The notes below the pieces were generated by a model. It ran no database searches. It saw only the letters and a list, made by a program, of their open reading frames with translations, and was not told the origin of the DNA. Shown piece by piece: positions 1 to 64,000 of a stretch of DNA of 64,000 nt. The DNA comes from an uncultured Actinomycetota bacterium. Its GTDB lineage: Bacteria > Actinomycetota > Actinomycetes > Propionibacteriales > Kribbellaceae. Position numbers and translations under genes: made by a program. The DNA is taken from NCBI GenBank assembly GCA_963822475.1, contig CAWGHT010000013.1, forward strand, positions 230,226 through 294,225. The letters are read 5' to 3'. The first letter of the stretch is position 1, and every line of letters starts with the position of its first letter.

Positions 1-1
1 T

Positions 2-2227
2 TCCCAGAACGACCCGGAAGCCAGTACGACGGTGCACAACGGTGCGACCTTCCCGTACGGCACCACCGGCCCGAACCCGGCCGGCCGCGCGCTGCCGGAC
101 CGCGGCTCGGTCACCGCGGAGCCCGAGGTGATCGACCAGACGGCCAACAAGACGGCGACCGCGAAACCGGCGCCGAAGGGCGCGGAAAGCCTGCGCGGAA
201 TCTTCGACGGCGGACTCTTTCCGGAAGGTTTCGGAAAGAAGGGCATGTCGAACGCCCTACTGGTTTCCGGCGCGCACACGCAGTCCGGCAACCCGATCGC
301 CGTCTACGGCCCGCAGACCGGGTACTTCGCTCCGCAGTTGCTGCTCCGCCAGGAACTGCAAGGCCCTGGGGTCAGCTCGCGCGGGATCGCCTTCGCCGGC
401 CTGAACTTCTACACGCTGATCGGCCGCGGCCCCGACTACTCGTGGAGCGCCACGTCCGCGGGGCAGGACATCACCGACACGTTCGCCGTACCGCTGTGTG
501 AGCCGAACGGCGGGACGCCGACCAAGACGTCTCAGTACTACGTTTTCCGTGGCCAGTGCGTGCCGATCGAGCGGCTCGAGCGGCACAACGCGTGGTACTC
601 CAGTCTCGGCTCGTCGGAGCCCGCCGGGTCGTACACGTTGGTTGCCCTGCGCACCAAGTACGGAATCGTCACGCACCGCGGAACGGTCGGCGGAAAACCC
701 GTGCTGTTCACGAAGAACCGGTCGACGTACGGCAACGAGGCGGGGTCGGCGCTCGGGTTCATGCAGTTCAACGACCCGGACAAGATCCACTCGGCCGCCG
801 ACTTCCAGAAGGCCGCGGCGAACATCGGGTACACGTTCAACTGGTTCTACACGGACAAGAACTCGATCGCGTACTTCAACTCCGGCGACAACCCGGTCCG
901 CGCGGACGGCGCCGACCCGAACCTGCCGTCCTGGAGTTCGTACGAGTGGCAGGGCTGGAACCCGGTCACGAACCGTGCGACGTACACCCCGCCGGCCGAG
1001 CACCCGCAGGTGGTGAACCAGGACTACCTGACCAGCTGGAACAACAAGCAGGCGCCCGGGTTCTCCGCTTCGGACGGGCAGTGGGGCTACAACGCGGTCT
1101 ACCGGAGCCAGCCGCTCGACGACCGGATCAAGGCGGTCATCGACAACGGCCAGAAGTTCACCCGCGGGAAGCTGGTCGAGGCGATGGAGGACGCGGCCAC
1201 CGTCGACCTCCGCGGCGACCAGGTCCTGCCGTACCTCCTTCGCGTGTTGAAGAGCGCACCTATCACCGACCCGGCCGTCGCCGACGCGGTCACCAAACTC
1301 ACCGCCTGGGAACAGGCCGGCGCGCACCGGAAGACCCCGAACGCGTCCTCGAAGACGTACGGCAACGCTGACGCGATCCGGATCCTCGACGCCTGGTGGC
1401 CGCTGCTCGTCCCGGCCGAGTTCAAGGACCTCGGCCCCGATCTGTACGGCGCCCTGGTCGCGAACCTGAAGATCGACGAGCGGCCGAGCGCGCAGGGCTC
1501 CGCGTTCCAGAGCGGCTGGTGGGGCTTCGTGCAGCGGGATCTTCGGAAGGTGCTCGGCGATCCCGTGCAGGCGTCTCAGCCGGTGACGTACTGCGGTGGC
1601 GGAGCGCTGGCCGCGTGCCGGTCGGTCCTCACCGAGACCTTGCTGGCAGCAACCAAGGTGCCGGCGGCGACGACGTACCCGGCGACCGCGGACTGCGCGG
1701 CGGGCGACCAGTTCTGCGCCGACCAGATCGCGCACAACCCGATGGGCGGCATCACCCAGGACCGGATCGCGTGGGTGAACCGGCCGACGTACCAGCAGGT
1801 CGTCGAGTTCCCGGCGAAGCGGGGTGACGACGTCAGCAACCTGGCGGCCGGGAAGACGGCGACCGCGAGCAGCTACGAGAAGGGCTGGTACAACTCTCCG
1901 CCGTCCCAGGCGGTCGACGGGAAGCTGGACACCCGGTGGGCCAGTGACTGGTCCGATCCGCAGTGGCTGAAGGTTGACCTCGGCAACGAGCAGACGGTCA
2001 GCCGGGTCGTGCTGCGGTGGGAGGCGGCGTACGCGAAGGGGTACCGCGTGGAGGTGTCGCGGGACGGGTCGACCTGGCAGCAGGTGTACGCGACGACGGC
2101 CGGTGACGGTGGGGTGGATGTGGTGCGATTCGGCGCCGTACCGGCCCGGTATGTGCGGGTGACGGGGACGCAGCGGGCGACGTCGTACGGGTATTCACTG
2201 TATGAGTTGCAAGTCTTCAGATGGTGA
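2..2227 (+). CDS. Penicillin acylase family (Ntn hydrolase) with C-terminal F5/8 type C (CBM32/discoidin) domain; 5' end lies outside the window
   Basis: Beta-chain nucleophile motif GMSNALLVSG...GPQTGYF, SWNNKQAPG motif; C-terminal NLAAGKTATASS...AVDGKLDTRWAS...WLKVDLG discoidin motif. Confidence 0.85.
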   Translation, partial: SQNDPEASTTVHNGATFPYGTTGPNPAGRALPDRGSVTAEPEVIDQTANKTATAKPAPKGAESLRGIFDGGLFPEGFGKKGMSNALLVSGAHTQSGNPIAVYGPQTGYFAPQLLLRQELQGPGVSSRGIAFAGLNFYTLIGRGPDYSWSATSAGQDITDTFAVPLCEPNGGTPTKTSQYYVFRGQCVPIERLERHNAWYSSLGSSEPAGSYTLVALRTKYGIVTHRGTVGGKPVLFTKNRSTYGNEAGSALGFMQFNDPDKIHSAADFQKAAANIGYTFNWFYTDKNSIAYFNSGDNPVRADGADPNLPSWSSYEWQGWNPVTNRATYTPPAEHPQVVNQDYLTSWNNKQAPGFSASDGQWGYNAVYRSQPLDDRIKAVIDNGQKFTRGKLVEAMEDAATVDLRGDQVLPYLLRVLKSAPITDPAVADAVTKLTAWEQAGAHRKTPNASSKTYGNADAIRILDAWWPLLVPAEFKDLGPDLYGALVANLKIDERPSAQGSAFQSGWWGFVQRDLRKVLGDPVQASQPVTYCGGGALAACRSVLTETLLAATKVPAATTYPATADCAAGDQFCADQIAHNPMGGITQDRIAWVNRPTYQQVVEFPAKRGDDVSNLAAGKTATASSYEKGWYNSPPSQAVDGKLDTRWASDWSDPQWLKVDLGNEQTVSRVVLRWEAAYAKGYRVEVSRDGSTWQQVYATTAGDGGVDVVRFGAVPARYVRVTGTQRATSYGYSLYELQVFRW

Positions 2228-2254
2228 TACCCCAAGGCCTGTCAGGATTAGGGC

Positions 2255-2836
2255 ATGAACCAGAACTTTCCCCCGAACCAGCCGTACCCGCCGCAGCAGC
2301 CTGGTTACCAGCAGGGGCCGCCGCCCGGGTATCAGCAGGGGTCGCCGGAGGGGTACCAGCAGGGTCCTCCGCAGCAGCAGAACTACGGCCAGCAGGGCGG
2401 CTACCAGCAGCCGGCCCAGCCCACGGCGCCGCATGTCGCTCCGCAGGGGTCGCCGTACCCGGTGCTGGTCTCGACCATGAACGACCTGCCCGGGTACACC
2501 GCGGAAACCGTGTTCGGCGAGGTCTTCGGGCTGACCGTGCGGAGCCGCAACATCGGGTCGAACTTCACCGCGAGCTTCCGGTCGCTCGGCGGTGGCGAGG
2601 TGCCGGAGTACACCCAGATGCTGGCCGAATCGCGGCACGTCGCCGTGATGCGGATGTGCCAGATGGCGCAGCAGATGGGCGCCAACGCGATCCTCGCGAT
2701 GCGGTTCGACTGCAACGAGATCGCGCAGACCATGAGCGAGGTGGCCGCCTACGGTACGGCGGTGGTCGTCCGGAGGATCGAGCCGCCGCGGCCGACCGAC
2801 ACGACTCCCGACGAGGACGATGCGAATGACAGCTGA
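2255..2836 (+). CDS. YbjQ/UPF0145 family (heavy-metal-binding domain) protein with Q/P/G/Y-rich N-terminal tail
   Basis: VSTMNDLPG...GEVFGLTVRSRN...GGEVPEYTQML...GANAILAMRFD...EVAAYGTAV. Confidence 0.88.
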   Translation: MNQNFPPNQPYPPQQPGYQQGPPPGYQQGSPEGYQQGPPQQQNYGQQGGYQQPAQPTAPHVAPQGSPYPVLVSTMNDLPGYTAETVFGEVFGLTVRSRNIGSNFTASFRSLGGGEVPEYTQMLAESRHVAVMRMCQMAQQMGANAILAMRFDCNEIAQTMSEVAAYGTAVVVRRIEPPRPTDTTPDEDDANDS

Positions 2837-4190
2837 CCTGACGTTTCCGCCCGGTTTCCGGTGGGGGGTCTCGACGTCGGCGTATCAGATCGAGGGTGCC
2901 GTGGCCGAGGACGGCCGCGGTCCCTCCACCTGGGACACGTTCTGCGCCGAGCCCGGCCGGATCCTCAACGGCGACACCGGTGCCGTCGCGTGCGACCACT
3001 ATCACCGGTACGCCGAGGACGTCGCGCTGCTGCGTGAGCTGGGGGTGGACACCTACCGGTTCTCGTTCTCCTGGCCGCGGATCCAGCCGTCCGGGAGCGG
3101 GCCGGGGAACGCGGCCGGTCTGGACTTCTACGACCGGCTGATCGACACGCTGCTCGGCGCCGGGATCCAGCCGGCGCCGACGCTGTACCACTGGGACACC
3201 CCGCAACCGCTCGAGGACGCCGGCGGCTGGCTGACCCGCGACATCACCGACCGGTTCGCGGAATACGCCGGAATTCTGGCCGCGCACTTCGCGGACCGGG
3301 TGCCGATGTGGATCACCATCAACGAGCCGATGGTGCTGACGTTGATGGGCTACTCGCTCGGCGCGCACGCCCCCGGCAAGGAACTGCTGTTCGACGCGCT
3401 TCCGGTCGCACATCATCAGCTGCTCGCGCACGGCCGCGCGGTGCAGGCGCTGCGGGCGGCCGGCGCCTCCAGCATCGGCATCGCGTCCAACCACGCGCCG
3501 ACCTGGCCCGCGAGCGACAGCGCGGAGGACAAGGAAGCGGCCGCGCTGTACGACAACCTGATCAACTGGCTGTTCGCCGATCCGATCCTGCTCGGCGAGT
3601 ACCCGTCCGGCATGGGCGACGCGATGCCCGGACCGGTCGCCGACGACCTCGCGGTCATCTCGACGCCGCTCGACTTCTTCGGCATCAACCACTACGCGCC
3701 GGTCTCGGTCGGCGTCGCCACCGGGCAGGCCGATACCGCGGCCACCGACGGTGTGCTGCTGCCGCCGGGCCTGCCGTTCGAGCCGCGGACGTTGCCCGGG
3801 TACCCGACCACGGACTTCGGCTGGCCGATCGTGCCGGACGCGTTCGGCGAGACCCTGCGGATCTTCAAGGAACGGTACGGCGACAAGCTGCCGCCGATCT
3901 ACATCACCGAGAACGGGTGCGCGATCAACGACGAGCCCGTCGACGGTGTGGTGTCGGATCAGCGGCGGATCGACTACCTGGACGGGTACCTGCGGTCGTT
4001 GAAGGCCGCGATGGACGACGGGATCGACGTCCGCGGGTACTTCCAGTGGTCGCTGCTGGACAACTTCGAGTGGGCGGCCGGGTACTCGCAGCGGTTCGGG
4101 CTCGTGCACGTCGACTTCGAGACGTTGGAGCGGACGCCGAAAGCGTCGTACCACTGGTTGCGTGATGTGATCGCCCAGAGCCGGCCATGA
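2826..4190 (+). CDS. GH1 beta-glucosidase
   Basis: FRWGVSTSAYQIEG, YRFSFSWPRI, acid/base TINEP, nucleophile YITENG, WSLLDNFEWAAGY. Confidence 0.95.
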   Translation: MTADLTFPPGFRWGVSTSAYQIEGAVAEDGRGPSTWDTFCAEPGRILNGDTGAVACDHYHRYAEDVALLRELGVDTYRFSFSWPRIQPSGSGPGNAAGLDFYDRLIDTLLGAGIQPAPTLYHWDTPQPLEDAGGWLTRDITDRFAEYAGILAAHFADRVPMWITINEPMVLTLMGYSLGAHAPGKELLFDALPVAHHQLLAHGRAVQALRAAGASSIGIASNHAPTWPASDSAEDKEAAALYDNLINWLFADPILLGEYPSGMGDAMPGPVADDLAVISTPLDFFGINHYAPVSVGVATGQADTAATDGVLLPPGLPFEPRTLPGYPTTDFGWPIVPDAFGETLRIFKERYGDKLPPIYITENGCAINDEPVDGVVSDQRRIDYLDGYLRSLKAAMDDGIDVRGYFQWSLLDNFEWAAGYSQRFGLVHVDFETLERTPKASYHWLRDVIAQSRP

Positions 4191-5431
4191 TCCCCGAGCC
4201 CGGCGTGGTGCCGTCCGCGTTGGCGGAACCGACTGTCCGGGTGCGTTCCGGCTGGACCGCGGCCGTCGTACTGGCGAACGTCGGGGTGTTCGCAGCCTGG
4301 CTCGGGCCGATCCAGGTGCTGCTCGCGAAACAGTCCGAGGCTGTTGCTCCGGGCAACAAGGAATTCGTTTTCGGGCTGGTGACCGGTGTCGGCGCGGCGG
4401 TCTCGGTGGTCGCGAACCCGGCGTTCGGCGCGATCTCCGACCGGACCACGTCCCGCTACGGGCGCCGGGTCCCGTGGGTGGTCGCCGGTGCGGTCGGTGG
4501 CGCGATCGGGCTCGGCATCTTGTCGGGTGCGCATGTCATCGCGTTGATGCTGATCGGCTGGTGCTTGATGCAGCTCTGCGGCAACGCATTGCTCGCCGCG
4601 GCCACAGCCGTCATACCCGATCGCGTGCCTGTCGCGCAGCGCGGCGTCGTCGGCGGGTGGGTCGCGATCTCCCAGGTCCTGGGCGCCTTGGTCGGGACTG
4701 CGTTGGCCGCCGCGTTCAACAGTTTCACCCTCGGGTACGTCGCTTGCGCCGTCTTCCTGTTGTTGTCGGTTGTGCCGTACCTGCTTCGGAGCGGCGATGC
4801 GACGTTGACGGAGCGGCCGACGTTCGTGTTCGGCGAATTCGTGAAGAGTTTCTGGATCAGTCCGCGGCGCTACCCGGACTTCGGGTGGGCGTGGCTGACG
4901 CGGTTCCTGTTCAACGTGGGTAACGCGTTGGGGACGTTGTACCTCTTCTTCTACCTGCAGGACGAGGTCGGCGTCACCGACCCGGACACCGGCGTACTGG
5001 TACTGACGGCGATCTACAGCGTCTGCGTGCTCGTCACCGCGATCACCTTCGGCCGCTGGTCGGACCGCTCCGCCCGGCGCAAGGTGTTCGTCACCGCGTC
5101 CGGTTGGGTGATGGCGGCAGCCGGCGTCGTACTCGCGACCTTGCCGACCTGGCCCGGCGCAATCCTCGGGGCGGTCATCCTCGGCGCAGGCTTCGGCGTC
5201 TACCTCTCCGTCGACTTCGCGCTGCTGACCGAGGTCCTCCCAAGCGCCCGCAACCGCGGCAAGGACCTCGGCGTCATCAACATCGCCAACTCCCTACCCC
5301 AAGTCCTGGCCCCAGCCATCGCCGCCCCCATCGTCAAACACCTAGGCGGCTACCCAGTCCTCTACCTCCTGGCCTCCGCAGTAACCCTCCTGGCAGGCGT
5401 ACTGGTAACCCGAATCCGCTCGGTCGCCTAG
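4187..5431 (+). CDS. MFS transporter (probable sugar/glycoside)
   Basis: About 12 hydrophobic segments, GAISDRTTSRYGRR motif; 4-bp overlap with GH1. Confidence 0.9.
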   Translation: MIPEPGVVPSALAEPTVRVRSGWTAAVVLANVGVFAAWLGPIQVLLAKQSEAVAPGNKEFVFGLVTGVGAAVSVVANPAFGAISDRTTSRYGRRVPWVVAGAVGGAIGLGILSGAHVIALMLIGWCLMQLCGNALLAAATAVIPDRVPVAQRGVVGGWVAISQVLGALVGTALAAAFNSFTLGYVACAVFLLLSVVPYLLRSGDATLTERPTFVFGEFVKSFWISPRRYPDFGWAWLTRFLFNVGNALGTLYLFFYLQDEVGVTDPDTGVLVLTAIYSVCVLVTAITFGRWSDRSARRKVFVTASGWVMAAAGVVLATLPTWPGAILGAVILGAGFGVYLSVDFALLTEVLPSARNRGKDLGVINIANSLPQVLAPAIAAPIVKHLGGYPVLYLLASAVTLLAGVLVTRIRSVA

Positions 5432-6708
5432 CGCTCACAGTTGGCGGGACAAGGCGCGGGCGGGCGGGTGGTTGCGGTTACCTGGATGTGGTTCAGGTCC
5501 AGCCAGTCCGCCATTAGGTGGAGTTCGGTGGCTAGTTGGTCGGTGAAGTCGGGGGCGTCTGGTTCGGGGGTGAGGGTGGGGATGACGAGGGTTGAGGATT
5601 GGCGGTCGGCTTTGAGGTCTACTCGGGCTACCAGTTGGTCGCCGAGGAGGAACGGCAGGACGTAGTAGCCGTGGATGCGTTGTGGGGCGGGGGTGTAGAT
5701 GCTGATCCGGTAGAAGAAGTCGAACAGGTGATGCGTGCGGTCGCGGTTCCAGATCAGCGGGTCGAACGGCGAGAGCAGCGCCTGCGCGTCGATCGGGTGG
5801 TCCTCCGCTTCGTGCCAGCGGTACGCCTGCTGCTTCACGCCCTCGACACGAACGGGGATCAGATCACCAGCCTCGACCAGCTCACCGATCACCTCGCGAC
5901 CGGTTGCTGCAGGCAACGGAAAGTGCGCCTGCCCGCTACCGCCGCACAACTCCTTCAGCGTCGCGACCCCCAAACCACGGGCCGCGATCCGGACCAGTTC
6001 ACGACGGGCCTCGTCGGCGGTCGGCTCCGGGGCGTTGAGTACGTCGGCGGGCAGCACGCGCTCGGTCAGGTCGTAGACCCGCTCGAAGTGCCGCCGGCTC
6101 GCGATCGTCACCTGGCCCGTGCAGAACAGGTACTCGATCGCGATCTTCGCGTCCTGCCAGTTCCACATCTTGCCGGTCGTCGGATCCGGGTCCGGGTCGG
6201 AACGCTTGCGCCGTACGCCGTCCGGACTCGCCTCGCCCGCGGTCAGCGGCCCTTTCTCCGTCACGAGCTGCAGGACCTGGTCGACGTACCCGGGCCGCTC
6301 CGCCGACAGCCGGCGCATCCCCGCGACAACCGACCACGGCGCGGTCACATCCGGACTCAGCTCCTCGTCCCACACCTGCCGCTCGGCCGCCCGCATCCGC
6401 CACCGCATCAACGGGTACGTCGACAACGGCAGGAGCGCCGCCTTGTGCCCCCAGAAGTACTCGAACAGCTCCCGGTCGGCGCCCCAACTCATCTCGTCCA
6501 GGCCCGCGCGCGAGTAGTTCCCCTCTCGCGAGAACGCCGGCAGGTAGTGCGACCGGCACAACACATTCACCGAGTCCAGCTGCAGTACGCCGACCTGCCC
6601 GATCGCCCGCCGTACGTCACCATCCCCGCGCGGCTCCCCGAACCCTTGCGCACCCAGCGCAATCCGCCGCGCCTCAGCCCCCGAGACCTCATCTCCAACG
6701 GCCGCCAT
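5428..6708 (-). CDS. ycaQ: YcaQ/AlkZ-like (HTH_42) interstrand-crosslink DNA glycosylase
   Basis: LQLDSVNVL (QxD motif), ALLSPFDPLIWNRDR, YRISIYTPAPQRIHGYYVLPFL. Confidence 0.85.
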   Translation of the reverse strand: MAAVGDEVSGAEARRIALGAQGFGEPRGDGDVRRAIGQVGVLQLDSVNVLCRSHYLPAFSREGNYSRAGLDEMSWGADRELFEYFWGHKAALLPLSTYPLMRWRMRAAERQVWDEELSPDVTAPWSVVAGMRRLSAERPGYVDQVLQLVTEKGPLTAGEASPDGVRRKRSDPDPDPTTGKMWNWQDAKIAIEYLFCTGQVTIASRRHFERVYDLTERVLPADVLNAPEPTADEARRELVRIAARGLGVATLKELCGGSGQAHFPLPAATGREVIGELVEAGDLIPVRVEGVKQQAYRWHEAEDHPIDAQALLSPFDPLIWNRDRTHHLFDFFYRISIYTPAPQRIHGYYVLPFLLGDQLVARVDLKADRQSSTLVIPTLTPEPDAPDFTDQLATELHLMADWLDLNHIQVTATTRPPAPCPANCER

Positions 6709-6733
6709 ACCTCGAACATATAGCGGACCAGTG

Positions 6734-8035
6734 TTACGCGGGTACCAGTTGGGATTCGTAGGTGATGGTTAGGCGGCGGTAGGCGGCGCTTAGGAAGGCT
6801 AGTAGTACGACGATCAGCATGAGGAGGCTGGCGGCGACGAAGGCTAGGGCGATTCCGCGGGCCTGGCCGTCGCCGAGGAGCCAGCCGAAGGTGGTGCGGC
6901 CCGCTGTCGAGTCCATGTAGGGGATCAGCAGGAACTGTGCCGCCGGGCCGATGGCGAACGCGGCGATCGGCGTGGACGCCGTCTCGATGCTCTGCGCGAA
7001 CCCGAACACCCGCCCCTGCTTCTCGAACGGGACCATCCGCTGCAGGATCGTCTGCTCGGCCGCCTCGGCGATCGGGATCACCAGCATGAAGCCGAACATG
7101 CCCAGTACCAGCAGCGACTGCCACTCGCGCGCCGCCGTACCGAGGCCGACGATCGCGATCCCGACGTTCGCCAGCATCAGCAGCCGCAGCGGCGCACGCC
7201 CCAGCCCGAAGCGGGCGACCAGGGCGCCGCCGGCGATGAAGCCGATGCTGGTGATGCCGAGGACGATGCCCCAGGACTGGACCGAGAACAGGTTCAGTCC
7301 GTACGGGTCCATCAGCGCCATGAAGACGCCCATGATCAGGTTGTTGAACGTGCTGAACAGAACCAGCGGAAGGAGACCCGGTACGCCGCGCATCGTCTGC
7401 CAGGCGCTCCGGATGTCGATCCGAGTCTTCTCCTGGTGCTCCGGCCGCGGCTCGTCGAGGTGGATCGCGAGCAGCAGGTGCACGAGTACGGCGACCGTGA
7501 ACACGACCGCGATCGCGACCGTGCCGCCCATGCCGACGAAGCCGACCGACAGGCCGCTGAGGACGCTGGTGATCAGGTGCGCGACGCCGTTCACCGTGCC
7601 GACGAGACCGTTCGCCTTGTCGCGGCGGTCGGCCGGGACGAGCATCGTCACCGCGGTCGAGAGCGCGATGCTCCGGAGCTGACCGGCCGTACTGCCGACC
7701 AGGACCATCAGCGTGAACGCCCAGAACCACGGCCCGTGCCAGTTGGTGAGCTGCCGGCCGACGACGACGTACAGGATGCCGGCGAGCGCGAAGGCGACGC
7801 CGGTGATCGAGGTGGACAGCGCCATCGCGGTCTTCTTGCGGTGCGAGTCCACGACCGCTCCGAAGATCGTCCCGGAGGCGGCGCCGATCAGCATCGAGAC
7901 GCCGGAGACGAGGGACGCGGCGAGCACCGAGTGCGTCACCAGGTACACCCAGAAGGCGAAGCCGAAGCTCAGGAACGTGGTCGTCACGTTCGCCACCAAC
8001 GTGTTGATCAGCAACCGCCTGAATGTCGTCGTCAT
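6734..8035 (-). CDS. MFS transporter (DHA3/macrolide-efflux-like)
   Basis: Multi-TM pattern, GAVVDSHRKK, QRMVPFEKQGRVFG. Confidence 0.88.
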   Translation of the reverse strand: MTTTFRRLLINTLVANVTTTFLSFGFAFWVYLVTHSVLAASLVSGVSMLIGAASGTIFGAVVDSHRKKTAMALSTSITGVAFALAGILYVVVGRQLTNWHGPWFWAFTLMVLVGSTAGQLRSIALSTAVTMLVPADRRDKANGLVGTVNGVAHLITSVLSGLSVGFVGMGGTVAIAVVFTVAVLVHLLLAIHLDEPRPEHQEKTRIDIRSAWQTMRGVPGLLPLVLFSTFNNLIMGVFMALMDPYGLNLFSVQSWGIVLGITSIGFIAGGALVARFGLGRAPLRLLMLANVGIAIVGLGTAAREWQSLLVLGMFGFMLVIPIAEAAEQTILQRMVPFEKQGRVFGFAQSIETASTPIAAFAIGPAAQFLLIPYMDSTAGRTTFGWLLGDGQARGIALAFVAASLLMLIVVLLAFLSAAYRRLTITYESQLVPA

Positions 8036-8056
8036 ACCCCTACGTCGGACGCGACT

Positions 8057-8491
8057 TCAGGAAATTGACATGACCTCCCGAAGGATCTCGAAATCGTCCG
8101 GTTCGAGCGGGACCAGGCCGCGGCGGAGCTGGTAGCCCCAGTTCGGCGTCCGGGTCAGCTTCAGGTCGACGTCGCGGAGCGCCGCGCGGTGGACGGGGAG
8201 GAACTCGATCCGCCGCCGCCACGGCTGGATCGTGCCGCGGTCACCCATCGCCATCGGTTCGGCCTGGTACGGCGCGGTGTCGGCGACTACTCCGAGTGCT
8301 GTGAACGCCCGGAGCGGTTCCTTGGCCCGATACCGCTCGGTAGGGGAGTAGATCGCGAACCCGTCACCTTCGCGCAGGCGAGCGACGCCGTACCGCTTGC
8401 CGTGGTTGAGCTGGATGAAACCGCCCTCGACGGCCCGCTGGGTGTGGTCCGCGGAGACCACACCCAGCCAAGCCCTGTTCAGATCGTTCAT
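8057..8491 (-). CDS. EVE domain protein
   Basis: WLGVVSADH...GFIQLNHGK...GDGFAIYSP...PWRRRIEF...WGYQLRRGL. Confidence 0.85.
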
Positions 8492-8495
8492 GCAG

Positions 8496-10011
8496 CTACT
8501 GTCCGCCGGTATATACGACATCTTTCGTCATAATTTTCCGGCGGAGTTTGGCGATCAGCGGCCAGGCGATCATCAGCAGGATCACGGCGTAGATCACGTA
8601 CGCGACAGGCCCGCCGATCAGGCCCGAGACGTCGCCGTTGGACAGTTGCAGCGCCATCCGGGCCTGCCGCTCGGCGATCGGTCCGAGGATCACGCCGATG
8701 ATCAGCGGCAGCACGGGCAGCCCGAAGCGCCGCATCGCGAACCCGAGCAGACCCGAGCACCAGGAGCAGCAGCAGGTCGAGCGGCTGCGCGTTCACGGCG
8801 TACGCGCCCATCGAGGCGAAGAAGATGATCCCGGCGTACAGGTACGGGCGGGGGATCTGCAGCAGCTTCGCCCAGGCCGGCGCGAGCGGCAGGTTGAGCA
8901 GCAACAGGAACAGGTTGCCGATGAACAGGCTCGCGATCAGCGCCCACACCAGCTTCGGCTCGCGCTGGAACAGCAGCGGTCCGGGCTGAATGCCGTACGA
9001 CGTGAACGCGGCCAGCATCACCGCTGCCGTCGCGTTCGTGGGCAGACCGAGCGCGAGCATCGGGACCAGCGTGCCGGCGGCCGATGCGTTGTTCGCGGCC
9101 TCCGGTCCCGCCACGCCCTCGATCGCGCCGTGCCCGAACTCCTCCGGGTGCTTGGACAGCTTCTTCTCGGTCGCGTACGAGAGGAAAGTCGGGATTTCCG
9201 CGCCGCCGGCCGGTAGCGCACCGATCGGGAAGCCGTACGCCGTACCTCGCAGCCACGGCTTCCACGAGCGACGCCAGTCCGACTTCCCCATCCACGGCCG
9301 CCCGACCGGGATGACCGTGCCCGGGTTCCGCCGCAGATGCGCCGCAACCCAGAGCGCCTCGCCGACCGCAAAGATGCCGACGGCAACCACCACGACATCG
9401 ATGCCGTCGGCAAGCTGCGGGATGCCGAGCGTCAGCCGCTGCTGGCCGGTCACCTTGTCGATCCCGACCAGCCCGATCACCAGCCCGAGCAGCAGCGCCG
9501 CGAACCCGCGGATCCGCGACGACCCGAGCACCGACGTGGCACCGGCGAACGCGAGCAGCATGATCGCCAGGTAGTCCGGCGCGCCCAGGCTGATCGCGAA
9601 CTTCACGACCTGCGGCGCGACCAGCACCAGCAACAGCGTCCCGATCGTTCCGGCGACGAACGACCCGATCGCGGCCGTCGCCAGCGCCTGCGCGGCCCGC
9701 CCGGAGCGTGCCATTTTGTTGCCCTCGATCGCCGTCACCACCGATGACGACTCCCCGGGCGTGTTGAGCAGGATCGAGGTGGTCGAGCCGCCGTACATGC
9801 CGCCGTAGAAGATGCCGGCGAACATGATGAACGCCTGCACCGGCTCGAGCCCGTACGTGATCGGCAGCAGCAGCGCGACCGTCATCGCCGGACCGATCCC
9901 GGGCAGTACGCCGACCGCCGTACCGACCGTGACTCCTAGCAGTGCCAGCAACAGGTTGATCGGCGTCAGTACGTCGCCGAACCCGTTCAGCAGGTTCGTC
10001 AGGTTGTCCAT
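8496..10011 (-). pseudogene. tctA: Tripartite tricarboxylate transporter large subunit TctA, split by a +1 frameshift near 8755 (possibly a sequencing error)
   Basis: [19 protein letters not shown]-like [28 protein letters not shown]; frame breaks at LLLLVLG and resumes as [19 protein letters not shown] after one extra base. Confidence 0.85.
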
Positions 10012-10523
10012 CACAGAATCCCTTGCAGTACGCCGGCCGGCAGGTTGACCCCGAGCCCGATCGCGAACGCGTAGAACGTGATCAGCGCCAGCGCGACCGC
10101 GATGAACACGTTCCGGATGTGGTGCCGGCTGCCGAGCGCGAACGCCGAACCCCAGAACAGCAGGGTCCCGCTGATCACCCAGCCCAGCGGGTCGATCAGC
10201 ACCAGGTTCACCACGAAGGCGGCGATCAGCAGCAGGACGGTGCGCCAGTCGACGGCCGACGTGACGTCGACGTCCTCGCCTTCCTCGGCCGCACCGGTGC
10301 CTCCGCGGGCGACGTCGACGGCGTACAGCACGGCGACCACGAGCAGCAGTACGCCGAGCACGATCGGGACCGGCTTCGGGCCGATCGGATCGTTGCTGTT
10401 GGCAATGTGCTGGATCCGGGCGGCGTCGACGATCACCAGGACGCCGACCACCGCCAGGAACCCGCACACTCCGTACTGCGCTGTGTCCCGCCGAGCCTCA
10501 GTCTGAGCCTCGGCGGTACTCAT
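10011..10523 (-). CDS. tctB: Tripartite tricarboxylate transporter small subunit TctB
   Basis: 4-TM protein with IGPKPVP and LGVNLPAG motifs, between tctC and tctA with overlapping codons. Confidence 0.88.
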
Positions 10524-11527
10524 GCCGCCAGGCCCAGTTTCGTCAGGATTTCGGCGACGGCCTTGTCCTGTTCGGTGAGGAACTTCCCGAACTCGTCGCC
10601 GGTCACGAACGCGTCGGTCCAGCCGTGCTTCTGCAGCTCGGCCTTCCACTGCGGCGAGTCGTGCATCTTGGTCAGCGCGTCGATCCAGACCTTCTTGTCC
10701 GCGTCGCTGAGCTCCGGCGGCGCCACGATGCCACGCCAGTTCGTGAACACCAGGTCGATCCCGGAGCCCTTCAGCGTCGGCACGTCCTTGAGCGCGTCGA
10801 TCGGCTTCTCGCTGGTGACCGCGAGTACGCGGACCTGACCGCTCTCCACCTGATCCAGGAACTCGCCGAATCCGCTGGCCCCGAACGCGATCTTGCTACC
10901 CAGCAGCGCGGGCAGCAGCTCGCCGCCACCGTCGTACGAGACGAAGTTGACGTCCTTCGGGTTGATGCCGACCGCCTGCGCGAGCTGCATCGGCAGCAGG
11001 TGGTCCGGTCCGCCCGGTGACGACCCACCGCCGACGGCCAGCCCCTTCGGGTTCGCCTTCCAGGCGGTGACGAGGTCCTGGATCGTCTTGTACGGCGAGT
11101 TCTTCGGCACCACGATCGCGCCGGCCTCCTCGATCATCTTGGCGATCGGGGTGGTCTGGGTGAGCGTCGCCTTCGACTTCGACGTGTACGTCGCGCCGAC
11201 CACGCCGAGCCCCATCTGCATGGCGAGCTTGCCGTTGCCCTTCTCGTTCACGATCCGCTGCAGGCCGACCGTGCCACCGGCGCCGGGCAGGTTGAACACC
11301 TGCACGCCGGTCGCGATCTTCGCGTCCTCCATCACCTTCGCGGCGGTCCGGGCGGTGGTGTCGTACCCGCCGCCCGCGGTGTTCGGCACCATCAGCCGCA
11401 GGCCGGTGGCCGGCTTTCCGCTGTCGGCGTTCGATGTGTCGGATTTTTCCGCGGTCGCACCACAGGCGGTCGCGGTCACCAGCGCCACCAGCGCCGTGGT
11501 GACCCAGAGCATCGGCCTAGACCTCAT
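10520..11527 (-). CDS. tctC: Tripartite tricarboxylate transporter binding lipoprotein TctC (Bug family)
   Basis: Lipobox VTATAC, VPNTAGGGYD, NLPGAGG, YDGGGE, NWRGIVAP. Confidence 0.92.
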   Translation of the reverse strand: MRSRPMLWVTTALVALVTATACGATAEKSDTSNADSGKPATGLRLMVPNTAGGGYDTTARTAAKVMEDAKIATGVQVFNLPGAGGTVGLQRIVNEKGNGKLAMQMGLGVVGATYTSKSKATLTQTTPIAKMIEEAGAIVVPKNSPYKTIQDLVTAWKANPKGLAVGGGSSPGGPDHLLPMQLAQAVGINPKDVNFVSYDGGGELLPALLGSKIAFGASGFGEFLDQVESGQVRVLAVTSEKPIDALKDVPTLKGSGIDLVFTNWRGIVAPPELSDADKKVWIDALTKMHDSPQWKAELQKHGWTDAFVTGDEFGKFLTEQDKAVAEILTKLGLAA

Positions 11528-11596
11528 CGGCGGAGTCCTTTCGGGAATGGTTCACGTGGCGTTGATCGTGGACCTCCGGTGGTCGGGACGTCTGCG

Positions 11597-11631
11597 TTGT
11601 GGCCGCAGCGGTGGTTGAGTTCATTGTGGTC
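11597..11631. promoter_or_regulatory. Short direct repeats (ttgtggcc / cggtggtt / ttgtggtc) in the tctC-kinase divergent promoter; possible response-regulator sites
   Basis: Repeats seen in sequence; function inferred only from position. Confidence 0.25.
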
Positions 11632-11710
11632 ACGGGCGGAACCTGGTTGAAGTGTGGCACTTGGCCGCCGGAGCGGTGATCATGCGGCAGAGCCCGACGC
11701 GAGCGAGGAG

Positions 11711-13366
11711 GTGACTATGACGAGGCTGAGAAGGCGTCCGACCCTGGCCGGACAGCTGCTGGTGCTGCAGTTGGCGATCGTGGTGATCGTGCTCGTCGCT
11801 GTCGCCGCGGTCTCGCTCGCGCAGTCGGCCGCCACGTTCAACCGGGTCGAAGGCCGCCGGGTCACCTTGCTGGCCGAGCAGTTGTCGTCGAACCCTGCGC
11901 TGCGGTTCAACATTCGCAACCCGGCGCCCGCGGAGATGCTTGCGCCCACGCTGCAGACCAGCCTCGCGCAGTCCGGCGTCACCTCGATCACGGTCGCGAA
12001 CGCCGACGGAAAGGTGATCGCGGCAACCAATCCGACGCTGATCGGGACGAAGCTCACGCTCGGTGTGCCAGAAGTCGCGGACGGTCGCGGCTGGTCGGGT
12101 CAGCTGCGGGGCGATGGTGGGATGGAGCTGGTGGCCCAGGTTCCGGTGCTGAGCGAAGGCAGGGACAAGAACGGCAAGCTGGACGGGACGCTCGGCGACC
12201 ACATCGGGACCGTGATGGTCGGTGAGCGCGCTCCGTCCGTACTGCAGCGGTTGCGCGGCGCATCGTCGTACCTGGCGATCTATCTCGGGATCGCTTGTGT
12301 ACTGGGGCTGCTCGGGTCGTGGCTGCTCGCCCGCCGGATCAAACGGCAGACGCTCGGGCTCGAACCGCGGGAGATCGCGGGGCTGGCCGAGCACCGGGAA
12401 GCCATGCTGTACGGGCTTGCCGAGGGAGTCGTTGCCTTGGACCCGCATCTGCGCGTGACGCTGGTGAACGACGTCGGCCGCCGACTCCTCGATCTCCCTT
12501 CCGACGCGGTAGGAAAGTCCTTGCGGGAACTGGGTGTCGAAGGACGGCTGCGGGAGGTGCTGGCCGGCGAGGACGAGGCGCGCGACGCGGTCGTCGTACG
12601 GCGTGGGCGGGTGCTCGTGATGAACCGGATGGAGGTGCTGAAGGACGGGCGGTCGCTCGGATCCGTCACCACGCTGCGGGACCGGACCGAGCTGGCGCAA
12701 CTGGAGCGCGAACTGGGGTCGTTCCGTTCGTCCGCCGAGCTGCTGCGGGCGCAGACGCACGAGTTCGCGAACCAGCTGCACACGATCTCGGGACTGATCC
12801 AGATCGGTGAGTACGACGAAGTGGTCACGTACGTCGGCGCGCTCAACCGCTACCGTGAATCGCTCGACCTGACCGTGACCCGGCGGGTCCACGACACCAC
12901 GGTCGCCGCGCTCCTGATGGCGAAGTCGTCGCTCGCGGCCGAACGCCGCGTCGAGCTCCGGGTGTCCGAGCGGACCACGCTGCTGCGCCTCGATCCAGCG
13001 CTTTCCGCCGATATCGCGACCGTCCTCGGCAACCTGGTCGACAACGCCGTCGACGCGGCGGCGCAGTCCGGTACGCCGCTGTCGCCCGCATGGGTCGAGG
13101 TCGAGCTCCGGCAGGACGCGACCAGCGTGGAGATCGTGGTCCGCGACTCCGGGCCGGGGGTCGCACCCGAGCTGGCGCAGGAGGTGTTCGCGCACGGCTT
13201 CACCACCAAGGCCGCGGCCGAGGGCGAACGTGGGATCGGCCTCGCGATGACCCGCCTGATCTGCCGGCGCCGCGGCGGCGAGGTGGCGGTCACCAACCTC
13301 ACCGACGGCGGTGCGGCCTTCGTCGCCCGGATGTCCACCCAACGCACGCCGGAAGGTGCCCGATGA
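11711..13366 (+). CDS. CitA/DcuS-type sensor histidine kinase
   Basis: 2 TM plus sCache, PAS region, LRAQTHEFANQLHTISG (H-box), GNLVDNA, DSGPG, FTTK, GIGL. Confidence 0.92.
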   Translation: MTMTRLRRRPTLAGQLLVLQLAIVVIVLVAVAAVSLAQSAATFNRVEGRRVTLLAEQLSSNPALRFNIRNPAPAEMLAPTLQTSLAQSGVTSITVANADGKVIAATNPTLIGTKLTLGVPEVADGRGWSGQLRGDGGMELVAQVPVLSEGRDKNGKLDGTLGDHIGTVMVGERAPSVLQRLRGASSYLAIYLGIACVLGLLGSWLLARRIKRQTLGLEPREIAGLAEHREAMLYGLAEGVVALDPHLRVTLVNDVGRRLLDLPSDAVGKSLRELGVEGRLREVLAGEDEARDAVVVRRGRVLVMNRMEVLKDGRSLGSVTTLRDRTELAQLERELGSFRSSAELLRAQTHEFANQLHTISGLIQIGEYDEVVTYVGALNRYRESLDLTVTRRVHDTTVAALLMAKSSLAAERRVELRVSERTTLLRLDPALSADIATVLGNLVDNAVDAAAQSGTPLSPAWVEVELRQDATSVEIVVRDSGPGVAPELAQEVFAHGFTTKAAAEGERGIGLAMTRLICRRRGGEVAVTNLTDGGAAFVARMSTQRTPEGAR

Positions 13367-14028
13367 TCACGGTCCTGGTCGTCGACGACGACTTCATGGT
13401 CGCCCGCATCCACCGCGGGTTCGTCGACCGCGTGGACGGCTTCGAGGTCGTCGGTACGGCGAACTCCGGCGACCAGGCCGTGGCGGCGCTGACCGAACAC
13501 CGCCCCGATCTGATCCTGCTGGACCTCTACCTCCCCGACGTCTTCGGCCTCGACCTGATCGCCCGCCTGCGCGCCGTCCAGCCCGACGTCGACATCCTCG
13601 TCATCACGGCCGCCCGCGAGGCCGACGCCGTACGCGGGGCTGTGCGGCAAGGCGTCGTGAACTACCTGCTGAAACCCTTCGGCTTCGAGGACCTCCGGGC
13701 CCGGCTCCGCGAGTACGCCCGCCGCCGCGCCAGCGTCCCCGACCAGGTCACCTCGCAAGCCGACGTCGACCGGGTCCTGGCCCCTGCTCGCCAGTTGGTC
13801 AACCGGCTCCCCAAAGGCCTCAGCCAGGAAACCGCCGACCTCGTCACCGCCGCCCTCCGCGCCACCCCCGACAACCTCTCCGCCGCCGAGTGCGCCGAAA
13901 AGGTCGGCATCTCCCGCGTCAGCGCCCGCCGCTACCTCGAGTTCTTCACCACCCAAGGCCAAGCCGAAGTAACCCTCCGCTACGGCACCACCGGCCGCCC
14001 CGAACGCCGCTACACCTGGCGAAACTGA
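13363..14028 (+). CDS. CitB/DcuR-type response regulator
   Basis: VLVVDDDFMVA, DLILLDLYLPD, YLLKPF, C-terminal HTH ISRVSARRYLE...GRPERRY. Confidence 0.92.
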   Translation: MITVLVVDDDFMVARIHRGFVDRVDGFEVVGTANSGDQAVAALTEHRPDLILLDLYLPDVFGLDLIARLRAVQPDVDILVITAAREADAVRGAVRQGVVNYLLKPFGFEDLRARLREYARRRASVPDQVTSQADVDRVLAPARQLVNRLPKGLSQETADLVTAALRATPDNLSAAECAEKVGISRVSARRYLEFFTTQGQAEVTLRYGTTGRPERRYTWRN

Positions 14029-14029
14029 G

Positions 14030-14110
14030 CCCCACCCCACCCCACGCCGCCCACCCCACGCCGCCCACCCCACCGCCGCCCACCCCACGCCGCCCATCCA
14101 CCGCCGCCCG
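14030..14110. repeat. Tandem repeat, about 5 copies of a 14-15 bp unit CCCCAC(C)GCCGCCCA
   Basis: Read directly downstream of the response regulator stop. Confidence 0.85.
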
Positions 14111-14153
14111 GGCCCCGCCCTCGGCCGACCGCATTTGCTTGGTCAGCCACCGA

Positions 14154-14240
14154 ATTTGATGGGTTAGCCAGCCAAGTACGGGGTTCCACACCCTTAACCA
14201 GGGTGGCGAACCCCGCACTTGGCTGGCTAACCCATCAAAT
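14154..14240. repeat. Long inverted repeat (33-bp arms, 1 mismatch, nested 6-bp stem); REP/MITE-like element or bidirectional terminator
   Basis: atttgatgggttagccagccaagtacggggttc ... gaaccccgcacttggctggctaacccatcaaat, between convergent genes. Confidence 0.85.
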
Positions 14241-14421
14241 GATGGTGGGGGTGGGCTGTCTGGGGGCGTGAACGCGGCCTGTTGTTGGGGGTCCGCCGGC
14301 GTGGTGGGGGCAGTGAACAGGCAATAACAGATGCAATGCCCCGAGAACCTGTGCAATCCGGCGGGATGGGCGGCGCGTGGGCGGGGGGCGAGGGGTGCGG
14401 TGCGGAGCGGGCGGGTGGGGA

Positions 14422-14985
14422 TCAGTGGGAGGTGGCAGCAGCGCGGGCGGCGCGTTCGATCTTGTTGCGGTGGGTGGTCCAGTCGGTGTCTGGGTTGTTG
14501 TTGGTGGTGTTGTCCAGTTGTTCGCGGAGGATGTCTGCGTGGCCGGCGTGGCGGTTGGATTCGGTGAGGACGTGGACCATGACGTTGAACAGCATCACGT
14601 CGGGGCGCGGCCACCACGGGACGGTGGCGGGGGCGTCGATCGGGAGGGCGTCGATGGTCGCGTCGGCGTGGTCGCAGGCGTGGCGATAGTTGGTGAGGAT
14701 CTGTGCGCGCGACTCGTGTTCGGTGACCCACAGGTGGTCGCGGTTCGCGTAGCCGGGGTCGGTGAAGTTCGGCAGCGGGTCGGCGTACGGGCGGTCGAAG
14801 ATCTCCCCGAGGTAGCGGGCCTCGGTGATGGTGAGGTGTTTGATCAGGCCGAGGAGGTTGGTGCCGGTGTGGGTGAGAGGACGGCGTACGTCGTACTCGG
14901 ACAAGCCGTCGACCTTCGACAGGAGCGATTCGCGGACCCATCGCAGGCTGTCGTGCAGGTACCCCTTGGCGAATTCGTCGATCAT
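14422..14985 (-). CDS. DinB/DUF664 family protein (mycothiol-dependent maleylpyruvate isomerase-like fold)
   Basis: TNLLGLIKHL, VMVHVLTESNRHAGHADILREQLD. Confidence 0.88.
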   Translation of the reverse strand: MIDEFAKGYLHDSLRWVRESLLSKVDGLSEYDVRRPLTHTGTNLLGLIKHLTITEARYLGEIFDRPYADPLPNFTDPGYANRDHLWVTEHESRAQILTNYRHACDHADATIDALPIDAPATVPWWPRPDVMLFNVMVHVLTESNRHAGHADILREQLDNTTNNNPDTDWTTHRNKIERAARAAATSH

Positions 14986-14990
14986 GAACG

Positions 14991-15515
14991 TCAGTCCTCG
15001 ATGAGTTCGACGGTTGCGGCGTGGCGTTCTGCCAGGGCGTGGTAGACAGCGGCGTTGTGGTCCACGAAGAGTTTCGCGGTGCCGTCCAGCGGGATGATCT
15101 TCTTCGCGGGGCTGCCCATCGCGACCGACTCGGGCGGGATGACCGCGCCCGGCGTGACCGTGGAGCCGGCGGCGACCAGTGAGCGTTTGCCGACGACCGC
15201 GCCGTCCAGCACGATCGCGCCGTTTCCGACCAGCGCTTGCTCGCCGATCGTGCAGTCGTGGACCAGGCACTGGTGACCGACCGTCGCGTTCGGGCCGATC
15301 TCGCAGCCGTTGTGGCCGACGTGGATGACCGTGTTGTCCTGGATGTTCGCCCCGGCGCGGATCGTGATCGTGCCCAGGTCGGCCCGGATCACCGCGCCGT
15401 ACCAGATCGACACCCCGGCCTCGACGACCACGTCGCCGACCAGTGTGGCGGTCGGCGCGATCCACGCGTCGGGATGGACGGTCGGACGCTTACCTTCGAA
15501 CGAGTACAGCGGCAT
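14991..15515 (-). CDS. Gamma carbonic anhydrase family (hexapeptide repeat) protein
   Basis: PTVHPDAWIAPTATLVGDV, NIQDNTVIH, VGHQCLVHDC. Confidence 0.92.
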   Translation of the reverse strand: MPLYSFEGKRPTVHPDAWIAPTATLVGDVVVEAGVSIWYGAVIRADLGTITIRAGANIQDNTVIHVGHNGCEIGPNATVGHQCLVHDCTIGEQALVGNGAIVLDGAVVGKRSLVAAGSTVTPGAVIPPESVAMGSPAKKIIPLDGTAKLFVDHNAAVYHALAERHAATVELIED

Positions 15516-15532
15516 GCGCCACACCCTATTCC

Positions 15533-15991
15533 TCAGCTGATCGTGATCCCGGAGATCGGCGTACCGGGCGGCAGGTCGCGGATCTGGCTGTGGATCTGCC
15601 CGAGGATGTTGAGCGACACCACGAAGTCCAGGACCTCGACGTTCTCGAGCGTGAGTTCGCCGCCGAGCTGCGGCGGGTGGGTGAACGAGTAGACCTGATC
15701 AGGACCCGGTACGACGCCCTGGTTCGCGGCGCCGAACACCAGGCCGGCCAGCAGGTACTGGTCCTGGCCGTCCTCCGTGTTCAGCGCGTCCTGCAACTCC
15801 TCCGCGCTCGCCCAGGTGAGCTCCAGCGTCCCCTCGAGCGTGTCCAGCCACCAGAACCCGTCCGCCGCCTGGAAGAACACGTCCCCGAACGGCGACGTGA
15901 ACACCGGTACCAACCCGTCGAGTTCGAGGAAGGTCCAGGACTCGAGCGCACGTGCGTACTGCTCGTCGGAGAACGACCGGGTCAGCTCCAT
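15533..15991 (-). CDS. DUF1851/Tdi1-like (GAD-like) putative toxin-immunity protein
   Basis: FTSPFGDVF, YSFTHPPQLGGELTLENVEV; acidic composition. Confidence 0.65.
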   Translation of the reverse strand: MELTRSFSDEQYARALESWTFLELDGLVPVFTSPFGDVFFQAADGFWWLDTLEGTLELTWASAEELQDALNTEDGQDQYLLAGLVFGAANQGVVPGPDQVYSFTHPPQLGGELTLENVEVLDFVVSLNILGQIHSQIRDLPPGTPISGITIS

Positions 15992-16042
15992 GCCGTGAGC
16001 CTAGGCGCGAGCGGGGGCCACGGATCCAACTAGGGTGAACGG

Positions 16043-17191
16043 ATGCTCAAACCAGTCGCCGGGTTCGCAGCGTTCGGTCTGTTCTGGGGTGCGTGGGGGG
16101 CGGTCCTGCCCGCGATCCGGGTCGGCGCCGGTGTGAACGACGGTGAGCTCGGTGTGGCGTTGCTGATGATCGGGCTCGGGGCGCTGGTGTCGATGCGGTT
16201 CACCGGTTACCTGATCGACCGGTACGGCGGCGTCGTGCTTCCCGTGGTGACGGTGCTCTTCGCGCTCTGCTGCGTACTGCCTGCCCTGGCCGGTTCGGTC
16301 GTCACGCTGAGCGCGGCACTGTTGTTGCTCGGAGCAACTTCTGGTGCGACGGACGTGGCGATCAACGCGACCGGATCCCACGTCGAACACGACACCGGAC
16401 GGCCGGTGATGAACCTTGCCCACGGCATGTTCTCGGTCGCGGTCGTGGTGGCGAGCCTCGGTACGGCGGGACTCCGGGCCGCCGGTGTGGGGGCACTGCC
16501 GGTGCTGACCGGTGTGGCGGCGCTGATCGTGATCACGGCGGTTGCCGTCCTCGCGCCGGGAGCAACCAAGATCACCGGGACCGCCAAGACGCACACCGAA
16601 AAGCCGAGAGCCAGGCTCGAACCCGTGCTCCTCGTGTTCGGCGTGCTGTGTGCGCTGGCCTACATGGTGGAGAACGCGTGGCAGAGCTGGAGCGCAGTAC
16701 ATCTCGACACCTCGCTGAACGCATCGGCCGGCCTCGCGTCCAGTGCTCCCGCGGTCTTCGCCGCTGCGGCCGCCACCGGCCGCTTCGCGGGCAACGCTCT
16801 CCTCGCGCGGGTCCGCCCGGTGCAGCTCCTGGTCGTCGGCGGCGCCGTCGCCGCCATCGGCTCGCTCGTCGCGGCCACCGCGAACAATCCCTGGACGGCA
16901 CTGATCGGGATCGGCGTCGCCGGCCTCGGTACGTCGGTCTGCGCGCCGACCATCATCGGGATGGCGGGTGCCTGGGCGGGTCCCGAGCGGCGCGCGGGAG
17001 CGATCTCCACGGTGACCACGATCGCGTACGTCGGTTTCCTGATCGGCCCGGCCGCGGTCGGCGCGGTCTCGTCCCTGTGGTCGCTGCCGGTCGCCCTGGG
17101 CGCTGTCGCTGTCATCGCGGTCGTCGTCGCCGGCCTCGCACCGGTCGCCGGTCGTGTCGCCAGTCCCCGAGCGAGCCGCCAACCGGGCTGA
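16043..17191 (+). CDS. MFS transporter
   Basis: Multi-TM, DVAINA, ENAWQSWS motifs. Confidence 0.88.
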   Translation: MLKPVAGFAAFGLFWGAWGAVLPAIRVGAGVNDGELGVALLMIGLGALVSMRFTGYLIDRYGGVVLPVVTVLFALCCVLPALAGSVVTLSAALLLLGATSGATDVAINATGSHVEHDTGRPVMNLAHGMFSVAVVVASLGTAGLRAAGVGALPVLTGVAALIVITAVAVLAPGATKITGTAKTHTEKPRARLEPVLLVFGVLCALAYMVENAWQSWSAVHLDTSLNASAGLASSAPAVFAAAAATGRFAGNALLARVRPVQLLVVGGAVAAIGSLVAATANNPWTALIGIGVAGLGTSVCAPTIIGMAGAWAGPERRAGAISTVTTIAYVGFLIGPAAVGAVSSLWSLPVALGAVAVIAVVVAGLAPVAGRVASPRASRQPG

Positions 17192-17276
17192 GTGCGACCC
17201 GTCGACGTACGTCGAAAGGGATGTGAGAGGACCTGGCGCAACGGTTACGGTGGCTGGACCGATCGAGGAGGGTGGC

Positions 17277-17639
17277 ATGACGGAGATCGCGAATTCCGGG
17301 GCCGTAGTGATCAGCCGGGCGGACGGGCGGGACGACGGCGAGGAATGGACCGAGAACTACACCGAGCTGCCGGGTGGCGCCGGTGTCTCGCTGATTCTCG
17401 AGTCGACCACGCAGGAGGGCGTCGGACCGCGGCTGCACCTGCATCCGTACGCCGAGACGTTCATCATCCGGCGTGGTTCGGCGACGTTCACCGTGGACAC
17501 CGAGGAGATCGTCGGCAAGGCCGGCCAGATCCTGGTCGTCCCGGCCGACACCCCGCACAAGTTCCGCACCGGCCCGGGCGGCTACGAAGCGGTCCACATC
17601 CACGCCAACGCAACCTTCGAAACCACCTGGCTCGAATAG
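17277..17639 (+). CDS. Cupin domain protein
   Basis: GPRLHLHPYAETF...VPADTPHKF. Confidence 0.88.
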   Translation: MTEIANSGAVVISRADGRDDGEEWTENYTELPGGAGVSLILESTTQEGVGPRLHLHPYAETFIIRRGSATFTVDTEEIVGKAGQILVVPADTPHKFRTGPGGYEAVHIHANATFETTWLE

Positions 17640-18218
17640 CTACTCAGGCTTCGGGGGAGCGAATGCGGCCAGCAGGGTCGCGGTGATGTACGGCGCTGCC
17701 TGGTCGGACGTGATGCGCCCGGCCTGGATCTCGCTCGCGGCGCCGTGCATCACGTTGTGCATGACGCTGACCAGCCACGACGTCGGCAGGTCGGTACGGA
17801 AAACGTTTTCGGTACGGCCGCGTTCGAGCAGCCGTTCCACGCGCGCCATCGGATCGGCGTGCAACTCGCGCACTCGTCCGGGTGGTAGCGCGTCCTGAGC
17901 CGCGAGCAGCAGCGCCCGGTACTGGTCGACCAGGTGCCAGCTCGACTCGATCAACCGGGTCAGCGCGTCGCGCGGATCGCCGGTCAGATCGACCTGCCCG
18001 AGCGTCTCCTCGCCGGTCGCGATCGCCTGGACGAAGACGGCGTCGACCAACTCGCCCCGGGACGGGAAATGGCCGTACAGGGTGACTCGCCCGACCCCGG
18101 CCGCCTTCGCGATCTCCGACGTACTCACCGCCGGATCACGACCCAGGCACTCGGCCGCCGCGGTCAGGATCGCCTGGATGCTCCGTTGCGCGTCCGCGCG
18201 CCGGGTCGTGACAGCCAT
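17640..18218 (-). CDS. TetR/AcrR family regulator
   Basis: RRADAQRSIQAILTAA...EIAKAAGVGRVTLYGHFPSR. Confidence 0.92.
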   Translation of the reverse strand: MAVTTRRADAQRSIQAILTAAAECLGRDPAVSTSEIAKAAGVGRVTLYGHFPSRGELVDAVFVQAIATGEETLGQVDLTGDPRDALTRLIESSWHLVDQYRALLLAAQDALPPGRVRELHADPMARVERLLERGRTENVFRTDLPTSWLVSVMHNVMHGAASEIQAGRITSDQAAPYITATLLAAFAPPKPE

Positions 18219-18233
18219 CGGCCCTCCATGATC

Positions 18234-18310
18234 TCGAACACCACTGTACGAGTTCCTCTTGTCGAACACCAGTGTACGAGTTACCGTATCGAACATAACC
18301 CGTACACAGC
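18234..18310. promoter_or_regulatory. Tandem quasi-palindromic operators (TCGAACA-N4-TGTACGA) between divergent tetR and MFS genes
   Basis: 21-bp direct repeat at 18234-18254 and 18262-18282 (1 mismatch), third degenerate copy from 18289. Confidence 0.7.
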
Positions 18311-18332
18311 TGTTCAACTTAAGGACGAGATC

Positions 18333-19712
18333 ATGAATCAACCCGACCCCCGGCGGTGGCGGCTGCTGGGGCTGCTCGCCGTCGCGCAGTTCATGCTGAT
18401 CCTCGACGTCACCGTGGTGGCGATCGCGCTGCCGAACATCGAGACCGACCTGCACCTGCAGCGCGAGACGCTGACCTGGGTGGTCAGTGCGTACACGCTG
18501 ATGTTCGGCGGCCTGATGCTGCTCGGCGGTCGTGCCGCCGACCTGTTCGGCTCCCGCCGCGTCGTACTGACCGGCCTACTGGTGTTCACGCTGGCCTCGC
18601 TCGTCACCGGCCTCGCCAACGGGCCCGAGGTCCTGCTGGGCGGTCGCGTCGCGCAAGGCATCGGCGCCGCGATGCTCTCGCCGGCAGCGCTGTCCGTCGT
18701 CACCAAGACGTTCGACGGGGACGAACGCAACAAGGCGCTCGGCATCTGGTCCGCGATGGGCGGTGGCGGCTCCGCGATCGGCGTACTGCTCGGTGGTCTG
18801 CTCACCGCCGGCCCCGGCTGGCAGTGGGTGTTCTACATCAACCTGCCGATCGGCCTGGTCGTGTTCGCGGTGCTGATCCGCATGCTTCCCGCCGACACGC
18901 CAAGCGAGCAGCCGGGGCGTCTCGACGTACCGGGGGCGCTGCTGGTCACGGCCGGCACGGGTACGGCGATCTACGCGCTGATCAACGCCGGAGATCGCGG
19001 CTGGCTCTCGCTCGCGACCCTCGGCACGCTGGCCGGAGCCCTGGTGCTGTACGGCGTCTTCGCCTGGGTCCAGCGCGCCGTACGGTCACCGCTGATGGAC
19101 CTGCGGATCTTCACCCGCCGCCCCGTCACCGCCGGCATCTTCATGATCCTGGTCGCGACCGCGCTGATGATCGCGATGTTCTTCCTGGGCTCGTTCTACC
19201 TGCAGCATTTCAAGCAGTACGGCGCTCTGCGCACCGGACTGTTGTTCCTGCCGGTGGCGATCGCGGCGATCGTCGGTGCCCAGATCGCCGGTCATCTCGT
19301 CGGCCGGACCGGCGCGAAGCCGATCGCGGTCGTCGGGTTCCTGATCACCGCGGCCGGCGTGGCTGTCCCCGCCATCTGGGAGGGTGCTGCCGTGGTCGTG
19401 ATCGGGATGACCGTGGGGACGGTCGGGTTGGGCGCCGCCTTCGTGGCGTCGTCGACCACGACGTTCGCGCAGATCGACTACCGGGAAGCTGGTCTGGCGT
19501 CCGGGCTGCTCAGCACGTTCCACGAGTTCGGCGCCTCGCTCGGGGTCGCTGTGGTGTCGAGCATCGCGGCAGCGAGCCTGGCCGGGACCGTGTCGACCGG
19601 ATTCACCCGCGGATTCACCTTCGCCGCGGTCACTGCCGCGGTGGCGGCCGCCCTCGCGCTGGTCGTCGTACCGGCGTTCAAGTCTTCGACTGGAGAAGTC
19701 CATGCCCATTGA
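18333..19712 (+). CDS. DHA2 (14-TM) MFS drug efflux pump
   Basis: QFMLILDVTVVAIALP, GGRAADLFGSRR, WQWVFYINLPIG. Confidence 0.92.
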   Translation: MNQPDPRRWRLLGLLAVAQFMLILDVTVVAIALPNIETDLHLQRETLTWVVSAYTLMFGGLMLLGGRAADLFGSRRVVLTGLLVFTLASLVTGLANGPEVLLGGRVAQGIGAAMLSPAALSVVTKTFDGDERNKALGIWSAMGGGGSAIGVLLGGLLTAGPGWQWVFYINLPIGLVVFAVLIRMLPADTPSEQPGRLDVPGALLVTAGTGTAIYALINAGDRGWLSLATLGTLAGALVLYGVFAWVQRAVRSPLMDLRIFTRRPVTAGIFMILVATALMIAMFFLGSFYLQHFKQYGALRTGLLFLPVAIAAIVGAQIAGHLVGRTGAKPIAVVGFLITAAGVAVPAIWEGAAVVVIGMTVGTVGLGAAFVASSTTTFAQIDYREAGLASGLLSTFHEFGASLGVAVVSSIAAASLAGTVSTGFTRGFTFAAVTAAVAAALALVVVPAFKSSTGEVHAH

Positions 19713-20178
19713 GATTCGCCGCGCGGTGGTCGCGGATGCGGAGATCGTGCTGACCATGTTGCGCGAGCTGGCCGACTATCAGGACCAGGGCGCCTATCTG
19801 ACGGCGAGCGTCGAGGACTGGCAAGGGTTCCTCGGGCGCGAGGAGGTGATCGTGCTGATCGCGGAGTCCGGCGGCGAAGCGGCAGGGTACGTTTCCGCGC
19901 TGCGGCGACCGTACCTGTGGGTCGGCGGGGACCAGTTGGCGTTGGACGATCTCTATGTCCGTGAGCATTTCCGCGACGCCGGCGTCGGACGGAAACTCAT
20001 GCTGGAGCTGGCCCGGCACGCGCTGCCGGACCGGCTACCGATCGGCTGGGGCCTGCGTCTGGAGAACACGGCCGGCTACCGCTTCTACGAACGCCTCGGC
20101 GCCAAACTGGTCACCAAGACCGCAGCCGGCTGGTCCCCCGAGGCGTACGAGGCCCAGCTGACTGACGAGGTCACATAG
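19702..20178 (+). CDS. GNAT N-acetyltransferase
   Basis: LDDLYVREHFRDAGVGRKLM, NTAGYRFYERLG. Confidence 0.9.
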   Translation: MPIEIRRAVVADAEIVLTMLRELADYQDQGAYLTASVEDWQGFLGREEVIVLIAESGGEAAGYVSALRRPYLWVGGDQLALDDLYVREHFRDAGVGRKLMLELARHALPDRLPIGWGLRLENTAGYRFYERLGAKLVTKTAAGWSPEAYEAQLTDEVT

Positions 20179-20986
20179 CTTCGGTTGCCAGGTCCTGCCA
20201 GGCTTCCCAGGTCTTCAGCCGGTCGGCGTAGACCTGTTGCAGCATCGGGTAGCCCTGGGTTCCGAAGAAGATCCGGAGTGGCGGGTTGGGGGTGTCGGCG
20301 AGCTCGAGGATCGCACGGCCGGCCGCGGCGGGGTCGCCGAAGTCGGCCGATGCGACGTACGCCGACAGTGCGTCGCGCAGGTCGTCGTACAGCGGGTTCG
20401 GATCGGAGCGGACTCCGCCGGTGACGCCTTCGGTCGCGTAACCGCCGGGTGCGACCACCGTGACCTTGATGCCGAAGCCGGCGACCTCTTGGGCGAGCAC
20501 TTCGCTCAGTCCTTCCAAGGCCCACTTGGATGCGCAGTAGGCGCCGCCCATCGGGAGCCCCGTCAGGCCGGCCACCGAGGAGATCTGGATGATGCGACCG
20601 TCGCCCTGCTCACGCAGGTACGGGACGGCGGCCTGGGCGACCCAGAGCGGACCGAAGAAGTTCGTCTCGAACTGATCGCGCAACTGCGTCTCTTCGAGTT
20701 CCTCGACCGCTCCGGACAGGCCGTAGCCGGCGTTGTTGACGATCACGTCCAGGCGGCCGAAGTACGCGTGCGCTTGCTCGACGGCCTCGAAGACAGCTGC
20801 CTTGTCGGTGACGTCGAGGGCGAGTGGGAGTACTGCGTCGCCGTACGTCGCGGTCAACTCCGTGAGGCTCGTGCGCGCCGTCGCGGCCACCCGGTCCCCG
20901 CGGGACAGGGCGGCCTCGACGAAGCTGCGGCCGAGGCCGCGGGACGAGCCGGTGACGAACCAGACCTTGCTCTCTTCTGGGCTCAT
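20171..20986 (-). CDS. SDR family oxidoreductase
   Basis: VTGSSRGLG, NNAG, YCASK. Confidence 0.93.
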   Translation of the reverse strand: MSPEESKVWFVTGSSRGLGRSFVEAALSRGDRVAATARTSLTELTATYGDAVLPLALDVTDKAAVFEAVEQAHAYFGRLDVIVNNAGYGLSGAVEELEETQLRDQFETNFFGPLWVAQAAVPYLREQGDGRIIQISSVAGLTGLPMGGAYCASKWALEGLSEVLAQEVAGFGIKVTVVAPGGYATEGVTGGVRSDPNPLYDDLRDALSAYVASADFGDPAAAGRAILELADTPNPPLRIFFGTQGYPMLQQVYADRLKTWEAWQDLATEAM

Positions 20987-22311
20987 ACCGGCCGCACATT
21001 GTGGTTGCCGGCGAAAACGTTTTCCGGATCGTACTCGCGCTTCACCGCCGCGAGCCGTTCGTACGTCGCGCTCGGGTAGACCGCGGCCACATCAGCGTCC
21101 TCGGCCTCGGACAGGAAGTTCGCGTACGCGCCGTTGACGTGCGGGCTCAGCGTGTCCCACAGCTGTTCCCGCGCCGGACGCGTCGCCTCGATCACCGGCG
21201 GCGGACCAGCCGTCATCGTGACGAACATCAGCTCCGCCTGGCGATGCGCGTACGCCGTCGCGTCGTCGGCGACCTGCGCCACGGCCCCGCCGACGCTGCG
21301 GACTGCGATCACCGGAGAGCCCTGCGAGGTGCCGGCCTCGGCGAGGATCCGCAGTACCTCGGGCACGGAATCCTTGTCGACAAAGGCACTCCGGGTGGCG
21401 AACTGGATGCCGGGCGGCGGTACGAGGCCGTCCACGAGCACCTCGGCGTACGGCGTCAGCGCGACATCGTCGGCGATGACGGTGCCGAGTGCGCGGATCG
21501 GATCGATCGCCTGCGCGGCGAGTTCCGCGTCGTCACCGTCGTACGCGACCTGGATCTCCAGCGGCGCCTCGGGACCGCCGAGGAACGGGTTCGCGAACGA
21601 CGCGATCGAGGTCAGCTCAGCGGGCGCGGTGCGCAGGTACTCCGCCCAGCGGGGCAGCACGTCCGCGATCTCGTTCGCCGCGAACACGACCTTGCCGAAG
21701 TGGATGTCGGTCGTCGGGTGCGCCGCGAACTCGAACGCGGTCACGATCCCGAAGTTCCCGCCGCCACCGCGGATCGCCCAGAACAGCTCCTGGTTCTCGT
21801 CGGCGGACGCCCGTACGACGTCACCCGCGGCAGTCACGACCTCCGCGGCGACCAGGCTGTCCAGCGCGAGACCGTACTTGCGGACCTTCCACCCGATACC
21901 GCCGGTCAGCGTCAACCCGCCGACCCCGACGCTCTTGGTGTCACCCGACGAGATCGCCAGCCCGTGCGGCGCCAGCGCGGCCGCGACCTGCCCCCAGATG
22001 GCGCCGCCGCCGATCCGCACGACGTGCTTGTCCTTGTCCACGATCTCGATACCGGCCAGGTTGACGAGATCGATCACCACCCCGCCGTCGTTCGTCCCGA
22101 ATCCTGGGAACGCGTGTCCACCGCCGCGCACCGCGAGCGGCAGCCCGCGGCCGGCGGCGTACCGGACGGCCTTCTGGACGTCCTCGACGGTGGCCGGCCT
22201 GAGGACGTACGCCGGGCTGCCCCCGACCAGCACGGTCCGGCTCGCGGCGTCGTACCCGGGGTCTTCCGGCCCGACGATCTCTCCAGCGAATCCTTCGACT
22301 ACTGCGCTCAT
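20983..22311 (-). CDS. FAD-binding oxidoreductase (VAO/BBE family)
   Basis: VRGGGH, LFWAIRGGGGNFGIVT, KREYDPENVF. Confidence 0.93.
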   Translation of the reverse strand: MSAVVEGFAGEIVGPEDPGYDAASRTVLVGGSPAYVLRPATVEDVQKAVRYAAGRGLPLAVRGGGHAFPGFGTNDGGVVIDLVNLAGIEIVDKDKHVVRIGGGAIWGQVAAALAPHGLAISSGDTKSVGVGGLTLTGGIGWKVRKYGLALDSLVAAEVVTAAGDVVRASADENQELFWAIRGGGGNFGIVTAFEFAAHPTTDIHFGKVVFAANEIADVLPRWAEYLRTAPAELTSIASFANPFLGGPEAPLEIQVAYDGDDAELAAQAIDPIRALGTVIADDVALTPYAEVLVDGLVPPPGIQFATRSAFVDKDSVPEVLRILAEAGTSQGSPVIAVRSVGGAVAQVADDATAYAHRQAELMFVTMTAGPPPVIEATRPAREQLWDTLSPHVNGAYANFLSEAEDADVAAVYPSATYERLAAVKREYDPENVFAGNHNVRPV

Positions 22312-22405
22312 GACGTTCCTTTGCGTTTGCCCTCATCGAACAAACACCTGACGCCCGCCGAGCGCCCCGTGTGACGTGAACAACGCCACATCACAAAACA
22401 GGGGG

Positions 22406-22780
22406 CTATTTCGTCTGCGCGTCGGCCTTGTGGCTGAACGCGCACCGCCACCCCGCCGGCGTCTGCACCCAGACCTGGCTGATCCACTCGTCCGCGACGT
22501 ACGACGCACCTTCCCAGGAGCCCGTACTGGTCTTGCGTGCCGTGAGTACGACGGCATCCCCGGTGCGCGCGATCCGCTGTTCCCCGTCCACTCGCATGCT
22601 GTGGTGAGCGAGCCGCCCGTCCGCGATCCAGCCGAGAATGTCGGCCCTGGCGACCGGCCCGGTCGAGCCGACGTACACCCAGTCATCCGTCATGAAGGAC
22701 CCGACCTCGCCGGCCTCGTTCCCGACAAGAATCCGATCCCACTCAGCCGCCACCGCGCATACCTGCTCTTCGACCGTCAT
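22406..22780 (-). CDS. NTF2-like/DUF4440 protein
   Basis: FMTDDWVYVG, SQVWVQTPAGWRCAFSH. Confidence 0.8.
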   Translation of the reverse strand: MTVEEQVCAVAAEWDRILVGNEAGEVGSFMTDDWVYVGSTGPVARADILGWIADGRLAHHSMRVDGEQRIARTGDAVVLTARKTSTGSWEGASYVADEWISQVWVQTPAGWRCAFSHKADAQTK

Positions 22781-22794
22781 ACGACCATCGTTCC

Positions 22795-23640
22795 CTAGCG
22801 CAGGCGGATCGTCACCAGGGTGGTTTCGATGCCGCTGTCGACCAGGTTGCCGTCGGCATCGAAGGCGTCCGGTCCGTCGGTCATTCCGAAGTCGTTGTCG
22901 TTGATCACGACGAGGGTGTTGTGCGGCAGCAGCGCAACACCCTCGATCTTCTTGGGTGCGCCCTTGACCGTGTTCAGGTCGAGGAAGGGCGTCTTGGTGA
23001 GCGCCGGTGCGTCGACCGATGCCTCGTACGACGGTGTGGTCGCGGCGTCGTCCCACTTGGAGCCGAGGATGTTGGCGGACGGCCGCAGTACGACGCGCTG
23101 CAACCGGGCGGCGTTGTCGGTCCGCTCCTCGACCAGCAGCGTTTCGGGGCCTGCGGCAACGATCGACGAGATCTTCAGTTCACTGGTGTCGTCCTCGCCC
23201 GGGTCGACCACGCCGACCGGGTCGAACCGGTACGCGTACTCAGCCGTCACCTTCCCGGCGCGCGGTGAGAACCTCAGGAGTCGCGTGTTGAGCGAGGCCT
23301 CGCCGACCTTCTTGCTCGGGTTCGACAGGGGGCTCTGCAGCGCCAGGACCAGGTCGCCGCCGGGCAGTTGCGCGAGGCCTTCGAAGCCGCGGTTGATCTT
23401 GCGGGTCAGGAAGATCGCGGGCAGCGACTCGATCACCGGGTAGTCGGCGCCCTGCAGGTTCAGGCCCTTCGGGACGTACCGCGCGAGCACCTGGCCGCGG
23501 CTCGAGACGTGCACCAGCGAGGGGCTGTACTCGTCGACGAGCCAGAACGTTCCGTCGTACGCCCGGACGATGCCCTCGGTGTCGAGACCGTTCGGGTTGA
23601 CGGGGAGACGCGTCGAGGCGTCGTACGCCGAGACATCCCC
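22795..23640 (-). pseudogene. Esterase-like activity of phytase family protein, apparently lacking its N-terminal part
   Basis: NGLDTEGIV, FWLVDEYSP, NRGFEG, ALQSPL, KIEG, NDNDFG; no signal peptide or N-terminal propeller blades upstream. Confidence 0.6.
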
Positions 23641-23794
23641 AACTCCCCTCAAACCGGTCCCCGCGACCCTCACCCGCCCAAATGAACACCACCACCCCAT
23701 CCCATGAACCCCCGGTGGCTGGTTGTTTGAGCGGTGGCGGGTCGTAGAGGGTTAGGGGTGAAACAACCCGCCAGCGGCGCGATGGGAGGGTGGG

Positions 23795-24664
23795 GTGGTG
23801 ATCTATCGGTTTTCGGTTGGGCGGTTGGAGTGTGTCGTGGTGAGCGACGGTCAGCCGGGGCCGCCGTTCGAGCCGCGGTTGGGGGAGTTCTTCACGCCTG
23901 AGTCCGGCGTACCTGACGACATACTGCGGGACGCGTCTCGGGGGCGTTCGACGCTGACCTGTGGCTACAACTGTCTGTTCGTGAGTACGCCGGACGGGAC
24001 GGCGGTGATTGATACGGGGCTGGGGGCGAGCTTTCTCGGGTACGGCGAGTACATCGAGCCGCTCGTCGGACAGTTGGACGACGGCATGACTACCGCCGGA
24101 CTGTCACGGTCGGAGTTGGCTGCGGTCGTGTTCACGCATCTCCACCAGGATCATTCGCGCGGCGCGATCTGGTCGGGGGAGCTGACCTTCCCCGCGGCGA
24201 CGGCGTTCGCGCATGCGTCGGAGGTCGCGTTCTGGTCCGGCTCAGTCGATCTGCCGTCGGCGCAGCCGCATCTTGAGGCTGCTCGGGAAACCATCCGCCT
24301 GTTCGGCGAGAAGCTGCAGCCGTTCGAGTACGACGCGGAGATCCTGCCCGGCGTACACACTCTCTCCGCGCCCGGTCACACCCCCGGCCACTCCGCCATC
24401 CTCCTGCAGTCCCAAGGCGAACGACTGCTCTGTGTAGGCGACACCTTCTACGACCCGCTCCAACTCACCAACCCCGCCTGGGCGACCCCGTGGGACCTGG
24501 ACGCGCCGGCATCCATCACCACCCGGCGCCAACTCCTGTCCCGCGCCGCCGACGAACACCTCCTGATCCACGCCTACCACCTCCCGTTCCCAGGCCTAGG
24601 CCACGTCCAACACAACGGCCCCACCTACACCTGGCACCCGGTCGACGTACCGACCAACGGGTAG
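23795..24664 (+). CDS. MBL-fold metallo-hydrolase
   Basis: IDTG, THLHQDH (HxHxDH), PGHTPGH, VGD, AYHLPFPG. Confidence 0.92.
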   Translation: MVIYRFSVGRLECVVVSDGQPGPPFEPRLGEFFTPESGVPDDILRDASRGRSTLTCGYNCLFVSTPDGTAVIDTGLGASFLGYGEYIEPLVGQLDDGMTTAGLSRSELAAVVFTHLHQDHSRGAIWSGELTFPAATAFAHASEVAFWSGSVDLPSAQPHLEAARETIRLFGEKLQPFEYDAEILPGVHTLSAPGHTPGHSAILLQSQGERLLCVGDTFYDPLQLTNPAWATPWDLDAPASITTRRQLLSRAADEHLLIHAYHLPFPGLGHVQHNGPTYTWHPVDVPTNG

Positions 24665-24793
24665 TACTCCTGCGAGTCGAGCACCGCGAGCCGAACGCCC
24701 CACGTCCACCCGCGTTCACAACTCTCCAGGCGTGCACCACTACCCGTTGGTCGGTACGCGGCAGCCGTCGCCGCGGCCGCGCAGACGATCGAA

Positions 24794-27700
24794 TTACGGA
24801 AGGACCCACTTCTGGTTCAGCGCGCTGTTGCAGGTGTTGAGGATCAGCTTCGTGCCGTTGGCGGTGGAGCCGCCCGTGGCGTCGAGACAGAGTCCTGCGG
24901 CGGCGTTGACGAAGGCCCCGTTCGTTTGCGGGATCCACCGTTGGCCGGGGGAGTTGTCGCAGGTCCACAGCACTGCGGGGGTGTTGAGAGCGGTGCCGCG
25001 GGCGGAGAGGCACTTGCCCATCGTGCGTACGGTGCCGTCTTCCATCGATGGCGTCCACTGCTGGTTGACCGCACCCTTGCAGGTGTAGAGCGTCGTCGGC
25101 GTACCGTCGGCGGTCGACGCCTGGTACACGTCGATGCACTTGCCTCCGATTCCGGTGGCCGGCCCGGTGTCCTGGTACACCCCGAACTCCCAGAACGAGT
25201 AGTAGCTCCCGGCAACGGCTCGCTTCGTCGCGACCATCCGGACGTACCGCGCGTAGTTCGGCGTGAACGTGACGAGGTCCGTCCCGCCGTCCCCGCTCAC
25301 CGTCGACGACACGGTCTTCCACGTACGCCCGCTCCCGGAAACCTGGAGCTGATACGACTTCGCGTACGCCGTCGACAACCAGTTCATCATCACGCGGTTG
25401 ACCACTTGGACGGATCCGAGATCGACCTGGAACCATTGCGGATCCCTGCGGGCACTGGACCACGCCGTACTCATCGAACCGTCCGTGGCCTTCGACGCCT
25501 CGCGCCCCGCAAGATAGGTGCTCGAGGCAACAGCGGGACGACCGCGGGCAAGGTTTCGCTTCGTGGCGAAGGCGGCCGTGTACGTCGTCGGCGTCGCCGG
25601 CGCAACCAGGTTGTGGTCACGCGCCCCACCGTCCGACCACGACCCGAACCGGTAGAGCTGGTTCGCCACATTCGGCACCGGATCCGCCGCCACCGAAACG
25701 CTCGACCCAACGATCGTCGTGACCCCGAGCGGACTCTTCCCGCTCTTGTCGAGCACCGTCACCGGCAAGCCGGTCGGTGTGGTCGCGAAGGACATCCCGA
25801 CCGTCTTCGGATCGAGCCGCACGCTCTTCGAGTCCGTCAGCCCTTGAGCATCCCGCGCCGTCAGTTTCAGCTCGAGGTACGACGGATACTCGTGATCCGG
25901 CGCCGTGAACGAGCCGCTCGCCCCGGTGAATGTCGTGATCGTATGCGTGTGGCAATCACTCGGGCAGTGATGCATGATCAGCGACCACGTCAACGCGGAC
26001 CCCGGCAACGTCCCTTGCTCGGGATCCGTCGCCGAACCCGAGAAGTTGATGGTGTCCCCAACCTTCCACGTCGTCGCCGGACCAGGAGACGTGATCGTGG
26101 CGGTCGGCGCGGTGTTCGCGACATTGATCTGCGTGGTCGTCGTACTGCTCGCCGTACCGTCGGACACCCGCAATCGCGCGGTGACGGTGCCGGTAGTTGT
26201 GTACGTGTGCTGCGCCACCGAGGCTGTGGAGTCGTCGTACGCCCCGTCGCCGTCGAGGTCCCATGCGTACGTGAGCGGATCGCCGTCGGCGTCGTCGGAC
26301 GCTGTCCCGTCGAACGTCACCGTCAACGGCGTCGGCCCGCTCGACGGGTCGGCGTCGATCACAGCGGTCGGCGGATTGTTCGTGCCGTTGTAGACGTAGC
26401 GGAGGATCCGGCCGTTGTCGTAGTCGACCGTGAAGAGGTCGCCGCCGGGACCCGTCTGCAGGCGAGTGGTGCCGTACCCGGACGCGAAGAGCTGGATGTT
26501 CGCGGGATCCGGAAGGCCGTTGGTCCCCGGCATCATCGCCCACACGCACCTACGGCTGTAGTCGCTGAAGAACAGCGCGCCGTCGTACGTCGAGGGGTAG
26601 TTTCCGCCCTTGTAGAACGTGAGCCCGGAGATGGACGAACTGCCGGTGGAGCATGTCCCGGCGACCTGATCGCTGTGCTTGTAGGCGTAGTACGGCGAGG
26701 TGACCGCGGACGGTCCTGCCGCGTAGAGGTTCTCGCAGATGTTGACGTTCGCGCCGTCGAACCCGGGGTGGCGGGCCGAGCCTTCGTAGCACGGCCAGCC
26801 GAAGTTGGTGACGCCCGCGGTCGGTACGACGACGCGGTCGATCTCTTCCCAGTTCGCGGCCCCGACGTCACCGATCCACAGCTCGCTCGTCCCGGTCCGG
26901 AACGTGAACCGCATCGGGTTCCGCAGACCTTCCGCGACGATCCGGCGGGCGTTCAGGTCGGGGCTGCTGATCAACGGGTTGTTCGGCGCGGCCTGTCCGG
27001 TGTCGGGATCGATGCGGATGATCGAGCCGTCCAGACCGGTCGGATCGCTTGCTGTGCGTAGATCCTGCGCTCGCAGTGCGCCACCTTCGGCCGTCGGTGG
27101 AGTGAGAGTCGCGCCGACCGGCGCCGGCCCGTCACCACATGGATTGTCGGGCGTCAGATCGGAGGCGGGAAAGCTGTCCTGCCCGTAGTCGATGTAGTTG
27201 AAGCTGCCGCCGTCGCCGCCGCCGGCGTACAGGAACCCGTCGGGGCCGAATTCGATCGAGCCGATCGAGTGGCTCGGGTACACCTGGCACCAGTCTTCGA
27301 CGAGCACCTGCTCGGCGCCGTTCGCGTTGAGGACCGAGAGTCGCGCACTGGCCTGGCATCCGTCGCCGGTCGGACCGGGCGGCGACGGGCACGGGTCGGC
27401 GTCGGTGTCCGGCGTACCCCACTTGGGCGTCGGCCCGCCGATCAGGCCGTCGTGCGTGTACAGCACGTAGATCCGTGGATCTGCGGGGAAATCAGGATGC
27501 AGCGCCAATCCGAGAAGCCCGCGATCCCAATAGTTGTAGACCTCGGTCCGCAGGTCGGCGTACACGCTGGGCGTCGGATCGTCGAGCGAGTCGAAGACCT
27601 TGATCAGGCCGCTCTTCTCGGCGACGAACACCCGGCCGTCCGGCGAGAACGCGACGTTCGTCGGACTGCTCAGTCCGGTGAACGCCACCTGCTCACTGAA

Positions 27701-27811
27701 ACCGGTCGGCGTGACAGCAGCGCGTGCCGGCGTGATCGCGACAAGCGGCAGCAGCAGTACGACGCACAACGTGGACAGCGCGCAACGCAGCCACCGGGCA
27801 GAAATCCTCAC
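24794..27811 (-). CDS. Secreted PQQ-dependent glucose/sorbosone dehydrogenase-like protein with PKD, F5/8C (CBM32) and ricin-B (CBM13) modules
   Basis: Signal peptide; GLLGLALHP, GLRNPMRF, NFGWPCYEG; PKD YAWDLDGDG; NLARGRPAVASS; GKCIDV...NQQW...NQKW. Confidence 0.9.
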   Translation of the reverse strand: MRISARWLRCALSTLCVVLLLPLVAITPARAAVTPTGFSEQVAFTGLSSPTNVAFSPDGRVFVAEKSGLIKVFDSLDDPTPSVYADLRTEVYNYWDRGLLGLALHPDFPADPRIYVLYTHDGLIGGPTPKWGTPDTDADPCPSPPGPTGDGCQASARLSVLNANGAEQVLVEDWCQVYPSHSIGSIEFGPDGFLYAGGGDGGSFNYIDYGQDSFPASDLTPDNPCGDGPAPVGATLTPPTAEGGALRAQDLRTASDPTGLDGSIIRIDPDTGQAAPNNPLISSPDLNARRIVAEGLRNPMRFTFRTGTSELWIGDVGAANWEEIDRVVVPTAGVTNFGWPCYEGSARHPGFDGANVNICENLYAAGPSAVTSPYYAYKHSDQVAGTCSTGSSSISGLTFYKGGNYPSTYDGALFFSDYSRRCVWAMMPGTNGLPDPANIQLFASGYGTTRLQTGPGGDLFTVDYDNGRILRYVYNGTNNPPTAVIDADPSSGPTPLTVTFDGTASDDADGDPLTYAWDLDGDGAYDDSTASVAQHTYTTTGTVTARLRVSDGTASSTTTTQINVANTAPTATITSPGPATTWKVGDTINFSGSATDPEQGTLPGSALTWSLIMHHCPSDCHTHTITTFTGASGSFTAPDHEYPSYLELKLTARDAQGLTDSKSVRLDPKTVGMSFATTPTGLPVTVLDKSGKSPLGVTTIVGSSVSVAADPVPNVANQLYRFGSWSDGGARDHNLVAPATPTTYTAAFATKRNLARGRPAVASSTYLAGREASKATDGSMSTAWSSARRDPQWFQVDLGSVQVVNRVMMNWLSTAYAKSYQLQVSGSGRTWKTVSSTVSGDGGTDLVTFTPNYARYVRMVATKRAVAGSYYSFWEFGVYQDTGPATGIGGKCIDVYQASTADGTPTTLYTCKGAVNQQWTPSMEDGTVRTMGKCLSARGTALNTPAVLWTCDNSPGQRWIPQTNGAFVNAAAGLCLDATGGSTANGTKLILNTCNSALNQKWVLP

Positions 27812-28159
27812 AAAGTCCCCCAGGCCAGAAGTCCGGCACCCGGCCCCTCACAACCCCCTGCGGGCACTCGGACCGCGCCAGGATGACCTCATCCACGGAC
27901 CCGGCGCAACCCCCGGCCCGCATTCGTTTCAAACACTCCACCGCACGTCTACCCGCAGTCAGATCCCCCTCGCTCTCTGTACGACGAACTCCAACCGATC
28001 AACGCCTCGAGCTGTCGGACGTAGTTCCGGTTGAGCAGCGTCACGGCACGTCACGGATAGTTGCCGACAGCCCCCGTTCCGTCGGTGATCGGGATCCCCG
28101 AGCCCGAGAATCTCGGACTCCAGCTTGGGCAGCGTCCACCGGCGGCGTAACGTGAGCGC

Positions 28160-29071
28160 GTGCCAGACCCCGTGCGAGCGAGCCTGCGCGAACTGCCGGC
28201 CGAGCCGGGTGTCTACCGCTTCCGCGACGACGCCGGGAAGGTTCTGTACATCGGCCGGGCCCGCAATCTGCGGCGGCGTGTGCAGTCGTACTGGGTGAAT
28301 CTCGGCGACCGGCCGCATCTCCAGCGGATGGTACGGCGGATCGCCCGGGTGGAAGGTGTTTGGTGCGATTCCGAGCACGAAGCGGCCTGGCTCGAACGCA
28401 ATCTGCTCGAACATTCCAAGCCGCGCTGGAACCGTACCGAGGGCGGCGCGGAGGTCGTCGGATACATCCGGCTCGCCGACGGATCCAAACCCGGCTTGCG
28501 TTTCGAGCACACGGTCAGCGGTGGCGGGCAGCATTTCGGACCGTACCTCGGTGGCCTGCGGATCCGCCAGGCGATCTCGGGGCTGCATCGGGTGCTGCCG
28601 CTGCAGTACACCGTGGCGGGCGACGGTTCGGCCGAGGAGTTCGGTCGGCTGTTCGGGATCGGGCCGGCGGATCGGGACACGTTGGCTCGGACGGCGATCG
28701 CCGTACTTCTGAAGGAACCGGCGGCGGTCGAGGCGTTGCGGGACGAGCTGGTACGACGGCGTGACCGGGCGGCCGGTGAGCTGCGATACGAGTTCGCGGC
28801 GAAGGTGCAGGGGGAGATCGAGGCACTCGAGTGGATCTGTTCCGAGCAGAAGGTTGCGTGGATGGAGCCGCGGGACGCGGAGGTGTACGGGTGGGCGGAC
28901 GGCGTACTCGTGCGATTCGAGCTGCGGGGCGGGCGGATGTGCACGTGGACGCAGCGCGCGGTGAGCGAGGCGACGGCGCGAGAGCGGGTGGCGGCGACGC
29001 CTGAGTTGTGGAGGCCGTTCGCCCAGCGCAACGCCGAACTCGCCGTACGCCTGCTCAAGGTGACTTCCTGA
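28160..29071 (+). CDS. GIY-YIG nuclease with UVR domain (Cho/UvrC N-terminal-like)
   Basis: PGVYRF...VLYIGRARNLRRRVQSY, EAAWLE, KPRWN, coiled coil ELRYEFAAKVQGEI. Confidence 0.85.
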   Translation: MPDPVRASLRELPAEPGVYRFRDDAGKVLYIGRARNLRRRVQSYWVNLGDRPHLQRMVRRIARVEGVWCDSEHEAAWLERNLLEHSKPRWNRTEGGAEVVGYIRLADGSKPGLRFEHTVSGGGQHFGPYLGGLRIRQAISGLHRVLPLQYTVAGDGSAEEFGRLFGIGPADRDTLARTAIAVLLKEPAAVEALRDELVRRRDRAAGELRYEFAAKVQGEIEALEWICSEQKVAWMEPRDAEVYGWADGVLVRFELRGGRMCTWTQRAVSEATARERVAATPELWRPFAQRNAELAVRLLKVTS

Positions 29072-29090
29072 TTACCTAGCATGGTGTCCC

Positions 29091-29711
29091 ATGACGCAGC
29101 CGCCTGGTCCCTATCCGCCCGGACCACCGCCGTACGCGCCGGTTCCTCCGAACCGATCGAAAGGTCCGCTGCTCGTCGTCGGCGGTCTCGTCCTGCTGCT
29201 CGTCGTGGTGATCGTCACCGGCCTCGTCCTGTTCTTGAACCGCGGCGACAGCAAACCGGCCGCGCACGAGTCCACCCCGCCGGCCCGCACCAAACCGTCC
29301 GACCCGAAGGCAGTCGAGTTCCGCCGCGTGCTCACCTCGAAGCCCGGCCACTGCGCGACCCCGTCGCCGGCCGGTACGGCGTGTGACGACCAGGGCAACG
29401 TCTACACGCTGGGCAAGGTCGAGCTCGACGGCAGCAACGTGTCCGAGGTGAAGGCCGGTTTCGACCCGGCCAGAGGCACCTCGTGGTACGTGAACCTCAA
29501 CCTCGACCCGCAGGGCACCAAGCTGTTCGGCCAGCTGACCGCCAGCATCGCCAAGCAGGCACCGCCGGCGAATCTGCTGGCGATCGTCGTCCACGGCGAG
29601 GTGGCCGCGGCGCCGGCCGTGCAGTCCGCGATCACCGGCGGCGAGGTGCAGATCTCCGGCGGTTACACCCGCGACACCGCCGAGGCACTCGCCAAGAAGA
29701 TCACCGGCTAG
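29091..29711 (+). CDS. Membrane-anchored SecDF P1-head-like domain protein
   Basis: Pro-rich N-terminus, 1 TM, LAIVVHGEVAAAPAVQSAITGGEVQISG. Confidence 0.75.
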   Translation: MTQPPGPYPPGPPPYAPVPPNRSKGPLLVVGGLVLLLVVVIVTGLVLFLNRGDSKPAAHESTPPARTKPSDPKAVEFRRVLTSKPGHCATPSPAGTACDDQGNVYTLGKVELDGSNVSEVKAGFDPARGTSWYVNLNLDPQGTKLFGQLTASIAKQAPPANLLAIVVHGEVAAAPAVQSAITGGEVQISGGYTRDTAEALAKKITG

Positions 29712-29723
29712 CCGCGGGTTGCG

Positions 29724-30466
29724 TCAGCGGTTGGTGACCTCGAAGGCGACCACGGCGGCGGCGACGGCGACGTTCAGCGACTCGACGCCGGAGTGCAGCG
29801 GGATCTGCAGGTCGGAGTCGGTGGCGACCGTGATCCCGTTGGTCTCGCCGCCGAGCACGTACACCGCGCGCGGCGCGAGCTCGGTCTTGAACAGCGAGTC
29901 GCTGCGAACGCGCCGACAGCCCGTACACGTGGTACCCGGCGTTCCGCAGTACGTCGACTGCCGCCTTGCGCCGTCGACGTGTTCACGATCGGCGCCTGGA
30001 ACGCGACGCCGGCCGACGCCTTGATCACGAGCGGCCCGACGTGCGGCGTACCGGCCCGGGGGAGGATCACGCCGTCGAACCCGGCGCCGGTCGCGGTCCG
30101 CAGAATCATGCCGACGTTTCCGGGATTGGTCACGCCGTCGAGCAGGAAAACGTTGGTCGGCCGTTTTCCGCGGGCCCGCACGAACTCCTCCAGCGGCGTC
30201 ATCCGGGGCGCGTCCACGTCCGCGACCACGCCCTGGTCGTGCTTACCGTTTCCGGCCAGCCACTTCACCCGGCTGGCGGTCGCCCGCTCGACCGGCGTCC
30301 CGTACCGCTCCGCCGCCCGGAGGATCTCCTGCATCGAGTTGCCGGTCGCGTTGTCGGCGAGCACGACCTTCGCCACCGACAGGCTCGGGTCGTGCAGCGC
30401 CTCCAGCACGGGCTTGCGCCCGTAGACGGTGATCCACTTGTCGCGAGGCGATTTCTTCGAATCCAC
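29724..30466 (-). pseudogene. TrmH/SpoU family RNA methyltransferase with two +1 frameshifts (near 29965 and 29905)
   Basis: LDGVTNPGNVGMILRT, KASAG; C-terminal VLGGETNG and VESLNVAVAA lie in shifted frames. Confidence 0.8.
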
Positions 30467-30470
30467 CCGC

Positions 30471-30767
30471 CTACCGTAGCGCCGGGTTCGTTGCCTTACC
30501 GTCCAGCCAGAGCATGTTGCTCGGGTCCGAGTGCGTGCCCTTGCTGCCGACGTGCTTGTCGCTGATCTGCGCGCCGTTCTTGATCACCTGCACCAGCGCC
30601 ATTCCGTGGCCGCGGCCGAGGTCGTAGTCCGCCTTCAGCCAGTCGAGGATCGTGCCGGACTTCACGTCGGCGGCGCCGTACCCGCGCTGATGAGCCTCGT
30701 CGACCAGCTCCCGCGGGGTCTTTCCGGTCTTTTCCTCGATCTTGTCCAAGTACGCCTGGAACGACAT
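30471..30767 (-). CDS. DUF4287 domain protein
   Basis: MSFQAYLDKIEEKTGKT...WLKADYDLGRGHGMALV. Confidence 0.85.
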   Translation of the reverse strand: MSFQAYLDKIEEKTGKTPRELVDEAHQRGYGAADVKSGTILDWLKADYDLGRGHGMALVQVIKNGAQISDKHVGSKGTHSDPSNMLWLDGKATNPALR

Positions 30768-30837
30768 CGTCTTCCTCCTGAGTTGGTCGTCGTACACCAC
30801 TGCGTCGGGCGACCACCGCGGAAATCGACACGGACGA

Positions 30838-32215
30838 TCAGGAAACTTTCCGCAACACCGCGAGCACAGTTTCCGCCGAGAGGTCGATGTCGGCCGGCCC
30901 GGTGGTCCAGTTGGAGACCGAGATGCGCATCGCGGCCCGGCCCTGCCAGGTGGTGCCCGACATCCAGCAGGTGCCCTCGTCCTGGACCCCGGAGACCACG
31001 CGCCGGGTGACGGCGTCGTCGTCCCCGAAGCGGACCAGGACCTGGTTGAGGACCACGTCGTTCAGCACCTGTACGTCGTTGGCCGCGAGGATGTCGGCGA
31101 ACCGCTGCGCCATCGCGTGGCAGCGGTCGACGATCTCGGCGATCCCGGTGCGGCCGAGCGCCCGAATCGCGGCGTACACCGGGATGCCGCGGGCTCGCCG
31201 CGAGAACTCCGGGTTGAAGTCGAGCGGAGTCGCGTTCGCCGTTCTCGTCCTGGATCAGGTAGGCGGCGCGGATCGACATCGCGGCGCGGTGGGCCTCGGG
31301 GTGCGCGCACAGGACGAGGCCGGAGTCGTACGGCACGTTGAGCCACTTGTGCGCGTCGGTCGCCCACGAGTCGGCCAGCTCGATCCCGTCGACCTGCGCC
31401 TTGAGTTGCGAGCTGACCGCCGCCCACAGGCCGAAGGCGCCGTCGACATGCACCCAGGCCTGATGCGCGTGCGCGAGATCGCAGATCTCGGCTATCGGGT
31501 CAGATGCCCCCGTGTTCACGTTCCCGGCCTGCGCACACACGATCTGTGGCACGTCGTCCTCGAGGGCCTCCGCCAGCGCATCGGCGCGCATCCGGCCCTG
31601 CTCGTCCACCGCGATCGGCACGATGCAACTCGTCCCCAGCCCCAGGAACCGCAGCGCCCGGTCGATCGTGTCGTGCCGCTCCGCCCCGGCCAGCACACGG
31701 ATCGGAGGCGCGCCGATCAGGCCGTCCCGTTCGACGTCCCACCCGGCTCGCCGCAGTACCTCGTGCCGCGCGGCCGCCAACCCGGTGAAGTTCGCCATCT
31801 GCGCACCGGTCACGAAACCCACCGACGTACCGCGTGGCAGCCCGAAGAGCTCGACCAGCCAGCCTGCGGTGACGTCCTCGACCACGGCGGCCGCCGGTGA
31901 GGCGGCGTACAGACCCGCATTCTGGTCCCACGTCGTCGTGAGCCAGTCCGCGGCCAGCGACGCTGGTGTGGCGCCGCCGAACACGAACCCGAAGAACCGG
32001 CCGCTCCCACTCGGCAGCAGTCCGTCCTCGACCCCCTTCGCGAGCCGTGCGATCACTTCCCGCGGATCCGTCGGCCCGCTCGGCAGCGGCCCACCGAGCG
32101 TCTCGTGAAGCTCTTCGGAGCTCGCCCGCGGCCCAACTCGCCGCTCCGGAAGCCCGTCCAGGTACGCCGTCGCCCGCTCGTACGCCTCTTTGAGCGGCCC
32201 CTCCCAATCAACCAT
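30838..32215 (-). pseudogene. Group II PLP-dependent decarboxylase with a +1 frameshift near 31226
   Basis: WVHVDGAFG, DSWATDAHKWLNVPYDSG; after the shift LDFNPEFSRRARGIPVYAAIRALG. Confidence 0.85.
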
Positions 32216-32249
32216 GCCTCTTTGTACGCCTAGGGGGTAGCGTGCGCCC

Positions 32250-33419
32250 ATGCAAATCCGGAGCCGGTGGTCGGCGATCGTCGGCTATTCCCTGGTCGGC
32301 GCCGCGACCCAGCTCGTCTGGCTGAACTTCGCGGGCGTCACCACCGTCGCCGCCTCCCGGTACGGCGTGTCCGAGAGCGCGATCGGGTGGCTCGCCCAGG
32401 TCTTCCCGCTGCTGTACGTCGTACTCGCGATCCCATGCGGCCTCGTGCTGGACCGCTGGTTCCGGGGCGGGCTGCTCGCGGGCGCCGTACTGACTGCTCT
32501 GGGCGCCGTGGTGCGGCTGATCGGCGACGACTTCGGCTGGCTGCTCGCGGGTCAGATCGTGGCGTCGATCGCGCAGCCGCTGGTCCTGAACGCGGTCACC
32601 GGCATCACCGGCCGGTACTTGCAGGAGAAGGACCGCCCCACCGGCATTGCGATCGGCACCGCCAGCATCTTCGCCGGCATGGTGATCGCCTTCCTACTCT
32701 CCGCCGTCTTCACCACCTCCTCATCCATCCCCGCCATGCTCACCGTCAGCGCCACCTTCTGCGTCCTGGCAGCGATCGTCCTCGCCATCGCCATCCGCGG
32801 ACCCGTCGAACCCCACGCCAGTCCCGAACGCGGTGCGTTAGCAGCCGCGTGGGGCGACCCGTTGATCCGCCGCCTGTGTGTGCTCGCGATCTTCCCGTTC
32901 GGCGTCTTCGTTGCCATGAGCACCTTCGCCCAAGCGCTCCTCGAACCGGCCGGCGTCAGCGGCGGCACCGCAAGCACGATCCTCCTCCTGCAGGTGATCG
33001 CCGGCGTCGTCGGCAGCGCGACCATCCCGATCCTCGTCGTACGCCGCCGCGCCGAATCCCGCCTCCTCGTCGTCAGCCTGACCGTCACCGCCGCAGCCTG
33101 CGTACTGCTCGCCCTCGCTCCGGGCGCTCTGTCCGGGTTCGTTTCGATCACCGTGATCGGCTTGCTCCTCCTTCCGGCGCTGCCGATCGTGCTCGAGCTC
33201 GTCGAGCGCCGTACCGGACAAGCCGAAGGCACCGCGGCCGGCCTGATCTGGATGGCCGGCAACCTCGGAGGCCTGGTCGTCGCGGTCGTCGTCGGCCTGC
33301 TCGTCGATCACCCGTTGGCGGCGTTCCTCGTGATGGCCGTGATCGCGCTCACCGCCCTACCGGGGGCTCGCGCTCTTCGCCGCCCGATCGCCGAACTCCG
33401 ATCGCAGTCGCAACCGTAG
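32250..33419 (+). CDS. MFS transporter
   Basis: 12-TM hydrophobic pattern. Confidence 0.85.
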   Translation: MQIRSRWSAIVGYSLVGAATQLVWLNFAGVTTVAASRYGVSESAIGWLAQVFPLLYVVLAIPCGLVLDRWFRGGLLAGAVLTALGAVVRLIGDDFGWLLAGQIVASIAQPLVLNAVTGITGRYLQEKDRPTGIAIGTASIFAGMVIAFLLSAVFTTSSSIPAMLTVSATFCVLAAIVLAIAIRGPVEPHASPERGALAAAWGDPLIRRLCVLAIFPFGVFVAMSTFAQALLEPAGVSGGTASTILLLQVIAGVVGSATIPILVVRRRAESRLLVVSLTVTAAACVLLALAPGALSGFVSITVIGLLLLPALPIVLELVERRTGQAEGTAAGLIWMAGNLGGLVVAVVVGLLVDHPLAAFLVMAVIALTALPGARALRRPIAELRSQSQP

Positions 33420-34557
33420 CGATCAACCCACCGCCTCCCGCGACGACGAACGTCGTACGGGCGTCTGTGTGCTGCAGGAGCAGCCCGCCGCACACGTACG
33501 AGATCCCGGCCGCGAGACCGATCGCGCCGTACAGATTGCCGAAGACGCGGCTGCGCAAGTGCGGTGGTACGACGCGTTGCAGGTGGGTGTTGATGCCGAC
33601 GTCGACGCCCGCGATCCCGAGCCCGCGGATCACCTGCAGCGCGAGCGCCGCCCAGATCGCCCACGCGAGACCGGTGACCAGGTTGCCGACGCTGCTCACG
33701 GCGAACCCGAGGAGGATCAGGGCCGGCATCGTCAGGCGGCCCGCGTACCGCGCCACGATCGCGAAGCCGATGATCAGCCCGATGCCCACCCCGGCGTACA
33801 ACGTCGCCGACTCCGAATCGCTCCCGTGCAGCTCGTCCTTCGCGAGGAACACCATCGCGACGTCGTCCACCCCGTTGAACACAACGGTGGCGAAGAACCC
33901 GATCCCGATGACGCGGATCTGAGCTGATCTGAGGATGTATCCCAGCCCGTCACGTGCGTCCTTGAGCACACTGTTGTTGGTCGGTTCGGACGGTGGGATC
34001 TTCGGCAGCTTGGCGAGCAGGCCCGCGGAGACGAAGAACGTCGCGGCATCGATCAGCAGGATCCCGCGTACGTCGGTCACCAGGAACAACCCCGCCGCGA
34101 TGATCGGGCCGACCGCCTCCAGCCCGTTCGTCCCCGCCCCGAGCGCCGAGTTCGCCGCCTCGAGCTGATCGTCCCGCACCAACGCCGGCATCGCACTCCG
34201 CGAAGCCGCCAGAAACACCTGCGCCGCGACACTCCTGACCGCCACCATCACCAGCAGCACCGTGAGCGGCGGAAGGATGAGGGCCATGGCGAGCGTCAGA
34301 ACGCCCTGGATGAGATCGCAAGCCACCATCACCCGCTTGAGATCGAACCGATCGCCCACCACCCCCGCGAACGCCCCGAACAACCCCGGCACAAAGTCCC
34401 CCGCCAACAGCAGCAGAGCCACCGCGATCGCGGCCCCGGTAGACGCCTGCACATAAAGCAGCAACGCCACAAGCCCCAGCGAGTCCCCCAGCACCGACAC
34501 CGCCCGAGCACCCCAAAGCCCCCGAAACGCTCCCGACCCCCGCAGCCCTCCCCACAC
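33349..34557 (-). CDS. MFS transporter (DHA3-like)
   Basis: VSVLGDSL, GVVGDRFDLKRVMVACDL, QRVVPPHLRSRVFG. Confidence 0.85.
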   Translation of the reverse strand: MWGGLRGSGAFRGLWGARAVSVLGDSLGLVALLLYVQASTGAAIAVALLLLAGDFVPGLFGAFAGVVGDRFDLKRVMVACDLIQGVLTLAMALILPPLTVLLVMVAVRSVAAQVFLAASRSAMPALVRDDQLEAANSALGAGTNGLEAVGPIIAAGLFLVTDVRGILLIDAATFFVSAGLLAKLPKIPPSEPTNNSVLKDARDGLGYILRSAQIRVIGIGFFATVVFNGVDDVAMVFLAKDELHGSDSESATLYAGVGIGLIIGFAIVARYAGRLTMPALILLGFAVSSVGNLVTGLAWAIWAALALQVIRGLGIAGVDVGINTHLQRVVPPHLRSRVFGNLYGAIGLAAGISYVCGGLLLQHTDARTTFVVAGGGGLIATVATAIGVRRSGGEEREPPVGR

Positions 34558-34584
34558 AATCCACTAGTATGTATCCGCACACCG

Positions 34585-34657
34585 GCCGGTGTGGCGCAAC
34601 TGGCAGCGCACCGCTCTTGTAAAGCGGGGGTTACGGGTTCGAGTCCCGTCACCGGCT
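34585..34657 (+). tRNA. tRNA-Thr(TGT)
   Basis: Acceptor GCCGGTG/CACCGGC, anticodon arm CCGCT-CTTGTAA-AGCGG, T arm ACGGG-TTCGAGT-CCCGT; CCA not encoded. Confidence 0.95.
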
Positions 34658-34676
34658 CTCTGACCTGGTCATATAA

Positions 34677-34699
34677 CCCGGAAGTGATGAACTTCCGGG
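34677..34699. terminator. 8-bp hairpin between the tRNA and the convergent integrase
   Basis: cccggaag-tgatgaa-cttccggg. Confidence 0.5.
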
Positions 34700-34754
34700 C
34701 CCGAACTCGCCGGTTACTCGCCGCTTTGCGACTCTCGGTCGTCCCGCGGTGCCA

Positions 34755-36030
34755 CTAGATCGCAGGTCCTTCCGGCGTTTGCCGCCCCTGCTCGTGGATG
34801 TCGCGGAGAGCCTGTTCGAGATGGCGAGCCGCCTCGGGGTTTCGGGCCCGTCGACCGACGTAGTCATCCATCGTCGTTGTCGTCTGCGCGTGCCCCAGCT
34901 GGTCTGCGATCTGTCGTGGCGACTGGCCCGACTCATCCAGTATGGTCGCTGTGGTCTTCCGGAAGACGTGTGCCGTGACCCAGCCGAGTTCGTCAGCCAG
35001 CGAGCGCATGCCGGCGAGTTCGGTCAGTTCCAGCAGCGAGGTCCGGTCGGCCCGGGGCAGCCTGTATAGGTCAGCTAGCTCGGTAGCCTCGCCGGGGTCG
35101 AGCCGTACCCGACCGGTCTCAATGAGGCTGACGCGCGTCTTGCGCCAACCGAGCTTCGTGACGACGTCGGTCTGCTTCAGCCCGGCGCTCCGCCGGTGCT
35201 GCTGAAGCACACCCGCCCTAGTTCCTGCCGACGTTGGCTTCCGACCGGTCGACGGGCCTCGCGCAGTGCCTTCTGAACGTTGTGCGGCTCCCGAAAGCCA
35301 CCCTCACTGCTAGGAAAAATGGGCTGTCCAACGGTGTTCCCGGCACCCATCTGGTCCTCAGCATGTCGAGCGCCCACTGGGGTAGCCCCAGGATGCGGTC
35401 ACCGGCCGCCGACTTGACTCTGCGCCGTATCAGCCCGTGCCCCTTGATTCTCTGGATCTGATGGCTGCAGTCGATCTCACCAGTCGTCCAATTGAGATCC
35501 TCCCAGCTCACAGCCAGACATTCGCCGATGCGCTCGCCGGTGGCCAGCATGAACTTGCACAGGTCGACCAGGTCCGCGCGGGCGGCGCGTTCGTCTTGTT
35601 CGAGCAGCTCGAACCACTGCTCTCGTTCTTCCTTCTCCAAGGCCCGGGGACGCTTGCGCGTGGACTTGCCCCCGATCTTGATCTCGCGGACCGGATTCGA
35701 CGAAATGGCTCCGTGCCTCACCGCGAGACCAAATGTTCCCGTGAGGATGCTCTTGCAGGTCTTGGCGCTCGCCACACCGACCTCATCCCTAACCTTCACG
35801 ATCACCTGGTTGACCCTGGGGATGGACGCTTCGATCAGTCGCAGCTCGCCAATGCGTGGCTCGAGATTCTTGTCGTACTGATAGCGATACGTGTCGTACG
35901 TGCCTGAGGCCAGCGCATCCTGCTCAACCTTGTCTTTGACCTCGGACAAGAACAGCTCAGCCGCAATCGAAACGCGATCCGTCGACTTCAGCTCCGCTCA
36001 AATAGCCTTGTTTGCAAGAGTTTCCGCCAT
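34755..36030 (-). pseudogene. Tyrosine integrase pseudogene (in-frame TGA near the 5' end, two -1 frameshifts) with an inserted XRE-type HTH domain
   Basis: ATGERIGE (R), VKS (K), HVFRKT (HxxR), LGH, DDY (Y) spread over three frames; next to the tRNA 3' end. Confidence 0.85.
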
Positions 36031-36124
36031 TCCTGGATCCCCAGCTAGAGCAGCCCGGGGCCCGGGTCGGGAGGCTCAAGCACCGGGCTGATTTCCGCCC
36101 GGGCGCGGTCGTAGGGCGGCGGGA

Positions 36125-36310
36125 TCACGCCGACTGCTGCGAGATGGTGGTCGTTCCGAAACGCTCGATGTGGCTCTGAACCGCCTTCGCGAGCACAGGT
36201 GCCATCGGAACGAAACGCTCCTTGTCGTTCTTGGGAAGGGCGAAGACGAACTCTTTCCCCAGACGCTTCACCTGACGCCGCACCCGACGCTCACGGTGAC
36301 TAGCGAACCG
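36125..36310 (-). pseudogene. Fragment of a second tyrosine integrase (beta2-beta3 catalytic-Lys region)
   Basis: RVRRQVKRLGKEFVFALPKNDKERFVPMAPVLAKAVQSHI. Confidence 0.6.
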
Positions 36311-36369
36311 TCGATTCGCGCTGATTGAGGTGAGTAAAGAGGTGCGCGGGAACTGCTGCCGAATTGGCG

Positions 36370-37614
36370 TCACTCTTCGATGCGAGTCTGCGGTCGTTCC
36401 TGCGTTCTCCGAGGGCGTGGGGACGACTCGTGGTCGCTTCCGGTGGGATGCCTGAGGAGGGCGAGTGCGGCTGCGGGGAAGATGAGGACGGACAGGAGGC
36501 CGGCGCAGACCAGTGCGGCGGCGGTGACCGGTGTCATCAGGCCGGTGAGGACGCCGATCTGGGTCGCGGTGACGATGAAGGGCAGCGAGGTCGCTTGCAG
36601 GAGCCCGACTGCCGCCGTCGACCGGGTGCCGAGAGTCCGTACCGACAGGTACGCCGGTACGCCGCGGACGATCAGCAACGCGAGCAGGAACAGCGGGACT
36701 CGCAGTAGCGCGGCCGGATCATCGATGAGTCCTCGCAGATCGAGGCGCAGTCCGCTGGTCACGAAGAAAACCGGGATGAGGAAGCCGTAGCCGAGGGCCT
36801 CGAGTTTGATGCGGAAGCGTGGATGTGAGGCTGCGTCGCGATCGACCAGACCGACCACGGCTCCGGCCAGGAAAGCGCCGAGGATCGTCTCCAGCCCGAA
36901 CTGTTCGGCCAGGGCGACGAACGCGACCAGGAGTACGACAGCCGCCCGGACGCGGATCTCGGCCGTGGTGTCCTGCAACCGCAGCAGCACGCCGCCGATC
37001 CGCTCCGACCGGCCGGCTGTCGCGACGACGAATCCGGTGACGATCACGAGGAGGGTGAAGAGGCCGACCATCACCAGCCGCTCACCGGCGCTACCGCCCT
37101 CGGTCGAGAGCACCAGGGACAGCACCAGTACGGCGGCGAAGTCGGCGACCGACGCGGCCGCGATGGTGAACTGTCCGACCGCGCCGTCGGCCTGGCGTGC
37201 ATCCTTGAGAACGGGCACGACGAGCCCCAGCGACGTTGCCGACAATGTGACGGCGAGCAGCAGCGCGCTCTGCACCCACCCGGCCGCGGAGAATCCGACA
37301 CCTGCGATGCCACCGAGCACCAAGGTCACGAGATAGCCGAGCACGGCCAGGCGCAGGACCTGTCCGCGAAGCTGGTGGACGTCGATCTCCAGGCCCGCCA
37401 GGAAGAGCAGGAAGCCCAACCCCAACAGAGACACGATCTGCAGCGGCACGTCGACGCTGACCAGTCCCAGGCCGTGTGGCCCGATCACGATGCCGGCCAC
37501 GATCTCCAGGACGACGGCCGGCACGCGCAGCCGCGGAGCCAGCCCGAGCAGCAGCGGAGCGAGCAATGCGATGAGCACGACCGCGAACAGATTGGTGAAC
37601 TCGACATCTGGCAT
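36370..37614 (-). CDS. Cation:proton antiporter (CPA2/Kef-type)
   Basis: LFLAGLEID, SATSLGLVVPVLKD, GFLIPVFFVTSG. Confidence 0.9.
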   Translation of the reverse strand: MPDVEFTNLFAVVLIALLAPLLLGLAPRLRVPAVVLEIVAGIVIGPHGLGLVSVDVPLQIVSLLGLGFLLFLAGLEIDVHQLRGQVLRLAVLGYLVTLVLGGIAGVGFSAAGWVQSALLLAVTLSATSLGLVVPVLKDARQADGAVGQFTIAAASVADFAAVLVLSLVLSTEGGSAGERLVMVGLFTLLVIVTGFVVATAGRSERIGGVLLRLQDTTAEIRVRAAVVLLVAFVALAEQFGLETILGAFLAGAVVGLVDRDAASHPRFRIKLEALGYGFLIPVFFVTSGLRLDLRGLIDDPAALLRVPLFLLALLIVRGVPAYLSVRTLGTRSTAAVGLLQATSLPFIVTATQIGVLTGLMTPVTAAALVCAGLLSVLIFPAAALALLRHPTGSDHESSPRPRRTQERPQTRIEE

Positions 37615-37652
37615 GTCGGTTCAGTGCCGGTGGAGCGGTCAGACGTTACAGC

Positions 37653-37883
37653 TCACTCGCGCGGGAAGGTGCGGAACGCTTCGAGCAGGCGGTCGCGGGT
37701 CTCGTCCGGGAGGCTCTCAGGTTCCACCTGGCCGACTTCGGCAACGGTACGGCGCATCTGGTCGACGTACGTCTCGCAGCCGTCGCAGATCGCCAGGTGC
37801 TCGATGAAGCGCCGTTCGGTGTCCTGGTCGAGCGCTCCTTCGAGGAAGGCGGTGACGAGTTCGACCAGCTCTGCACACGTCAT
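37653..37883 (-). CDS. zf-HC2 (ZAS) anti-sigma factor
   Basis: TCAELVELVTAFLEG...HLAICDGC (HxxxCxxC). Confidence 0.9.
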   Translation of the reverse strand: MTCAELVELVTAFLEGALDQDTERRFIEHLAICDGCETYVDQMRRTVAEVGQVEPESLPDETRDRLLEAFRTFPRE

Positions 37884-38518
37884 GACTCAACTCCGGTTGC
37901 TGCGAAGTACCGCTCGAGGCGGCTGCGCACCGCTGCCCGTGCGCGGTGCAGGAGGACGCGCTGGTTCGCCGTCGAGATGTCCAGTAGCGCGCAGACGTCG
38001 TCGGCCGTCTGGCCGTCGATGTCTCGCAGCGTCAGGACCACCTGCTGGCGGATCGGGAGACTCTGGATCGCCGCTGCCACGGTCGCTCTGACCTCGTTGG
38101 CCAGGACCTCGCTCTCGGTCGACGGCCAGCGCTCCGGAAACGCCAGCCACCCGCCCGGGTACTGGTCGTGCGGGCCACGGAACCGGTTCGAGTCGACCGT
38201 GGGGTCCCGGTCCGGGACCAGACTGGCCCACGGCACGGTGCGTTGCTCGGCGGACCCTCGTTTGCGGGCGATGTTGATCAGGATCCGGTAGACCCAGGTC
38301 TGCAGAGCGGACCGGCCCTCGAATCGCTCGATGCCCTGGAAGACGGCCAGCCAGGTGTCCTGGACGACCTCTTCGGCGCTGGCCGCGGTTGACACGAACG
38401 ACCGCGCCAGCCGCAGCATCGACCCGGACCAGCCGTTCAGCAGGCAGGCGAACATCTCCTCGTCCCCGGCCCGCAGGCCGGCGACGAGGACGTCGTCCGT
38501 CGGCAGGACCACCCCCAC
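37880..38518 (-). CDS. ECF sigma-70 factor
   Basis: AEEVVQDTW, FEGRSALQTWVYRIL, LLHRARAAVR; start approximate. Confidence 0.9.
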   Translation of the reverse strand: MGVVLPTDDVLVAGLRAGDEEMFACLLNGWSGSMLRLARSFVSTAASAEEVVQDTWLAVFQGIERFEGRSALQTWVYRILINIARKRGSAEQRTVPWASLVPDRDPTVDSNRFRGPHDQYPGGWLAFPERWPSTESEVLANEVRATVAAAIQSLPIRQQVVLTLRDIDGQTADDVCALLDISTANQRVLLHRARAAVRSRLERYFAATGVES

Positions 38519-38541
38519 AGGCCGACCGTACAGGAGAATGG

Positions 38542-39246
38542 TCAGCGGTACTCCGGGTTCTCGAAGTCGAAACGGCAGCCGGCGTCCCATTCGGACCGCT
38601 GGTTGCCGTGGGCAGGGATCCCGCCCGCGTCCTTGAGCATCCTGGCCAGGTGCAACAGGTTCCAGGTCATGAACGTGGTGTTGCGGTTGGTGAAGTCGTT
38701 CTCCGGTCCGCCGGAGTCCATGTCCAGGTACGACGGGCCCGGGCCGGCCTCGCCGATCCAGCCGGCGTCGGCCTGCGGCGGGATCGTGTAGCCGAGGTGC
38801 TGCAGCGAGTAGAGGACGTTCTGAGCGCAGTGCTTCACGCCGTCCTCGTTGCCGGTGATCAGGCAGCCGCCGACGCGGCCGTAGTACGCGTACTGCCCGT
38901 GCTCGTTGAGGATCGAAGAGTTGCCGTACAAGCGCTCGATCACCTGCTTGGTGACCGAGCTGTTGTCGCCCAGCCAGATCGGTCCGGCGATCACCAGGAT
39001 GTCAGCGGCCATCACCTGCTCCTGGATCGGCGGCCAGTCGTCCTTCGCCCAGCCGTGTTCGGTCATGTCCGGCCAGACGCCGGTGGCGATGTCGTGGTCG
39101 ATCGCGCGGATCACGTCGACCTGGACGCCTTGCTTGTCCATGATCTTCCGGCTGACGTCGATGAGTCCCTCGGTGTGGCTGACGGCGGGGGACCGTTTCA
39201 GGGTGCAGTTCAGGTACAGCGCGCGCAGGTCGTCGTACTCGGGCAT
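38542..39246 (-). CDS. Flavodoxin/NAD(P)H-dependent FMN reductase family protein
   Basis: NCTLKRSP, ADILVIAGPIWLG, ITGNEDG. Confidence 0.88.
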   Translation of the reverse strand: MPEYDDLRALYLNCTLKRSPAVSHTEGLIDVSRKIMDKQGVQVDVIRAIDHDIATGVWPDMTEHGWAKDDWPPIQEQVMAADILVIAGPIWLGDNSSVTKQVIERLYGNSSILNEHGQYAYYGRVGGCLITGNEDGVKHCAQNVLYSLQHLGYTIPPQADAGWIGEAGPGPSYLDMDSGGPENDFTNRNTTFMTWNLLHLARMLKDAGGIPAHGNQRSEWDAGCRFDFENPEYR

Positions 39247-39255
39247 GGCTTTCTC

Positions 39256-41184
39256 CTAGAGAAGTTCGGCGTCCTGCTCGATGCAGAGCAGGGTGGGTCC
39301 GGTGGCGGCGAACAGTTGGGTCATCGCGTCGTCGAGCGCGGCGCGGCGGGTGACGCGGATACCGGTGGCGCCGCAGAGTTCGGCGTACGCCGCCCACTCG
39401 GGGTTCTGCAGCGAGGTGTGCCAGACGGGGTAGTCGGCGGCGAGTTGTTCCTTGCTGATCTTGCCGAGCGAGTGGTTGTCGAGCAGCACGTGCTTGATCG
39501 GGATGCCGTACTTCACGGCGGTTGTCAGCTCGGCGGCGTACTGGCCGAATCCGCCGTCGCCGGTGACGGCCACGATCGGCCGGCCGGGTGCGGCGGCCCA
39601 GGCGCCGAGGGCCGCCGGGTAGCCGAAGCCGATCGAGCCGAGGTAGCCCGACATCAGCACCGGCTGGCCCTTCGACTCCAGGTACCGTCCGAGCGAGTAC
39701 GCGTGGTTGCCGACGTCAACAGTCAGCACGGCATCCGCCGGCAGGTGCCGGGAGAGGGCATCGAACACGGCCGCAGCCGAGACGCCGCGGCCGCGGTCGT
39801 CGTTCACCCGGCGCGCCTTCTCCGCGCGCCAGATCGCCCAGCGTTCGGCGAGGTCGGGGCGCTGATCGTCCGCCTTGGTGTCGGTGAGCCTGCCGGTCAG
39901 GTCGGCGAGGGCGAGTCCGGCGTCGCCGAGGACGTCGACGGTGACGGCGTCGAAACGGCCGATCGCCGTGTGGTTGTCGTCGATCTGGATGATCGGCTTG
40001 TAGGCCGCGATGCCGGTGTGGTTCGAGAACGAGGCGCCGACCACGATGAGCAGGTCCGACTCGTTCATCAGCCAGCTGGCGACCGGCGTACCGCTTCGGC
40101 CGAGCACCCCGGCGCCCAGCGGATGCGTGTCCGGTACCAGACCTTTGGCTTTGAACGTGGTCAAGACCGGTGCGTTCAGGTGCTCGGCCAGCTCGCGTAC
40201 CTGGTCCTCTGCCCCGCGCGCGCCGTGCCCGACGACCAGCACCGGTCGGCGGGCGTCGCGGATCATCGCAGCGGCCCGGGCCAAGGTGTCGTCGTCGGGC
40301 CGGATCCGCCGCCGCGACAGCCGTCCGGCGGGACCTTTCGCCGGACTCTCGGACGGAAGGACCTGGACTTCGTCCGGCAGCACCAGGTGGGCGACGCCGC
40401 GGCCGTCGATCGCGTGCTTGACCGCCAGCGCCGCCAGCTCGGCGTGGTCGCTGCCGGACTGCACTGCTGTACTGGAGACCGCGACGTCCTTGAAGACCGC
40501 GGTCAGGTCGAGGTCCTGGAACGCGCCGCGGCCGAGGACGTTCGACGGGACCTGACCCGAGATCGCGACCACGGGCGCCTCGTCGAGCTTGGCGTCGTAC
40601 AGACCGGTGAGCAGGTTGGTCGAGCCCGGGCCGGCGATCGCGAAGCAGGCCGCAGGGCGTCCGGTCAGCTTGCCGTAGGCGCTGGCGGCGAAGGCGGCCG
40701 CTCCTTCGTGCCGGATGCCGATGTAGGTCAACTCGCCGCGTTCCTCGGCCCGGCGCATCGCCTCGGCGAACCCGAGGTTGGAGTGCCCGACCATGCCGAA
40801 GACATGACTGATGCCATGAGCAACCAATGTCTCGACGAGTACGTCCGCCACCGTCCGGACCTGCCGCGGTGGGTCCGGCAACTGCACATAGACACCGTCG
40901 GCACGCTCGTCCACCGGGTACGACGGGACGCTGTCGGAGAATCCCTCCGGCGGCTGCCCGGTGATCGGGTCGTAGTCGTAGCCATGCCATGGGCAGCGCA
41001 GCAGACCCTTCTCGATCGAGCCCTCACCCAGCGGCCCGCCTTGGTGCGGGCACCTGTTCTCCAGTGCACCCAGCCGGACCCCGCATCGGGCGAGCGCGAT
41101 GCTTCGACCATCCACCACCACACTGCGGACTCGTCCATCCGCCGGTACGTCGACCTCGTCCACGCGATGCCAGTTCGCTGTCAT
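39256..41184 (-). CDS. Rieske [2Fe-2S] domain fused to a ThDP-dependent enzyme (pyruvate oxidase/acetolactate synthase-like)
   Basis: CPHQGG...CPWHG; IRHEGAAAF; GDGG...DN ThDP motif. Confidence 0.9.
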   Translation of the reverse strand: MTANWHRVDEVDVPADGRVRSVVVDGRSIALARCGVRLGALENRCPHQGGPLGEGSIEKGLLRCPWHGYDYDPITGQPPEGFSDSVPSYPVDERADGVYVQLPDPPRQVRTVADVLVETLVAHGISHVFGMVGHSNLGFAEAMRRAEERGELTYIGIRHEGAAAFAASAYGKLTGRPAACFAIAGPGSTNLLTGLYDAKLDEAPVVAISGQVPSNVLGRGAFQDLDLTAVFKDVAVSSTAVQSGSDHAELAALAVKHAIDGRGVAHLVLPDEVQVLPSESPAKGPAGRLSRRRIRPDDDTLARAAAMIRDARRPVLVVGHGARGAEDQVRELAEHLNAPVLTTFKAKGLVPDTHPLGAGVLGRSGTPVASWLMNESDLLIVVGASFSNHTGIAAYKPIIQIDDNHTAIGRFDAVTVDVLGDAGLALADLTGRLTDTKADDQRPDLAERWAIWRAEKARRVNDDRGRGVSAAAVFDALSRHLPADAVLTVDVGNHAYSLGRYLESKGQPVLMSGYLGSIGFGYPAALGAWAAAPGRPIVAVTGDGGFGQYAAELTTAVKYGIPIKHVLLDNHSLGKISKEQLAADYPVWHTSLQNPEWAAYAELCGATGIRVTRRAALDDAMTQLFAATGPTLLCIEQDAELL

Positions 41185-41270
41185 GTAACGTCTCCCACCC
41201 TCCGCGACACGGACCTTCTGATGGGTCAGTGCCTGCCACGTGCCAGGCGTTACAGGAGGAGACTGCAGTC

Positions 41271-41900
41271 ATGGACGAACGTTCGCTCGCCGTAACCCGA
41301 CGCTCGCTGCACGGTGTCGCCGAGCTGATCCTCGCCGGATCTCAGCATCGCAACGGCGGCGGGATCAGGCTGCGGATCTTGCCGGGCGGGTTCGGCACGG
41401 TCAACGCCCCGGACCTCCGGGTCGAGACCGACACTCTTGTCACCCCGACCGGATCAATCCGGCTGATCGGCACGTACACCGAGGTGGCGGCGGCCGCCGG
41501 AGTCGGCGTGCACCGGCTCGACGACGTCTACTCCGGCGGGCCGAAGATCCCCCCGGACGAGCAGGTCGAGGTCGACCCGGTGGCGGCCCGGCTGCTCGCC
41601 GACGCGTTCGCCCGCGGGGACACCGCGCTGCGGACACTCGACCCGCTGCAAACGCCCGTTCTCTGGCCTGAGCACTTCGACGTCGGCATCACCTTGGACG
41701 AGGTCAACTACGGCGTATCGCCCGGTGACGACGGCATTCCGGAGCCGTATGCCTACGTCGGCCCCTGGACACCACGGACCGGCGACTTCTGGAACGCAAC
41801 TTTCGGCGCCACCCGACTGATGACCGAGCTCCCCGAGACGGCTGCCCTCACCGACTTCTTCACGACCGGCCGATCCCTCGCCGCCTTGCCCGCGAACTGA
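41271..41900 (+). CDS. Conserved actinobacterial hypothetical protein
   Basis: RBS AGGAG; LWPEHFDVG, EPYAYVGPW. Confidence 0.7.
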   Translation: MDERSLAVTRRSLHGVAELILAGSQHRNGGGIRLRILPGGFGTVNAPDLRVETDTLVTPTGSIRLIGTYTEVAAAAGVGVHRLDDVYSGGPKIPPDEQVEVDPVAARLLADAFARGDTALRTLDPLQTPVLWPEHFDVGITLDEVNYGVSPGDDGIPEPYAYVGPWTPRTGDFWNATFGATRLMTELPETAALTDFFTTGRSLAALPAN

Positions 41901-42063
41901 TCCACACCACCACCGAGACGAGCAACACCAGCGAGAAGCCGATCAGCAGCGGCCACGCGAGTGGCTTGGTCGAGTCGAACTCGTCACGGGGCCGGAGCAC
42001 GGCAAGCAGGATCAGGCCGACCATCACGATCTCCACCTCGAGCATCCGAGCAGTCGTCTGCAT
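41860..42063 (-). pseudogene. C-terminal fragment of a membrane protein
   Basis: Two TM-like segments flanking RPRDEFD; no upstream continuation. Confidence 0.4.
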
Positions 42064-42164
42064 CAGATGGATCGGAGGATTCGAGGAGGTTCTGACCTCG
42101 GCGAGGATGCGATTGGTCCAGGTGGTGAGGAAAGGTCGGGCGGTGGGCGTGACACTGACGAGGT

Positions 42165-42668
42165 ATGTCTACGGAAGCTGTTGCTAATTCGGTGCAGTTG
42201 CCGCCGTTGGGGAATCCGAACGAGCGGGCGGCGGTTGGTGCGGAGTTGCAGGTGGTGCTGCAGGATCTGATCGATCTGTCGCTGGTCGGGAAGCAGTTGC
42301 ACTGGAGTGTGGTCGGGGCGGCCGCTCATGGTGTGCATCTGTTCCTCGATGAGTTGGTGGGGGAGTGGCGCGAGCTGGCAGATGTTGTGGCTGAGCGTGC
42401 GGTGACGTTGGGTTTCGTGCCCGATGGACAGAGTTCGGCGGTGGCGGCCGGGTCGCGGGTGGAACCTGTGGCGGTGCGGTCGCTGGTCGATCATGCGGTG
42501 GTCTGGGAGTTGGGTCGGCGGGTGGCGGCGGTGGCTGAGCGGATCCGGGCGCGGCTCGAGTCGATCGGGGCTGCGGATCTGGTGACGCAGGATGTACTGG
42601 TCAGGGTGGTTGGGGCGTTGGAGAAGCAGCAGTGGCTGTTGCGTGTGCAGCTTGGTGAGAAGGCCTGA
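42165..42668 (+). CDS. dps: Dps-like DNA starvation/stationary-phase protection protein
   Basis: KQLHWSVVG, HLFLDE, DVVAER, LEKQQWLL. Confidence 0.88.
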   Translation: MSTEAVANSVQLPPLGNPNERAAVGAELQVVLQDLIDLSLVGKQLHWSVVGAAAHGVHLFLDELVGEWRELADVVAERAVTLGFVPDGQSSAVAAGSRVEPVAVRSLVDHAVVWELGRRVAAVAERIRARLESIGAADLVTQDVLVRVVGALEKQQWLLRVQLGEKA

Positions 42669-43264
42669 TGGCTGTCACCAGAGGGTTCGTCGGCCGGCGT
42701 ACTGCGGATTCTTCGCGAGTGCCGCCCGGCCAGTACGTCACGCGGGACTTCCCTGTGTTGTCAGCCGGGCCGACCCCGTACACGCCGTTGGACGCGTGGG
42801 ACTTCACGATCCGTGGCGCCGTCGACAGGCCGGTCTCGTGGTCGTGGACAGAGTTCAAGGCGTTGCCCCGCGAGAAGTTCACCGTCGACATCCACTGTGT
42901 GACGAAGTGGACGAAGCTGGACATGGCTTGGTCGGGCGTTTCTCTCGATACGTTCCTGGACGCGACGCCGACCGACGCGGCGCATGCACTGGCGTTCTCC
43001 GACGGCGGGTACACCACAAACATTCCGCTGGCGGACCTGCGCGGTGGGAGGGCCTGGGTCGTCGACGAGTACGACGGGCGGCCGCTTGATCCGGAGCATG
43101 GCGGGCCGGCGCGACTGCTGGTACCGCACCTGTACTTCTGGAAGAGCGCGAAGTGGATCCGTGGTCTGGACCTGCGCCCTACCGATCAACCCGGCTTCTG
43201 GGAGATGTTCGGCTATCACAACTATGGAGACCCGTGGAAAGAGCAGCGCTACTACGGCGATTGA
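42668..43264 (+). CDS. Sulfite-oxidase-like molybdopterin oxidoreductase (no Tat signal)
   Basis: PPGQ, DIHCVTKW, EHGGPARL, YFWKSAKW, GFWE. Confidence 0.9.
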   Translation: MAVTRGFVGRRTADSSRVPPGQYVTRDFPVLSAGPTPYTPLDAWDFTIRGAVDRPVSWSWTEFKALPREKFTVDIHCVTKWTKLDMAWSGVSLDTFLDATPTDAAHALAFSDGGYTTNIPLADLRGGRAWVVDEYDGRPLDPEHGGPARLLVPHLYFWKSAKWIRGLDLRPTDQPGFWEMFGYHNYGDPWKEQRYYGD

Positions 43265-43983
43265 CGTGGCGGACCGGCACGGTGATCTCGACGGCCTTCG
43301 AGACCCCGCGGGTGAAGACGATCACGCTCGCGGTACCTGATTGGCCCGGGCATCGTGCAGGTCAGCACGTGGATGTGCGGCTGACGGCGCCCGACGGTTA
43401 TCAGACGGAACGGAGCTATTCGGTCGCGTCGGCGCCGGAGGACGAGTACCTGTCGCTGACGGTCGAGCGACTCGACGACGGCGAGGTTTCGCCTTATCTG
43501 GTGGACGAGTTGCGAGCAGGCGACGAGCTCGAGTTCCGTGGTCCGGTCGGCGGGCACTTCGTCTGGGACGACGACCTCGGTGGTCCGTTGTTCCTGGTCG
43601 GCGGAGGGTCCGGCATGGTTCCCCTGCGGGCGATGCTTCGGCATCACCGTGCGATCGGCAGCCGGGTGCCTGTCCGGGTCCTGTGCTCGGCGCGCTCGCT
43701 CGAGTTGCTGATCTATCGCGACGAGCTGATGGAGATGGCGGCGTACGACCTCGTCGATGTCTCGATCACGTTGACTCGTGAGGCCCCGAGCAGCTGGCGC
43801 GGCCATCGCGGACGCATCAACCCGATGCTCTTGAGTATGGCCGGGTGGGCAGCCGATCAGATGCCGCTCACGTATATCTGCGGACCGACCGCGTTCGTCG
43901 AGACGGCAGCGGCCGGCTTGGTGGCCTTGGGGTACGACGCGGCGCGGATCCGAACCGAACGCTTCGGCGGAACAGGAGGGTGA
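43261..43983 (+). CDS. FAD/NAD(P)H ferredoxin-reductase-type flavoprotein
   Basis: AGQHVDVRL, RSYS, GEVS, GGGSG, YICGP, ERFG. Confidence 0.9.
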   Translation: MTWRTGTVISTAFETPRVKTITLAVPDWPGHRAGQHVDVRLTAPDGYQTERSYSVASAPEDEYLSLTVERLDDGEVSPYLVDELRAGDELEFRGPVGGHFVWDDDLGGPLFLVGGGSGMVPLRAMLRHHRAIGSRVPVRVLCSARSLELLIYRDELMEMAAYDLVDVSITLTREAPSSWRGHRGRINPMLLSMAGWAADQMPLTYICGPTAFVETAAAGLVALGYDAARIRTERFGGTGG

Positions 43984-43988
43984 CGAAG

Positions 43989-44225
43989 ATGAGACCCCTC
44001 GACGGCAATGCCATGGCGGGCGTCATGCATGACCTCTTCGCACGAGACATGACGACCATGGGCTACAAGTGCACGGGTTGTGGCCGTACCGGGGTCGTGG
44101 CGGAGACGGTGGTGTACAGGTCAGGACCCGGCACCGTGGCGCGATGCAGGGACTGCGACACGATTCTGCTGATGCTCACCGAACGGCACGGGATGTACTG
44201 CGTCGACTTGCCCGGAATGCCATAG
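43989..44225 (+). CDS. DUF6510-like small zinc-ribbon protein
   Basis: LDGNAMAG, CTGC...CRDC. Confidence 0.75.
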   Translation: MRPLDGNAMAGVMHDLFARDMTTMGYKCTGCGRTGVVAETVVYRSGPGTVARCRDCDTILLMLTERHGMYCVDLPGMP

Positions 44226-44330
44226 ACAGCGCGTGGCCGCACCACCTTCACCTTGAAAGGCGCTTGCTGACTGTCCAGCACCCGCCCGACCCGACCGCCG
44301 CCGAGATGGCGAAGCACTTGCCGCCGGCGA

Positions 44331-44417
44331 TCACGAGGTCGTGCCTGCGACGAGTAACTCGTACCTCCGCAACTCGTCGTCCTCGACCACGGTCAGCTCG
44401 CGCTGGGCGTCGTTCAT
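44331..44417 (-). pseudogene. Possible N-terminal relic of a small GNAT (YjdJ-like)
   Basis: LTVVEDDELRRYELLVAG then stop. Confidence 0.3.
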
Positions 44418-44504
44418 GATGGTGGACTGTTCATCTCCAGAAGCGGCAGCAATCGTTGCTCGGTCCCGATAAGCTCGTTTCGTATCCGAGACAGCAAACG
44501 AGGT

Positions 44505-44970
44505 CGATCGCCGCCTGACCGCCCGCGGCGCGGCCACGCGACCCCGGATCGTTGCCGCTGCCGACGAGTTGATTGTCGCTCAAGGGCGTCGCGGCGACCA
44601 CGCTCGACGAGGTGACCGCGGCGAGTGGCGGCTGGGACTATCCGAGTGGGACGAGCAAGTCACAGTTCTACCGGCACTTCAGCGACAAGAGCGCCCTGGT
44701 CCAGGCAGTGATCGCACCGCGGGGCGGCCGGGTCCTCGAGCGCGAGGAGCGTTGTCTCCGCAGGGTCGATTCGCTGAGCGGATGAGGTCGAACGGCACGC
44801 TGTCCGAGGCCGCCGATCCACAAGCGCTGGCGACGGGAATCATGGCTGCTCTCCAGGGTGGTTACGTTCTGGCCCAGGCCGCCCGTGATCCCGGACCGAT
44901 GCAGGTCGCCCTCGACCTTGCGATGAACTCGGTCCGCGCATATGCAAAGCCGGCCGGCAAGAAGAAGTAG
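44505..44970 (+). pseudogene. TetR family regulator pseudogene (frameshifts, 21-bp insertion, internal deletion)
   Basis: TARGAATRPRIVAAA / GVAATTLDEV / SKSQFYRHFSDK / LATGIMAALQGG in different frames. Confidence 0.75.
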
Positions 44971-45059
44971 CCGTCCACACGCTTCCTTCACCCGTCCTGA
45001 TCACGAGGTCGGGGCCGGCCGGGACGCGCCGAGGACATCGGCGTACTCCGGGTGCTTCT

Positions 45060-45284
45060 CGATGACGCCGTGCTAGAGAACCGGTGCGGCCAGGTGGTGG
45101 GTATCGAGGTCAAACGTCATCGACCCCACGATCCGACGACTTCCGCGGCCTCCGGCATCTCCAAGACCGACTCGGCGAAGACTTCATCGCCGGCCTGGTC
45201 CTGCACACGGGCCAGCACACTCTCCCGTTCGGTCCCAAGCTACGCGCCGTGCCGATCAGCGCACTCTGGGACTTGGAGCCCTGA
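45060..45284 (+). pseudogene. C-terminal DUF4143 (PD-(D/E)XK) fragment of an AAA+ ATPase
   Basis: VLENRCGQVVGIEVK then frameshift to DDFRGLRHLQDRLG...GLVLHTG...AVPISALW. Confidence 0.75.
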
Positions 45285-45354
45285 GTGGTACCCCGATTCT
45301 TTGCCGGCGGGAAGCTCGAGCAGGTGTGACCTGGGCTGTTGTGCGCCGCCAGGT

Positions 45355-45376
45355 GTGCTCCGTGAGGGACTCGAAC
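45355..45376 (-). other. tRNA 3'-end-like fragment (possible att site)
   Basis: Minus strand GTTCGAGTCCCTCACGGAGCAC resembles T-loop, T-stem 3' side, acceptor 3' side and discriminator. Confidence 0.35.
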
Positions 45377-45451
45377 TCCCACCCGTCGCCGTGTTCGTCG
45401 ATCGAACAGTGACAGCGCTTCCTGACCTGCTGGTGCAGCGGCGCGTGGGGT

Positions 45452-45486
45452 TTGATGCAGTGAATTCCATGAATCTCAAGGTATTC
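45452..45486 (+). promoter_or_regulatory. Candidate ECF-dependent promoter motif TTGATGCAnnGAATTC (copy 1)
   Basis: 14/16 identical to 63302-63317; about 100 bp upstream of the ECF start. Confidence 0.4.
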
Positions 45487-45564
45487 CGAGCGCCTTGGCA
45501 GCGGGCGTGCAGTGGGGTTACCTTGGCGCGACAGTCCTGGGCCCCTAGGGGAGGGAGCGGCCGG

Positions 45565-46155
45565 ATGGACGTCGCTATTCATGCCGCGGGCGGTGTTCCG
45601 CGTGCCGAGGCGTACTCGCGGTCGCCGTCCGACGCCGATCTGCTGACAAGATGCCGGGAGGGGGACGCTGACGCCTGGGAAACGCTGGTGAATCGCTATC
45701 AACGGCTCGTCTACACCGTTGCACGGCGCAACGGGCTGGGGCGCGATGACGCTGCGGACGTCACGCAGACCGTGTTCGTTGCCCTACTGGAGTCGGGCGC
45801 CAGTATCCGCGATCAGGAGCGGTTGCCGTCGTGGCTGATGACAGTCGCTCGCCGGCAGGCCTGGCGGTTGCGGTCACGTCGTGATCACGAATCGCCGCAG
45901 CCGGACCCGGGCACCGATCTGGCCGACGAGCTGGACAGGTTCGCCGACTGGGAAACGGTCGCCGTGGTGCACGAGGCCTTGGCGCGGTTGGGGCAGCCGT
46001 GCCGGGATCTGGTCGTCTGGTTGTACCTCGATGCCGCCAACCCGTCGTACGCCGAGATCGCGGCTCGGATGGGCAAGGCGATCGGTACGATCGGACCGAT
46101 GCGTGCGCGCTGTCTGCAGACCCTGCGCACGTTCCTCCCTGAGGAGTCATGGTGA
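45565..46155 (+). CDS. ECF sigma-70 factor (CHAT-associated type)
   Basis: DAWETLVNRY, DAADVTQTVF, WLMTVARR, SYAEIA...GTIGPMRARCL. Confidence 0.92.
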   Translation: MDVAIHAAGGVPRAEAYSRSPSDADLLTRCREGDADAWETLVNRYQRLVYTVARRNGLGRDDAADVTQTVFVALLESGASIRDQERLPSWLMTVARRQAWRLRSRRDHESPQPDPGTDLADELDRFADWETVAVVHEALARLGQPCRDLVVWLYLDAANPSYAEIAARMGKAIGTIGPMRARCLQTLRTFLPEESW

Positions 46156-46796
46156 TGACGCGGTTCGAGTTGCTGGCCGACTGGATCGACGATCGGCTCG
46201 GTCCACCGGAGGCGGCCGCGGTCGAGGCGATGGTGGCGGAAGCACCCGAGCTCGCGGCCGCGGCGACCTGGTTGCGCAAGTTCGAGCGGGCAGCGGAGGA
46301 GTTGCCGCTCGAGGATCCGCCGGCGATCGTCGGGCAGCGGCTTCGGCAGTACTTCGACCGTCGGAACGCCGGGTTCGTTGTGCCAACGCCGCTTCCCGAG
46401 CTATGCGCCGAGATGGTGTCCGACAGCCGGCGCGATCTCGCGGTGTCGGGAGTGCGGGCGGTCGGGGCGAGCGATCAGACGATCCAGCTCGCCTATCGCA
46501 GCAGCCGCGCGGACCTCGTGGTCGACATTCACCGCCTCGGGCGTGGGCGCAACCGCCTCGACGGACAATTGCTGCCGACCGAATCAGGCGCCGCCAGGAT
46601 CGCTGAGGTCGTCGCCGCCGGAGTCGGCACCGAATTCACCGCATTGAACGGCGACGTGCTCGGCCGATTCTGTCTGGCGGACGTACCGGACGGGCGCTAC
46701 GAATTGCGCGCGTCGAACGGCGAGTTCGTCGTCATCGCCGAGGTGGCGATCGAGGCCGATCCGACCACAGCGACTCCCGGACCCGAGCTTTCCTGA
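46149..46796 (+). CDS. Putative soluble anti-sigma: ASD-like N-terminus plus C-terminal carboxypeptidase-regulatory-like beta-sandwich
   Basis: ELLADWIDDRL...EAAAVEAMV helical N-terminus; RLDGQL...GRFCLADVPDGRYEL; no TM. Confidence 0.6.
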   Translation: MVMTRFELLADWIDDRLGPPEAAAVEAMVAEAPELAAAATWLRKFERAAEELPLEDPPAIVGQRLRQYFDRRNAGFVVPTPLPELCAEMVSDSRRDLAVSGVRAVGASDQTIQLAYRSSRADLVVDIHRLGRGRNRLDGQLLPTESGAARIAEVVAAGVGTEFTALNGDVLGRFCLADVPDGRYELRASNGEFVVIAEVAIEADPTTATPGPELS

Positions 46797-49654
46797 TGAC
46801 GAGCGCGGCAGTCGGCGAGTTGCTGTCCGAGCCGGACACTCCAGCCCGACTGGCCAGACTGCGCTCGGACGGTCTGGCGACCAGGTCTGGTGTGGCCGAG
46901 CTGCTCGGCGAGGTCGACCAGCTCGTACACTCGGAGCCGACCGCCGCCGGTGAACTCGCGGCGGTCTGCCGACTGGCCGCTGAAGATCTGGGGGACGCCG
47001 ACTTGGCGTCGCGGGCCTGCTATCTGCTCGCTCGGGTCTTGGCCGACCGCGCCGAGTTCGATCACGCGTTGAGTTTGATCGAGGAGGCGCGGTCCGGCTG
47101 GTGGCGCGCAGGCGCACGGCTGTCCGCGTTGCGGACCGATCTCGGAAGGATGCAGATCCTCGACGATCTCGGTCGACATCGCGAGGCGGCCGAGGTGGCC
47201 GAGACTCTGCTGACGCAGCTGGATGCAGTCGATGTGAGCGCGGATCCTGACGAGGTGGAGCTGAGCCGGTGGCTGCACGCCGCCGGACAGGAGAATCTCG
47301 GCGTGGCCCGCGGTTTCCTCGGTCAGCAGGAGGAGGCGCTCGCGGCCTACGCGCGGGCCGAGGCGGAGTACGAAGCCCTCGAGCTCGACGCCGACGTCGC
47401 GCGGGCCCGGGCCAACCGCGGCATCGAACTTCTGGAACTTGGTCGTGCGCACGAGGCCCTCGCGGCTCTCGGGTCCGCCGAAGAGATCTTCCGGGTGGAA
47501 GGTGATCGGTTGTGGTCTGCGAAGTGTGCGGGCCATCGGGCCGAGGTGTTCCGCCAGACCGGGGAGCTGGTAGCGGCCTTGCGATTGCTCGAGACGGCAC
47601 ATGCCGAGCTGGCGGAGCTGGACGCCGTGCCGGAGGCGATCCGCCTACGGCTCACGATCGCGGGTACCTGTCTTGATCTTGGACTGTACGACGAAGCACT
47701 GGTGGCGGCCTCGGCCGTCGCCGAGCAGTCGGCCGAGCTCGGAATGCGCCACGACACCGCGACGGCTCAGCTGACTCAAGGGTTGGCGCAGCTCGGTGCG
47801 GGCCGGCCCGCACCGGCGGAGACGGCCATCCGGGCCGCCGCCGATCTCGCCGTGTCGGTCGGCGACGATCGGTTGCAGGCCCAGATCCGATTGGCCGAGG
47901 CGGAGCTCGCGGCGGCGGACGGCCGGGCCGCTGACGCCGCATGCCTCGTGGAGCAGGCGGCGGCGGAGCTCAAGGCAGGAAACTGGCCCGCGCCGCTGTT
48001 GTCCGCCACCCTGCGCCGGATCGACCTGACGCTCGACGAGGCGACGATGGGAACAGCGCTCGACGATGCCGCGGCAATGCTCGAACAGCATCCGCTGACC
48101 CATCTGAGATATCCCTATCTGCTGCGGGCAGCCCGGCGTCAGCTGGCCGGTGGCCGGCGCGAGGAGGCCGAGGAATACCTGCGAGAGGCGGTCGATGACG
48201 TCGAACGGATGAGTGGCGTCCTTCCGGACCACACCATGCGTCTGGCTTTCCGGACCGACAGGCTGGCGGCGTACGACGAACTTGTCGCGCTGCTGGTCGA
48301 GCGGGGCGCCTCGGACGAGGCCCGAGCCGTGAGCGACCGCGCCAAGGCGCGCACTCTGATCGATCTGCTCAACGGGGCGATCCGGCCGGGGCAGCAGCTC
48401 GCCGACCTCCGGCCGCTGATCGGCGACCTGGCCGCGACCTACAACAGCCTGACCGCCGCGGAGCATCCGGACCGTCGGAACGCACTGCACCGCCGCGCGA
48501 ACGATCTCGAGCATCAGCTCGGACTGGCCCAGGTCCGGCTCGCCGCCATGTCGCCGACGGTCACCGCTTCCGAGCCAGGAGAACCTGCTGAATCACCCGC
48601 ATCCGGGCGATCCGGCCTCGCCGCGGTCATCACGTTCCACGCCGTCGGCGACGACCTGGTCAGCTTCGTCGAGCGTGCCGGCCACGACCTCGCCGTCCAT
48701 CGGGAGCGGTCCGTGATGCCCGAGTTGACGCTGGAGCTCGATCGCTTGACCGCGCAGTGGAGCCGCTTCCGCCTCGACGACGTCTTCGTCCGCCGTCACG
48801 CCGACACTCTGGTCGCGACCACCAACGAGATCCTCGGCCGTATCTACCGGTGGCTGATCGCTCCGATCCGCGAAGTCCTCGACGAGAGCACCGGCGAGAG
48901 CCTGATCGTCGTACCGGACCGGCGGCTGTTCAGGGTGCCGTTCCATGCCTTGTACGACGGTTCCGCGCACCTGAACCGTGATTGGGACATCACCGTGCAG
49001 CCGGCTCGCGGTGGCCCGATTGTTGCCTCCGGCCTGCACCTTCCCGGACCACGCTCCTTGCTGTTCGCCGTCGCTGACGCCAACGCGCCCTCGGTCGGCG
49101 CCGAGTCGGACGCTCTGGCCGGGTTGTTGCCGACGGCGCAGGTGTTCGGAGATGCAGACGCGACCAGTGCGGCGTTGTTCCGTGAACTTGGTGAAGCGCC
49201 GGCGCCGGCGGTTCTGCACATCGCCTGCCACGGCCTGTACCGGCCGAGCAATCCGGCATTCTCGTCGTTGCGGCTCGCGGACCGCTGGGTGACCGCCGCC
49301 GAACTTCTGGAGCTCAACCTGCGCGGAAGCCTGGTCACGTTGAGTGCCTGTGAATCGGGCCGGCACGACCAGGTCGGTGCCGAGCCGGTCGGCCTGGCGT
49401 GGTCGTTCCTGGCGGCCGGCGCGCGTGGTGTGGTGGTGAGCCAGTGGCTCGTCTCCGACACCGTGACCGTCGAGCTGATGACGGCGTTCTACCGCGCGCT
49501 CGCCGACGGATCCGTGCCTGCCGCCGCCTTGCGGACCGCCCGGTCGTCGATCGCGCGACGGCACCCGCACCCGTACCACTGGGCACCTTTCAGCTACGTC
49601 GCGTCGCCTGGCGCGTCCGTTCCGGCACCATCCCCGATCGGAGTCAGCACATGA
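46796..49654 (+). CDS. TPR-CHAT (caspase HetF-associated) cysteine protease
   Basis: Long helical TPR-like repeats; catalytic VLHIACHG (His) and VTLSACESG (Cys); HPYHWAPF. Confidence 0.92.
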   Translation: MTSAAVGELLSEPDTPARLARLRSDGLATRSGVAELLGEVDQLVHSEPTAAGELAAVCRLAAEDLGDADLASRACYLLARVLADRAEFDHALSLIEEARSGWWRAGARLSALRTDLGRMQILDDLGRHREAAEVAETLLTQLDAVDVSADPDEVELSRWLHAAGQENLGVARGFLGQQEEALAAYARAEAEYEALELDADVARARANRGIELLELGRAHEALAALGSAEEIFRVEGDRLWSAKCAGHRAEVFRQTGELVAALRLLETAHAELAELDAVPEAIRLRLTIAGTCLDLGLYDEALVAASAVAEQSAELGMRHDTATAQLTQGLAQLGAGRPAPAETAIRAAADLAVSVGDDRLQAQIRLAEAELAAADGRAADAACLVEQAAAELKAGNWPAPLLSATLRRIDLTLDEATMGTALDDAAAMLEQHPLTHLRYPYLLRAARRQLAGGRREEAEEYLREAVDDVERMSGVLPDHTMRLAFRTDRLAAYDELVALLVERGASDEARAVSDRAKARTLIDLLNGAIRPGQQLADLRPLIGDLAATYNSLTAAEHPDRRNALHRRANDLEHQLGLAQVRLAAMSPTVTASEPGEPAESPASGRSGLAAVITFHAVGDDLVSFVERAGHDLAVHRERSVMPELTLELDRLTAQWSRFRLDDVFVRRHADTLVATTNEILGRIYRWLIAPIREVLDESTGESLIVVPDRRLFRVPFHALYDGSAHLNRDWDITVQPARGGPIVASGLHLPGPRSLLFAVADANAPSVGAESDALAGLLPTAQVFGDADATSAALFRELGEAPAPAVLHIACHGLYRPSNPAFSSLRLADRWVTAAELLELNLRGSLVTLSACESGRHDQVGAEPVGLAWSFLAAGARGVVVSQWLVSDTVTVELMTAFYRALADGSVPAAALRTARSSIARRHPHPYHWAPFSYVASPGASVPAPSPIGVST

Positions 49655-50916
49655 GCAGCCTTCGCCTCGTCCGACGTACGGCGAGCCTCGTCCTGATCGT
49701 TCTGCTCGGCTGGTTGGCCACTTCGCTGCCGGCCGACGCCGATCAGACCCTGTACAGCCCGGATGCCCCTGACGGCATCGTGGTCAAGATGGACATCGCC
49801 GACGGCTACCGGATCAGTGACGTGGAGGCGGCGTTCCCGGTGGTGGTGGACAGTGCGGTGCTGGCGTCGCGCGGCATCTACCGGGTCCGCCCGACCGATC
49901 CGAAGTATCTCAAGGAGGGCAAGAGCAAGGAGTTGGCGGACAAGATCCAGCACGCTACAGGCGTCGTCTACGCTGAGCCCGACGAGATCGCGAGTCTGCT
50001 GGACACCCGCTTCCATGCCTGGCCCGAGGGAAGCGCCGAGGACGCGGGAACTGATCCAGCGGTCTGGCTCGATCAGCAGGCGATCTCGGAAATGCGCCTC
50101 GGCGAGGCACACCAGGACAGCCTCGGTGCCGGCATCGTCGTCGCCGTACTCGACACAGGTGCAGACCTGAACCACCAAGCGTTGCAGAACCGGCTGGTTC
50201 CGGGCTGGGATTACGTCGACGACGACCCTGACCCTTCGGAGGAGGCGCCGGGCATTCCGGACGGGACGGGACCTTCCGACACGGCCTACGGACATGGCAC
50301 ATTCGTCAGCGGCGTCACCGCGATGGTCGCGCCGGACGCGCGGATCATGCCCCTCCGGGTCCTCGACAGTAACGGGCGGGGCAATGTCTTCGCCGTCGCG
50401 CAGGCCCTGCTCGATGCCGCCGCGGCAGGGGCGCAGGTGGTCAATCTCAGCTTCGGTACGCCGACGAGGCCGTCGAAGCTCCTCGCCGAGACCATCAAAG
50501 ACCTGAAGAAGCGTGGGGTCGTCGTGGTCGCCGCGGCCGGCAACTCCGGAACCGACAAGAAGCAGTACCCGGCCGCGCAGCCGGAGGTGATGAGCGTCGC
50601 GGCGCTGGGAACCGAGAGCGGCGACCTGGCGTCCTTCTCCGGGTTCGGAGAATGGATCGACGTCGCGGCGCCGGGCGACGACATCGCCGGGCCCGTTCCC
50701 GGCGGGCGGTACGCCTGGTGGCGCGGTACGTCGATTGCGGCGCCGTTCGTGGCCGGCCAGGTCGCGCTGGTGCGGTCGATGGCCCCGAAACTCGCGCCCG
50801 CCAAGGTTTTCGAGGCCGTCCTGCGGACGACCGACAAGCTGAACAAGGGCCACAAGGTGCACTCCGGATCGATCGATGTGGTCGGCAGCCTGGACTTCAC
50901 TGCCGCCCACGACTGA
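49651..50916 (+). CDS. Secreted S8 subtilase
   Basis: Signal peptide ending ADA; VAVLDTG (D), GHGTFVSG (H), AAAGN, GTSIAAP (S). Confidence 0.92.
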   Translation: MSSLRLVRRTASLVLIVLLGWLATSLPADADQTLYSPDAPDGIVVKMDIADGYRISDVEAAFPVVVDSAVLASRGIYRVRPTDPKYLKEGKSKELADKIQHATGVVYAEPDEIASLLDTRFHAWPEGSAEDAGTDPAVWLDQQAISEMRLGEAHQDSLGAGIVVAVLDTGADLNHQALQNRLVPGWDYVDDDPDPSEEAPGIPDGTGPSDTAYGHGTFVSGVTAMVAPDARIMPLRVLDSNGRGNVFAVAQALLDAAAAGAQVVNLSFGTPTRPSKLLAETIKDLKKRGVVVVAAAGNSGTDKKQYPAAQPEVMSVAALGTESGDLASFSGFGEWIDVAAPGDDIAGPVPGGRYAWWRGTSIAAPFVAGQVALVRSMAPKLAPAKVFEAVLRTTDKLNKGHKVHSGSIDVVGSLDFTAAHD

Positions 50917-51865
50917 GGGCGCGGGCTGCCCACGCACTGCGGGCGATGTCGTCGAGGTCGTGCACCGCGGTCCAACCCAGTTCGCTGCGAATCTTCGTGG
51001 GGTCGGCGATCACCTGGGCGGCGTCGCCGGCCCGTGCCTCGGCGGCGTGCCGTTCCAGCGGCCGACCAGTCACCCGGCGGACGGCCTGGATCATCTCGAG
51101 AACGCTGGTGCCGGTTCCGGATCCGATGTTGTAGATCGCGCCGACCGGGCCGATCCGCAGCCGGTCGAGGACGCACCGATGCGCGGCGGCGACATCGCTC
51201 ACGTGGACGTAGTCGCGGACACAGGTGCCGTCCGGCGTCGGGTGATCGATGCCGTTGACGGAGATGATCGCGCCGGTCTCGGCAGCCATGAGTAACTTGG
51301 GGATCAGGTTGTCCGTGCCGGTGTCGGCCAGTTCGGGGGTGGCTGCCCCCCCGACGTTGAAGTACCGCAGTATCGCCCAGTCGAGGCCTTCCGCGGTCGC
51401 GGTGTCGCGCAGCAGACGTTCGGCTGCCAGCTTGCTCCAGCCGTACGGCGAGGCTGGCTCGGTCGGCGAGTTCTCGGTGACCGGAGCCGCTGTCACCGGA
51501 CCGTAGACCGCTGCACTGGACGAGAACAGGATCCGTCCGACGCCGCTGGAGACCATCGCGGTCAGAACGCTGTGCAGACCGTGCACGTTGTGGTGCTGGT
51601 AGTCGAGTGGGCGGCGAATCGATTCCGCGACCGACTTCCGGCCGGCGAGGTGGACGATGCCGTCCACGCCGTACGTCGTCAGAACCCGGACCAGCAGCCG
51701 GGTGTCATGGATCGATCCGCCGACGAACGGCACCGTGCCGTCGAGCCGGATGGCGTCGCCGGTGGACAGGTCGTCCACCACCACGACCCGCTCGCCCGCT
51801 CCCTGCAGCGCCCGGACGACATGCGCCCCGATGTACCCCGCACCCCCGGTGACCAACCAGCTCAT
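50897..51865 (-). CDS. galE: UDP-glucose 4-epimerase
   Basis: VTGGAGYIG, FSSSAAVYG, YGWSK, LRYFNVGGA, DGTCVRDYVHV. Confidence 0.9.
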   Translation of the reverse strand: MSWLVTGGAGYIGAHVVRALQGAGERVVVVDDLSTGDAIRLDGTVPFVGGSIHDTRLLVRVLTTYGVDGIVHLAGRKSVAESIRRPLDYQHHNVHGLHSVLTAMVSSGVGRILFSSSAAVYGPVTAAPVTENSPTEPASPYGWSKLAAERLLRDTATAEGLDWAILRYFNVGGAATPELADTGTDNLIPKLLMAAETGAIISVNGIDHPTPDGTCVRDYVHVSDVAAAHRCVLDRLRIGPVGAIYNIGSGTGTSVLEMIQAVRRVTGRPLERHAAEARAGDAAQVIADPTKIRSELGWTAVHDLDDIARSAWAARALSRGRQ

Positions 51866-51885
51866 GAGCCCTCCCCAACCTTGAG

Positions 51886-52935
51886 TCATCCGTCGCGGAA
51901 CCGCAGCACCCGCTTGGCCGTCGTACGCATCGCGCTGTCCAGACCGCTGAACGGGAGCCGCTCGATCCGGTAGGAGTTCGACAGGTGCGGAGTGGCGCCG
52001 AATGCGGTCTTGAAGGCAGCGAGGCCGGATCCGGGCTTGCTGTCGCCCATGTGGTACAGCTGAGCGCCGGTCGCGCAGGCGTCCTCGATGACCTGCTGCT
52101 GCAGGAGGTCGTTGGCCGCGGTCGGCCGTGCGATGCGCTGGTCCATCGCGCCGCGCCAGTACCGGACATGCCGGCCTTGCCGCAGCACGATCAACGCCGC
52201 GGCCGGTTCGTCGCCGAGCCAGGCCACCCAGATCGCACACCGCTCGCCGAGGTGACGCGCGACCGTCGCGAACTTGCGCTGTGGATTCGCACGATCGGCG
52301 CGCCACCTCGCGAGCGCGAGCGGCTCGTGCTGCTGCGCCGCCCAACGATCGACCGACAGCCGGTAGAGGTGGTCGAACGCGTCGACCAGCCGGCCGGTTC
52401 TGTCCACCTCGACCCGCAGGCCGGAGCGCCCGGCTTTGCGGACGGCCCCGCGCACGTTGGTGCGGAACTTGCTCTTCCAGAGCGCCTCGTACCCGCAACG
52501 GAGATCGAGGCAGTAGCTGATGTGCTCGGTGACCGCGAAACTCGCCGGCGGTCGACGCCATGCCGTTGCGGCGAAGGGGCCCGGCCGGAGGGTGAGGCGA
52601 AGCCCGTGGCGGGCCAGCAGTTCGTTGTACACGAGTTCTACGTGCGTGTCGTCGATGGGGCCGTCGCTCAGCGGGCCGCCGATTCCCCAGTCGAACGGCC
52701 AGGACGACTCGACGGCGCAGGCAGCGGGTAGTGGGCGGCGAGCGGCGAATGGCAGGATCAGGCGGCGGCCGTCGTCGAAGCGGTAGAACCGGCTGCTGTC
52801 GCGATAGGGACCGACCTCGCAGATCGCGGCGAGCCACTCGGGCGTCTGCGCGGAGCCCGCTTCGGGATCGAGTGCGAGGATCTCGCGCCAGACGCCGGCC
52901 GGTGCCGGGCTCAGCACCTCGACGAGCTTCACCAT
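51886..52935 (-). CDS. FemAB/BcsL-like tandem GNAT (Acetyltransf_6)
   Basis: FRTNVRGAVRKAGRSGL, YWRGAM, NDLLQ, GLAAFKTAFGA. Confidence 0.8.
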   Translation of the reverse strand: MVKLVEVLSPAPAGVWREILALDPEAGSAQTPEWLAAICEVGPYRDSSRFYRFDDGRRLILPFAARRPLPAACAVESSWPFDWGIGGPLSDGPIDDTHVELVYNELLARHGLRLTLRPGPFAATAWRRPPASFAVTEHISYCLDLRCGYEALWKSKFRTNVRGAVRKAGRSGLRVEVDRTGRLVDAFDHLYRLSVDRWAAQQHEPLALARWRADRANPQRKFATVARHLGERCAIWVAWLGDEPAAALIVLRQGRHVRYWRGAMDQRIARPTAANDLLQQQVIEDACATGAQLYHMGDSKPGSGLAAFKTAFGATPHLSNSYRIERLPFSGLDSAMRTTAKRVLRFRDG

Positions 52936-55523
52936 CGTGACCTCCGGGCAGCGAGTACGGCGAGCCGCGCGGTGCGGACCGGCAATCCGCGAAGGCCATC
53001 CTCGCGCAGGCCGAGGATGGCGAGCATCACGGCTGATCGGGATGGAACTTCCGGTCCGCGGCATCGGTCACACTCACCGGGACCATGCCCCAACAGCTCG
53101 GTGCACGCCTCGGCAAGTCCGCTCTGGTACTCGCCGGCGGCGATCACGAATCCGGCGTCGCGGACTGCCGGCGCTGCGTTCCGGGGTGCCCGAGCCAGGT
53201 GTGCGAGTCCGAACATCGACACGTCCTCGGCGGTGTCGCCGACCGCGAGTGCGAAGCCGGGCGGCCGGGATCGCTGCGGGTCGAGCGACGAGGCGAACTC
53301 TCGCAGGCCGGTGCCTTTGTCGACGCCGATCGGAACGATGTCCGTTTGGCCGTCGCCGGGCACGATGCGGACCTTCGCAAGAAGCTCCGCGCCGAGCTGC
53401 TGGAGGATGTCGTCCGGCAGCGGACCGCCGGACGAGTGGGAGGCCCGCACCACGTAGCGGTAGCGGTCGTCAAGTCGTACGTCGGGCAAGGCGGCCAGCC
53501 GGCAGCGGATGAACTCGATGGCCTGGCCCGCGGAGGTGCTGCGGAGATCCGTCGAACGGTGCGAGCGATGGTCGTAGCTGACTGCGCCGTACTCGGCGAC
53601 AGCTCCTCGAAGGCCGAATGCCGTACATCGTGCGGCGGCCTCGGGCAGGCTCCGGCCGGTCGCGAGAATCGGGCGGAAACCATGGGTGGCCAGCGCTCGC
53701 AGGGCGAGCACACCGGCCGGGGACGGGTTCGGAAATCCGAGGGGATCCGTCTCTAGGGTGCCATCGAGGTCGATCGCACACAGTTCGCCGCCACCGTCGA
53801 GCCCGGTCGCGTCCAGGGCCGACGCGAGATAGTCGCAGACAGCTGTCGCGGACAGATCGTCGGCGCGTTGCCGGTGGAGGTCACCGGCCCGGCGCATCCG
53901 CCACAGATGCGCGAGCCGGTAGATCAGCCAGCGTTCGCCGTCGACGGTCCGTCCGGTCCGGCGCTCGTAGGTCGTCCGCAACATGGCCTCGAACCCGGGG
54001 GACGGTGGATCGGCGGACGCCCCCGCCAGATCGAAGATCTCGTCGTAGCAGCCGAGCTCCAAGCTCCCGAACGACCGCTCGTCGAAGCCGACCTTGCGCA
54101 GTTGGTCGCCTGGCAGCCAGAACCGGACGTCGGTCTGGCCGTCGGGGACGCTCGGCGCTGTCGTCCGCAAGAGCCCGCGGACGATGCCGTCCAGCAGCAG
54201 CACCTGGCCGGCTGGCGCGAGCCGGCCGAACATCCCGCTGAGGAGGCCGGCCGCGACCTCCCAGACCGGAGCGCGGCCGCGAAGTCGCGCGACCGGGTCA
54301 CGATCGACTCGCAGCGCACGGCCACGATCGGAGACATAGCGCACCACGCCTGCCGCGAGTACCTGCTCATCCGGGCGTTTCAGCGCTGCCGGGAGCCACT
54401 CGCGGTACAGCAGCCCATCCGCGAGGCCGTAAGTCCGCGGGCAGTGCTGGGGCAGGCGGTTCGCGACCGTCACGGCATGCCGCCCGAAGTATCCGAGCCC
54501 GGCACCTTCTACTGCGATCTCGCTCGGCCGGGTCGTTCCGTCGGGACCGGTGATCCGTACGGTGTACCTCGCGCGCGCCCGGCTCCGTCGCGTGTTTCCT
54601 GACTGCCAGGGGACGGCTCGGGCCTCAACCAGGTGGCCAGGACCCAGCAGGGACTCGAGTTGCGCGGCGACTGCGGGTTCGCGCAGGCGGGAATGTACGG
54701 TCCACTCCGACCACGGCAGATAGACGCCGGCCCATGGCTCGAGCGCGGGCGGAGGATTCTGCCCGGCGAGTGCCAGCAGCATCACGATGCGGTCCTCGGG
54801 CAGGCCGATCGCGGTAGCGGCAGCGGCCAGCGCGCTGCCGGTCACCGGCGGGTCGTCGACCAGGACCACGTGTCCACCGGCCGCGGCGACTTCGCGCAGG
54901 ACGCCTCGCTCCTCGCGCCGCAGCCCGCGGCCCGGCCGGTAGCTGAGCAGCGAGGCGGTCACCGACCGGGCCCGCAACGCTGCGACGCACAGCGGTGCGA
55001 GATAGCTGCCCGAGGTGCGGATCCCGACCACGCAGACCGGAGTGCCGGTGCCGAATCGATCCACGAAGCGACCGGCGAGCTCGGCGATGTCGTCCGGATG
55101 CTGGTCGAAGCTGCGGAAACACGACGGCACCCGGAGCACGTCGTCCGTCCGTGGCAGCCGGAGCTCGTCGAGCCCGAGGTGGCCGGCAGGGCCGTTGCCG
55201 AGGACGGCCGCGGCCAGCGAGATCGTTGCCTCGCCCAACGAGCGCCGGGTTGCGTGGAGTGCCGGCGGGACAGGTGCCTGGAGGAGGCGCGCGGCGGCGC
55301 CGGCAACCAGGCCGCCTGCGCGGGCCCCGCGGCCGTGCAGGTAGTCGGCCGCGCGCCGCAACAGCAGGGGGTCGGGATGAAGGCGGTCCTCGACGAGTTG
55401 GTGCAGGCCGGCGGCGAGCAGGTAGGCGTCGAGCCAGTCGCCCGCGGCGGCGGCCCGGCGGAGTTGCCCGGTGAGTTCGTCGGCGGTCATCAGCAGGTCG
55501 AGGGGTTGCCAGGGAGTCGTCAC
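52929..55523 (-). CDS. 864-aa multidomain protein: PRTase-like + kinase-like + HAD-IIB phosphatase
   Basis: VGIRTSGSY and VVLVDDPPVTGS; GLLYREWLP...VPDGQ...LRKVGFD; IDLDGT, ATGR, DKGTG, GDTAED; GTG start overlaps the upstream TGA. Confidence 0.75.
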   Translation of the reverse strand: MTTPWQPLDLLMTADELTGQLRRAAAAGDWLDAYLLAAGLHQLVEDRLHPDPLLLRRAADYLHGRGARAGGLVAGAAARLLQAPVPPALHATRRSLGEATISLAAAVLGNGPAGHLGLDELRLPRTDDVLRVPSCFRSFDQHPDDIAELAGRFVDRFGTGTPVCVVGIRTSGSYLAPLCVAALRARSVTASLLSYRPGRGLRREERGVLREVAAAGGHVVLVDDPPVTGSALAAAATAIGLPEDRIVMLLALAGQNPPPALEPWAGVYLPWSEWTVHSRLREPAVAAQLESLLGPGHLVEARAVPWQSGNTRRSRARARYTVRITGPDGTTRPSEIAVEGAGLGYFGRHAVTVANRLPQHCPRTYGLADGLLYREWLPAALKRPDEQVLAAGVVRYVSDRGRALRVDRDPVARLRGRAPVWEVAAGLLSGMFGRLAPAGQVLLLDGIVRGLLRTTAPSVPDGQTDVRFWLPGDQLRKVGFDERSFGSLELGCYDEIFDLAGASADPPSPGFEAMLRTTYERRTGRTVDGERWLIYRLAHLWRMRRAGDLHRQRADDLSATAVCDYLASALDATGLDGGGELCAIDLDGTLETDPLGFPNPSPAGVLALRALATHGFRPILATGRSLPEAAARCTAFGLRGAVAEYGAVSYDHRSHRSTDLRSTSAGQAIEFIRCRLAALPDVRLDDRYRYVVRASHSSGGPLPDDILQQLGAELLAKVRIVPGDGQTDIVPIGVDKGTGLREFASSLDPQRSRPPGFALAVGDTAEDVSMFGLAHLARAPRNAAPAVRDAGFVIAAGEYQSGLAEACTELLGHGPGECDRCRGPEVPSRSAVMLAILGLREDGLRGLPVRTARLAVLAARRSRW

Positions 55524-56275
55524 GGCAACCACCTCCCGGTCCGGCGGTACAGCCGCCACAGCTTGGTGGTGAGGAGGTCGCGTGGTCTGGCCACGCGGAC
55601 CTGCCCGGCCAGCCAGTTGGTGAGCGTCTCGTCCGTCGTCGCCCGGGTGACGGTCAGCCGGGCGATGGTGAACGGTGGATCGCAGTCCGGGCTGAGGGCG
55701 TTCTTCACCGAGCAGGCGGACCGGTAGCCGGCGTCGGCGACGAGACGCCGTACCGCAGGGCTGGAGTAGCCGTGCGGATAGGCGAAGCTGTGGATCGGCT
55801 GCCCGAGCTGCTGCTCGAGATCGCGACGACAGTGCGTCACCTCGTTCCACACTGCCGCCGGGCGGAGCGTATCGAGCTCGGGGTGGGTCACCGAGTGCGC
55901 GCCGATCTCGTGCCCCAGCACCGCGAGCTCCCTGATACCGGACCAGCTGAGCATCCGGTCTCCGCCAGGGCTGCGACCGCAGACGAATCCCGTGGTGACG
56001 TAGACGGTCGCGGGGAAGTCGTGTGCCAGGAGCAGCGGTGCGGCGGCTTCGAGGGTGTCGGCGAAGCCGTCGTCGAAGGTGATGACGACGGGCTTCGCGG
56101 GCAGCTGTCGCTGCGCCAGGGCGGTGCGCAGCGCGGTCAGGGTGATCGCGTTGAGCCCGGCAGCCCTGATCAGCTGAAGGTGCCGGCTGAAGGTCTGCGG
56201 TGTGACGGTGAACTGCTCGATCCAGACCGATGGCGTCCGGCTCACCGAGTGATACAGGAGGATGGGGACGTTCAT
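55520..56275 (-). CDS. Polysaccharide deacetylase (NodB/CE4)
   Basis: LLYHSV, ITFDDG, GAHSVTHP, FAYPHG. Confidence 0.92.
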   Translation of the reverse strand: MNVPILLYHSVSRTPSVWIEQFTVTPQTFSRHLQLIRAAGLNAITLTALRTALAQRQLPAKPVVITFDDGFADTLEAAAPLLLAHDFPATVYVTTGFVCGRSPGGDRMLSWSGIRELAVLGHEIGAHSVTHPELDTLRPAAVWNEVTHCRRDLEQQLGQPIHSFAYPHGYSSPAVRRLVADAGYRSACSVKNALSPDCDPPFTIARLTVTRATTDETLTNWLAGQVRVARPRDLLTTKLWRLYRRTGRWLP

Positions 56276-56517
56276 CGGTGCCTGCCTCGGGGGATGGGCA
56301 GAAGGGCGCCGACCAGCGTCAGGACAACAAGCACGAGGAGCAGCCTGGACGCCGACCACACGCCGGCGATGGCCAGTGCCTCGGATCCGATCGCGGTGAC
56401 CGCGAGGCTCGTTGCCACGATGAGCAGCCGGCGCAGCGGGGGGTCGAGGTCCAGTCGGCGGACCAGCGCCCAGCCAGGCGCCAAGGCGATGAACGCGAAC
56501 ACGACGATCGCTCTCAT
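56272..56517 (-). CDS. Small 3-TM membrane protein
   Basis: Hydrophobic, LAPGWAL motif, 4-bp overlaps on both sides. Confidence 0.7.
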   Translation of the reverse strand: MRAIVVFAFIALAPGWALVRRLDLDPPLRRLLIVATSLAVTAIGSEALAIAGVWSASRLLLVLVVLTLVGALLPIPRGRHR

Positions 56518-59084
56518 CGAGCCACGCCGGGACGGACGTAGATCGTGGCATCCTGATTACGGAATGCGACCCGATAGCCCTTCGTGCCGGCCAGGACGTC
56601 GTCGAGCCGCGGCACCGCGTTGGCGGGGAGTACGCCGGTGTAGCGCACGGAAACCTGTTGGGACTTCGTGAGGACGACGTAGACCGCTGTACGGGACGGC
56701 GGGCCGGCCACCTCCTCGATCGCCGTCAACGGTGCGGAGGCGGCGAGTGGTTTGCGGTTCGGCGGGAGGTTCTCGAGGAACTCGTACCGGTAGTCCTCGT
56801 AGTGCGTGAACGCCCAGGGGAAGTTGGCGGTCGCGGCGACGACCAGTGAGTCGCGCGGTGCGTGCGCGTACAGCCAGGTCGAGGCCGCGACCTCGTCGGG
56901 GGTGAAACGGTTCGCTCGTTCCTTGCCGTAGTACGCCAGGGTGAACGCCGCGGCGATCGCCAGAACGCAGATCAACGCTACCGGCAACGACCATCGGGCT
57001 GGTCGGGGCGAGTAGACGAATCCGGCGGCGAGCAGGGCGCAGAAGGGCAGTGCGAACAGGTAGATGCGGAACAGCATCTCGCCGCCGTAGCTGTTCATCG
57101 CGAGCAGGGGGAGCGGGCTGATCGCGAGTACGGCGCTGACCCGGATCGGTGCCGCCGCACGCCGGAGGCGAACAGCTCCGGCGATCGCCAGGATGCCCAG
57201 GCACGCGGTCAGACCGCGATCGGCGAGCAGGACCAGGCGTTGCTCTGGTCCCGCCTGGCTGAGATCGACGAACGTCGTCTGGGTGTTCGACGCCGGACGC
57301 CCGATCGACTCGACGATCCAGTAGAGGTTCTGACCGAGGAACTGGGTTGCCATCAAATAGATCCATGCTCCGGTGAGTCCGGCCAGCGCCAGCGGCAGCC
57401 AGACAGGCCGGACCTGCCTGATCAAGACGAGCAGGGTCAAGGCCGACAACAGCATGAACGGTGTGAGTTGGTGACTGCTGACGATGGCGAGCATCAGCAG
57501 GAGCACGATGCCTATGAGCGCCCGGCGGTGGCGTCTGGCCGTGGGCCCGAGTCGCCGCAGGCAGATGGCGAGGACGGTCAGATGCAGTACGTACGCGAAC
57601 GCCTGAGGAGAGAAGTACTCCTGCCCGATCCAGTTGCCCAGTACGAACAACAGGAGCGCGAACCAGACCCGGCGTCGATCATTGCTGAAGTGGTCGAAGA
57701 TCAGCCACAAAGGCACGAGCATCAAGGCCGTGTTCACAACCGGTGCCCAGCCCGCGTAGCTCAGCGTGGCGACCCCTGAGGCCTTCGTCAGCTCCGCGTT
57801 CAGCGCGAAGAAGCCCGGCCAGGCGTGATAGGCGTTCAGGGTCTCGATGTTGGGGTTCACCGCCGCGTGCCGGTCGATGTAGTCGACGATGCCGATGTGC
57901 TTCCACGCCCAGGAATACCGAAGGGTTCCGTACAGCAACGTAGGCGTGCCGTGCAGTACGACGATCAGCGCGAGCAGGTAGCCGGCAGGCACGAGGCGGC
58001 GATGAATGGTGATCACCGCGCCACAGAGGATCGTCACCAACGCAATCCAGAACGCGACGGGCAGCACACTGACCAGACCGAGATCCGTCATCGCATCGAG
58101 GTCGACCGACGGCAAGGACAACGCCCACACGAGAAGCGCAGCAACCACCGGCAGGTGCGCCAGCACCGTCTGCCGATGGGGGAGCGCCCGTCCGACCGCG
58201 TAGCCGAACGAGGTCGCCGCCAGTCCGGCGACCACTGCGGCGCCACGGCGCCCGCCGGCCAGCAGTCCGTGTGGCAGGACTCGGCGCACATAGTCGCGCT
58301 CGGAAGACAACGCGGCTGTGCGGCCGGCGACCCGCGCCACCGTCGCCTTCGAGAGACCCTCCGAATAGCAACGCGACCGGAAGTACGACCACGTCGCGCG
58401 TTCCGAGGGCACGTGATGGCGAACCTTGGCCCGTGGGTCGTGCAACAGCACCCCCTGCGGGAACGCGGCCGCGGCCCGGATGCAGAGTTCGGTCTCCTCG
58501 CAGCCGACCGGCCGCTGTCCGACCCTGCCGAGTTCCGGGCGGAACCCGCCGACCGTCGCCAGCACCGATCGGCGGAAGGACATGTTCGCGCCGACGAAGT
58601 TGCGCACGGCCGCGGTTGTTCGTGGCAGTCCCGAATGGCTGCAACCGATCACCCAGTCGAACTCGGGCGGAAACCATCGCGGTCGGCCGGTTGCCCAGGC
58701 TGGATCGACGTGGCCGCCGACGCCCAGGACGGCGGGATCGGCGTACTCCTCGGTCAGTCGTTCGAGCCAGTCGGGTTCGGCCACCGCGTCGTCGTCCAGG
58801 AACGCCACGATGTCCGACGTACTGGCGTCGACGCCGGTATTGCGCGCTCCGGAGAGACCGCGAGGGCCGTCGCTCTCGACAATGCGGATGCCCTCCAGAC
58901 CACGAGCGCGGTCGGCGAGCTCGGTCGAGTGGTCTACGACCAGGACGACTTCGGCGGCGGGCTGGGTCTGCGTCAGCACCGAGGTGATCGCGTCCACGAT
59001 CTGGGCCCAGCGCTCGACGGTGTAGCAGCAGATCACCACAGAGACCGTGGGGATCGGCGGTGCGCTCGTGACCGTGGCCGTCAT
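56514..59084 (-). CDS. GT2 glycosyltransferase fused to a multi-TM (polymerase/GT-C-like) domain
   Basis: VVICCYT, AFLDDD, GCEETELC; then about 12 TM with YSWAWKHIG, AYHAWPGFF, YFSPQAF. Confidence 0.85.
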   Translation of the reverse strand: MTATVTSAPPIPTVSVVICCYTVERWAQIVDAITSVLTQTQPAAEVVLVVDHSTELADRARGLEGIRIVESDGPRGLSGARNTGVDASTSDIVAFLDDDAVAEPDWLERLTEEYADPAVLGVGGHVDPAWATGRPRWFPPEFDWVIGCSHSGLPRTTAAVRNFVGANMSFRRSVLATVGGFRPELGRVGQRPVGCEETELCIRAAAAFPQGVLLHDPRAKVRHHVPSERATWSYFRSRCYSEGLSKATVARVAGRTAALSSERDYVRRVLPHGLLAGGRRGAAVVAGLAATSFGYAVGRALPHRQTVLAHLPVVAALLVWALSLPSVDLDAMTDLGLVSVLPVAFWIALVTILCGAVITIHRRLVPAGYLLALIVVLHGTPTLLYGTLRYSWAWKHIGIVDYIDRHAAVNPNIETLNAYHAWPGFFALNAELTKASGVATLSYAGWAPVVNTALMLVPLWLIFDHFSNDRRRVWFALLLFVLGNWIGQEYFSPQAFAYVLHLTVLAICLRRLGPTARRHRRALIGIVLLLMLAIVSSHQLTPFMLLSALTLLVLIRQVRPVWLPLALAGLTGAWIYLMATQFLGQNLYWIVESIGRPASNTQTTFVDLSQAGPEQRLVLLADRGLTACLGILAIAGAVRLRRAAAPIRVSAVLAISPLPLLAMNSYGGEMLFRIYLFALPFCALLAAGFVYSPRPARWSLPVALICVLAIAAAFTLAYYGKERANRFTPDEVAASTWLYAHAPRDSLVVAATANFPWAFTHYEDYRYEFLENLPPNRKPLAASAPLTAIEEVAGPPSRTAVYVVLTKSQQVSVRYTGVLPANAVPRLDDVLAGTKGYRVAFRNQDATIYVRPGVAR

Positions 59085-61258
59085 CGCGACACCTCGCGAA
59101 GAACCGGTACGACGTTCCGGCGCAACCAGATCGGGCTCGCGGCGTACCGCCCGGACTTTGTCAGGTTGCCGGTGACGTGGCGCAGCCAGCCGAGCAGCAG
59201 CAACGCGCGACCGGTCGCCTCGTTCGGTGAACCCAGCAGCGCGCGCTCCTGATCGGTCCAGCAGTGTTCACGCCGGAGCCGGTCGACGACCCGGCGGCCG
59301 AGTTCACGGCGGTCGGTGGTCGCGGTCAGCAGCCACAGGACGTTGTCCAGGGCAACGATGCTGTCCGTGGCCTGATCCCAGTCGACGATGCCGCTGACCA
59401 GGCCGGCGTCGTACAGGACGTTGCCCGGGTGGAAATCGCCGTGCGTCCAGCCCATCTGGACGGTCTGTCCGAGCAGCGTGCTGTCAAGGTCTGCTGCCAC
59501 TGAGTCGACGGCGCGACGTAACCACTCGGTACCCACGGCCCCGCGAAGGACGGCTGCGGGCACATCCACGAGCTCGTCCAGGTGAACGGCGTCCAGCGTG
59601 ACGCGTCGGCTGGTTCGGTCGTGGAGGCAACGGATCGCGTCGAGGGCGCCAACTGACTCGGCGACAGACACGTGCCGACCGGGGAGTCCCGGAAGCTTCG
59701 CGGTCACCAGGTATCCGTCGCCGCCCTCGATCACACTCGGCAAGAGACGCCTCCACTGTCCGAGTCGGTCGTCGACCGTCAACTGGGAGAGGACGCTGTG
59801 CTCGCGGTTCAACGCGGCCGCACCCACGCGGGTGTCGCTCGCGCGCAATACCGCGTCGTCGAGCATCACGACAGCGGAGTCCGACGCCGACGGCAGCACG
59901 CGTTCGATCACGCCGCCGCGGCGCGACCGTGCGACCGCGGCCGCTGCCACCGCCTTGCGTGGTGTGGTTCGTACGAAGCGCAGCTCGCGGGCCAGCACGA
60001 CTCCGGCCAGAAGCGTCTCGGCCACCAGCCAGCCCGCCCCGGCGCCGGCGATCCCGATCCGGGGCACCGCGACCACGGTGATCCCGACCACGATCGCTCC
60101 GGTGGCGATCAGGTACCAGGCGACCTCGCCGGTACGGCGTTCGGCCCGGGCGCGACTGATCGCGAGGGACACGACGGCATTCGGTATGACCGAAAGGATC
60201 AGCAGCCGCAACGTCGTCGTACCGTGGCTCGCGTACCAGTCGCCAAAGGTGGCCAGCAGCCATGGAGCGCCCGCGACGAGCAGCAACACCGCTGGCGTCA
60301 ACAGGTTCAGCATGTGCCGGCGCAGCTGCCGGTACTGCGGCGGCAGGCGATCGGGATCCTTCGCGCCGGCTGCCACCAGTGCCTGACCGAACGCCGCGGG
60401 CACGTGGAATGCCGCCAGGCAGATCGACCAGGGCAAGGCGAATGCCGCCGATTCGGCGGGTCCGGTGAGCCCGAGCACGAGCACCGGGACGAGCGTCGTA
60501 CTCGCCACCCAGCACAACGAGCCGACGTAGTCCGGCCCGATGAAACGCATCAGGTCGGCCACTGACACGACCTCACGCCTGGGCCCGTGGGCGAACCGGG
60601 GTATGGCGCGACGGCCGAGGTAGACCGTGGTGCCGGCGACGGCGACCATCAGGCCGATGACCCAGGACAGCCAGATCCCGTTGCTCCCAGCAACCACTGC
60701 GAGGATGGCGACAAGGGACAGCTTGAGTACGGCGAAGACCAGGTTCTCGGCCGGCACCGCGGTGGCCCGGCCGAGCGCGACGAGCACATTGTCCTGCATG
60801 ACGAAGATCGCCGCACAGCCGGTGGCGATCGCGAACAGCACCGCCGAAGCCCCGGAACGGACCAGTCCGGCGAGCTCAGGCGCCCATACCGGCACGCCGA
60901 GGACGAAGACCGTCCCGGCGACGACGCTCAAGCCGCCGCCGAGCAGGTACGAGCGGACGATCATGGTCTTCGCCGCGGGGCCCGAGGTGGGAAGAAAGCG
61001 CAGCAGGGCGCTCATCAGGTTGAGCTGGGCACAGCCGGCCAGGAACATCATCGCGGAGATCGCCGCCGCGTTGCGGCCGACCGCCTCCGGTGGGTAGAAG
61101 CGCGCAGCCACGAGCCAGTAGACGATGCCGACCACACCGGTCAGCACCGAGCTGGCGACCAGCAGGTGTCCACTGCGGAAGAGGGGTTGTCGCCAGCGTT
61201 CCGTGTGGGCGCTGACGAATCGCTGAAGGGAGCGGCTTCCGATCGCGCCCGTGGTCAT
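59081..61258 (-). CDS. Wzx/MATE-like flippase fused to an APH-family phosphotransferase
   Basis: About 12 TM (LNLMSALLRFLP); C-terminal WTHGDFHPGNV and IVDWD. Confidence 0.85.
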   Translation of the reverse strand: MTTGAIGSRSLQRFVSAHTERWRQPLFRSGHLLVASSVLTGVVGIVYWLVAARFYPPEAVGRNAAAISAMMFLAGCAQLNLMSALLRFLPTSGPAAKTMIVRSYLLGGGLSVVAGTVFVLGVPVWAPELAGLVRSGASAVLFAIATGCAAIFVMQDNVLVALGRATAVPAENLVFAVLKLSLVAILAVVAGSNGIWLSWVIGLMVAVAGTTVYLGRRAIPRFAHGPRREVVSVADLMRFIGPDYVGSLCWVASTTLVPVLVLGLTGPAESAAFALPWSICLAAFHVPAAFGQALVAAGAKDPDRLPPQYRQLRRHMLNLLTPAVLLLVAGAPWLLATFGDWYASHGTTTLRLLILSVIPNAVVSLAISRARAERRTGEVAWYLIATGAIVVGITVVAVPRIGIAGAGAGWLVAETLLAGVVLARELRFVRTTPRKAVAAAAVARSRRGGVIERVLPSASDSAVVMLDDAVLRASDTRVGAAALNREHSVLSQLTVDDRLGQWRRLLPSVIEGGDGYLVTAKLPGLPGRHVSVAESVGALDAIRCLHDRTSRRVTLDAVHLDELVDVPAAVLRGAVGTEWLRRAVDSVAADLDSTLLGQTVQMGWTHGDFHPGNVLYDAGLVSGIVDWDQATDSIVALDNVLWLLTATTDRRELGRRVVDRLRREHCWTDQERALLGSPNEATGRALLLLGWLRHVTGNLTKSGRYAASPIWLRRNVVPVLREVSR

Positions 61259-62466
61259 CGCCGGGTCACCTCGCGGTAACGCCAACGACTCCACGCGTAG
61301 GCGGCAGGGCCGACACAGATCCCCAGCCGCTCGCGCCAGACGAGCTCAGCCGGAAAGTCGTTGCCACGGCCAACATTCCGGACCGATCCGGGTGAGAGCA
61401 GATGCCGCAGCGCCGGAACCGCGCGCCGTGTCATCGTGATGGCGTCGCGCGGATTCCGGCGTACCGCCGCCGACAGGTACGCACCGAGCCCGACGCCGTA
61501 CCCGTAGGCCTGGCGCCGCAGGCTCGCGTAGTCGCGCCGGTGGTGATGCCGGACGATCGCGGCCGGTTCGTAGACGAGGGTGCGGCCGTCGAGCACGACG
61601 CGCAGGAACGCGTCGAGGTCATCGCCGCCCTTGGCCGGCGTGCCAGCACCGGTCGCCGGATCGAAGCCCCCGTTCGTGCGCAGCCAATCGGTGCGGAAGG
61701 CCATGTTGGCGCCGGAGCCGAAGCGACCGGCGGTGAACGGGAACAGGCGGTCGGCCGGTGGCCTGCGCAGGCTGTAGGTCCGGGGCTCGTACCCTCGAGC
61801 GAACCCGCCGGCGTCCTCGATCCACCGTTGCGCCGCCGTCTCCAGTTCGGCCGGGAGGATCAGGCCGGTCACGCACGCCACCTCGGCGTCCGTGAACGGT
61901 CTGCTGATCGCTGCCAGCCAGTGTGGATCGATCTCCACGTCGTCGTCGGTGAAGGCGGCGATCGTACCGGTCAGGTGTTCGATCGCGACGTCGTGCGCAT
62001 AGCCGAGACCCGGCCGGTCCGCTCGCACATACCGGGGCGAGAACGGCCAGCGGTCGACGGACTCCCGCAACGTTCGGTCGGTACGGTCACTCGACGGCGC
62101 GCTGTCGACGACAACGACGTCGTACGACGGATGCGCGCACGTCGCCAGCGTGTCGAGGCATCGGACCAGGCCGGCCGGCCGCTCCCGGGTGGCGATCACG
62201 ACGGTCGCGGTCGGAGGATCGACGGGCCGAGGTACGACATGACCGGACGTCGTGCCGAGTTGTTCGGCGACCGCTCGGCGAAGGTCGTCCGCGGTCGGTG
62301 TGCTGCCGATGCGGAGATGGATCTCTCCCAACGGTCGCTCGCGGGAGCGGACCAGCAGGCGCGCGGCGCCGTATCCGCTCGTGTTGCCGAGGGGCGGATC
62401 CGGCCACGGACGGTCCAGGTGCAGATCGCCGACGAGAATCCGCCGGCCGCCGGACGGACCGCTCAC
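61255..62466 (-). CDS. GT2 glycosyltransferase
   Basis: VVIATRER, VVDSAP, AFTDDD, GSGANMAF, GGDDLD. Confidence 0.9.
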   Translation of the reverse strand: MSGPSGGRRILVGDLHLDRPWPDPPLGNTSGYGAARLLVRSRERPLGEIHLRIGSTPTADDLRRAVAEQLGTTSGHVVPRPVDPPTATVVIATRERPAGLVRCLDTLATCAHPSYDVVVVDSAPSSDRTDRTLRESVDRWPFSPRYVRADRPGLGYAHDVAIEHLTGTIAAFTDDDVEIDPHWLAAISRPFTDAEVACVTGLILPAELETAAQRWIEDAGGFARGYEPRTYSLRRPPADRLFPFTAGRFGSGANMAFRTDWLRTNGGFDPATGAGTPAKGGDDLDAFLRVVLDGRTLVYEPAAIVRHHHRRDYASLRRQAYGYGVGLGAYLSAAVRRNPRDAITMTRRAVPALRHLLSPGSVRNVGRGNDFPAELVWRERLGICVGPAAYAWSRWRYREVTRR

Positions 62467-63248
62467 TCCGCGACCAGCCAGGTCCGCCGAGCTGCCTTGG
62501 CAAGCTTCCCCGGGTGATCGGTGAGGAGCGCGGAGAGGACGCGGCGGCCGTCGCGGATCGCGTGCAGGTTCGAGTGGCCGCTGCGACGAGGCAGTTCGAG
62601 GCTCGGCACCTCCGCGATCCGCAGACCCGCCTGCACCGCATGGACAGTCATCTGGGCCTCGATCTCGAACCCGGACGCACTCAGTTTCAGGTGCTCGAGG
62701 AACCGCCGGTCGAAGGCGCAGAAGCCGTAGCACAAGTCCGTCAGCTTGGTGTCGTACAACATGTTCATCGCCGCGAGCAGGGCCCGATTGCCCCAGCGGC
62801 GGAACGGAGTGATGTCGAGAGAGCCTCCGCCGCCGATGAATCGCGAGCCCTTGACGAAGTCGTAGCCGTTGGCAAGGAAATGCAGGTAGTGCGGGATCTC
62901 CCCCGGAGACATGCTGCCGTCGGCGTCCATCATCACCACGACATCGCCGGTGCACGCCTCGAACCCGGTCCGCAGTGCCGTCCCCTTCCCCGGACCGGAC
63001 TGGGCGATCACCCGGACGTCTGGCCGGCAGGTGAGCGCCATCGCGGTCGTCGCGTCCACGGAGTCGCCGTCCACGAGCACGATTTCGTCAATGCAGGAAG
63101 GGATCTGACTGAGTACCCATACGAGATTGCGGGCTTCGTTCTTTACTGGGATGACAAGACTCACCGTCGTACGTTCCGGTGGCCTGCGGGCGGTTGCTGG
63201 TGAGCGTGTGCGGTTGTTCGGCGGCGTGGCAGAATCCGTCGCGGTCAT
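62463..63248 (-). CDS. GT2 glycosyltransferase (DPM-synthase-like initiating GT)
   Basis: VIPVKNE, VDGDSVD, GKGTAL, MDADGS, FEIE. Confidence 0.92.
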   Translation of the reverse strand: MTATDSATPPNNRTRSPATARRPPERTTVSLVIPVKNEARNLVWVLSQIPSCIDEIVLVDGDSVDATTAMALTCRPDVRVIAQSGPGKGTALRTGFEACTGDVVVMMDADGSMSPGEIPHYLHFLANGYDFVKGSRFIGGGGSLDITPFRRWGNRALLAAMNMLYDTKLTDLCYGFCAFDRRFLEHLKLSASGFEIEAQMTVHAVQAGLRIAEVPSLELPRRSGHSNLHAIRDGRRVLSALLTDHPGKLAKAARRTWLVAE

Positions 63249-63301
63249 GTGTTCCCCCCACTGATGCGGTTATGTCCCACTGGTGCGCGACGGGTACGGC
63301 G

Positions 63302-63340
63302 TTGATGCATCGAATTCACGACATTCACCGGGTCTTTCCA
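63302..63340 (+). promoter_or_regulatory. Candidate promoter motif TTGATGCAnnGAATTC (copy 2)
   Basis: Matches 45452-45467; lies in the divergent intergenic region. Confidence 0.4.
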
Positions 63341-63386
63341 GAGCGGCTGTCCGTTCGTATGGTGGGGCGTTGGGGGAGGGGATCGG

Positions 63387-64000
63387 ATGAGGAACCTGTG
63401 CGCGCGAGCTTGGACCTTCGCCGTTGTCGCGGCTGCCCTCGCAGCTGTCGCGGCGCCGCCGGCGGCGGCTGCGGCGCCGCGACGGTTGGCCATGGCAACG
63501 ACCGCGACGACGACGACCGCGACGACGACGACCGCGACGACGACGACCGCGGCGACGACGGTCGCGGTGCGTGGTCAGGCGAGTACTGCGGCGTACGGGC
63601 CGAACACGGCGACGAAGATCACACTGCCGCGGCCCAAGGGCGCCAAGACCGGCGATCTGCTGATCGCGACGATCGGGTTCGGCCGCAACGGCGCGACCGC
63701 TCAGCCGGTCCTGACCGCGCCGGCGCGGTGGGATCTCGTCATGCGAACGGACAGTGGAGTCGCGGATGCGCTCGCCGTTTACCGGCACGTGTTGGTGGCG
63801 GGGGAGAAGAACTTCGTCTGGCTTCCGAACGTCGCCGTGGGTGGCGTCGCGAGTATCGTCGCTGTCACCGGCGCCGACCCTGATCGTCCGGTGGATGTAT
63901 CGGCCGGGCTGGCAGCGACGGGGCCGACGCGGCAGATAGCGACGGCTTCCGTCACCACGTCGACCGCGGGATCCCTGTTGCTCGCAGCGTACTACGGCTA
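63387..64000 (+). CDS. Secreted/surface protein, 3' end outside the window (absent from the ORF track because it has no stop)
   Basis: RBS GGAGGGG; MRNLCARAWTFAVVAAALAAVAAPPAAAA signal, Thr-rich linker, then ITLPRPKGAKTGDLLIATIG beta-rich domain; open to the window end. Confidence 0.8.
   Translation, partial: MRNLCARAWTFAVVAAALAAVAAPPAAAAAPRRLAMATTATTTTATTTTATTTTAATTVAVRGQASTAAYGPNTATKITLPRPKGAKTGDLLIATIGFGRNGATAQPVLTAPARWDLVMRTDSGVADALAVYRHVLVAGEKNFVWLPNVAVGGVASIVAVTGADPDRPVDVSAGLAATGPTRQIATASVTTSTAGSLLLAAYYG
63501..63560 (+). repeat. In-frame 15-bp tandem repeat (TATTT) x4
   Basis: accgcgacgacgacg x3 plus accgcggcgacgacg. Confidence 0.9.

Follow-up and report, generated by a model that had tools for sequence, protein, structure and literature searches.

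An ECF54-context operon of soil Actinobacteria encoding an anti-sigma-like protein, a TPR-CHAT protease and a secreted subtilase

Closest described systems

That ECF sigma factors can be freed from their anti-sigma factors by proteases has precedents (PMC10028731, PMC11506125, bioRxiv 10.1101/2024.05.08.593097). In the type III-E craspase, the cytoplasmic TPR-CHAT protease Csx29 is found with an ECF-type sigma factor (RpoE) and the sigma-binding inhibitor Csx30, in a system that comprises gRAMP/Cas7-11 and a CRISPR array and has target RNA as its input (PMC10028731). In the CalpL-CalpT-CalpS system, a soluble protease cleaves a soluble anti-sigma factor, thereby freeing an ECF-like sigma factor (bioRxiv 10.1101/2024.05.08.593097). 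CalpL is the SAVED-Lon protease of a type III CRISPR system, depends on CRISPR and responds to cyclic oligoadenylate. The DdvA-DdvS system of Myxococcus xanthus combines an ECF sigma factor with DdvA, a single transmembrane protein whose cytoplasmic part is a zinc-binding anti-sigma domain and whose periplasmic part is a TPR-CHAT module in which the dyad is conserved, and cleavage by CHAT has been proposed as the trigger (PMC11506125). A soluble two-domain anti-sigma factor, made of an N-terminal anti-sigma domain (ASD) and a beta-rich C-terminal domain, is known from the ChrR-SigE pair of Rhodobacter sphaeroides (PDB 2q1z). ChrR binds zinc, its C-terminal domain is a cupin and no protease gene is linked to it.

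The ECF54 group of sigma factors, reportedly treated by Huang et al. 2015 (J Bacteriol 197:2517), has the same four-gene set as the locus described here. These actinobacterial ECF sigma factors have neighbors with carboxypeptidase(-regulatory), CHAT and subtilase domains, and proteolytic control has been proposed for them (PMC8999054, PMC7826278). According to this proposal, no anti-sigma factor is involved, and the proteases degrade the sigma factor itself, thereby holding the system off (PMC8999054); the group is likewise stated to have "no putative anti-sigma" (PMC7826278). Casas-Pastor et al. mention a 4Fe-4S protein as the conserved ECF54 neighbor and caution that conserved neighbors of ECF sigma factors may be targets rather than regulators. 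ECF54 is listed among the ECF groups lacking a known regulator, no member has been studied experimentally, and the literature on the group reports no promoter, regulon, glycan link or link to the gene designated P0124 below.

The four-gene operon and its anti-sigma-like protein

We analyzed a 64-kb stretch of DNA (64,000 nucleotides, hereafter the window) from an uncultured member of the Kribbellaceae. Four genes of the plus strand, located at positions 45565 to 50916, follow one another in the order sigma, partner, CHAT and S8, with successive overlaps of 7, 1 and 4 nt:

45565-46155, plus strand, ECF sigma factor, 196 aa (Sigma70_r2, 3e-11; TIGR02937 sigma70-ECF, 4e-19)
46149-46796, plus strand, predicted soluble anti-sigma-like partner, 215 aa (AlphaFold2 fold and Foldseek)
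46796-49654, plus strand, predicted cytoplasmic TPR-CHAT caspase-fold protease, 952 aa (PF12770, 3e-50; TPR_12)
49651-50916, plus strand, predicted secreted S8 subtilase, 421 aa (Peptidase_S8, 4.5e-41; signal peptide)

The junctions were read directly from the sequence. The TGA of the sigma gene (46153-46155) lies beyond the ATG of the partner gene (46149), the stop codon of the latter (46794-46796) shares one nucleotide with the ATG of the CHAT gene (46796), and the stop codon of the CHAT gene (49652-49654) forms an ATGA overlap with the start of the S8 gene (49651). The ATG of the sigma gene (45565) has a GGGAGG ribosome-binding site on its 5' side. CHAT contains a His-Cys dyad in the motifs ACHG (H812) and SACES (C852), C852 being invariant and H812 nearly invariant among 16 homologues, and S8 contains the triad D168 (DTG), H215 (HGT) and S361 (GTS). 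No hydrophobic segment was detected in the sigma factor, the partner or CHAT, nor in any of the 66 to 69 homologues of each, and S8 is the only one of the four proteins with an N-terminal hydrophobic signal, which is also present in 51 of 65 S8 homologues. The first three proteins are thus predicted to be cytoplasmic and the fourth to be exported. A role of S8 as a T7SS mycosin was rejected, since the protein scored 177.7 bits against a cut-off of 278.75 for TIGR03921 and lacks a C-terminal anchor; no C-terminal hydrophobic anchor was found in any of the 65 homologues. A preliminary description of this DNA had reported four overlapping genes for an intact ECF sigma factor, a soluble partner, a TPR-CHAT protein with its dyad but no signal peptide, and an S8 protease with a signal peptide and a full triad, all of which was confirmed. 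It had also called the locus CRISPR-free, in agreement with our failure to detect CRISPR-like arrays in the 64-kb window, in which tRNA was the only Rfam match, or cas domains among the annotated neighbors of the cassette in the window.

We examined 77 loci from species-level genomes, 75 from Actinomycetota and 2 from metagenome-assembled genomes (MAGs) of Anaerolineae. Most of them share the gene order and the strand, the overlaps usually being of 4 nt. Among named relatives, Kribbella sp. WER1 is the closest. Homologues of the sigma factor (32 to 74% identity) are encoded near the CHAT gene in 69 loci, directly upstream of it except in five permuted loci, in which the sigma and partner genes are still adjacent. 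Some MAGs contain 3 or 4 paralogous copies of the cassette. No cas gene was found among the annotated conserved clusters flanking the 77 loci. The operon is widespread in soil Actinobacteria, and its four genes are conserved together as a tightly coupled unit, as the preliminary description had assumed. Partial correlations of distance matrices were 0.33 for sigma and partner, 0.58 for partner and CHAT, and 0.53 for CHAT and S8, but did not exceed 0.15 for nonadjacent pairs, the value for sigma and CHAT being close to 0. Since this chain reproduces the gene order, recombination within the operon could also have produced it.

The sigma factor resembles ECF54 members in its gene context; the sequence models that it matched are generic ECF models only. 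CHAT and S8 were identified by Pfam, a CarboxypepD_reg domain was detected in 11 of 44 partner homologues (together with weak zf-HC2 matches in 3 of the 44), and the distribution is essentially actinobacterial (75 of 77 loci). Unlike the ECF54 context of Casas-Pastor et al., the cassette showed no gene for a 4Fe-4S protein. Since the cassette matches the published ECF54 context, its kind is already known, though uncharacterized.

The published claim that an anti-sigma factor is lacking does not fit the partner. In the AlphaFold2 model (pLDDT of 92 for the whole protein and of 89 for the N-terminal domain alone), residues 5 to 73 form a zinc-less four-helix domain (helices at 5-13, 19-31, 33-51 and 59-73) and residues 84 to 201 form an Ig-like or CarboxypepD_reg-like beta sandwich. 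The helices display the arrangement of the class I ASD fold (helices I to III plus IV; pLDDT 89 to 92). In Foldseek searches, ChrR was the top match of the whole protein, and the top 15 matches of the N-terminal domain were all anti-sigma domains bound to ECF sigma factors, including RskA, ChrR, RslA, RsiW and MucA. Such domains accounted for 16 of the 23 PDB matches of the N-terminal domain, and superimposition on RslA gave rmsd values of 1.9 to 3.2 Å over 44 to 53 residues. The E-values obtained for this short helical domain are individually weak (0.9 to 9), and it is the specificity of the list of matches that carries the argument. Sequence comparison gave a weak "anti-sigmaE" match, and a profile search against PDB sequences returned nothing meaningful, leaving the fold comparison as the informative one. 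Zinc ligands of the HxxxCxxC type are absent from the partner alignment. The partner family comprises at least 262 clusters at 50% identity (E ≤ 1e-30), the members listed having mostly about 200 to 220 residues and a few 116 to 192. The "carboxypeptidase" of the published context corresponds here to the beta sandwich only, with no catalytic domain. Adjacency of the sigma and partner genes with translational coupling was found in at least 60 loci. The modeled fold indicates that the partner is likely to be a soluble inhibitor of the sigma factor, in line with the anti-sigma role given to it in the preliminary description. An anti-sigma-like partner, as predicted from the model, corrects the published description of ECF54; membership of the group is not thereby excluded.

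The logic of the mechanism considered here parallels that of Csx29/Csx30/RpoE, CalpL/CalpT/CalpS and DdvA/DdvS, without orthology between the components. As in craspase, a cytoplasmic TPR-CHAT protein is encoded beside an ECF-type sigma factor and an inhibitor, which is here a predicted one. Among the solved structures, the nearest to CHAT, for which 727 full-length homologues were found, are those of the craspase TPR-CHAT/Csx29, the match being distant (E of about 1e-10) and limited to the CHAT domain. CHAT is no orthologue of Csx29, the NF041237 model giving 37.9 bits against a cut-off of 300 over residues 803 to 900 only, and the TPR region showed weak, generic matches to Rap phosphatase receptors. 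The partner has no detectable similarity to Csx30, no match to Csx30-type families in NCBIfam, Pfam or PADLOC, and a predicted fold of the classical anti-sigma-domain type. In contrast to craspase, the cassette lacks both gRAMP/Cas7-11 and a CRISPR array (window searched for arrays, annotated neighbors for cas genes), is always accompanied by an S8 subtilase and cannot have target RNA as its input. The comparison with DdvA differs in that the anti-sigma-like partner and CHAT are separate proteins, predicted to be soluble and cytoplasmic, that the partner has no zinc ligands and that no RseP step is needed. The logic proposed for CalpL would be the same here, with a CHAT protease instead of SAVED-Lon. 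Unlike ChrR, the partner lacks zinc ligands, has an Ig-like or CarboxypepD_reg-like sandwich in place of the cupin and is encoded next to a protease gene. CHAT may plausibly cleave the partner.

Candidate promoters, a predicted target gene and the glycan cluster

In 31 other genomes, the sigma gene has a bipartite dyad, AGTGC-N15-TTGATCC, on its 5' side. The sites from these genomes served to train a matrix, to the exclusion of the window. The corresponding features of the window are as follows:

45424-45466, plus strand, candidate autoregulated promoter, matrix score 21.8 (box 1, GCTGGTGC, 45429-45436; box 2, TTTGATGCA, 45451-45459)
45519-45524, plus strand, possible proximal housekeeping-type -10 hexamer, TACCTT (TAnnnT), a weak match at the level of the pattern
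50897-63269, minus strand, glycan biosynthesis cluster, convergent with the cassette (Pfam and NCBIfam matches)
63274-63316, plus strand, second candidate sigma-dependent promoter, score 27.0, the second best site of the genome (box 1, ACTGGTGC, 63279-63286; box 2, GTTGATGCA, 63301-63309)
63387-64000, plus strand, start of P0124, predicted target gene, continuing past the window to about 65687

Transcription from the first candidate promoter likely starts near 45469, which would give a leader of about 95 nt. More generally, candidate start sites would lie about 7 to 10 nt after the TTGATGCA elements at 45459 and 63309, and 90% of the training sites have a purine 46 nt into the motif. In the whole genome (8.49 Mb), three sites scored at least 21.8, two of which are those preceding the sigma gene and P0124. 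The third, on contig C3, precedes an unconvincing open reading frame (ORF) of 87 aa and could be due to chance. Column-permuted matrices gave 0 to 3 sites with scores of at least 21.8 per genome, and a score of 27 was reached in only one of seven whole-genome scans with such matrices.

P0124 is located 12.5 kb downstream of the operon, on the other side of the glycan cluster. It encodes a secreted protein of 766 residues with a signal peptide, a linker rich in Thr and Ala, a domain resembling IU_nuc_hydro (9e-9) and about 280 C-terminal residues lacking annotation. Upstream of an orthologue (64% identity) in a MAG, the two boxes have been retained, unlike the spacer sequence, which has diverged. 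At one other locus (L009), a homologue of P0124 directly follows the S8 gene. On the basis of the shared motif, the sigma factor probably transcribes its own operon and P0124; the motif could instead bind another regulator.

Several other interpretations of the sequence around these sites were discarded. The TTGATC element was not retained as the -35 box of a sigma-70 promoter with a downstream T-rich patch, since the spacing is unfit and no TAnnnT is present there. The TACCTT hexamer starts 46 nt before the sigma start codon; across the 69 loci, hexamers of the TAnnnT type are over-represented from -80 to -41 relative to the start of the sigma gene. A longer, leaderless sigma factor starting at the in-frame ATG at 45469, on the predicted transcription start, was rejected: relatives show a closed frame upstream, and GGGAGG precedes the start codon at 45565. 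Small ORFs following additional copies of the motif at other loci were rejected as shared targets or pro-peptides; they are mutually nonhomologous and look spurious.

The glycan cluster encodes, in the order of the coordinates, an epimerase, a GNAT/FemAB-like protein, a PRTase-like/HAD fusion, a CE4 deacetylase, a GT2 with transmembrane segments, a Wzx-like/APH fusion and two further GT2 enzymes. The same set is found beside the cassette in six distant loci (L009, L020, L023, L026, L042 and L056) and in Kribbella sp. WER1. The adjacency is therefore not peculiar to this genome, as the preliminary description had required for its glycan link, and the co-occurrence that it proposed to check across Actinobacteria does recur, but in only about 6 of the 77 loci, an ABC exporter gene following the S8 gene in 24. 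The cassette itself is accessory and patchy, and of 41 species in the genus a single one carries it. Together with the glycan cluster and P0124, it makes up a single accessory island missing from 40 congeners; no right border was located, the homology with a congener ending at position 45068 of the window and not resuming.

Two further claims of the preliminary description were only partly upheld. The cassette had been described as attached to the glycan locus: the genes are adjacent and co-inherited, but all glycan genes are read from the minus strand, in convergent orientation to the cassette, and are not cotranscribed with it. The sigma factor had been proposed to switch on glycan remodeling and secreted proteins: a common motif precedes the operon and the gene for a secreted protein, but the convergent glycan operon has none. 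No copy scoring at least 12 was detected on the glycan strand in the window, and in the six glycan-linked loci the glycan operon showed only one weak site (11.8), before the Wzx/APH gene of L023.

Proposed mechanism, alternatives and significance

We propose, with a probability of about 0.5, that this ECF54-context operon encodes a switch in which CHAT cleaves the partner and thereby frees the sigma factor for transcription of the operon and P0124. The helical domain of the partner would sequester the sigma factor, and its beta sandwich would dock on the TPR-CHAT protease. A cytoplasmic cue sensed by the TPR array would activate CHAT, which would cleave the partner. The freed sigma factor would then transcribe its own operon, generating a positive feedback that would also raise the secreted S8, and would transcribe P0124. 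Since the predicted targets are the operon and P0124, the output would consist of enzymes that act outside the cell, at a surface bearing the glycans of the co-inherited cluster. S8, being extracellular, may act either as an output or in making the signal.

CHAT and S8 might instead be outputs of the regulon rather than controllers of the sigma factor, the partner being an ordinary anti-sigma factor whose beta sandwich senses the cue. Both protease genes are cotranscribed with the sigma gene, downstream of a promoter that looks autoregulated, soluble anti-sigma factors of the type of ChrR, the top Foldseek match, sense through their C-terminal domain, and the caution expressed by Casas-Pastor et al. 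applies to this type of neighbor. We nevertheless consider this organization unlikely, since CHAT and the partner co-occur very strictly, with coupled translation in more than 60 genomes, and show the strongest partial co-evolution signal of the operon. In addition, outputs are usually variable between lineages, as are the ABC exporter, the glycan genes and P0124, whereas CHAT never varies.

The published view of ECF54, in which CHAT, S8 and the "carboxypeptidase" degrade the sigma factor to keep the system off, is improbable for this operon. Degradation of AntA by ClpXP provides a precedent for proteolysis of a sigma factor (PMC8999054), and the reported lack of an anti-sigma factor would fit this view. 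However, the "carboxypeptidase" is a beta sandwich devoid of a catalytic domain, with an N terminus predicted to fold as an anti-sigma domain, the exported S8 cannot reach the sigma factor, and the sigma factor and CHAT show virtually no partial correlation.

A variant of our preferred mechanism differs by its input. S8 would mature an exported pro-peptide, and the re-imported peptide would bind to the TPR array of CHAT in an RRNPP-like manner, thereby gating cleavage of the partner. Phr peptides are matured by subtilisin-type proteases. Secretion of S8, the ABC exporter gene following it in 24 loci, the matches of the TPR region to Rap receptors and the correlation between CHAT and S8 are in line with such a loop. 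These TPR matches are generic, however, a search in and around the operon yielded no conserved small ORF for a pro-peptide, and neither an ABC exporter nor an Opp-type importer is present in the annotated 8 kb upstream and 19 kb downstream, making this input doubtful at best. An anti-phage or conflict system with CHAT as a caspase-like effector triggered by infection, an immune-like role raised by the preliminary description on which our results confer no support, is very improbable despite the occurrence of CHAT proteases in craspase, type III-B cascades and DdvA and the patchy, sometimes multicopy distribution of the cassette, since the PADLOC matches were confined to S8 (a generic subtilase model and a marginal IetS match), none being obtained with the other three proteins, the window contains no CRISPR array, the Csx29 score is far below its cut-off, and the conserved flanking genes of the 77 loci encode glycan enzymes, ABC exporters, kinases and metabolic enzymes, with no enrichment of defense genes.

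For the ECF54 group, these results add a candidate anti-sigma factor, a candidate promoter present at two sites of the same genome and a defined first target gene. Returning to the mechanism that we favor, we tentatively suggest, as a broader and less secure proposal, that CRISPR-independent TPR-CHAT proteins act as dedicated activators of ECF sigma factors by cleaving a new class of soluble zinc-less anti-sigma factors, in which the Ig-like domain would serve for docking or sensing. Such systems would be common in soil Actinomycetota and would have lineage-specific extracellular outputs, here S8, the IUNH-like protein and the glycan island. Should CHAT leave the partner uncleaved, the module would be an ordinary sigma/anti-sigma pair with co-regulated proteases. 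If CHAT does cleave it, a caspase-fold protease would gain a clear physiological substrate in Actinobacteria, and the protease/anti-sigma/sigma logic of craspase, CalpL and DdvA would be a general, free-standing design of bacterial signaling.

Four-gene cassette and putative anti-sigma factor

The cassette comprises four ORFs on the forward strand of the window, in which the G+C content is 65 to 72%.

45565-46155, + strand, ORF, sigma (ECF sigma factor)
46149-46796, + strand, ORF, partner (215 aa, anti-sigma-like)
46796-49654, + strand, ORF, TPR-CHAT (952-aa protease, referred to as CHAT)
49651-50916, + strand, ORF, S8 (secreted subtilase)

The junction sequences revealed successive overlaps of 7, 1, and 4 nt (sigma/partner, partner/CHAT, and CHAT/S8, respectively), and the ATG of the sigma gene at 45565 is preceded by the ribosome-binding site GGGAGG. 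Pfam and NCBIfam searches identified an ECF-type sigma factor (Sigma70_r2, 3e-11; TIGR02937, 4e-19), a CHAT domain with TPRs in front (3e-50), and a subtilase family match for S8 (4.5e-41); the partner alone had no significant family match in these databases. Catalytic residues H812 and C852 are present in CHAT; in 16 homologues (35 to 75% identity) C852 never varies and H812 almost never. The S8 catalytic residues D168, H215, and S361 are all present. Of the four proteins, S8 alone carries an N-terminal hydrophobic signal, a feature shared by 51 of 65 S8 homologues. Assignment of S8 to the mycosins was ruled out, because no C-terminal anchor was found in S8 or in any of these 65 homologues. 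The ORFs, overlaps, domains, and catalytic residues confirm the cassette reported in the preliminary description, and its designation as CRISPR-free was borne out within the 64-kb window, which contains no CRISPR-like array.

A genome scan detected 77 cassette loci, nearly all in Actinomycetota (2 of the 77 are from Anaerolineae), with hosts in Nocardioides, Propionibacteriaceae, Acidimicrobiia, Rubrobacteraceae, Solirubrobacteraceae, Kineosporiaceae, and many MAGs. CHAT homologues number 727 and are mostly full-length (~950 aa). Analysis by tblastn and ORF extraction indicated that the order sigma-partner-CHAT-S8 on one strand is kept except in five loci with a permuted order and in some truncated contigs; it is found in 50 of the 52 loci with all four genes delimited, most junctions being 4-nt overlaps. 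In the five permuted loci CHAT comes first, followed by sigma, partner, and S8, with sigma and partner still joined by an overlap. Some soil MAGs harbor three or four divergent paralogous whole cassettes (L014, L032, L050, and L077 in one; L027, L059, and L074 in another), and the partner-S8 pair is duplicated in locus L025. The genome under study carries two additional, distantly related CHAT-domain genes, at C9:180983-181777 (33% identity) and C6:649786-651996 (27%).

The gene context of the module is already on record as ECF54 (PMC8999054), and a literature search found no experimental study of it. Judging from sequence matches, the "carboxypeptidase" neighbor of ECF54 is the partner, since 11 of 44 partner homologues match CarboxypepD_reg (best E-value, 9e-6). 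By gene context, the locus is a further ECF54-type member, of a kind known bioinformatically, and this context is not new.

Alignment of 44 partners revealed a conserved N-terminal pattern (LxDWxEGRL...WLRxF...PPxVRQRLRQxF) that resembles the anti-sigma pattern, yet lacks the HxxxCxxC zinc ligands, and a beta-rich C-terminal half (FDSRxD ... DGQ ... DGDxxGRF). The AlphaFold2 model of the partner (pLDDT 92) contains helices at residues 5-13, 19-31, 33-51, and 59-73 and a beta sandwich at residues 84-201. A Foldseek search of the PDB with the whole partner gave as best match ChrR (E = 0.013), the soluble two-domain anti-sigma factor of R. sphaeroides SigE, the others being Ig-like sandwiches. 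When the N-terminal 82 residues were modeled separately (pLDDT 89), the top 15 Foldseek matches, and 16 of 23 overall, were anti-sigma domains crystallized with their ECF sigma factors: RskA (4nqw), ChrR, RslA (3hug), RsiW, and MucA. For RslA, the rmsd was 1.9 to 3.2 Å over 44 to 53 residues (21 to 25% identity). Individual E-values are weak (0.9 to 9), as expected of an 80-residue helical domain; it is the make-up of this highly specific match list that serves as evidence. Sequence searches further gave weak matches to zf-HC2 and, over residues 7 to 70, to a "putative anti-sigmaE" model. The partner family, sizeable and homogeneous, comprises 262 clusters (50% identity) at E ≤ 1e-30 and 1,070 at E ≤ 1e-10; among the 150 matches listed, almost all are 197 to 230 aa and none is a fusion. 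Casas-Pastor et al. described ECF54 as devoid of a putative anti-sigma factor (PMC7826278). This is probably wrong for the present module, for which the modeled fold points to the partner as a putative anti-sigma factor.

Candidate promoter and predicted target

The dyad AGTGC-N16-TGAT was found in 13 of the 70 regions of 250 nt located upstream of sigma genes, versus a maximum of 6 after shuffling. With mismatches allowed, the motif ACnAGTGC-N15-TTGATCCA occurs 100 to 210 nt upstream of the start codon in 31 loci. These 31 sites, the window being left out of training, served to build a position matrix, which scored 21.8 at 45424, upstream of sigma, and 27.0 at 63274. Only three sites in the whole 8.49-Mb genome score at least 21.8: the two in the window plus one on contig C3 (28.5), the next best scoring 20.9. 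With seven control matrices obtained by column permutation, the genomic sites at this threshold numbered 0, 0, 0, 0, 3, 2, and 2, so a single genomic match may be due to chance; for two correctly oriented matches in the 18 kb around the cassette, chance is not a reasonable explanation. Since the position 10 nt past box 2, the second half of the motif, is a purine in 90% of the sites and is followed by a T-rich patch, boxes 1 and 2 fit -35 and -10 elements, respectively, with transcription predicted to begin near 45469 and 63319. A TAnnnT hexamer (45519-45524 in the window and equivalent positions in 28 loci), enriched at -80 to -41 of sigma starts, suggests a second, basal housekeeping promoter downstream of the ECF-type one.

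The site at 63274 is located 70 nt upstream of P0124, a 766-aa ORF (ATG at 63387). Its product has a signal peptide followed by a Thr/Ala-rich linker, contains an IU_nuc_hydro-like domain (9e-9), and ends in a C-terminal region of ~280 aa that lacks annotation. The linker, just past the signal peptide, corresponds to a 15-nt tandem repeat (4.2 copies, 63498-63560). In a related MAG (proteins 61 to 74% identical), a P0124 orthologue (64%) occupies the equivalent place, and both boxes (CTGGTGC ... GTGATGCATCGAA) are retained upstream of it, with a diverged spacer. In L009, from a member of the Solirubrobacteraceae, a P0124 homologue directly follows S8 on the same strand. The motif upstream of P0124 lends support to the secreted-protein output proposed previously. 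It is pure speculation that P0124, through its nucleoside (ribo)hydrolase-like domain, removes ribosyl groups from the glycan.

The top-scoring site of the genome (L082; C3:722751-722793, - strand; 28.5) precedes an ORF of 87 aa that matches no family and has a hydrophobic helix at its N terminus; transcription from this site would proceed antisense into a DUF418 gene. The copy may represent a genuine third target or a fortuitous match, one of the seven permuted matrices giving a site of at least 27. Reverse copies of the motif are present just past the S8 stop codon, pointing back into S8, in three unrelated loci.

L010:14161-14203, - strand, reverse motif copy, score 25.8
L070:14093-14135, - strand, reverse motif copy, score 26.1
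L056:13932-13974, - strand, reverse motif copy, score 14.5

These copies could be an antisense promoter or the promoter of an uncalled minus-strand gene.

Glycan cluster and accessory island

The genes downstream of S8 are all on the minus strand, convergent with S8, and encode an epimerase, a GNAT/FemAB-like protein, a HAD fusion, a CE4 deacetylase, GT2s, and an APH fusion. One large fusion protein of the cluster (52929-55523) has a C-terminal HAD-IIB phosphatase domain. In Kribbella sp. WER1 (CHAT 75% identical), sigma, partner, CHAT, and S8 are likewise followed by convergent epimerase, GNAT, HAD, CE4, GT2, and APH genes, the upstream flank being different; the cassette and the glycan cluster therefore move together. 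Four to six homologues of the glycan genes (GT2s, Wzx/APH, GNAT, CE4, and PRTase/HAD fusion) are located <10 kb from the cassette in each of L009, L020, L023, L026, L042, and L056, on a side and in an orientation that vary by locus (after S8 and on the same strand in L056). The link between glycan genes and cassette is thus real and limited to a subfamily (~6 of 77 loci). The recurrent adjacency upholds one part of the glycan link first proposed; direct control is unsupported, as no copy of the promoter motif was found on the minus-strand glycan operon in the window. A fused ABC exporter (ABC_membrane plus ABC_tran) immediately follows S8 in 24 of the 77 loci (e.g., L004:14534-16417), and a Ser/Thr protein kinase gene is near the cassette in 12; the window has neither. 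We read this organization as a constant four-gene signaling core flanked by variable, lineage-specific output genes.

None of the 36 other species sampled from the genus carries the CHAT gene, nor does any of 24 genomes from other families of the order, and the large GT2 and P0124 are absent from 40 congeners. The Mo-oxidoreductase gene upstream has orthologues (84 to 94% identity) in ~12 of 40 congeners. Homology to one congener stops at 45068, placing the left edge of the island between this position and the promoter at 45424. A TetR-family gene remnant (44424-45068) is 87 to 93% identical to the congener, and an ORF within it (44569-44970) matches TetR C-terminal domains only. The sole RNA gene and only Rfam family of the window is tRNA-Thr (TGT; 34585-34658). 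Because some of the genes between this region and 44.3 kb are conserved in congeners, the region is probably not where the sigma/glycan island ends but an older integration site distinct from it.

Proposed mechanism

The following model builds on several observations: the four genes form a single operon, their products have the topology described above, the partner has an anti-sigma-like fold, the catalytic dyad is conserved, the operon and P0124 share a cis element, and both the glycan genes and P0124 are inherited together with the cassette. Sigma would be sequestered by the partner. A cytoplasmic cue would activate CHAT through its TPR array, CHAT would then cleave the partner, and the freed sigma would transcribe its own operon, hence S8, plus P0124. 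As a weak additional test, partial correlations were computed from Kimura distance matrices of the four proteins in 50 loci.

Partial correlations between distance matrices of the cassette proteins
sigma-partner, 0.33
partner-CHAT, 0.58
CHAT-S8, 0.53
sigma-CHAT, -0.02
partner-S8, -0.03
sigma-S8, 0.15

The values form a chain that fits sigma-partner binding and partner-CHAT contact and is confounded with gene order.

In the Csx29/Csx30/RpoE craspase, CalpL/T/S, and DdvA/DdvS systems, the protease acts on the anti-sigma factor, not on sigma (PMC10028731, PMC11506125, and bioRxiv 10.1101/2024.05.08.593097), as in classical regulated proteolysis. Because an anti-sigma domain is present, we prefer a model in which CHAT would act on the partner over the published proposal that sigma itself is degraded. 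The kinship of this CHAT with Csx29 is distant, involving the CHAT domain alone (E about 1e-10), and its score with the NCBIfam Csx29 model was 38, against a cut-off of 300. A DdvA-type fusion was ruled out, CHAT having neither a membrane segment nor a zinc motif. S8, acting outside the cell, is either an output of sigma or the producer of an extracellular signal; we prefer the output, S8 being co-transcribed behind an autoregulated-looking promoter. PADLOC recognized nothing in the cassette besides a generic subtilase, leaving the immune-like role suggested earlier unsupported. Of the preliminary description, the sigma/anti-sigma/CHAT logic is plausible, a secreted output has support from the motif, and direct glycan control and immunity are unsupported.

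The present analysis adds to the ECF54 record the putative assignment of the anti-sigma factor, a candidate promoter with a first predicted target, and the recurrent linkage to glycan genes and P0124. The module is common and is now directly testable.

Follow-up and report, generated by a model that had tools for sequence, protein, structure and literature searches.

A multidomain PRTase-like and HAD-IIB phosphatase protein encoded in an actinobacterial glycan operon may ribosylate a glycan by a route of separate evolutionary origin from the one known

The PRPP-dependent origin of pentofuranoses in bacterial glycans, ribofuranose included, has been recognised only recently, and to our knowledge the transferases for PRPP-derived pentofuranose are of two unrelated types (gPRT/CriT and UbiA-type). 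Classical PF00156 enzymes form N-glycosidic bonds to bases or serve as regulators. The established logic for ribofuranose in glycans is phosphoribosyl transfer followed by HAD dephosphorylation, as in gPRT-PRP, CriT-CrpP and PPPRS-PRP (PMC11127046, PMC11294581, PMC10299916). The PRP phosphatase is N-terminal and has a HAD core with an alpha-helical cap (PMC11127046), and Salmonella STM0726 works with STM0725, a helper with an inactive enzyme fold (PMC11294581). In Haemophilus influenzae type b Bcs3, PRPP-based O-ribosylation by CriT, whose alpha/beta core has been likened to nucleotide-synthesis PRTases, is followed by dephosphorylation by the HAD-like CrpP (PMC10299916). In the systems of Citrobacter youngae ORF15 (PPPRS-PRP) and mycobacterial DPPRS/Rv3807c, PRPP-derived ribose is attached to a carrier and, once dephosphorylated, is flipped for use outside the cell, and a three-component pentofuranose logic has been described that consists of synthase plus phosphatase, flippase, and GT-C with CBM (PMC11127046).

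We analysed a window of 64,000 nucleotides (the whole stretch of DNA studied here) from an uncultured Actinomycetota bacterium (GCA_963822475.1 CAWGHT010000013.1:230226-294225), in which the following gene and its coupled neighbours are encoded:

52929..55523, minus strand: the entire gene (864 aa and a stop codon), which begins with GTG at 55523 (open reading frame and translation)
55520..56551, minus strand: upstream, translationally coupled polysaccharide deacetylase, PgaB/IcaB-like (Pfam Polysacc_deac_1, E 8e-25)
51886..52935, minus strand: downstream, translationally coupled FemAB-like / Acetyltransf_6 gene (ATG at 52935, ATGGTGA overlap)

An earlier note had read 52929-55523 as a single fusion gene of three domains, and the 864-aa reading frame bears out the first part: the GTG at 55523 is preceded by the ribosome-binding site GGGAGG and overlaps the TGA of the deacetylase as GTGA, an 85%-identical homologue has the same MTTPW start, and full-length homologues begin at the same point. 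The AlphaFold model of the protein is confident (pLDDT 91, pTM 0.90), which predicts a single body of packed modules, five in number:

55203..55523, minus strand: N-terminal five-helix bundle, residues 1-107, with invariant D46 (AF2 secondary structure)
54645..55139, minus strand: type I PRTase-like alpha/beta domain, residues 129-293 (PF00156, Foldseek, profile matches)
53814..54632, minus strand: kinase-fold domain without canonical phosphotransfer residues, residues 298-570 (Foldseek)
53091..53783, minus strand: HAD-IIB (Cof-type) phosphatase domain, residues 581-811, motifs I-IV intact
52929..53090, minus strand: C-terminal tail GHGPGECDRC (pattern GHxxGxCxxC) with two basic/hydrophobic helices, residues 812-864

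The three domains that the note had named (PRTase, kinase fold and HAD) are thus present, with the N-terminal bundle and the C-terminal tail as modules that it had left out, and the motifs that it quoted all occur in the translation and are conserved in relatives, which sets them apart from chance matches. The bundle has no match in Pfam and retrieves only designed helical bundles in a PDB profile search; in the tail, H813, C818 and C821 are invariant and may bind metal or touch the membrane. No segment of the 864 residues passes a hydrophobicity-based TM scan. Public names for the family are limited to "HAD family hydrolase" or similar, which leaves about 575 conserved residues effectively unannotated, and our literature search returned no paper on the family. 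The protein is a real enzyme of an unstudied family.

The PRTase-like character of the N-terminal catalytic domain, proposed earlier from a PRPP-binding-type loop preceded by VGIRTSGSY, is upheld by both fold and conservation. PF00156 matches the target at E 0.0095 and 15.7 bits, below the gathering cut-off of 26.3, and matches 18/39 relatives at E <= 0.1 (best E 3.3e-6). Modelled on their own with AF2, residues 1-296 (pLDDT 91.7) have the five-stranded alpha/beta core of the type I fold, with top Foldseek matches that are almost all HGPRT/XGPRT/HPRT (E 5.7e-4 to 1e-2) at modest scores (best E 5.7e-4, TMt 0.38-0.48); profile matches in the PDB are OPRT, PyrR and APRT. Two loops lie in this domain:

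55002..55028, minus strand: VGIRTSGSY, residues 166-174, putative pyrophosphate-binding loop after the first strand (by fold position)
54834..54869, minus strand: VVLVDDPPVTGS, residues 219-230, predicted PRPP (ribose-5-phosphate) binding motif (conservation and OPRT alignment)

Across 60 diverse relatives, R169, T170, S171, G172 and Y174 are invariant, as are P226 and the loop Arg R196. The second loop has the hydrophobic strand, two acidic residues and S/T-G-x-S/T phosphate loop of a PRPP motif, with D223 and D224 in 60/60 relatives, S or T at position 228 in 59/60 and G229 in 56/60, and its DDPPxSGxS stretch aligns with the VvVvDDVattGtS PRPP motif of OPRT 2yzk in a profile alignment. The invariance of R169-T170-S171-G172, R196 and D223-D224 indicates that the pyrophosphate-side and 5-phosphate-side loops are both under selection, and the domain thus combines a type I PRTase fold with a PRPP-type site that is intact. 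Fold and PRPP motif are held in common with classical type I PRTases and regulators (APRT, HGPRT/XGPRT, OPRT, PyrR; PF00156), but the target falls below the Pfam cut-off, its motif contains an unusual Pro-Pro, an invariant CFRSFDQxPxD segment stands in place of the hood region, and the domain is embedded in a multidomain protein of a glycan operon.

The C-terminal HAD-IIB domain is complete, as had been claimed. It scores 40.4 bits with Pfam Hydrolase_3 (cut-off 20.9), matches YidA in the PDB at E 2.9e-10 and 1wr8 with Foldseek at E 2.3e-8 (TMt 0.76), and has sugar-phosphate phosphatases (YidA, T6PP, SupH) as its nearest structures. The DxDG, T/S, K and GDxxxD signatures are all present together with a C2B cap (DLDGT 585-589, TGR 622-624, DKGTG 735-739, GDTAED 762-767), and in 39 relatives the motif columns are wholly or almost invariant: D587, G588, G623, R624, D763 and D767 in 39/39, T/S622 in 39/39, and D585 and K736 in 38/39. 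A parallel is offered by the HAD-IIB synthase-phosphatase pairs for trehalose-6-P, sucrose-6-P and mannosyl-3-phosphoglycerate, in which glycosyl transfer gives a phosphorylated product that a HAD-IIB enzyme dephosphorylates; the phosphatase is often fused, and T6PP is among the best fold matches of the target. In those pairs, however, the donor is an NDP-sugar and the phosphate sits on the acceptor-derived part, whereas here it would arrive with the PRPP-derived ribose.

With respect to the known ribofuranose systems, the logic proposed for the target is that of PRP-gPRT (Klebsiella / Thermobacillus composti prototype; Salmonella STM0726), namely PRPP-dependent transfer of ribose-5-phosphate and dephosphorylation by a fused HAD-superfamily domain, in a cytoplasmic protein encoded in a glycan locus. 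The architecture is nevertheless different, in agreement with what the note had proposed, since both the PRTase and the HAD domain lie outside the gPRT and PRP families: the order is reversed (PRTase N-terminal, phosphatase C-terminal), the transferase is no gPRT but a relative of classical type I PRTases, a HAD-IIB phosphatase with an alpha/beta cap takes the place of the helical-cap PRP, and the target has in addition a helical bundle, a domain with a kinase fold and a Cys/His tail. Neither the PDB profile searches (E <= 1 to 10) nor the top 50 Foldseek matches contain a gPRT or Bcs3 chain. Membership in the gPRT-PRP ribofuranosyltransferases was rejected, as only classical PRTases were matched and the phosphatase is a C-terminal Cof/HAD-IIB domain. 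CriT-CrpP of Bcs3 follows the logic proposed here (PMC10299916), but CriT is embedded in helical bundles, has a TagF-like polymerase as partner and lacks a kinase-fold module. The PPPRS-PRP and DPPRS systems resemble the target in their tight linkage to a transporter and to a multi-TM partner (PMC11127046), but their transporter is a 4-TM SMR-like protein, in contrast to a 13-TM protein with a fused APH kinase here, and their transferases are integral-membrane UbiA-family proteins. A UbiA-type polyprenyl-phosphate phosphoribosyltransferase (about nine TM helices) was rejected on the TM scan.

The placement in an actinobacterial GT operon, also part of the earlier claim, is confirmed: the target gene is translationally coupled within a glycan-biosynthesis operon that carries an AglJ/PpgS-like (also GtrB/AglJ-like) polyprenyl-P hexose synthase, an AglG-like GT2-membrane fusion and another GT2, as well as the deacetylase, the FemAB-like acyltransferase and a transporter-APH fusion. 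The operon is conserved, with the same partners in about 80% of 55 related loci (AglG-like fusion in 43-45/55, deacetylase within 10 kb of the target in 42/55, FemAB-like gene in 32/55). Two of the partners are membrane proteins:

59081..61294, minus strand: intact APH-type kinase with a fused membrane domain of 13 TM (Pfam APH, E 1.5e-11; TM scan)
56514..59084, minus strand: AglG-like GT2 with a domain of about 12 TM and a soluble tail (NCBIfam AglG, E 3e-66; TM scan)

The C-terminal 556 aa of the AglG-like fusion have no match in Pfam or PDB, and several operon domains lack any family assignment. As a whole, the operon resembles a bacterial pathway for polyprenyl-monophosphate glycosylation of the Agl type.

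These observations point to an enzyme of the cytoplasm, probably close to the membrane, that belongs to a lipid-linked glycan pathway and brings about net ribosylation in two steps, a reading that we put forward tentatively, at somewhat under an even chance. Judged from motifs and context, the protein most likely transfers a phosphoribosyl group from PRPP to a lipid-linked intermediate of the glycan and then removes the 5-phosphate. In the first step, the type I PRTase domain would bind PRPP-Mg and move ribose-5-phosphate onto the pathway acceptor, which may be a sugar of a polyprenyl-phosphate-linked oligosaccharide or polyprenyl phosphate itself; polyprenyl phosphate or a lipid-linked oligosaccharide could serve as well as a finished glycan. 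In the second, the fused HAD-IIB domain would take off the 5-phosphate. We infer this donor, acceptor, order of steps and product from the PRTase fold with its invariant loops, the intact HAD-IIB domain with its conserved catalytic residues, an architecture that is fixed across more than 500 sequence clusters (50% identity), the glycan-operon context, relatives that carry a fused GT2 (P0173) or a fused PAP2 lipid-phosphate phosphatase domain of the membrane (P0259), and the precedent of the known systems. Against two-step ribosylation stands that the target's PF00156 score lies below the cut-off and the Foldseek E-values of its PRTase domain are modest, that we know of no established O-ribosylating PF00156 member and of no ribose-containing glycan in these taxa, and that the operon also holds a bona fide kinase (APH). 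A further extension strikes us as possible but doubtful: a third, independently evolved machine for PRPP-derived ribose in surface glycans, combining a nucleotide-type (type I) PRTase and a HAD-IIB phosphatase with a kinase fold put to new use, that would act on a substrate linked to polyprenyl phosphate at the face of the membrane and pass its product to a dedicated transporter-kinase fusion.

A sub-variant with another acceptor, the soluble analogue of UbiA-type PPPRS-PRP, is that polyprenyl phosphate is phosphoribosylated by the PRTase domain and then freed of the 5-phosphate by the HAD domain to yield polyprenyl-P-ribofuranose; the adjacent transporter would flip this lipid donor, and the membrane domain of the AglG-like GT2 would use it outside the cell. 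The transporter-APH gene is indeed the family's tightest-linked partner and in most related loci lies right next to the target, the operon also encodes a multi-TM domain that has a soluble tail, the PAP2-fused relative and the basic/hydrophobic C-terminal helices, which could touch the membrane, fit such a role, and the published three-component logic would be reproduced (PMC11127046). We nevertheless regard it as unlikely: the protein lacks TM segments, in contrast to the known integral UbiA-family polyprenyl-P phosphoribosyltransferases, the GtrB/AglJ-like polyprenyl-P hexose synthase could itself supply the membrane domain, no GT-C signature was detected in that domain, and the epimerase scores as a genuine GalE.

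The middle region was said to be kinase-like with degenerate motifs, and fold and column counts agree. Foldseek places it in the bilobal APH / choline kinase / fructosamine-3-kinase fold, where fructosamine-3-kinase 3f7w is the best match (E 1.2e-4, TMt 0.56) and E is about 4e-4 for choline kinases; this assignment is by fold evidence only, as neither the 58 sequences nor their profile have any match in Pfam or PDB, and hhalign against the neighbour's APH domains gives a probability of 0.1. The relevant stretches are:

54480..54512, minus strand: VEGAGLGYFGR, Gly-rich loop between strand and helix (G342, G344 and G347 in 58/58)
54081..54149, minus strand: VPDGQ...RKVGFD, catalytic-loop and DFG-region equivalents (VPDGQ 459-463, KVGFD 477-481)

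With catalytic positions assigned by motif order and not by structural superposition, the HxDxxxxN loop keeps only D461 (58/58), no Asn follows at i+5, position 339, equivalent to the beta3 Lys, is a mixture of E, Q and K, and position 479 (the DFG-type, Mg-binding Asp) is D in 30/58 relatives and G in the target; K477 is kept in 54/58, and R400 and D494 are invariant. Under two-step ribosylation, this domain would have lost the ordinary ATP-phosphotransfer residues and would most likely bind acceptor or phosphate and act as a scaffold. The invariant Asp and Arg, the Lys and the Gly-rich loop, as sequence features, suggest a catalytic or ligand site beyond this explanation, and they are what an atypical active kinase or nucleotidyltransferase would call for that, with the HAD domain, makes or edits a phosphosugar or nucleotide-like precursor, while the ribosyl part of a small-molecule carrier comes from the PRTase domain and no glycan is decorated. 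Such a role would suit the nearest folds, which are small-molecule kinases, and HAD-IIB enzymes, for which free phosphosugars are common substrates, and other "pseudokinases" with new chemistry provide a parallel. The unconserved beta3 Lys, the missing Asn, the DFG-type Asp kept in only about half of the relatives and replaced by Gly in the target, the absence of sequence similarity to any kinase family and the lack of consistently linked nucleotidyltransferase or other precursor genes make it improbable.

Less probable still is that the phosphatase alone is catalytic, with the PRTase- and kinase-like modules as sensing or scaffolding pseudoenzymes that tune it to PRPP or nucleotide status. 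PyrR-type regulators are among the closest sequence matches, PyrR and PurR sense PRPP or nucleotides with a PRTase fold, and the kinase motifs are degenerate, but both phosphate-binding loops, the acidic pair and R196 are fully kept over deep divergence, which fits catalysis better than sensing, and a gene so strictly linked with glycosyltransferases and a transporter is more likely to serve a step of the pathway. Finally, type I PRTases use N nucleophiles, the gene is coupled to the deacetylase and the middle domain finds its best structural match in a fructosamine-3-kinase, so that the deacetylase might free a glucosamine amine for conversion to N-ribosyl-5-phosphate glucosamine, dephosphorylation by HAD and binding of the glycosylamine or ketoamine by the kinase-fold domain, but this is wholly circumstantial, about a quarter of related loci lack the deacetylase and the free amine would more obviously be used by the FemAB-like acyltransferase, making it very improbable indeed.

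If two-step ribosylation holds, a classical PRTase fold recruited together with another phosphatase subfamily and an accessory kinase fold would amount to one more case of convergence, and the sequence would mark unknown pentose-containing glycans of soil bacteria. If the family is moreover a third machine of the kind described above, it would be the first O- or phosphate-directed enzyme of the classical PRTase family, and there would be an undescribed pentofuranose-containing glycan in soil Actinomycetota, Chloroflexota and Dormibacterota. The operon is a compact target for experimental glycobiology in laboratory actinomycetes that are not pathogenic. The architecture, fixed also in 187 species genomes of Actinomycetota, Chloroflexota and Dormibacterota, is absent from 24 congeners and rare overall (about 0.1% of species).

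The open reading frame placed on the minus strand at 52929-55523 by the earlier note is a real gene, and encodes a conserved, effectively unannotated multidomain enzyme of 864 aa. The frame is open back to 55850, with the gene starting at a GTG at 55523 that is preceded by GGGAGG and overlaps, as GTGA, the stop codon of the deacetylase gene upstream; the same MTTPW start is found in an 85%-identical homologue. The stop codon occupies 52929-52931, and the downstream FemAB-like gene (Pfam Acetyltransf_6) starts with an ATG at 52935, within an ATGGTGA overlap and with GGAGG ahead of it. As shown by these overlaps, the gene is translationally coupled on both sides. An AlphaFold2 model with 39 homologues as input is confident throughout (mean pLDDT 91.0, pTM 0.90) and comprises five modules, for which the high pTM predicts packing into a single body:

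Residues 1-107: five-helix bundle
Residues 129-293: alpha/beta domain
Residues 298-570: bilobal alpha+beta domain
Residues 581-811: HAD core with alpha/beta cap
Residues 812-864: tail with an invariant GHxxGxCxxC and two basic/hydrophobic helices

The motifs quoted in the earlier note were all found where it had put them, and its claim of a complete C-terminal HAD-IIB (Cof-type) phosphatase domain is borne out by several lines of evidence. The protein scores 40.4 bits against Pfam Hydrolase_3 (cut-off, 20.9), its HAD domain matches YidA (E = 2.9e-10), and HAD motifs I to IV are each conserved in at least 38 of 39 sequences. 1wr8 (2.3e-8, TMt 0.76) leads the Foldseek matches to this domain, ahead of sugar phosphatases and trehalose-6-phosphate phosphatases.

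The N-terminal domain had been read as phosphoribosyltransferase (PRTase)-like, and we find this assignment upheld by Pfam, fold and motif alignment. The match of the protein itself to PF00156 is weak and under the cut-off (E = 0.0095, 15.7 bits versus 26.3), while 18 of 39 relatives match this family, the best at 3.3e-6. Searched against the PDB, the family profiles find solely classical type I PRTases (OPRT, 0.036; PyrR, 0.055; purine PRT, 0.065; APRT, 0.07), with the DDPPvsGsS of the family aligned on the DDVattGtS PRPP motif of OPRT. When residues 1 to 296 were modelled separately from 60 sequences (pLDDT 91.7), nearly all Foldseek matches were HGPRT/XGPRT; the scores are modest (best E = 5.7e-4, TMt 0.38 to 0.48). 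Invariant across 60 sequences, down to 34% identity, are R169, T170, S171, G172 and Y174 in the loop after the first strand of the domain, R196-P197 in the loop after the second strand, and D223, D224 and P226. In type I PRTases, the loop after the first strand binds pyrophosphate.

For the middle domain, Foldseek with the full model retrieved fructosamine-3-kinase 3f7w (E = 1.2e-4, TMt 0.56) and choline kinases (about 4e-4). No sequence match was obtained in Pfam (58 members) or with a profile in the PDB, and hhalign against the aligned APH domains of neighboring genes was negative in both global and local mode; since all sequence-level searches were negative, the kinase assignment is one of predicted fold. 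A BLASTP comparison with the neighboring 737-aa APH fusion likewise returned no match, and paralogy with that protein was rejected on this ground. Taken in order, the motifs pair off with those of APH-type kinases: CYDxxFDLA with the "DLA" segment, VxDGxT with the catalytic loop and RKV(D/G)F with the region of the Mg-binding Asp. Within the catalytic loop only D461 is kept (58/58), and an Asn five residues later is absent; only 30 of the 58 sequences have Asp at the Mg-binding position, where the protein studied here has Gly; and column counts in the family alignment reveal no conserved Lys in strand beta3. The label "pseudo-kinase" given in the earlier note therefore holds at the family level. 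G342, G344 and G347, which form a strand-Gly-rich-loop-helix element, are nevertheless invariant, as are R400, D461 and D494, and K477 is found in 54/58 sequences. The domain is not decaying, and has a conserved pocket.

The gene belongs to an operon with the following order, all on the minus strand:

62463-63248, minus: AglJ/PpgS-like GT2, polyprenyl-phosphate hexose synthase type (AglJ, E = 1.4e-38)
Second, minus: MftF-like GT2
59081-61294, minus: third, 13-TM domain fused to an APH kinase with intact motifs (transporter-APH gene)
56514-59084, minus: fourth, AglG-like GT2 with a ~12-TM domain and a soluble tail (NCBIfam, E = 3e-66)
Fifth, minus: PgaB/IcaB-like deacetylase, directly upstream of the fusion gene
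52929-55523, minus: PRTase-like, kinase-fold and HAD-IIB fusion
51886-52935, minus: FemAB-like acyltransferase
Last, minus: GalE

This operon looks like one for oligosaccharide assembly on polyprenyl monophosphate, followed by export. The GT2 genes at 62463-63248 and 56514-59084 score best against archaeal Agl enzymes and PpgS, which suggests, in a bacterium, a pathway of the haloarchaeal N-glycosylation type with the oligosaccharide linked to polyprenyl monophosphate. The APH kinase of the transporter-APH gene has HGDFHPGN and DWD intact, and its 13-TM domain is without a Pfam match. For the C-terminal 556 aa of the AglG-like fusion, which include the soluble tail of roughly 130 aa, Pfam, NCBIfam and the PDB gave no sequence match; this part could be a GT-C-like transferase or polymerase. 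A 700-aa open frame at 50897-52999 (minus) is a high-GC artefact; GalE accounts for just its last ~322 codons (50897-51865), and over the rest another frame holds the FemAB-like gene.

Rhodococcus spelaei and one MAG have the same gene set as this operon. Partners were counted by tblastn co-occurrence in 55 related loci flanked by 8 kb or more on either side, yielding the membrane domain of the AglG-like GT2 in 45 loci, the APH domain in 44, the MftF-like and AglG-like GT2s in 43 each, the deacetylase in 42, the 13-TM domain in 39, the acyltransferase in 32 and GalE in 24. The closest partner is the transporter-APH gene, which lies directly beside the fusion gene in most loci. We used these co-occurrence tables because a de novo clustering of stop-to-stop ORFs from 81 loci, meant to reveal further conserved neighbors, suffered from antisense shadow ORFs and from reading frames fused in high-GC DNA; all that it yielded was a phosphoesterase-like ORF (21 loci) and rph-rdgB synteny. 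The GalE-like gene is unlikely to be an analogue of the undP-Ribf epimerase ORF13, as it passes the NCBIfam UDP-glucose 4-epimerase equivalog cut-off and is linked in less than half of the loci.

In three published systems, ribofuranose enters glycans through transfer of ribose-5-phosphate from PRPP, after which a HAD-type enzyme removes the 5-phosphate: the PRP-gPRT enzymes, CriT-CrpP of Bcs3, and the membrane system PPPRS-PRP, which makes undecaprenyl-P-ribose (PMC11127046, PMC11294581, PMC10299916). The earlier note had proposed a candidate glycan ribofuranosyltransferase of the same chemistry in a different architecture, a reading of function that is plausible and unproven. The architectural part holds, as the parts differ from those of all three systems. 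The protein falls outside the gPRT-PRP family, and no solved gPRT or Bcs3 chain appeared in its sequence searches or top 50 fold matches. The published PRP is N-terminal with a helical cap, whereas the phosphatase here is C-terminal, of the HAD-IIB subfamily, with an alpha/beta cap; the absence of a TM segment sets the protein apart from UbiA-type PPPRS. It may work like the known ribofuranose systems, though built from different parts. Literature searches on ribofuranose-containing actinomycete glycans or this architecture found no relevant paper, and those on BtrL/BtrP nothing useful.

The best fit to this ribosylation logic, which we hold tentatively and at slightly under even odds, is a fused PRPP-type transferase and sugar-phosphate phosphatase of a glycan operon. 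Ribose-5-phosphate would be moved from PRPP to an acceptor, which could be the sugar of a lipid-linked intermediate, as the earlier note supposed, and the HAD domain would then remove the 5-phosphate. Binding of the acceptor or its phosphate would fall to the kinase-fold domain; the Salmonella ribofuranose polymerase is known to have a helper, STM0725, with an inactive enzyme fold (PMC11294581). A less probable version takes polyprenyl phosphate itself as the acceptor and the protein as a soluble counterpart of PPPRS-PRP, a role that would account for the tight linkage with the transporter. Somewhat less probable again is an atypical catalytic role of the kinase fold in precursor metabolism. 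That the PRTase fold is purely regulatory seems improbable, since conservation of both the pyrophosphate and the 5-phosphate sides would fit a PRPP-using enzyme more than a nucleotide sensor. N-ribosylation of an amine exposed by the deacetylase is the least credible option, and a very slight one.

The fusion family is large in sequence space and rare among species. Among 1.84 billion representatives we obtained 1108 matches, 520 of them below 1e-30; the best 150 are nearly all full-length alignments, with some clearly partial sequences. The best 120 matches to a PRTase plus kinase-fold sub-alignment, with which relatives without the HAD domain were sought, were all full-length family members. 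Scanning one genome per species identified 187 carriers in 185,579 species (about 0.1%), including Nocardia, Rhodococcus, Amycolatopsis, Pseudonocardia, Streptomyces, Streptacidiphilus and Terrabacter, as well as Thermoleophilia, Acidimicrobiia, Chloroflexota and Dormibacterota. Family members go by the public names "HAD family hydrolase" or "hypothetical protein", with a few JGI entries called "PRPP-binding protein". The window's own genome (8.49 Mb) has one copy, and the gene is absent from all of 400 evenly sampled genomes of its phylum and from each of 24 genomes of its genus. Conserved DNA ends near 45,285, the preceding ~1.3 kb being 75 to 94% identical in several congeners, and the DNA beyond, at about 45.3-64 kb of the window, has no counterpart in 25 congeners, which places the operon within an accessory region. 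The stretch ~45285-64000 looks like an accessory island, and also holds an ECF sigma/CHAT/S8 cassette.

Two metagenome relatives carry extra N-terminal domains, a GT2 domain in P0173 (1192 aa) and a membrane PAP2 domain in P0259 (1088 aa); as metagenome gene calls they may be read-through artefacts, though the sequences continue unbroken. The PAP2 fold is typical of lipid-phosphate phosphatases. The ORF of the 21 loci, tentatively phosphoesterase-like, is secreted, ~330 aa long and about 3 kb downstream of the fusion gene (e.g., 19834-20835, minus, in related locus L053). In one MAG (locus L002, 14785-16746, plus), GalE is followed by a protein of 653 aa that has an inosine-uridine nucleoside hydrolase domain and, faintly, a purple-acid-phosphatase N domain, a possible ribose-related link.
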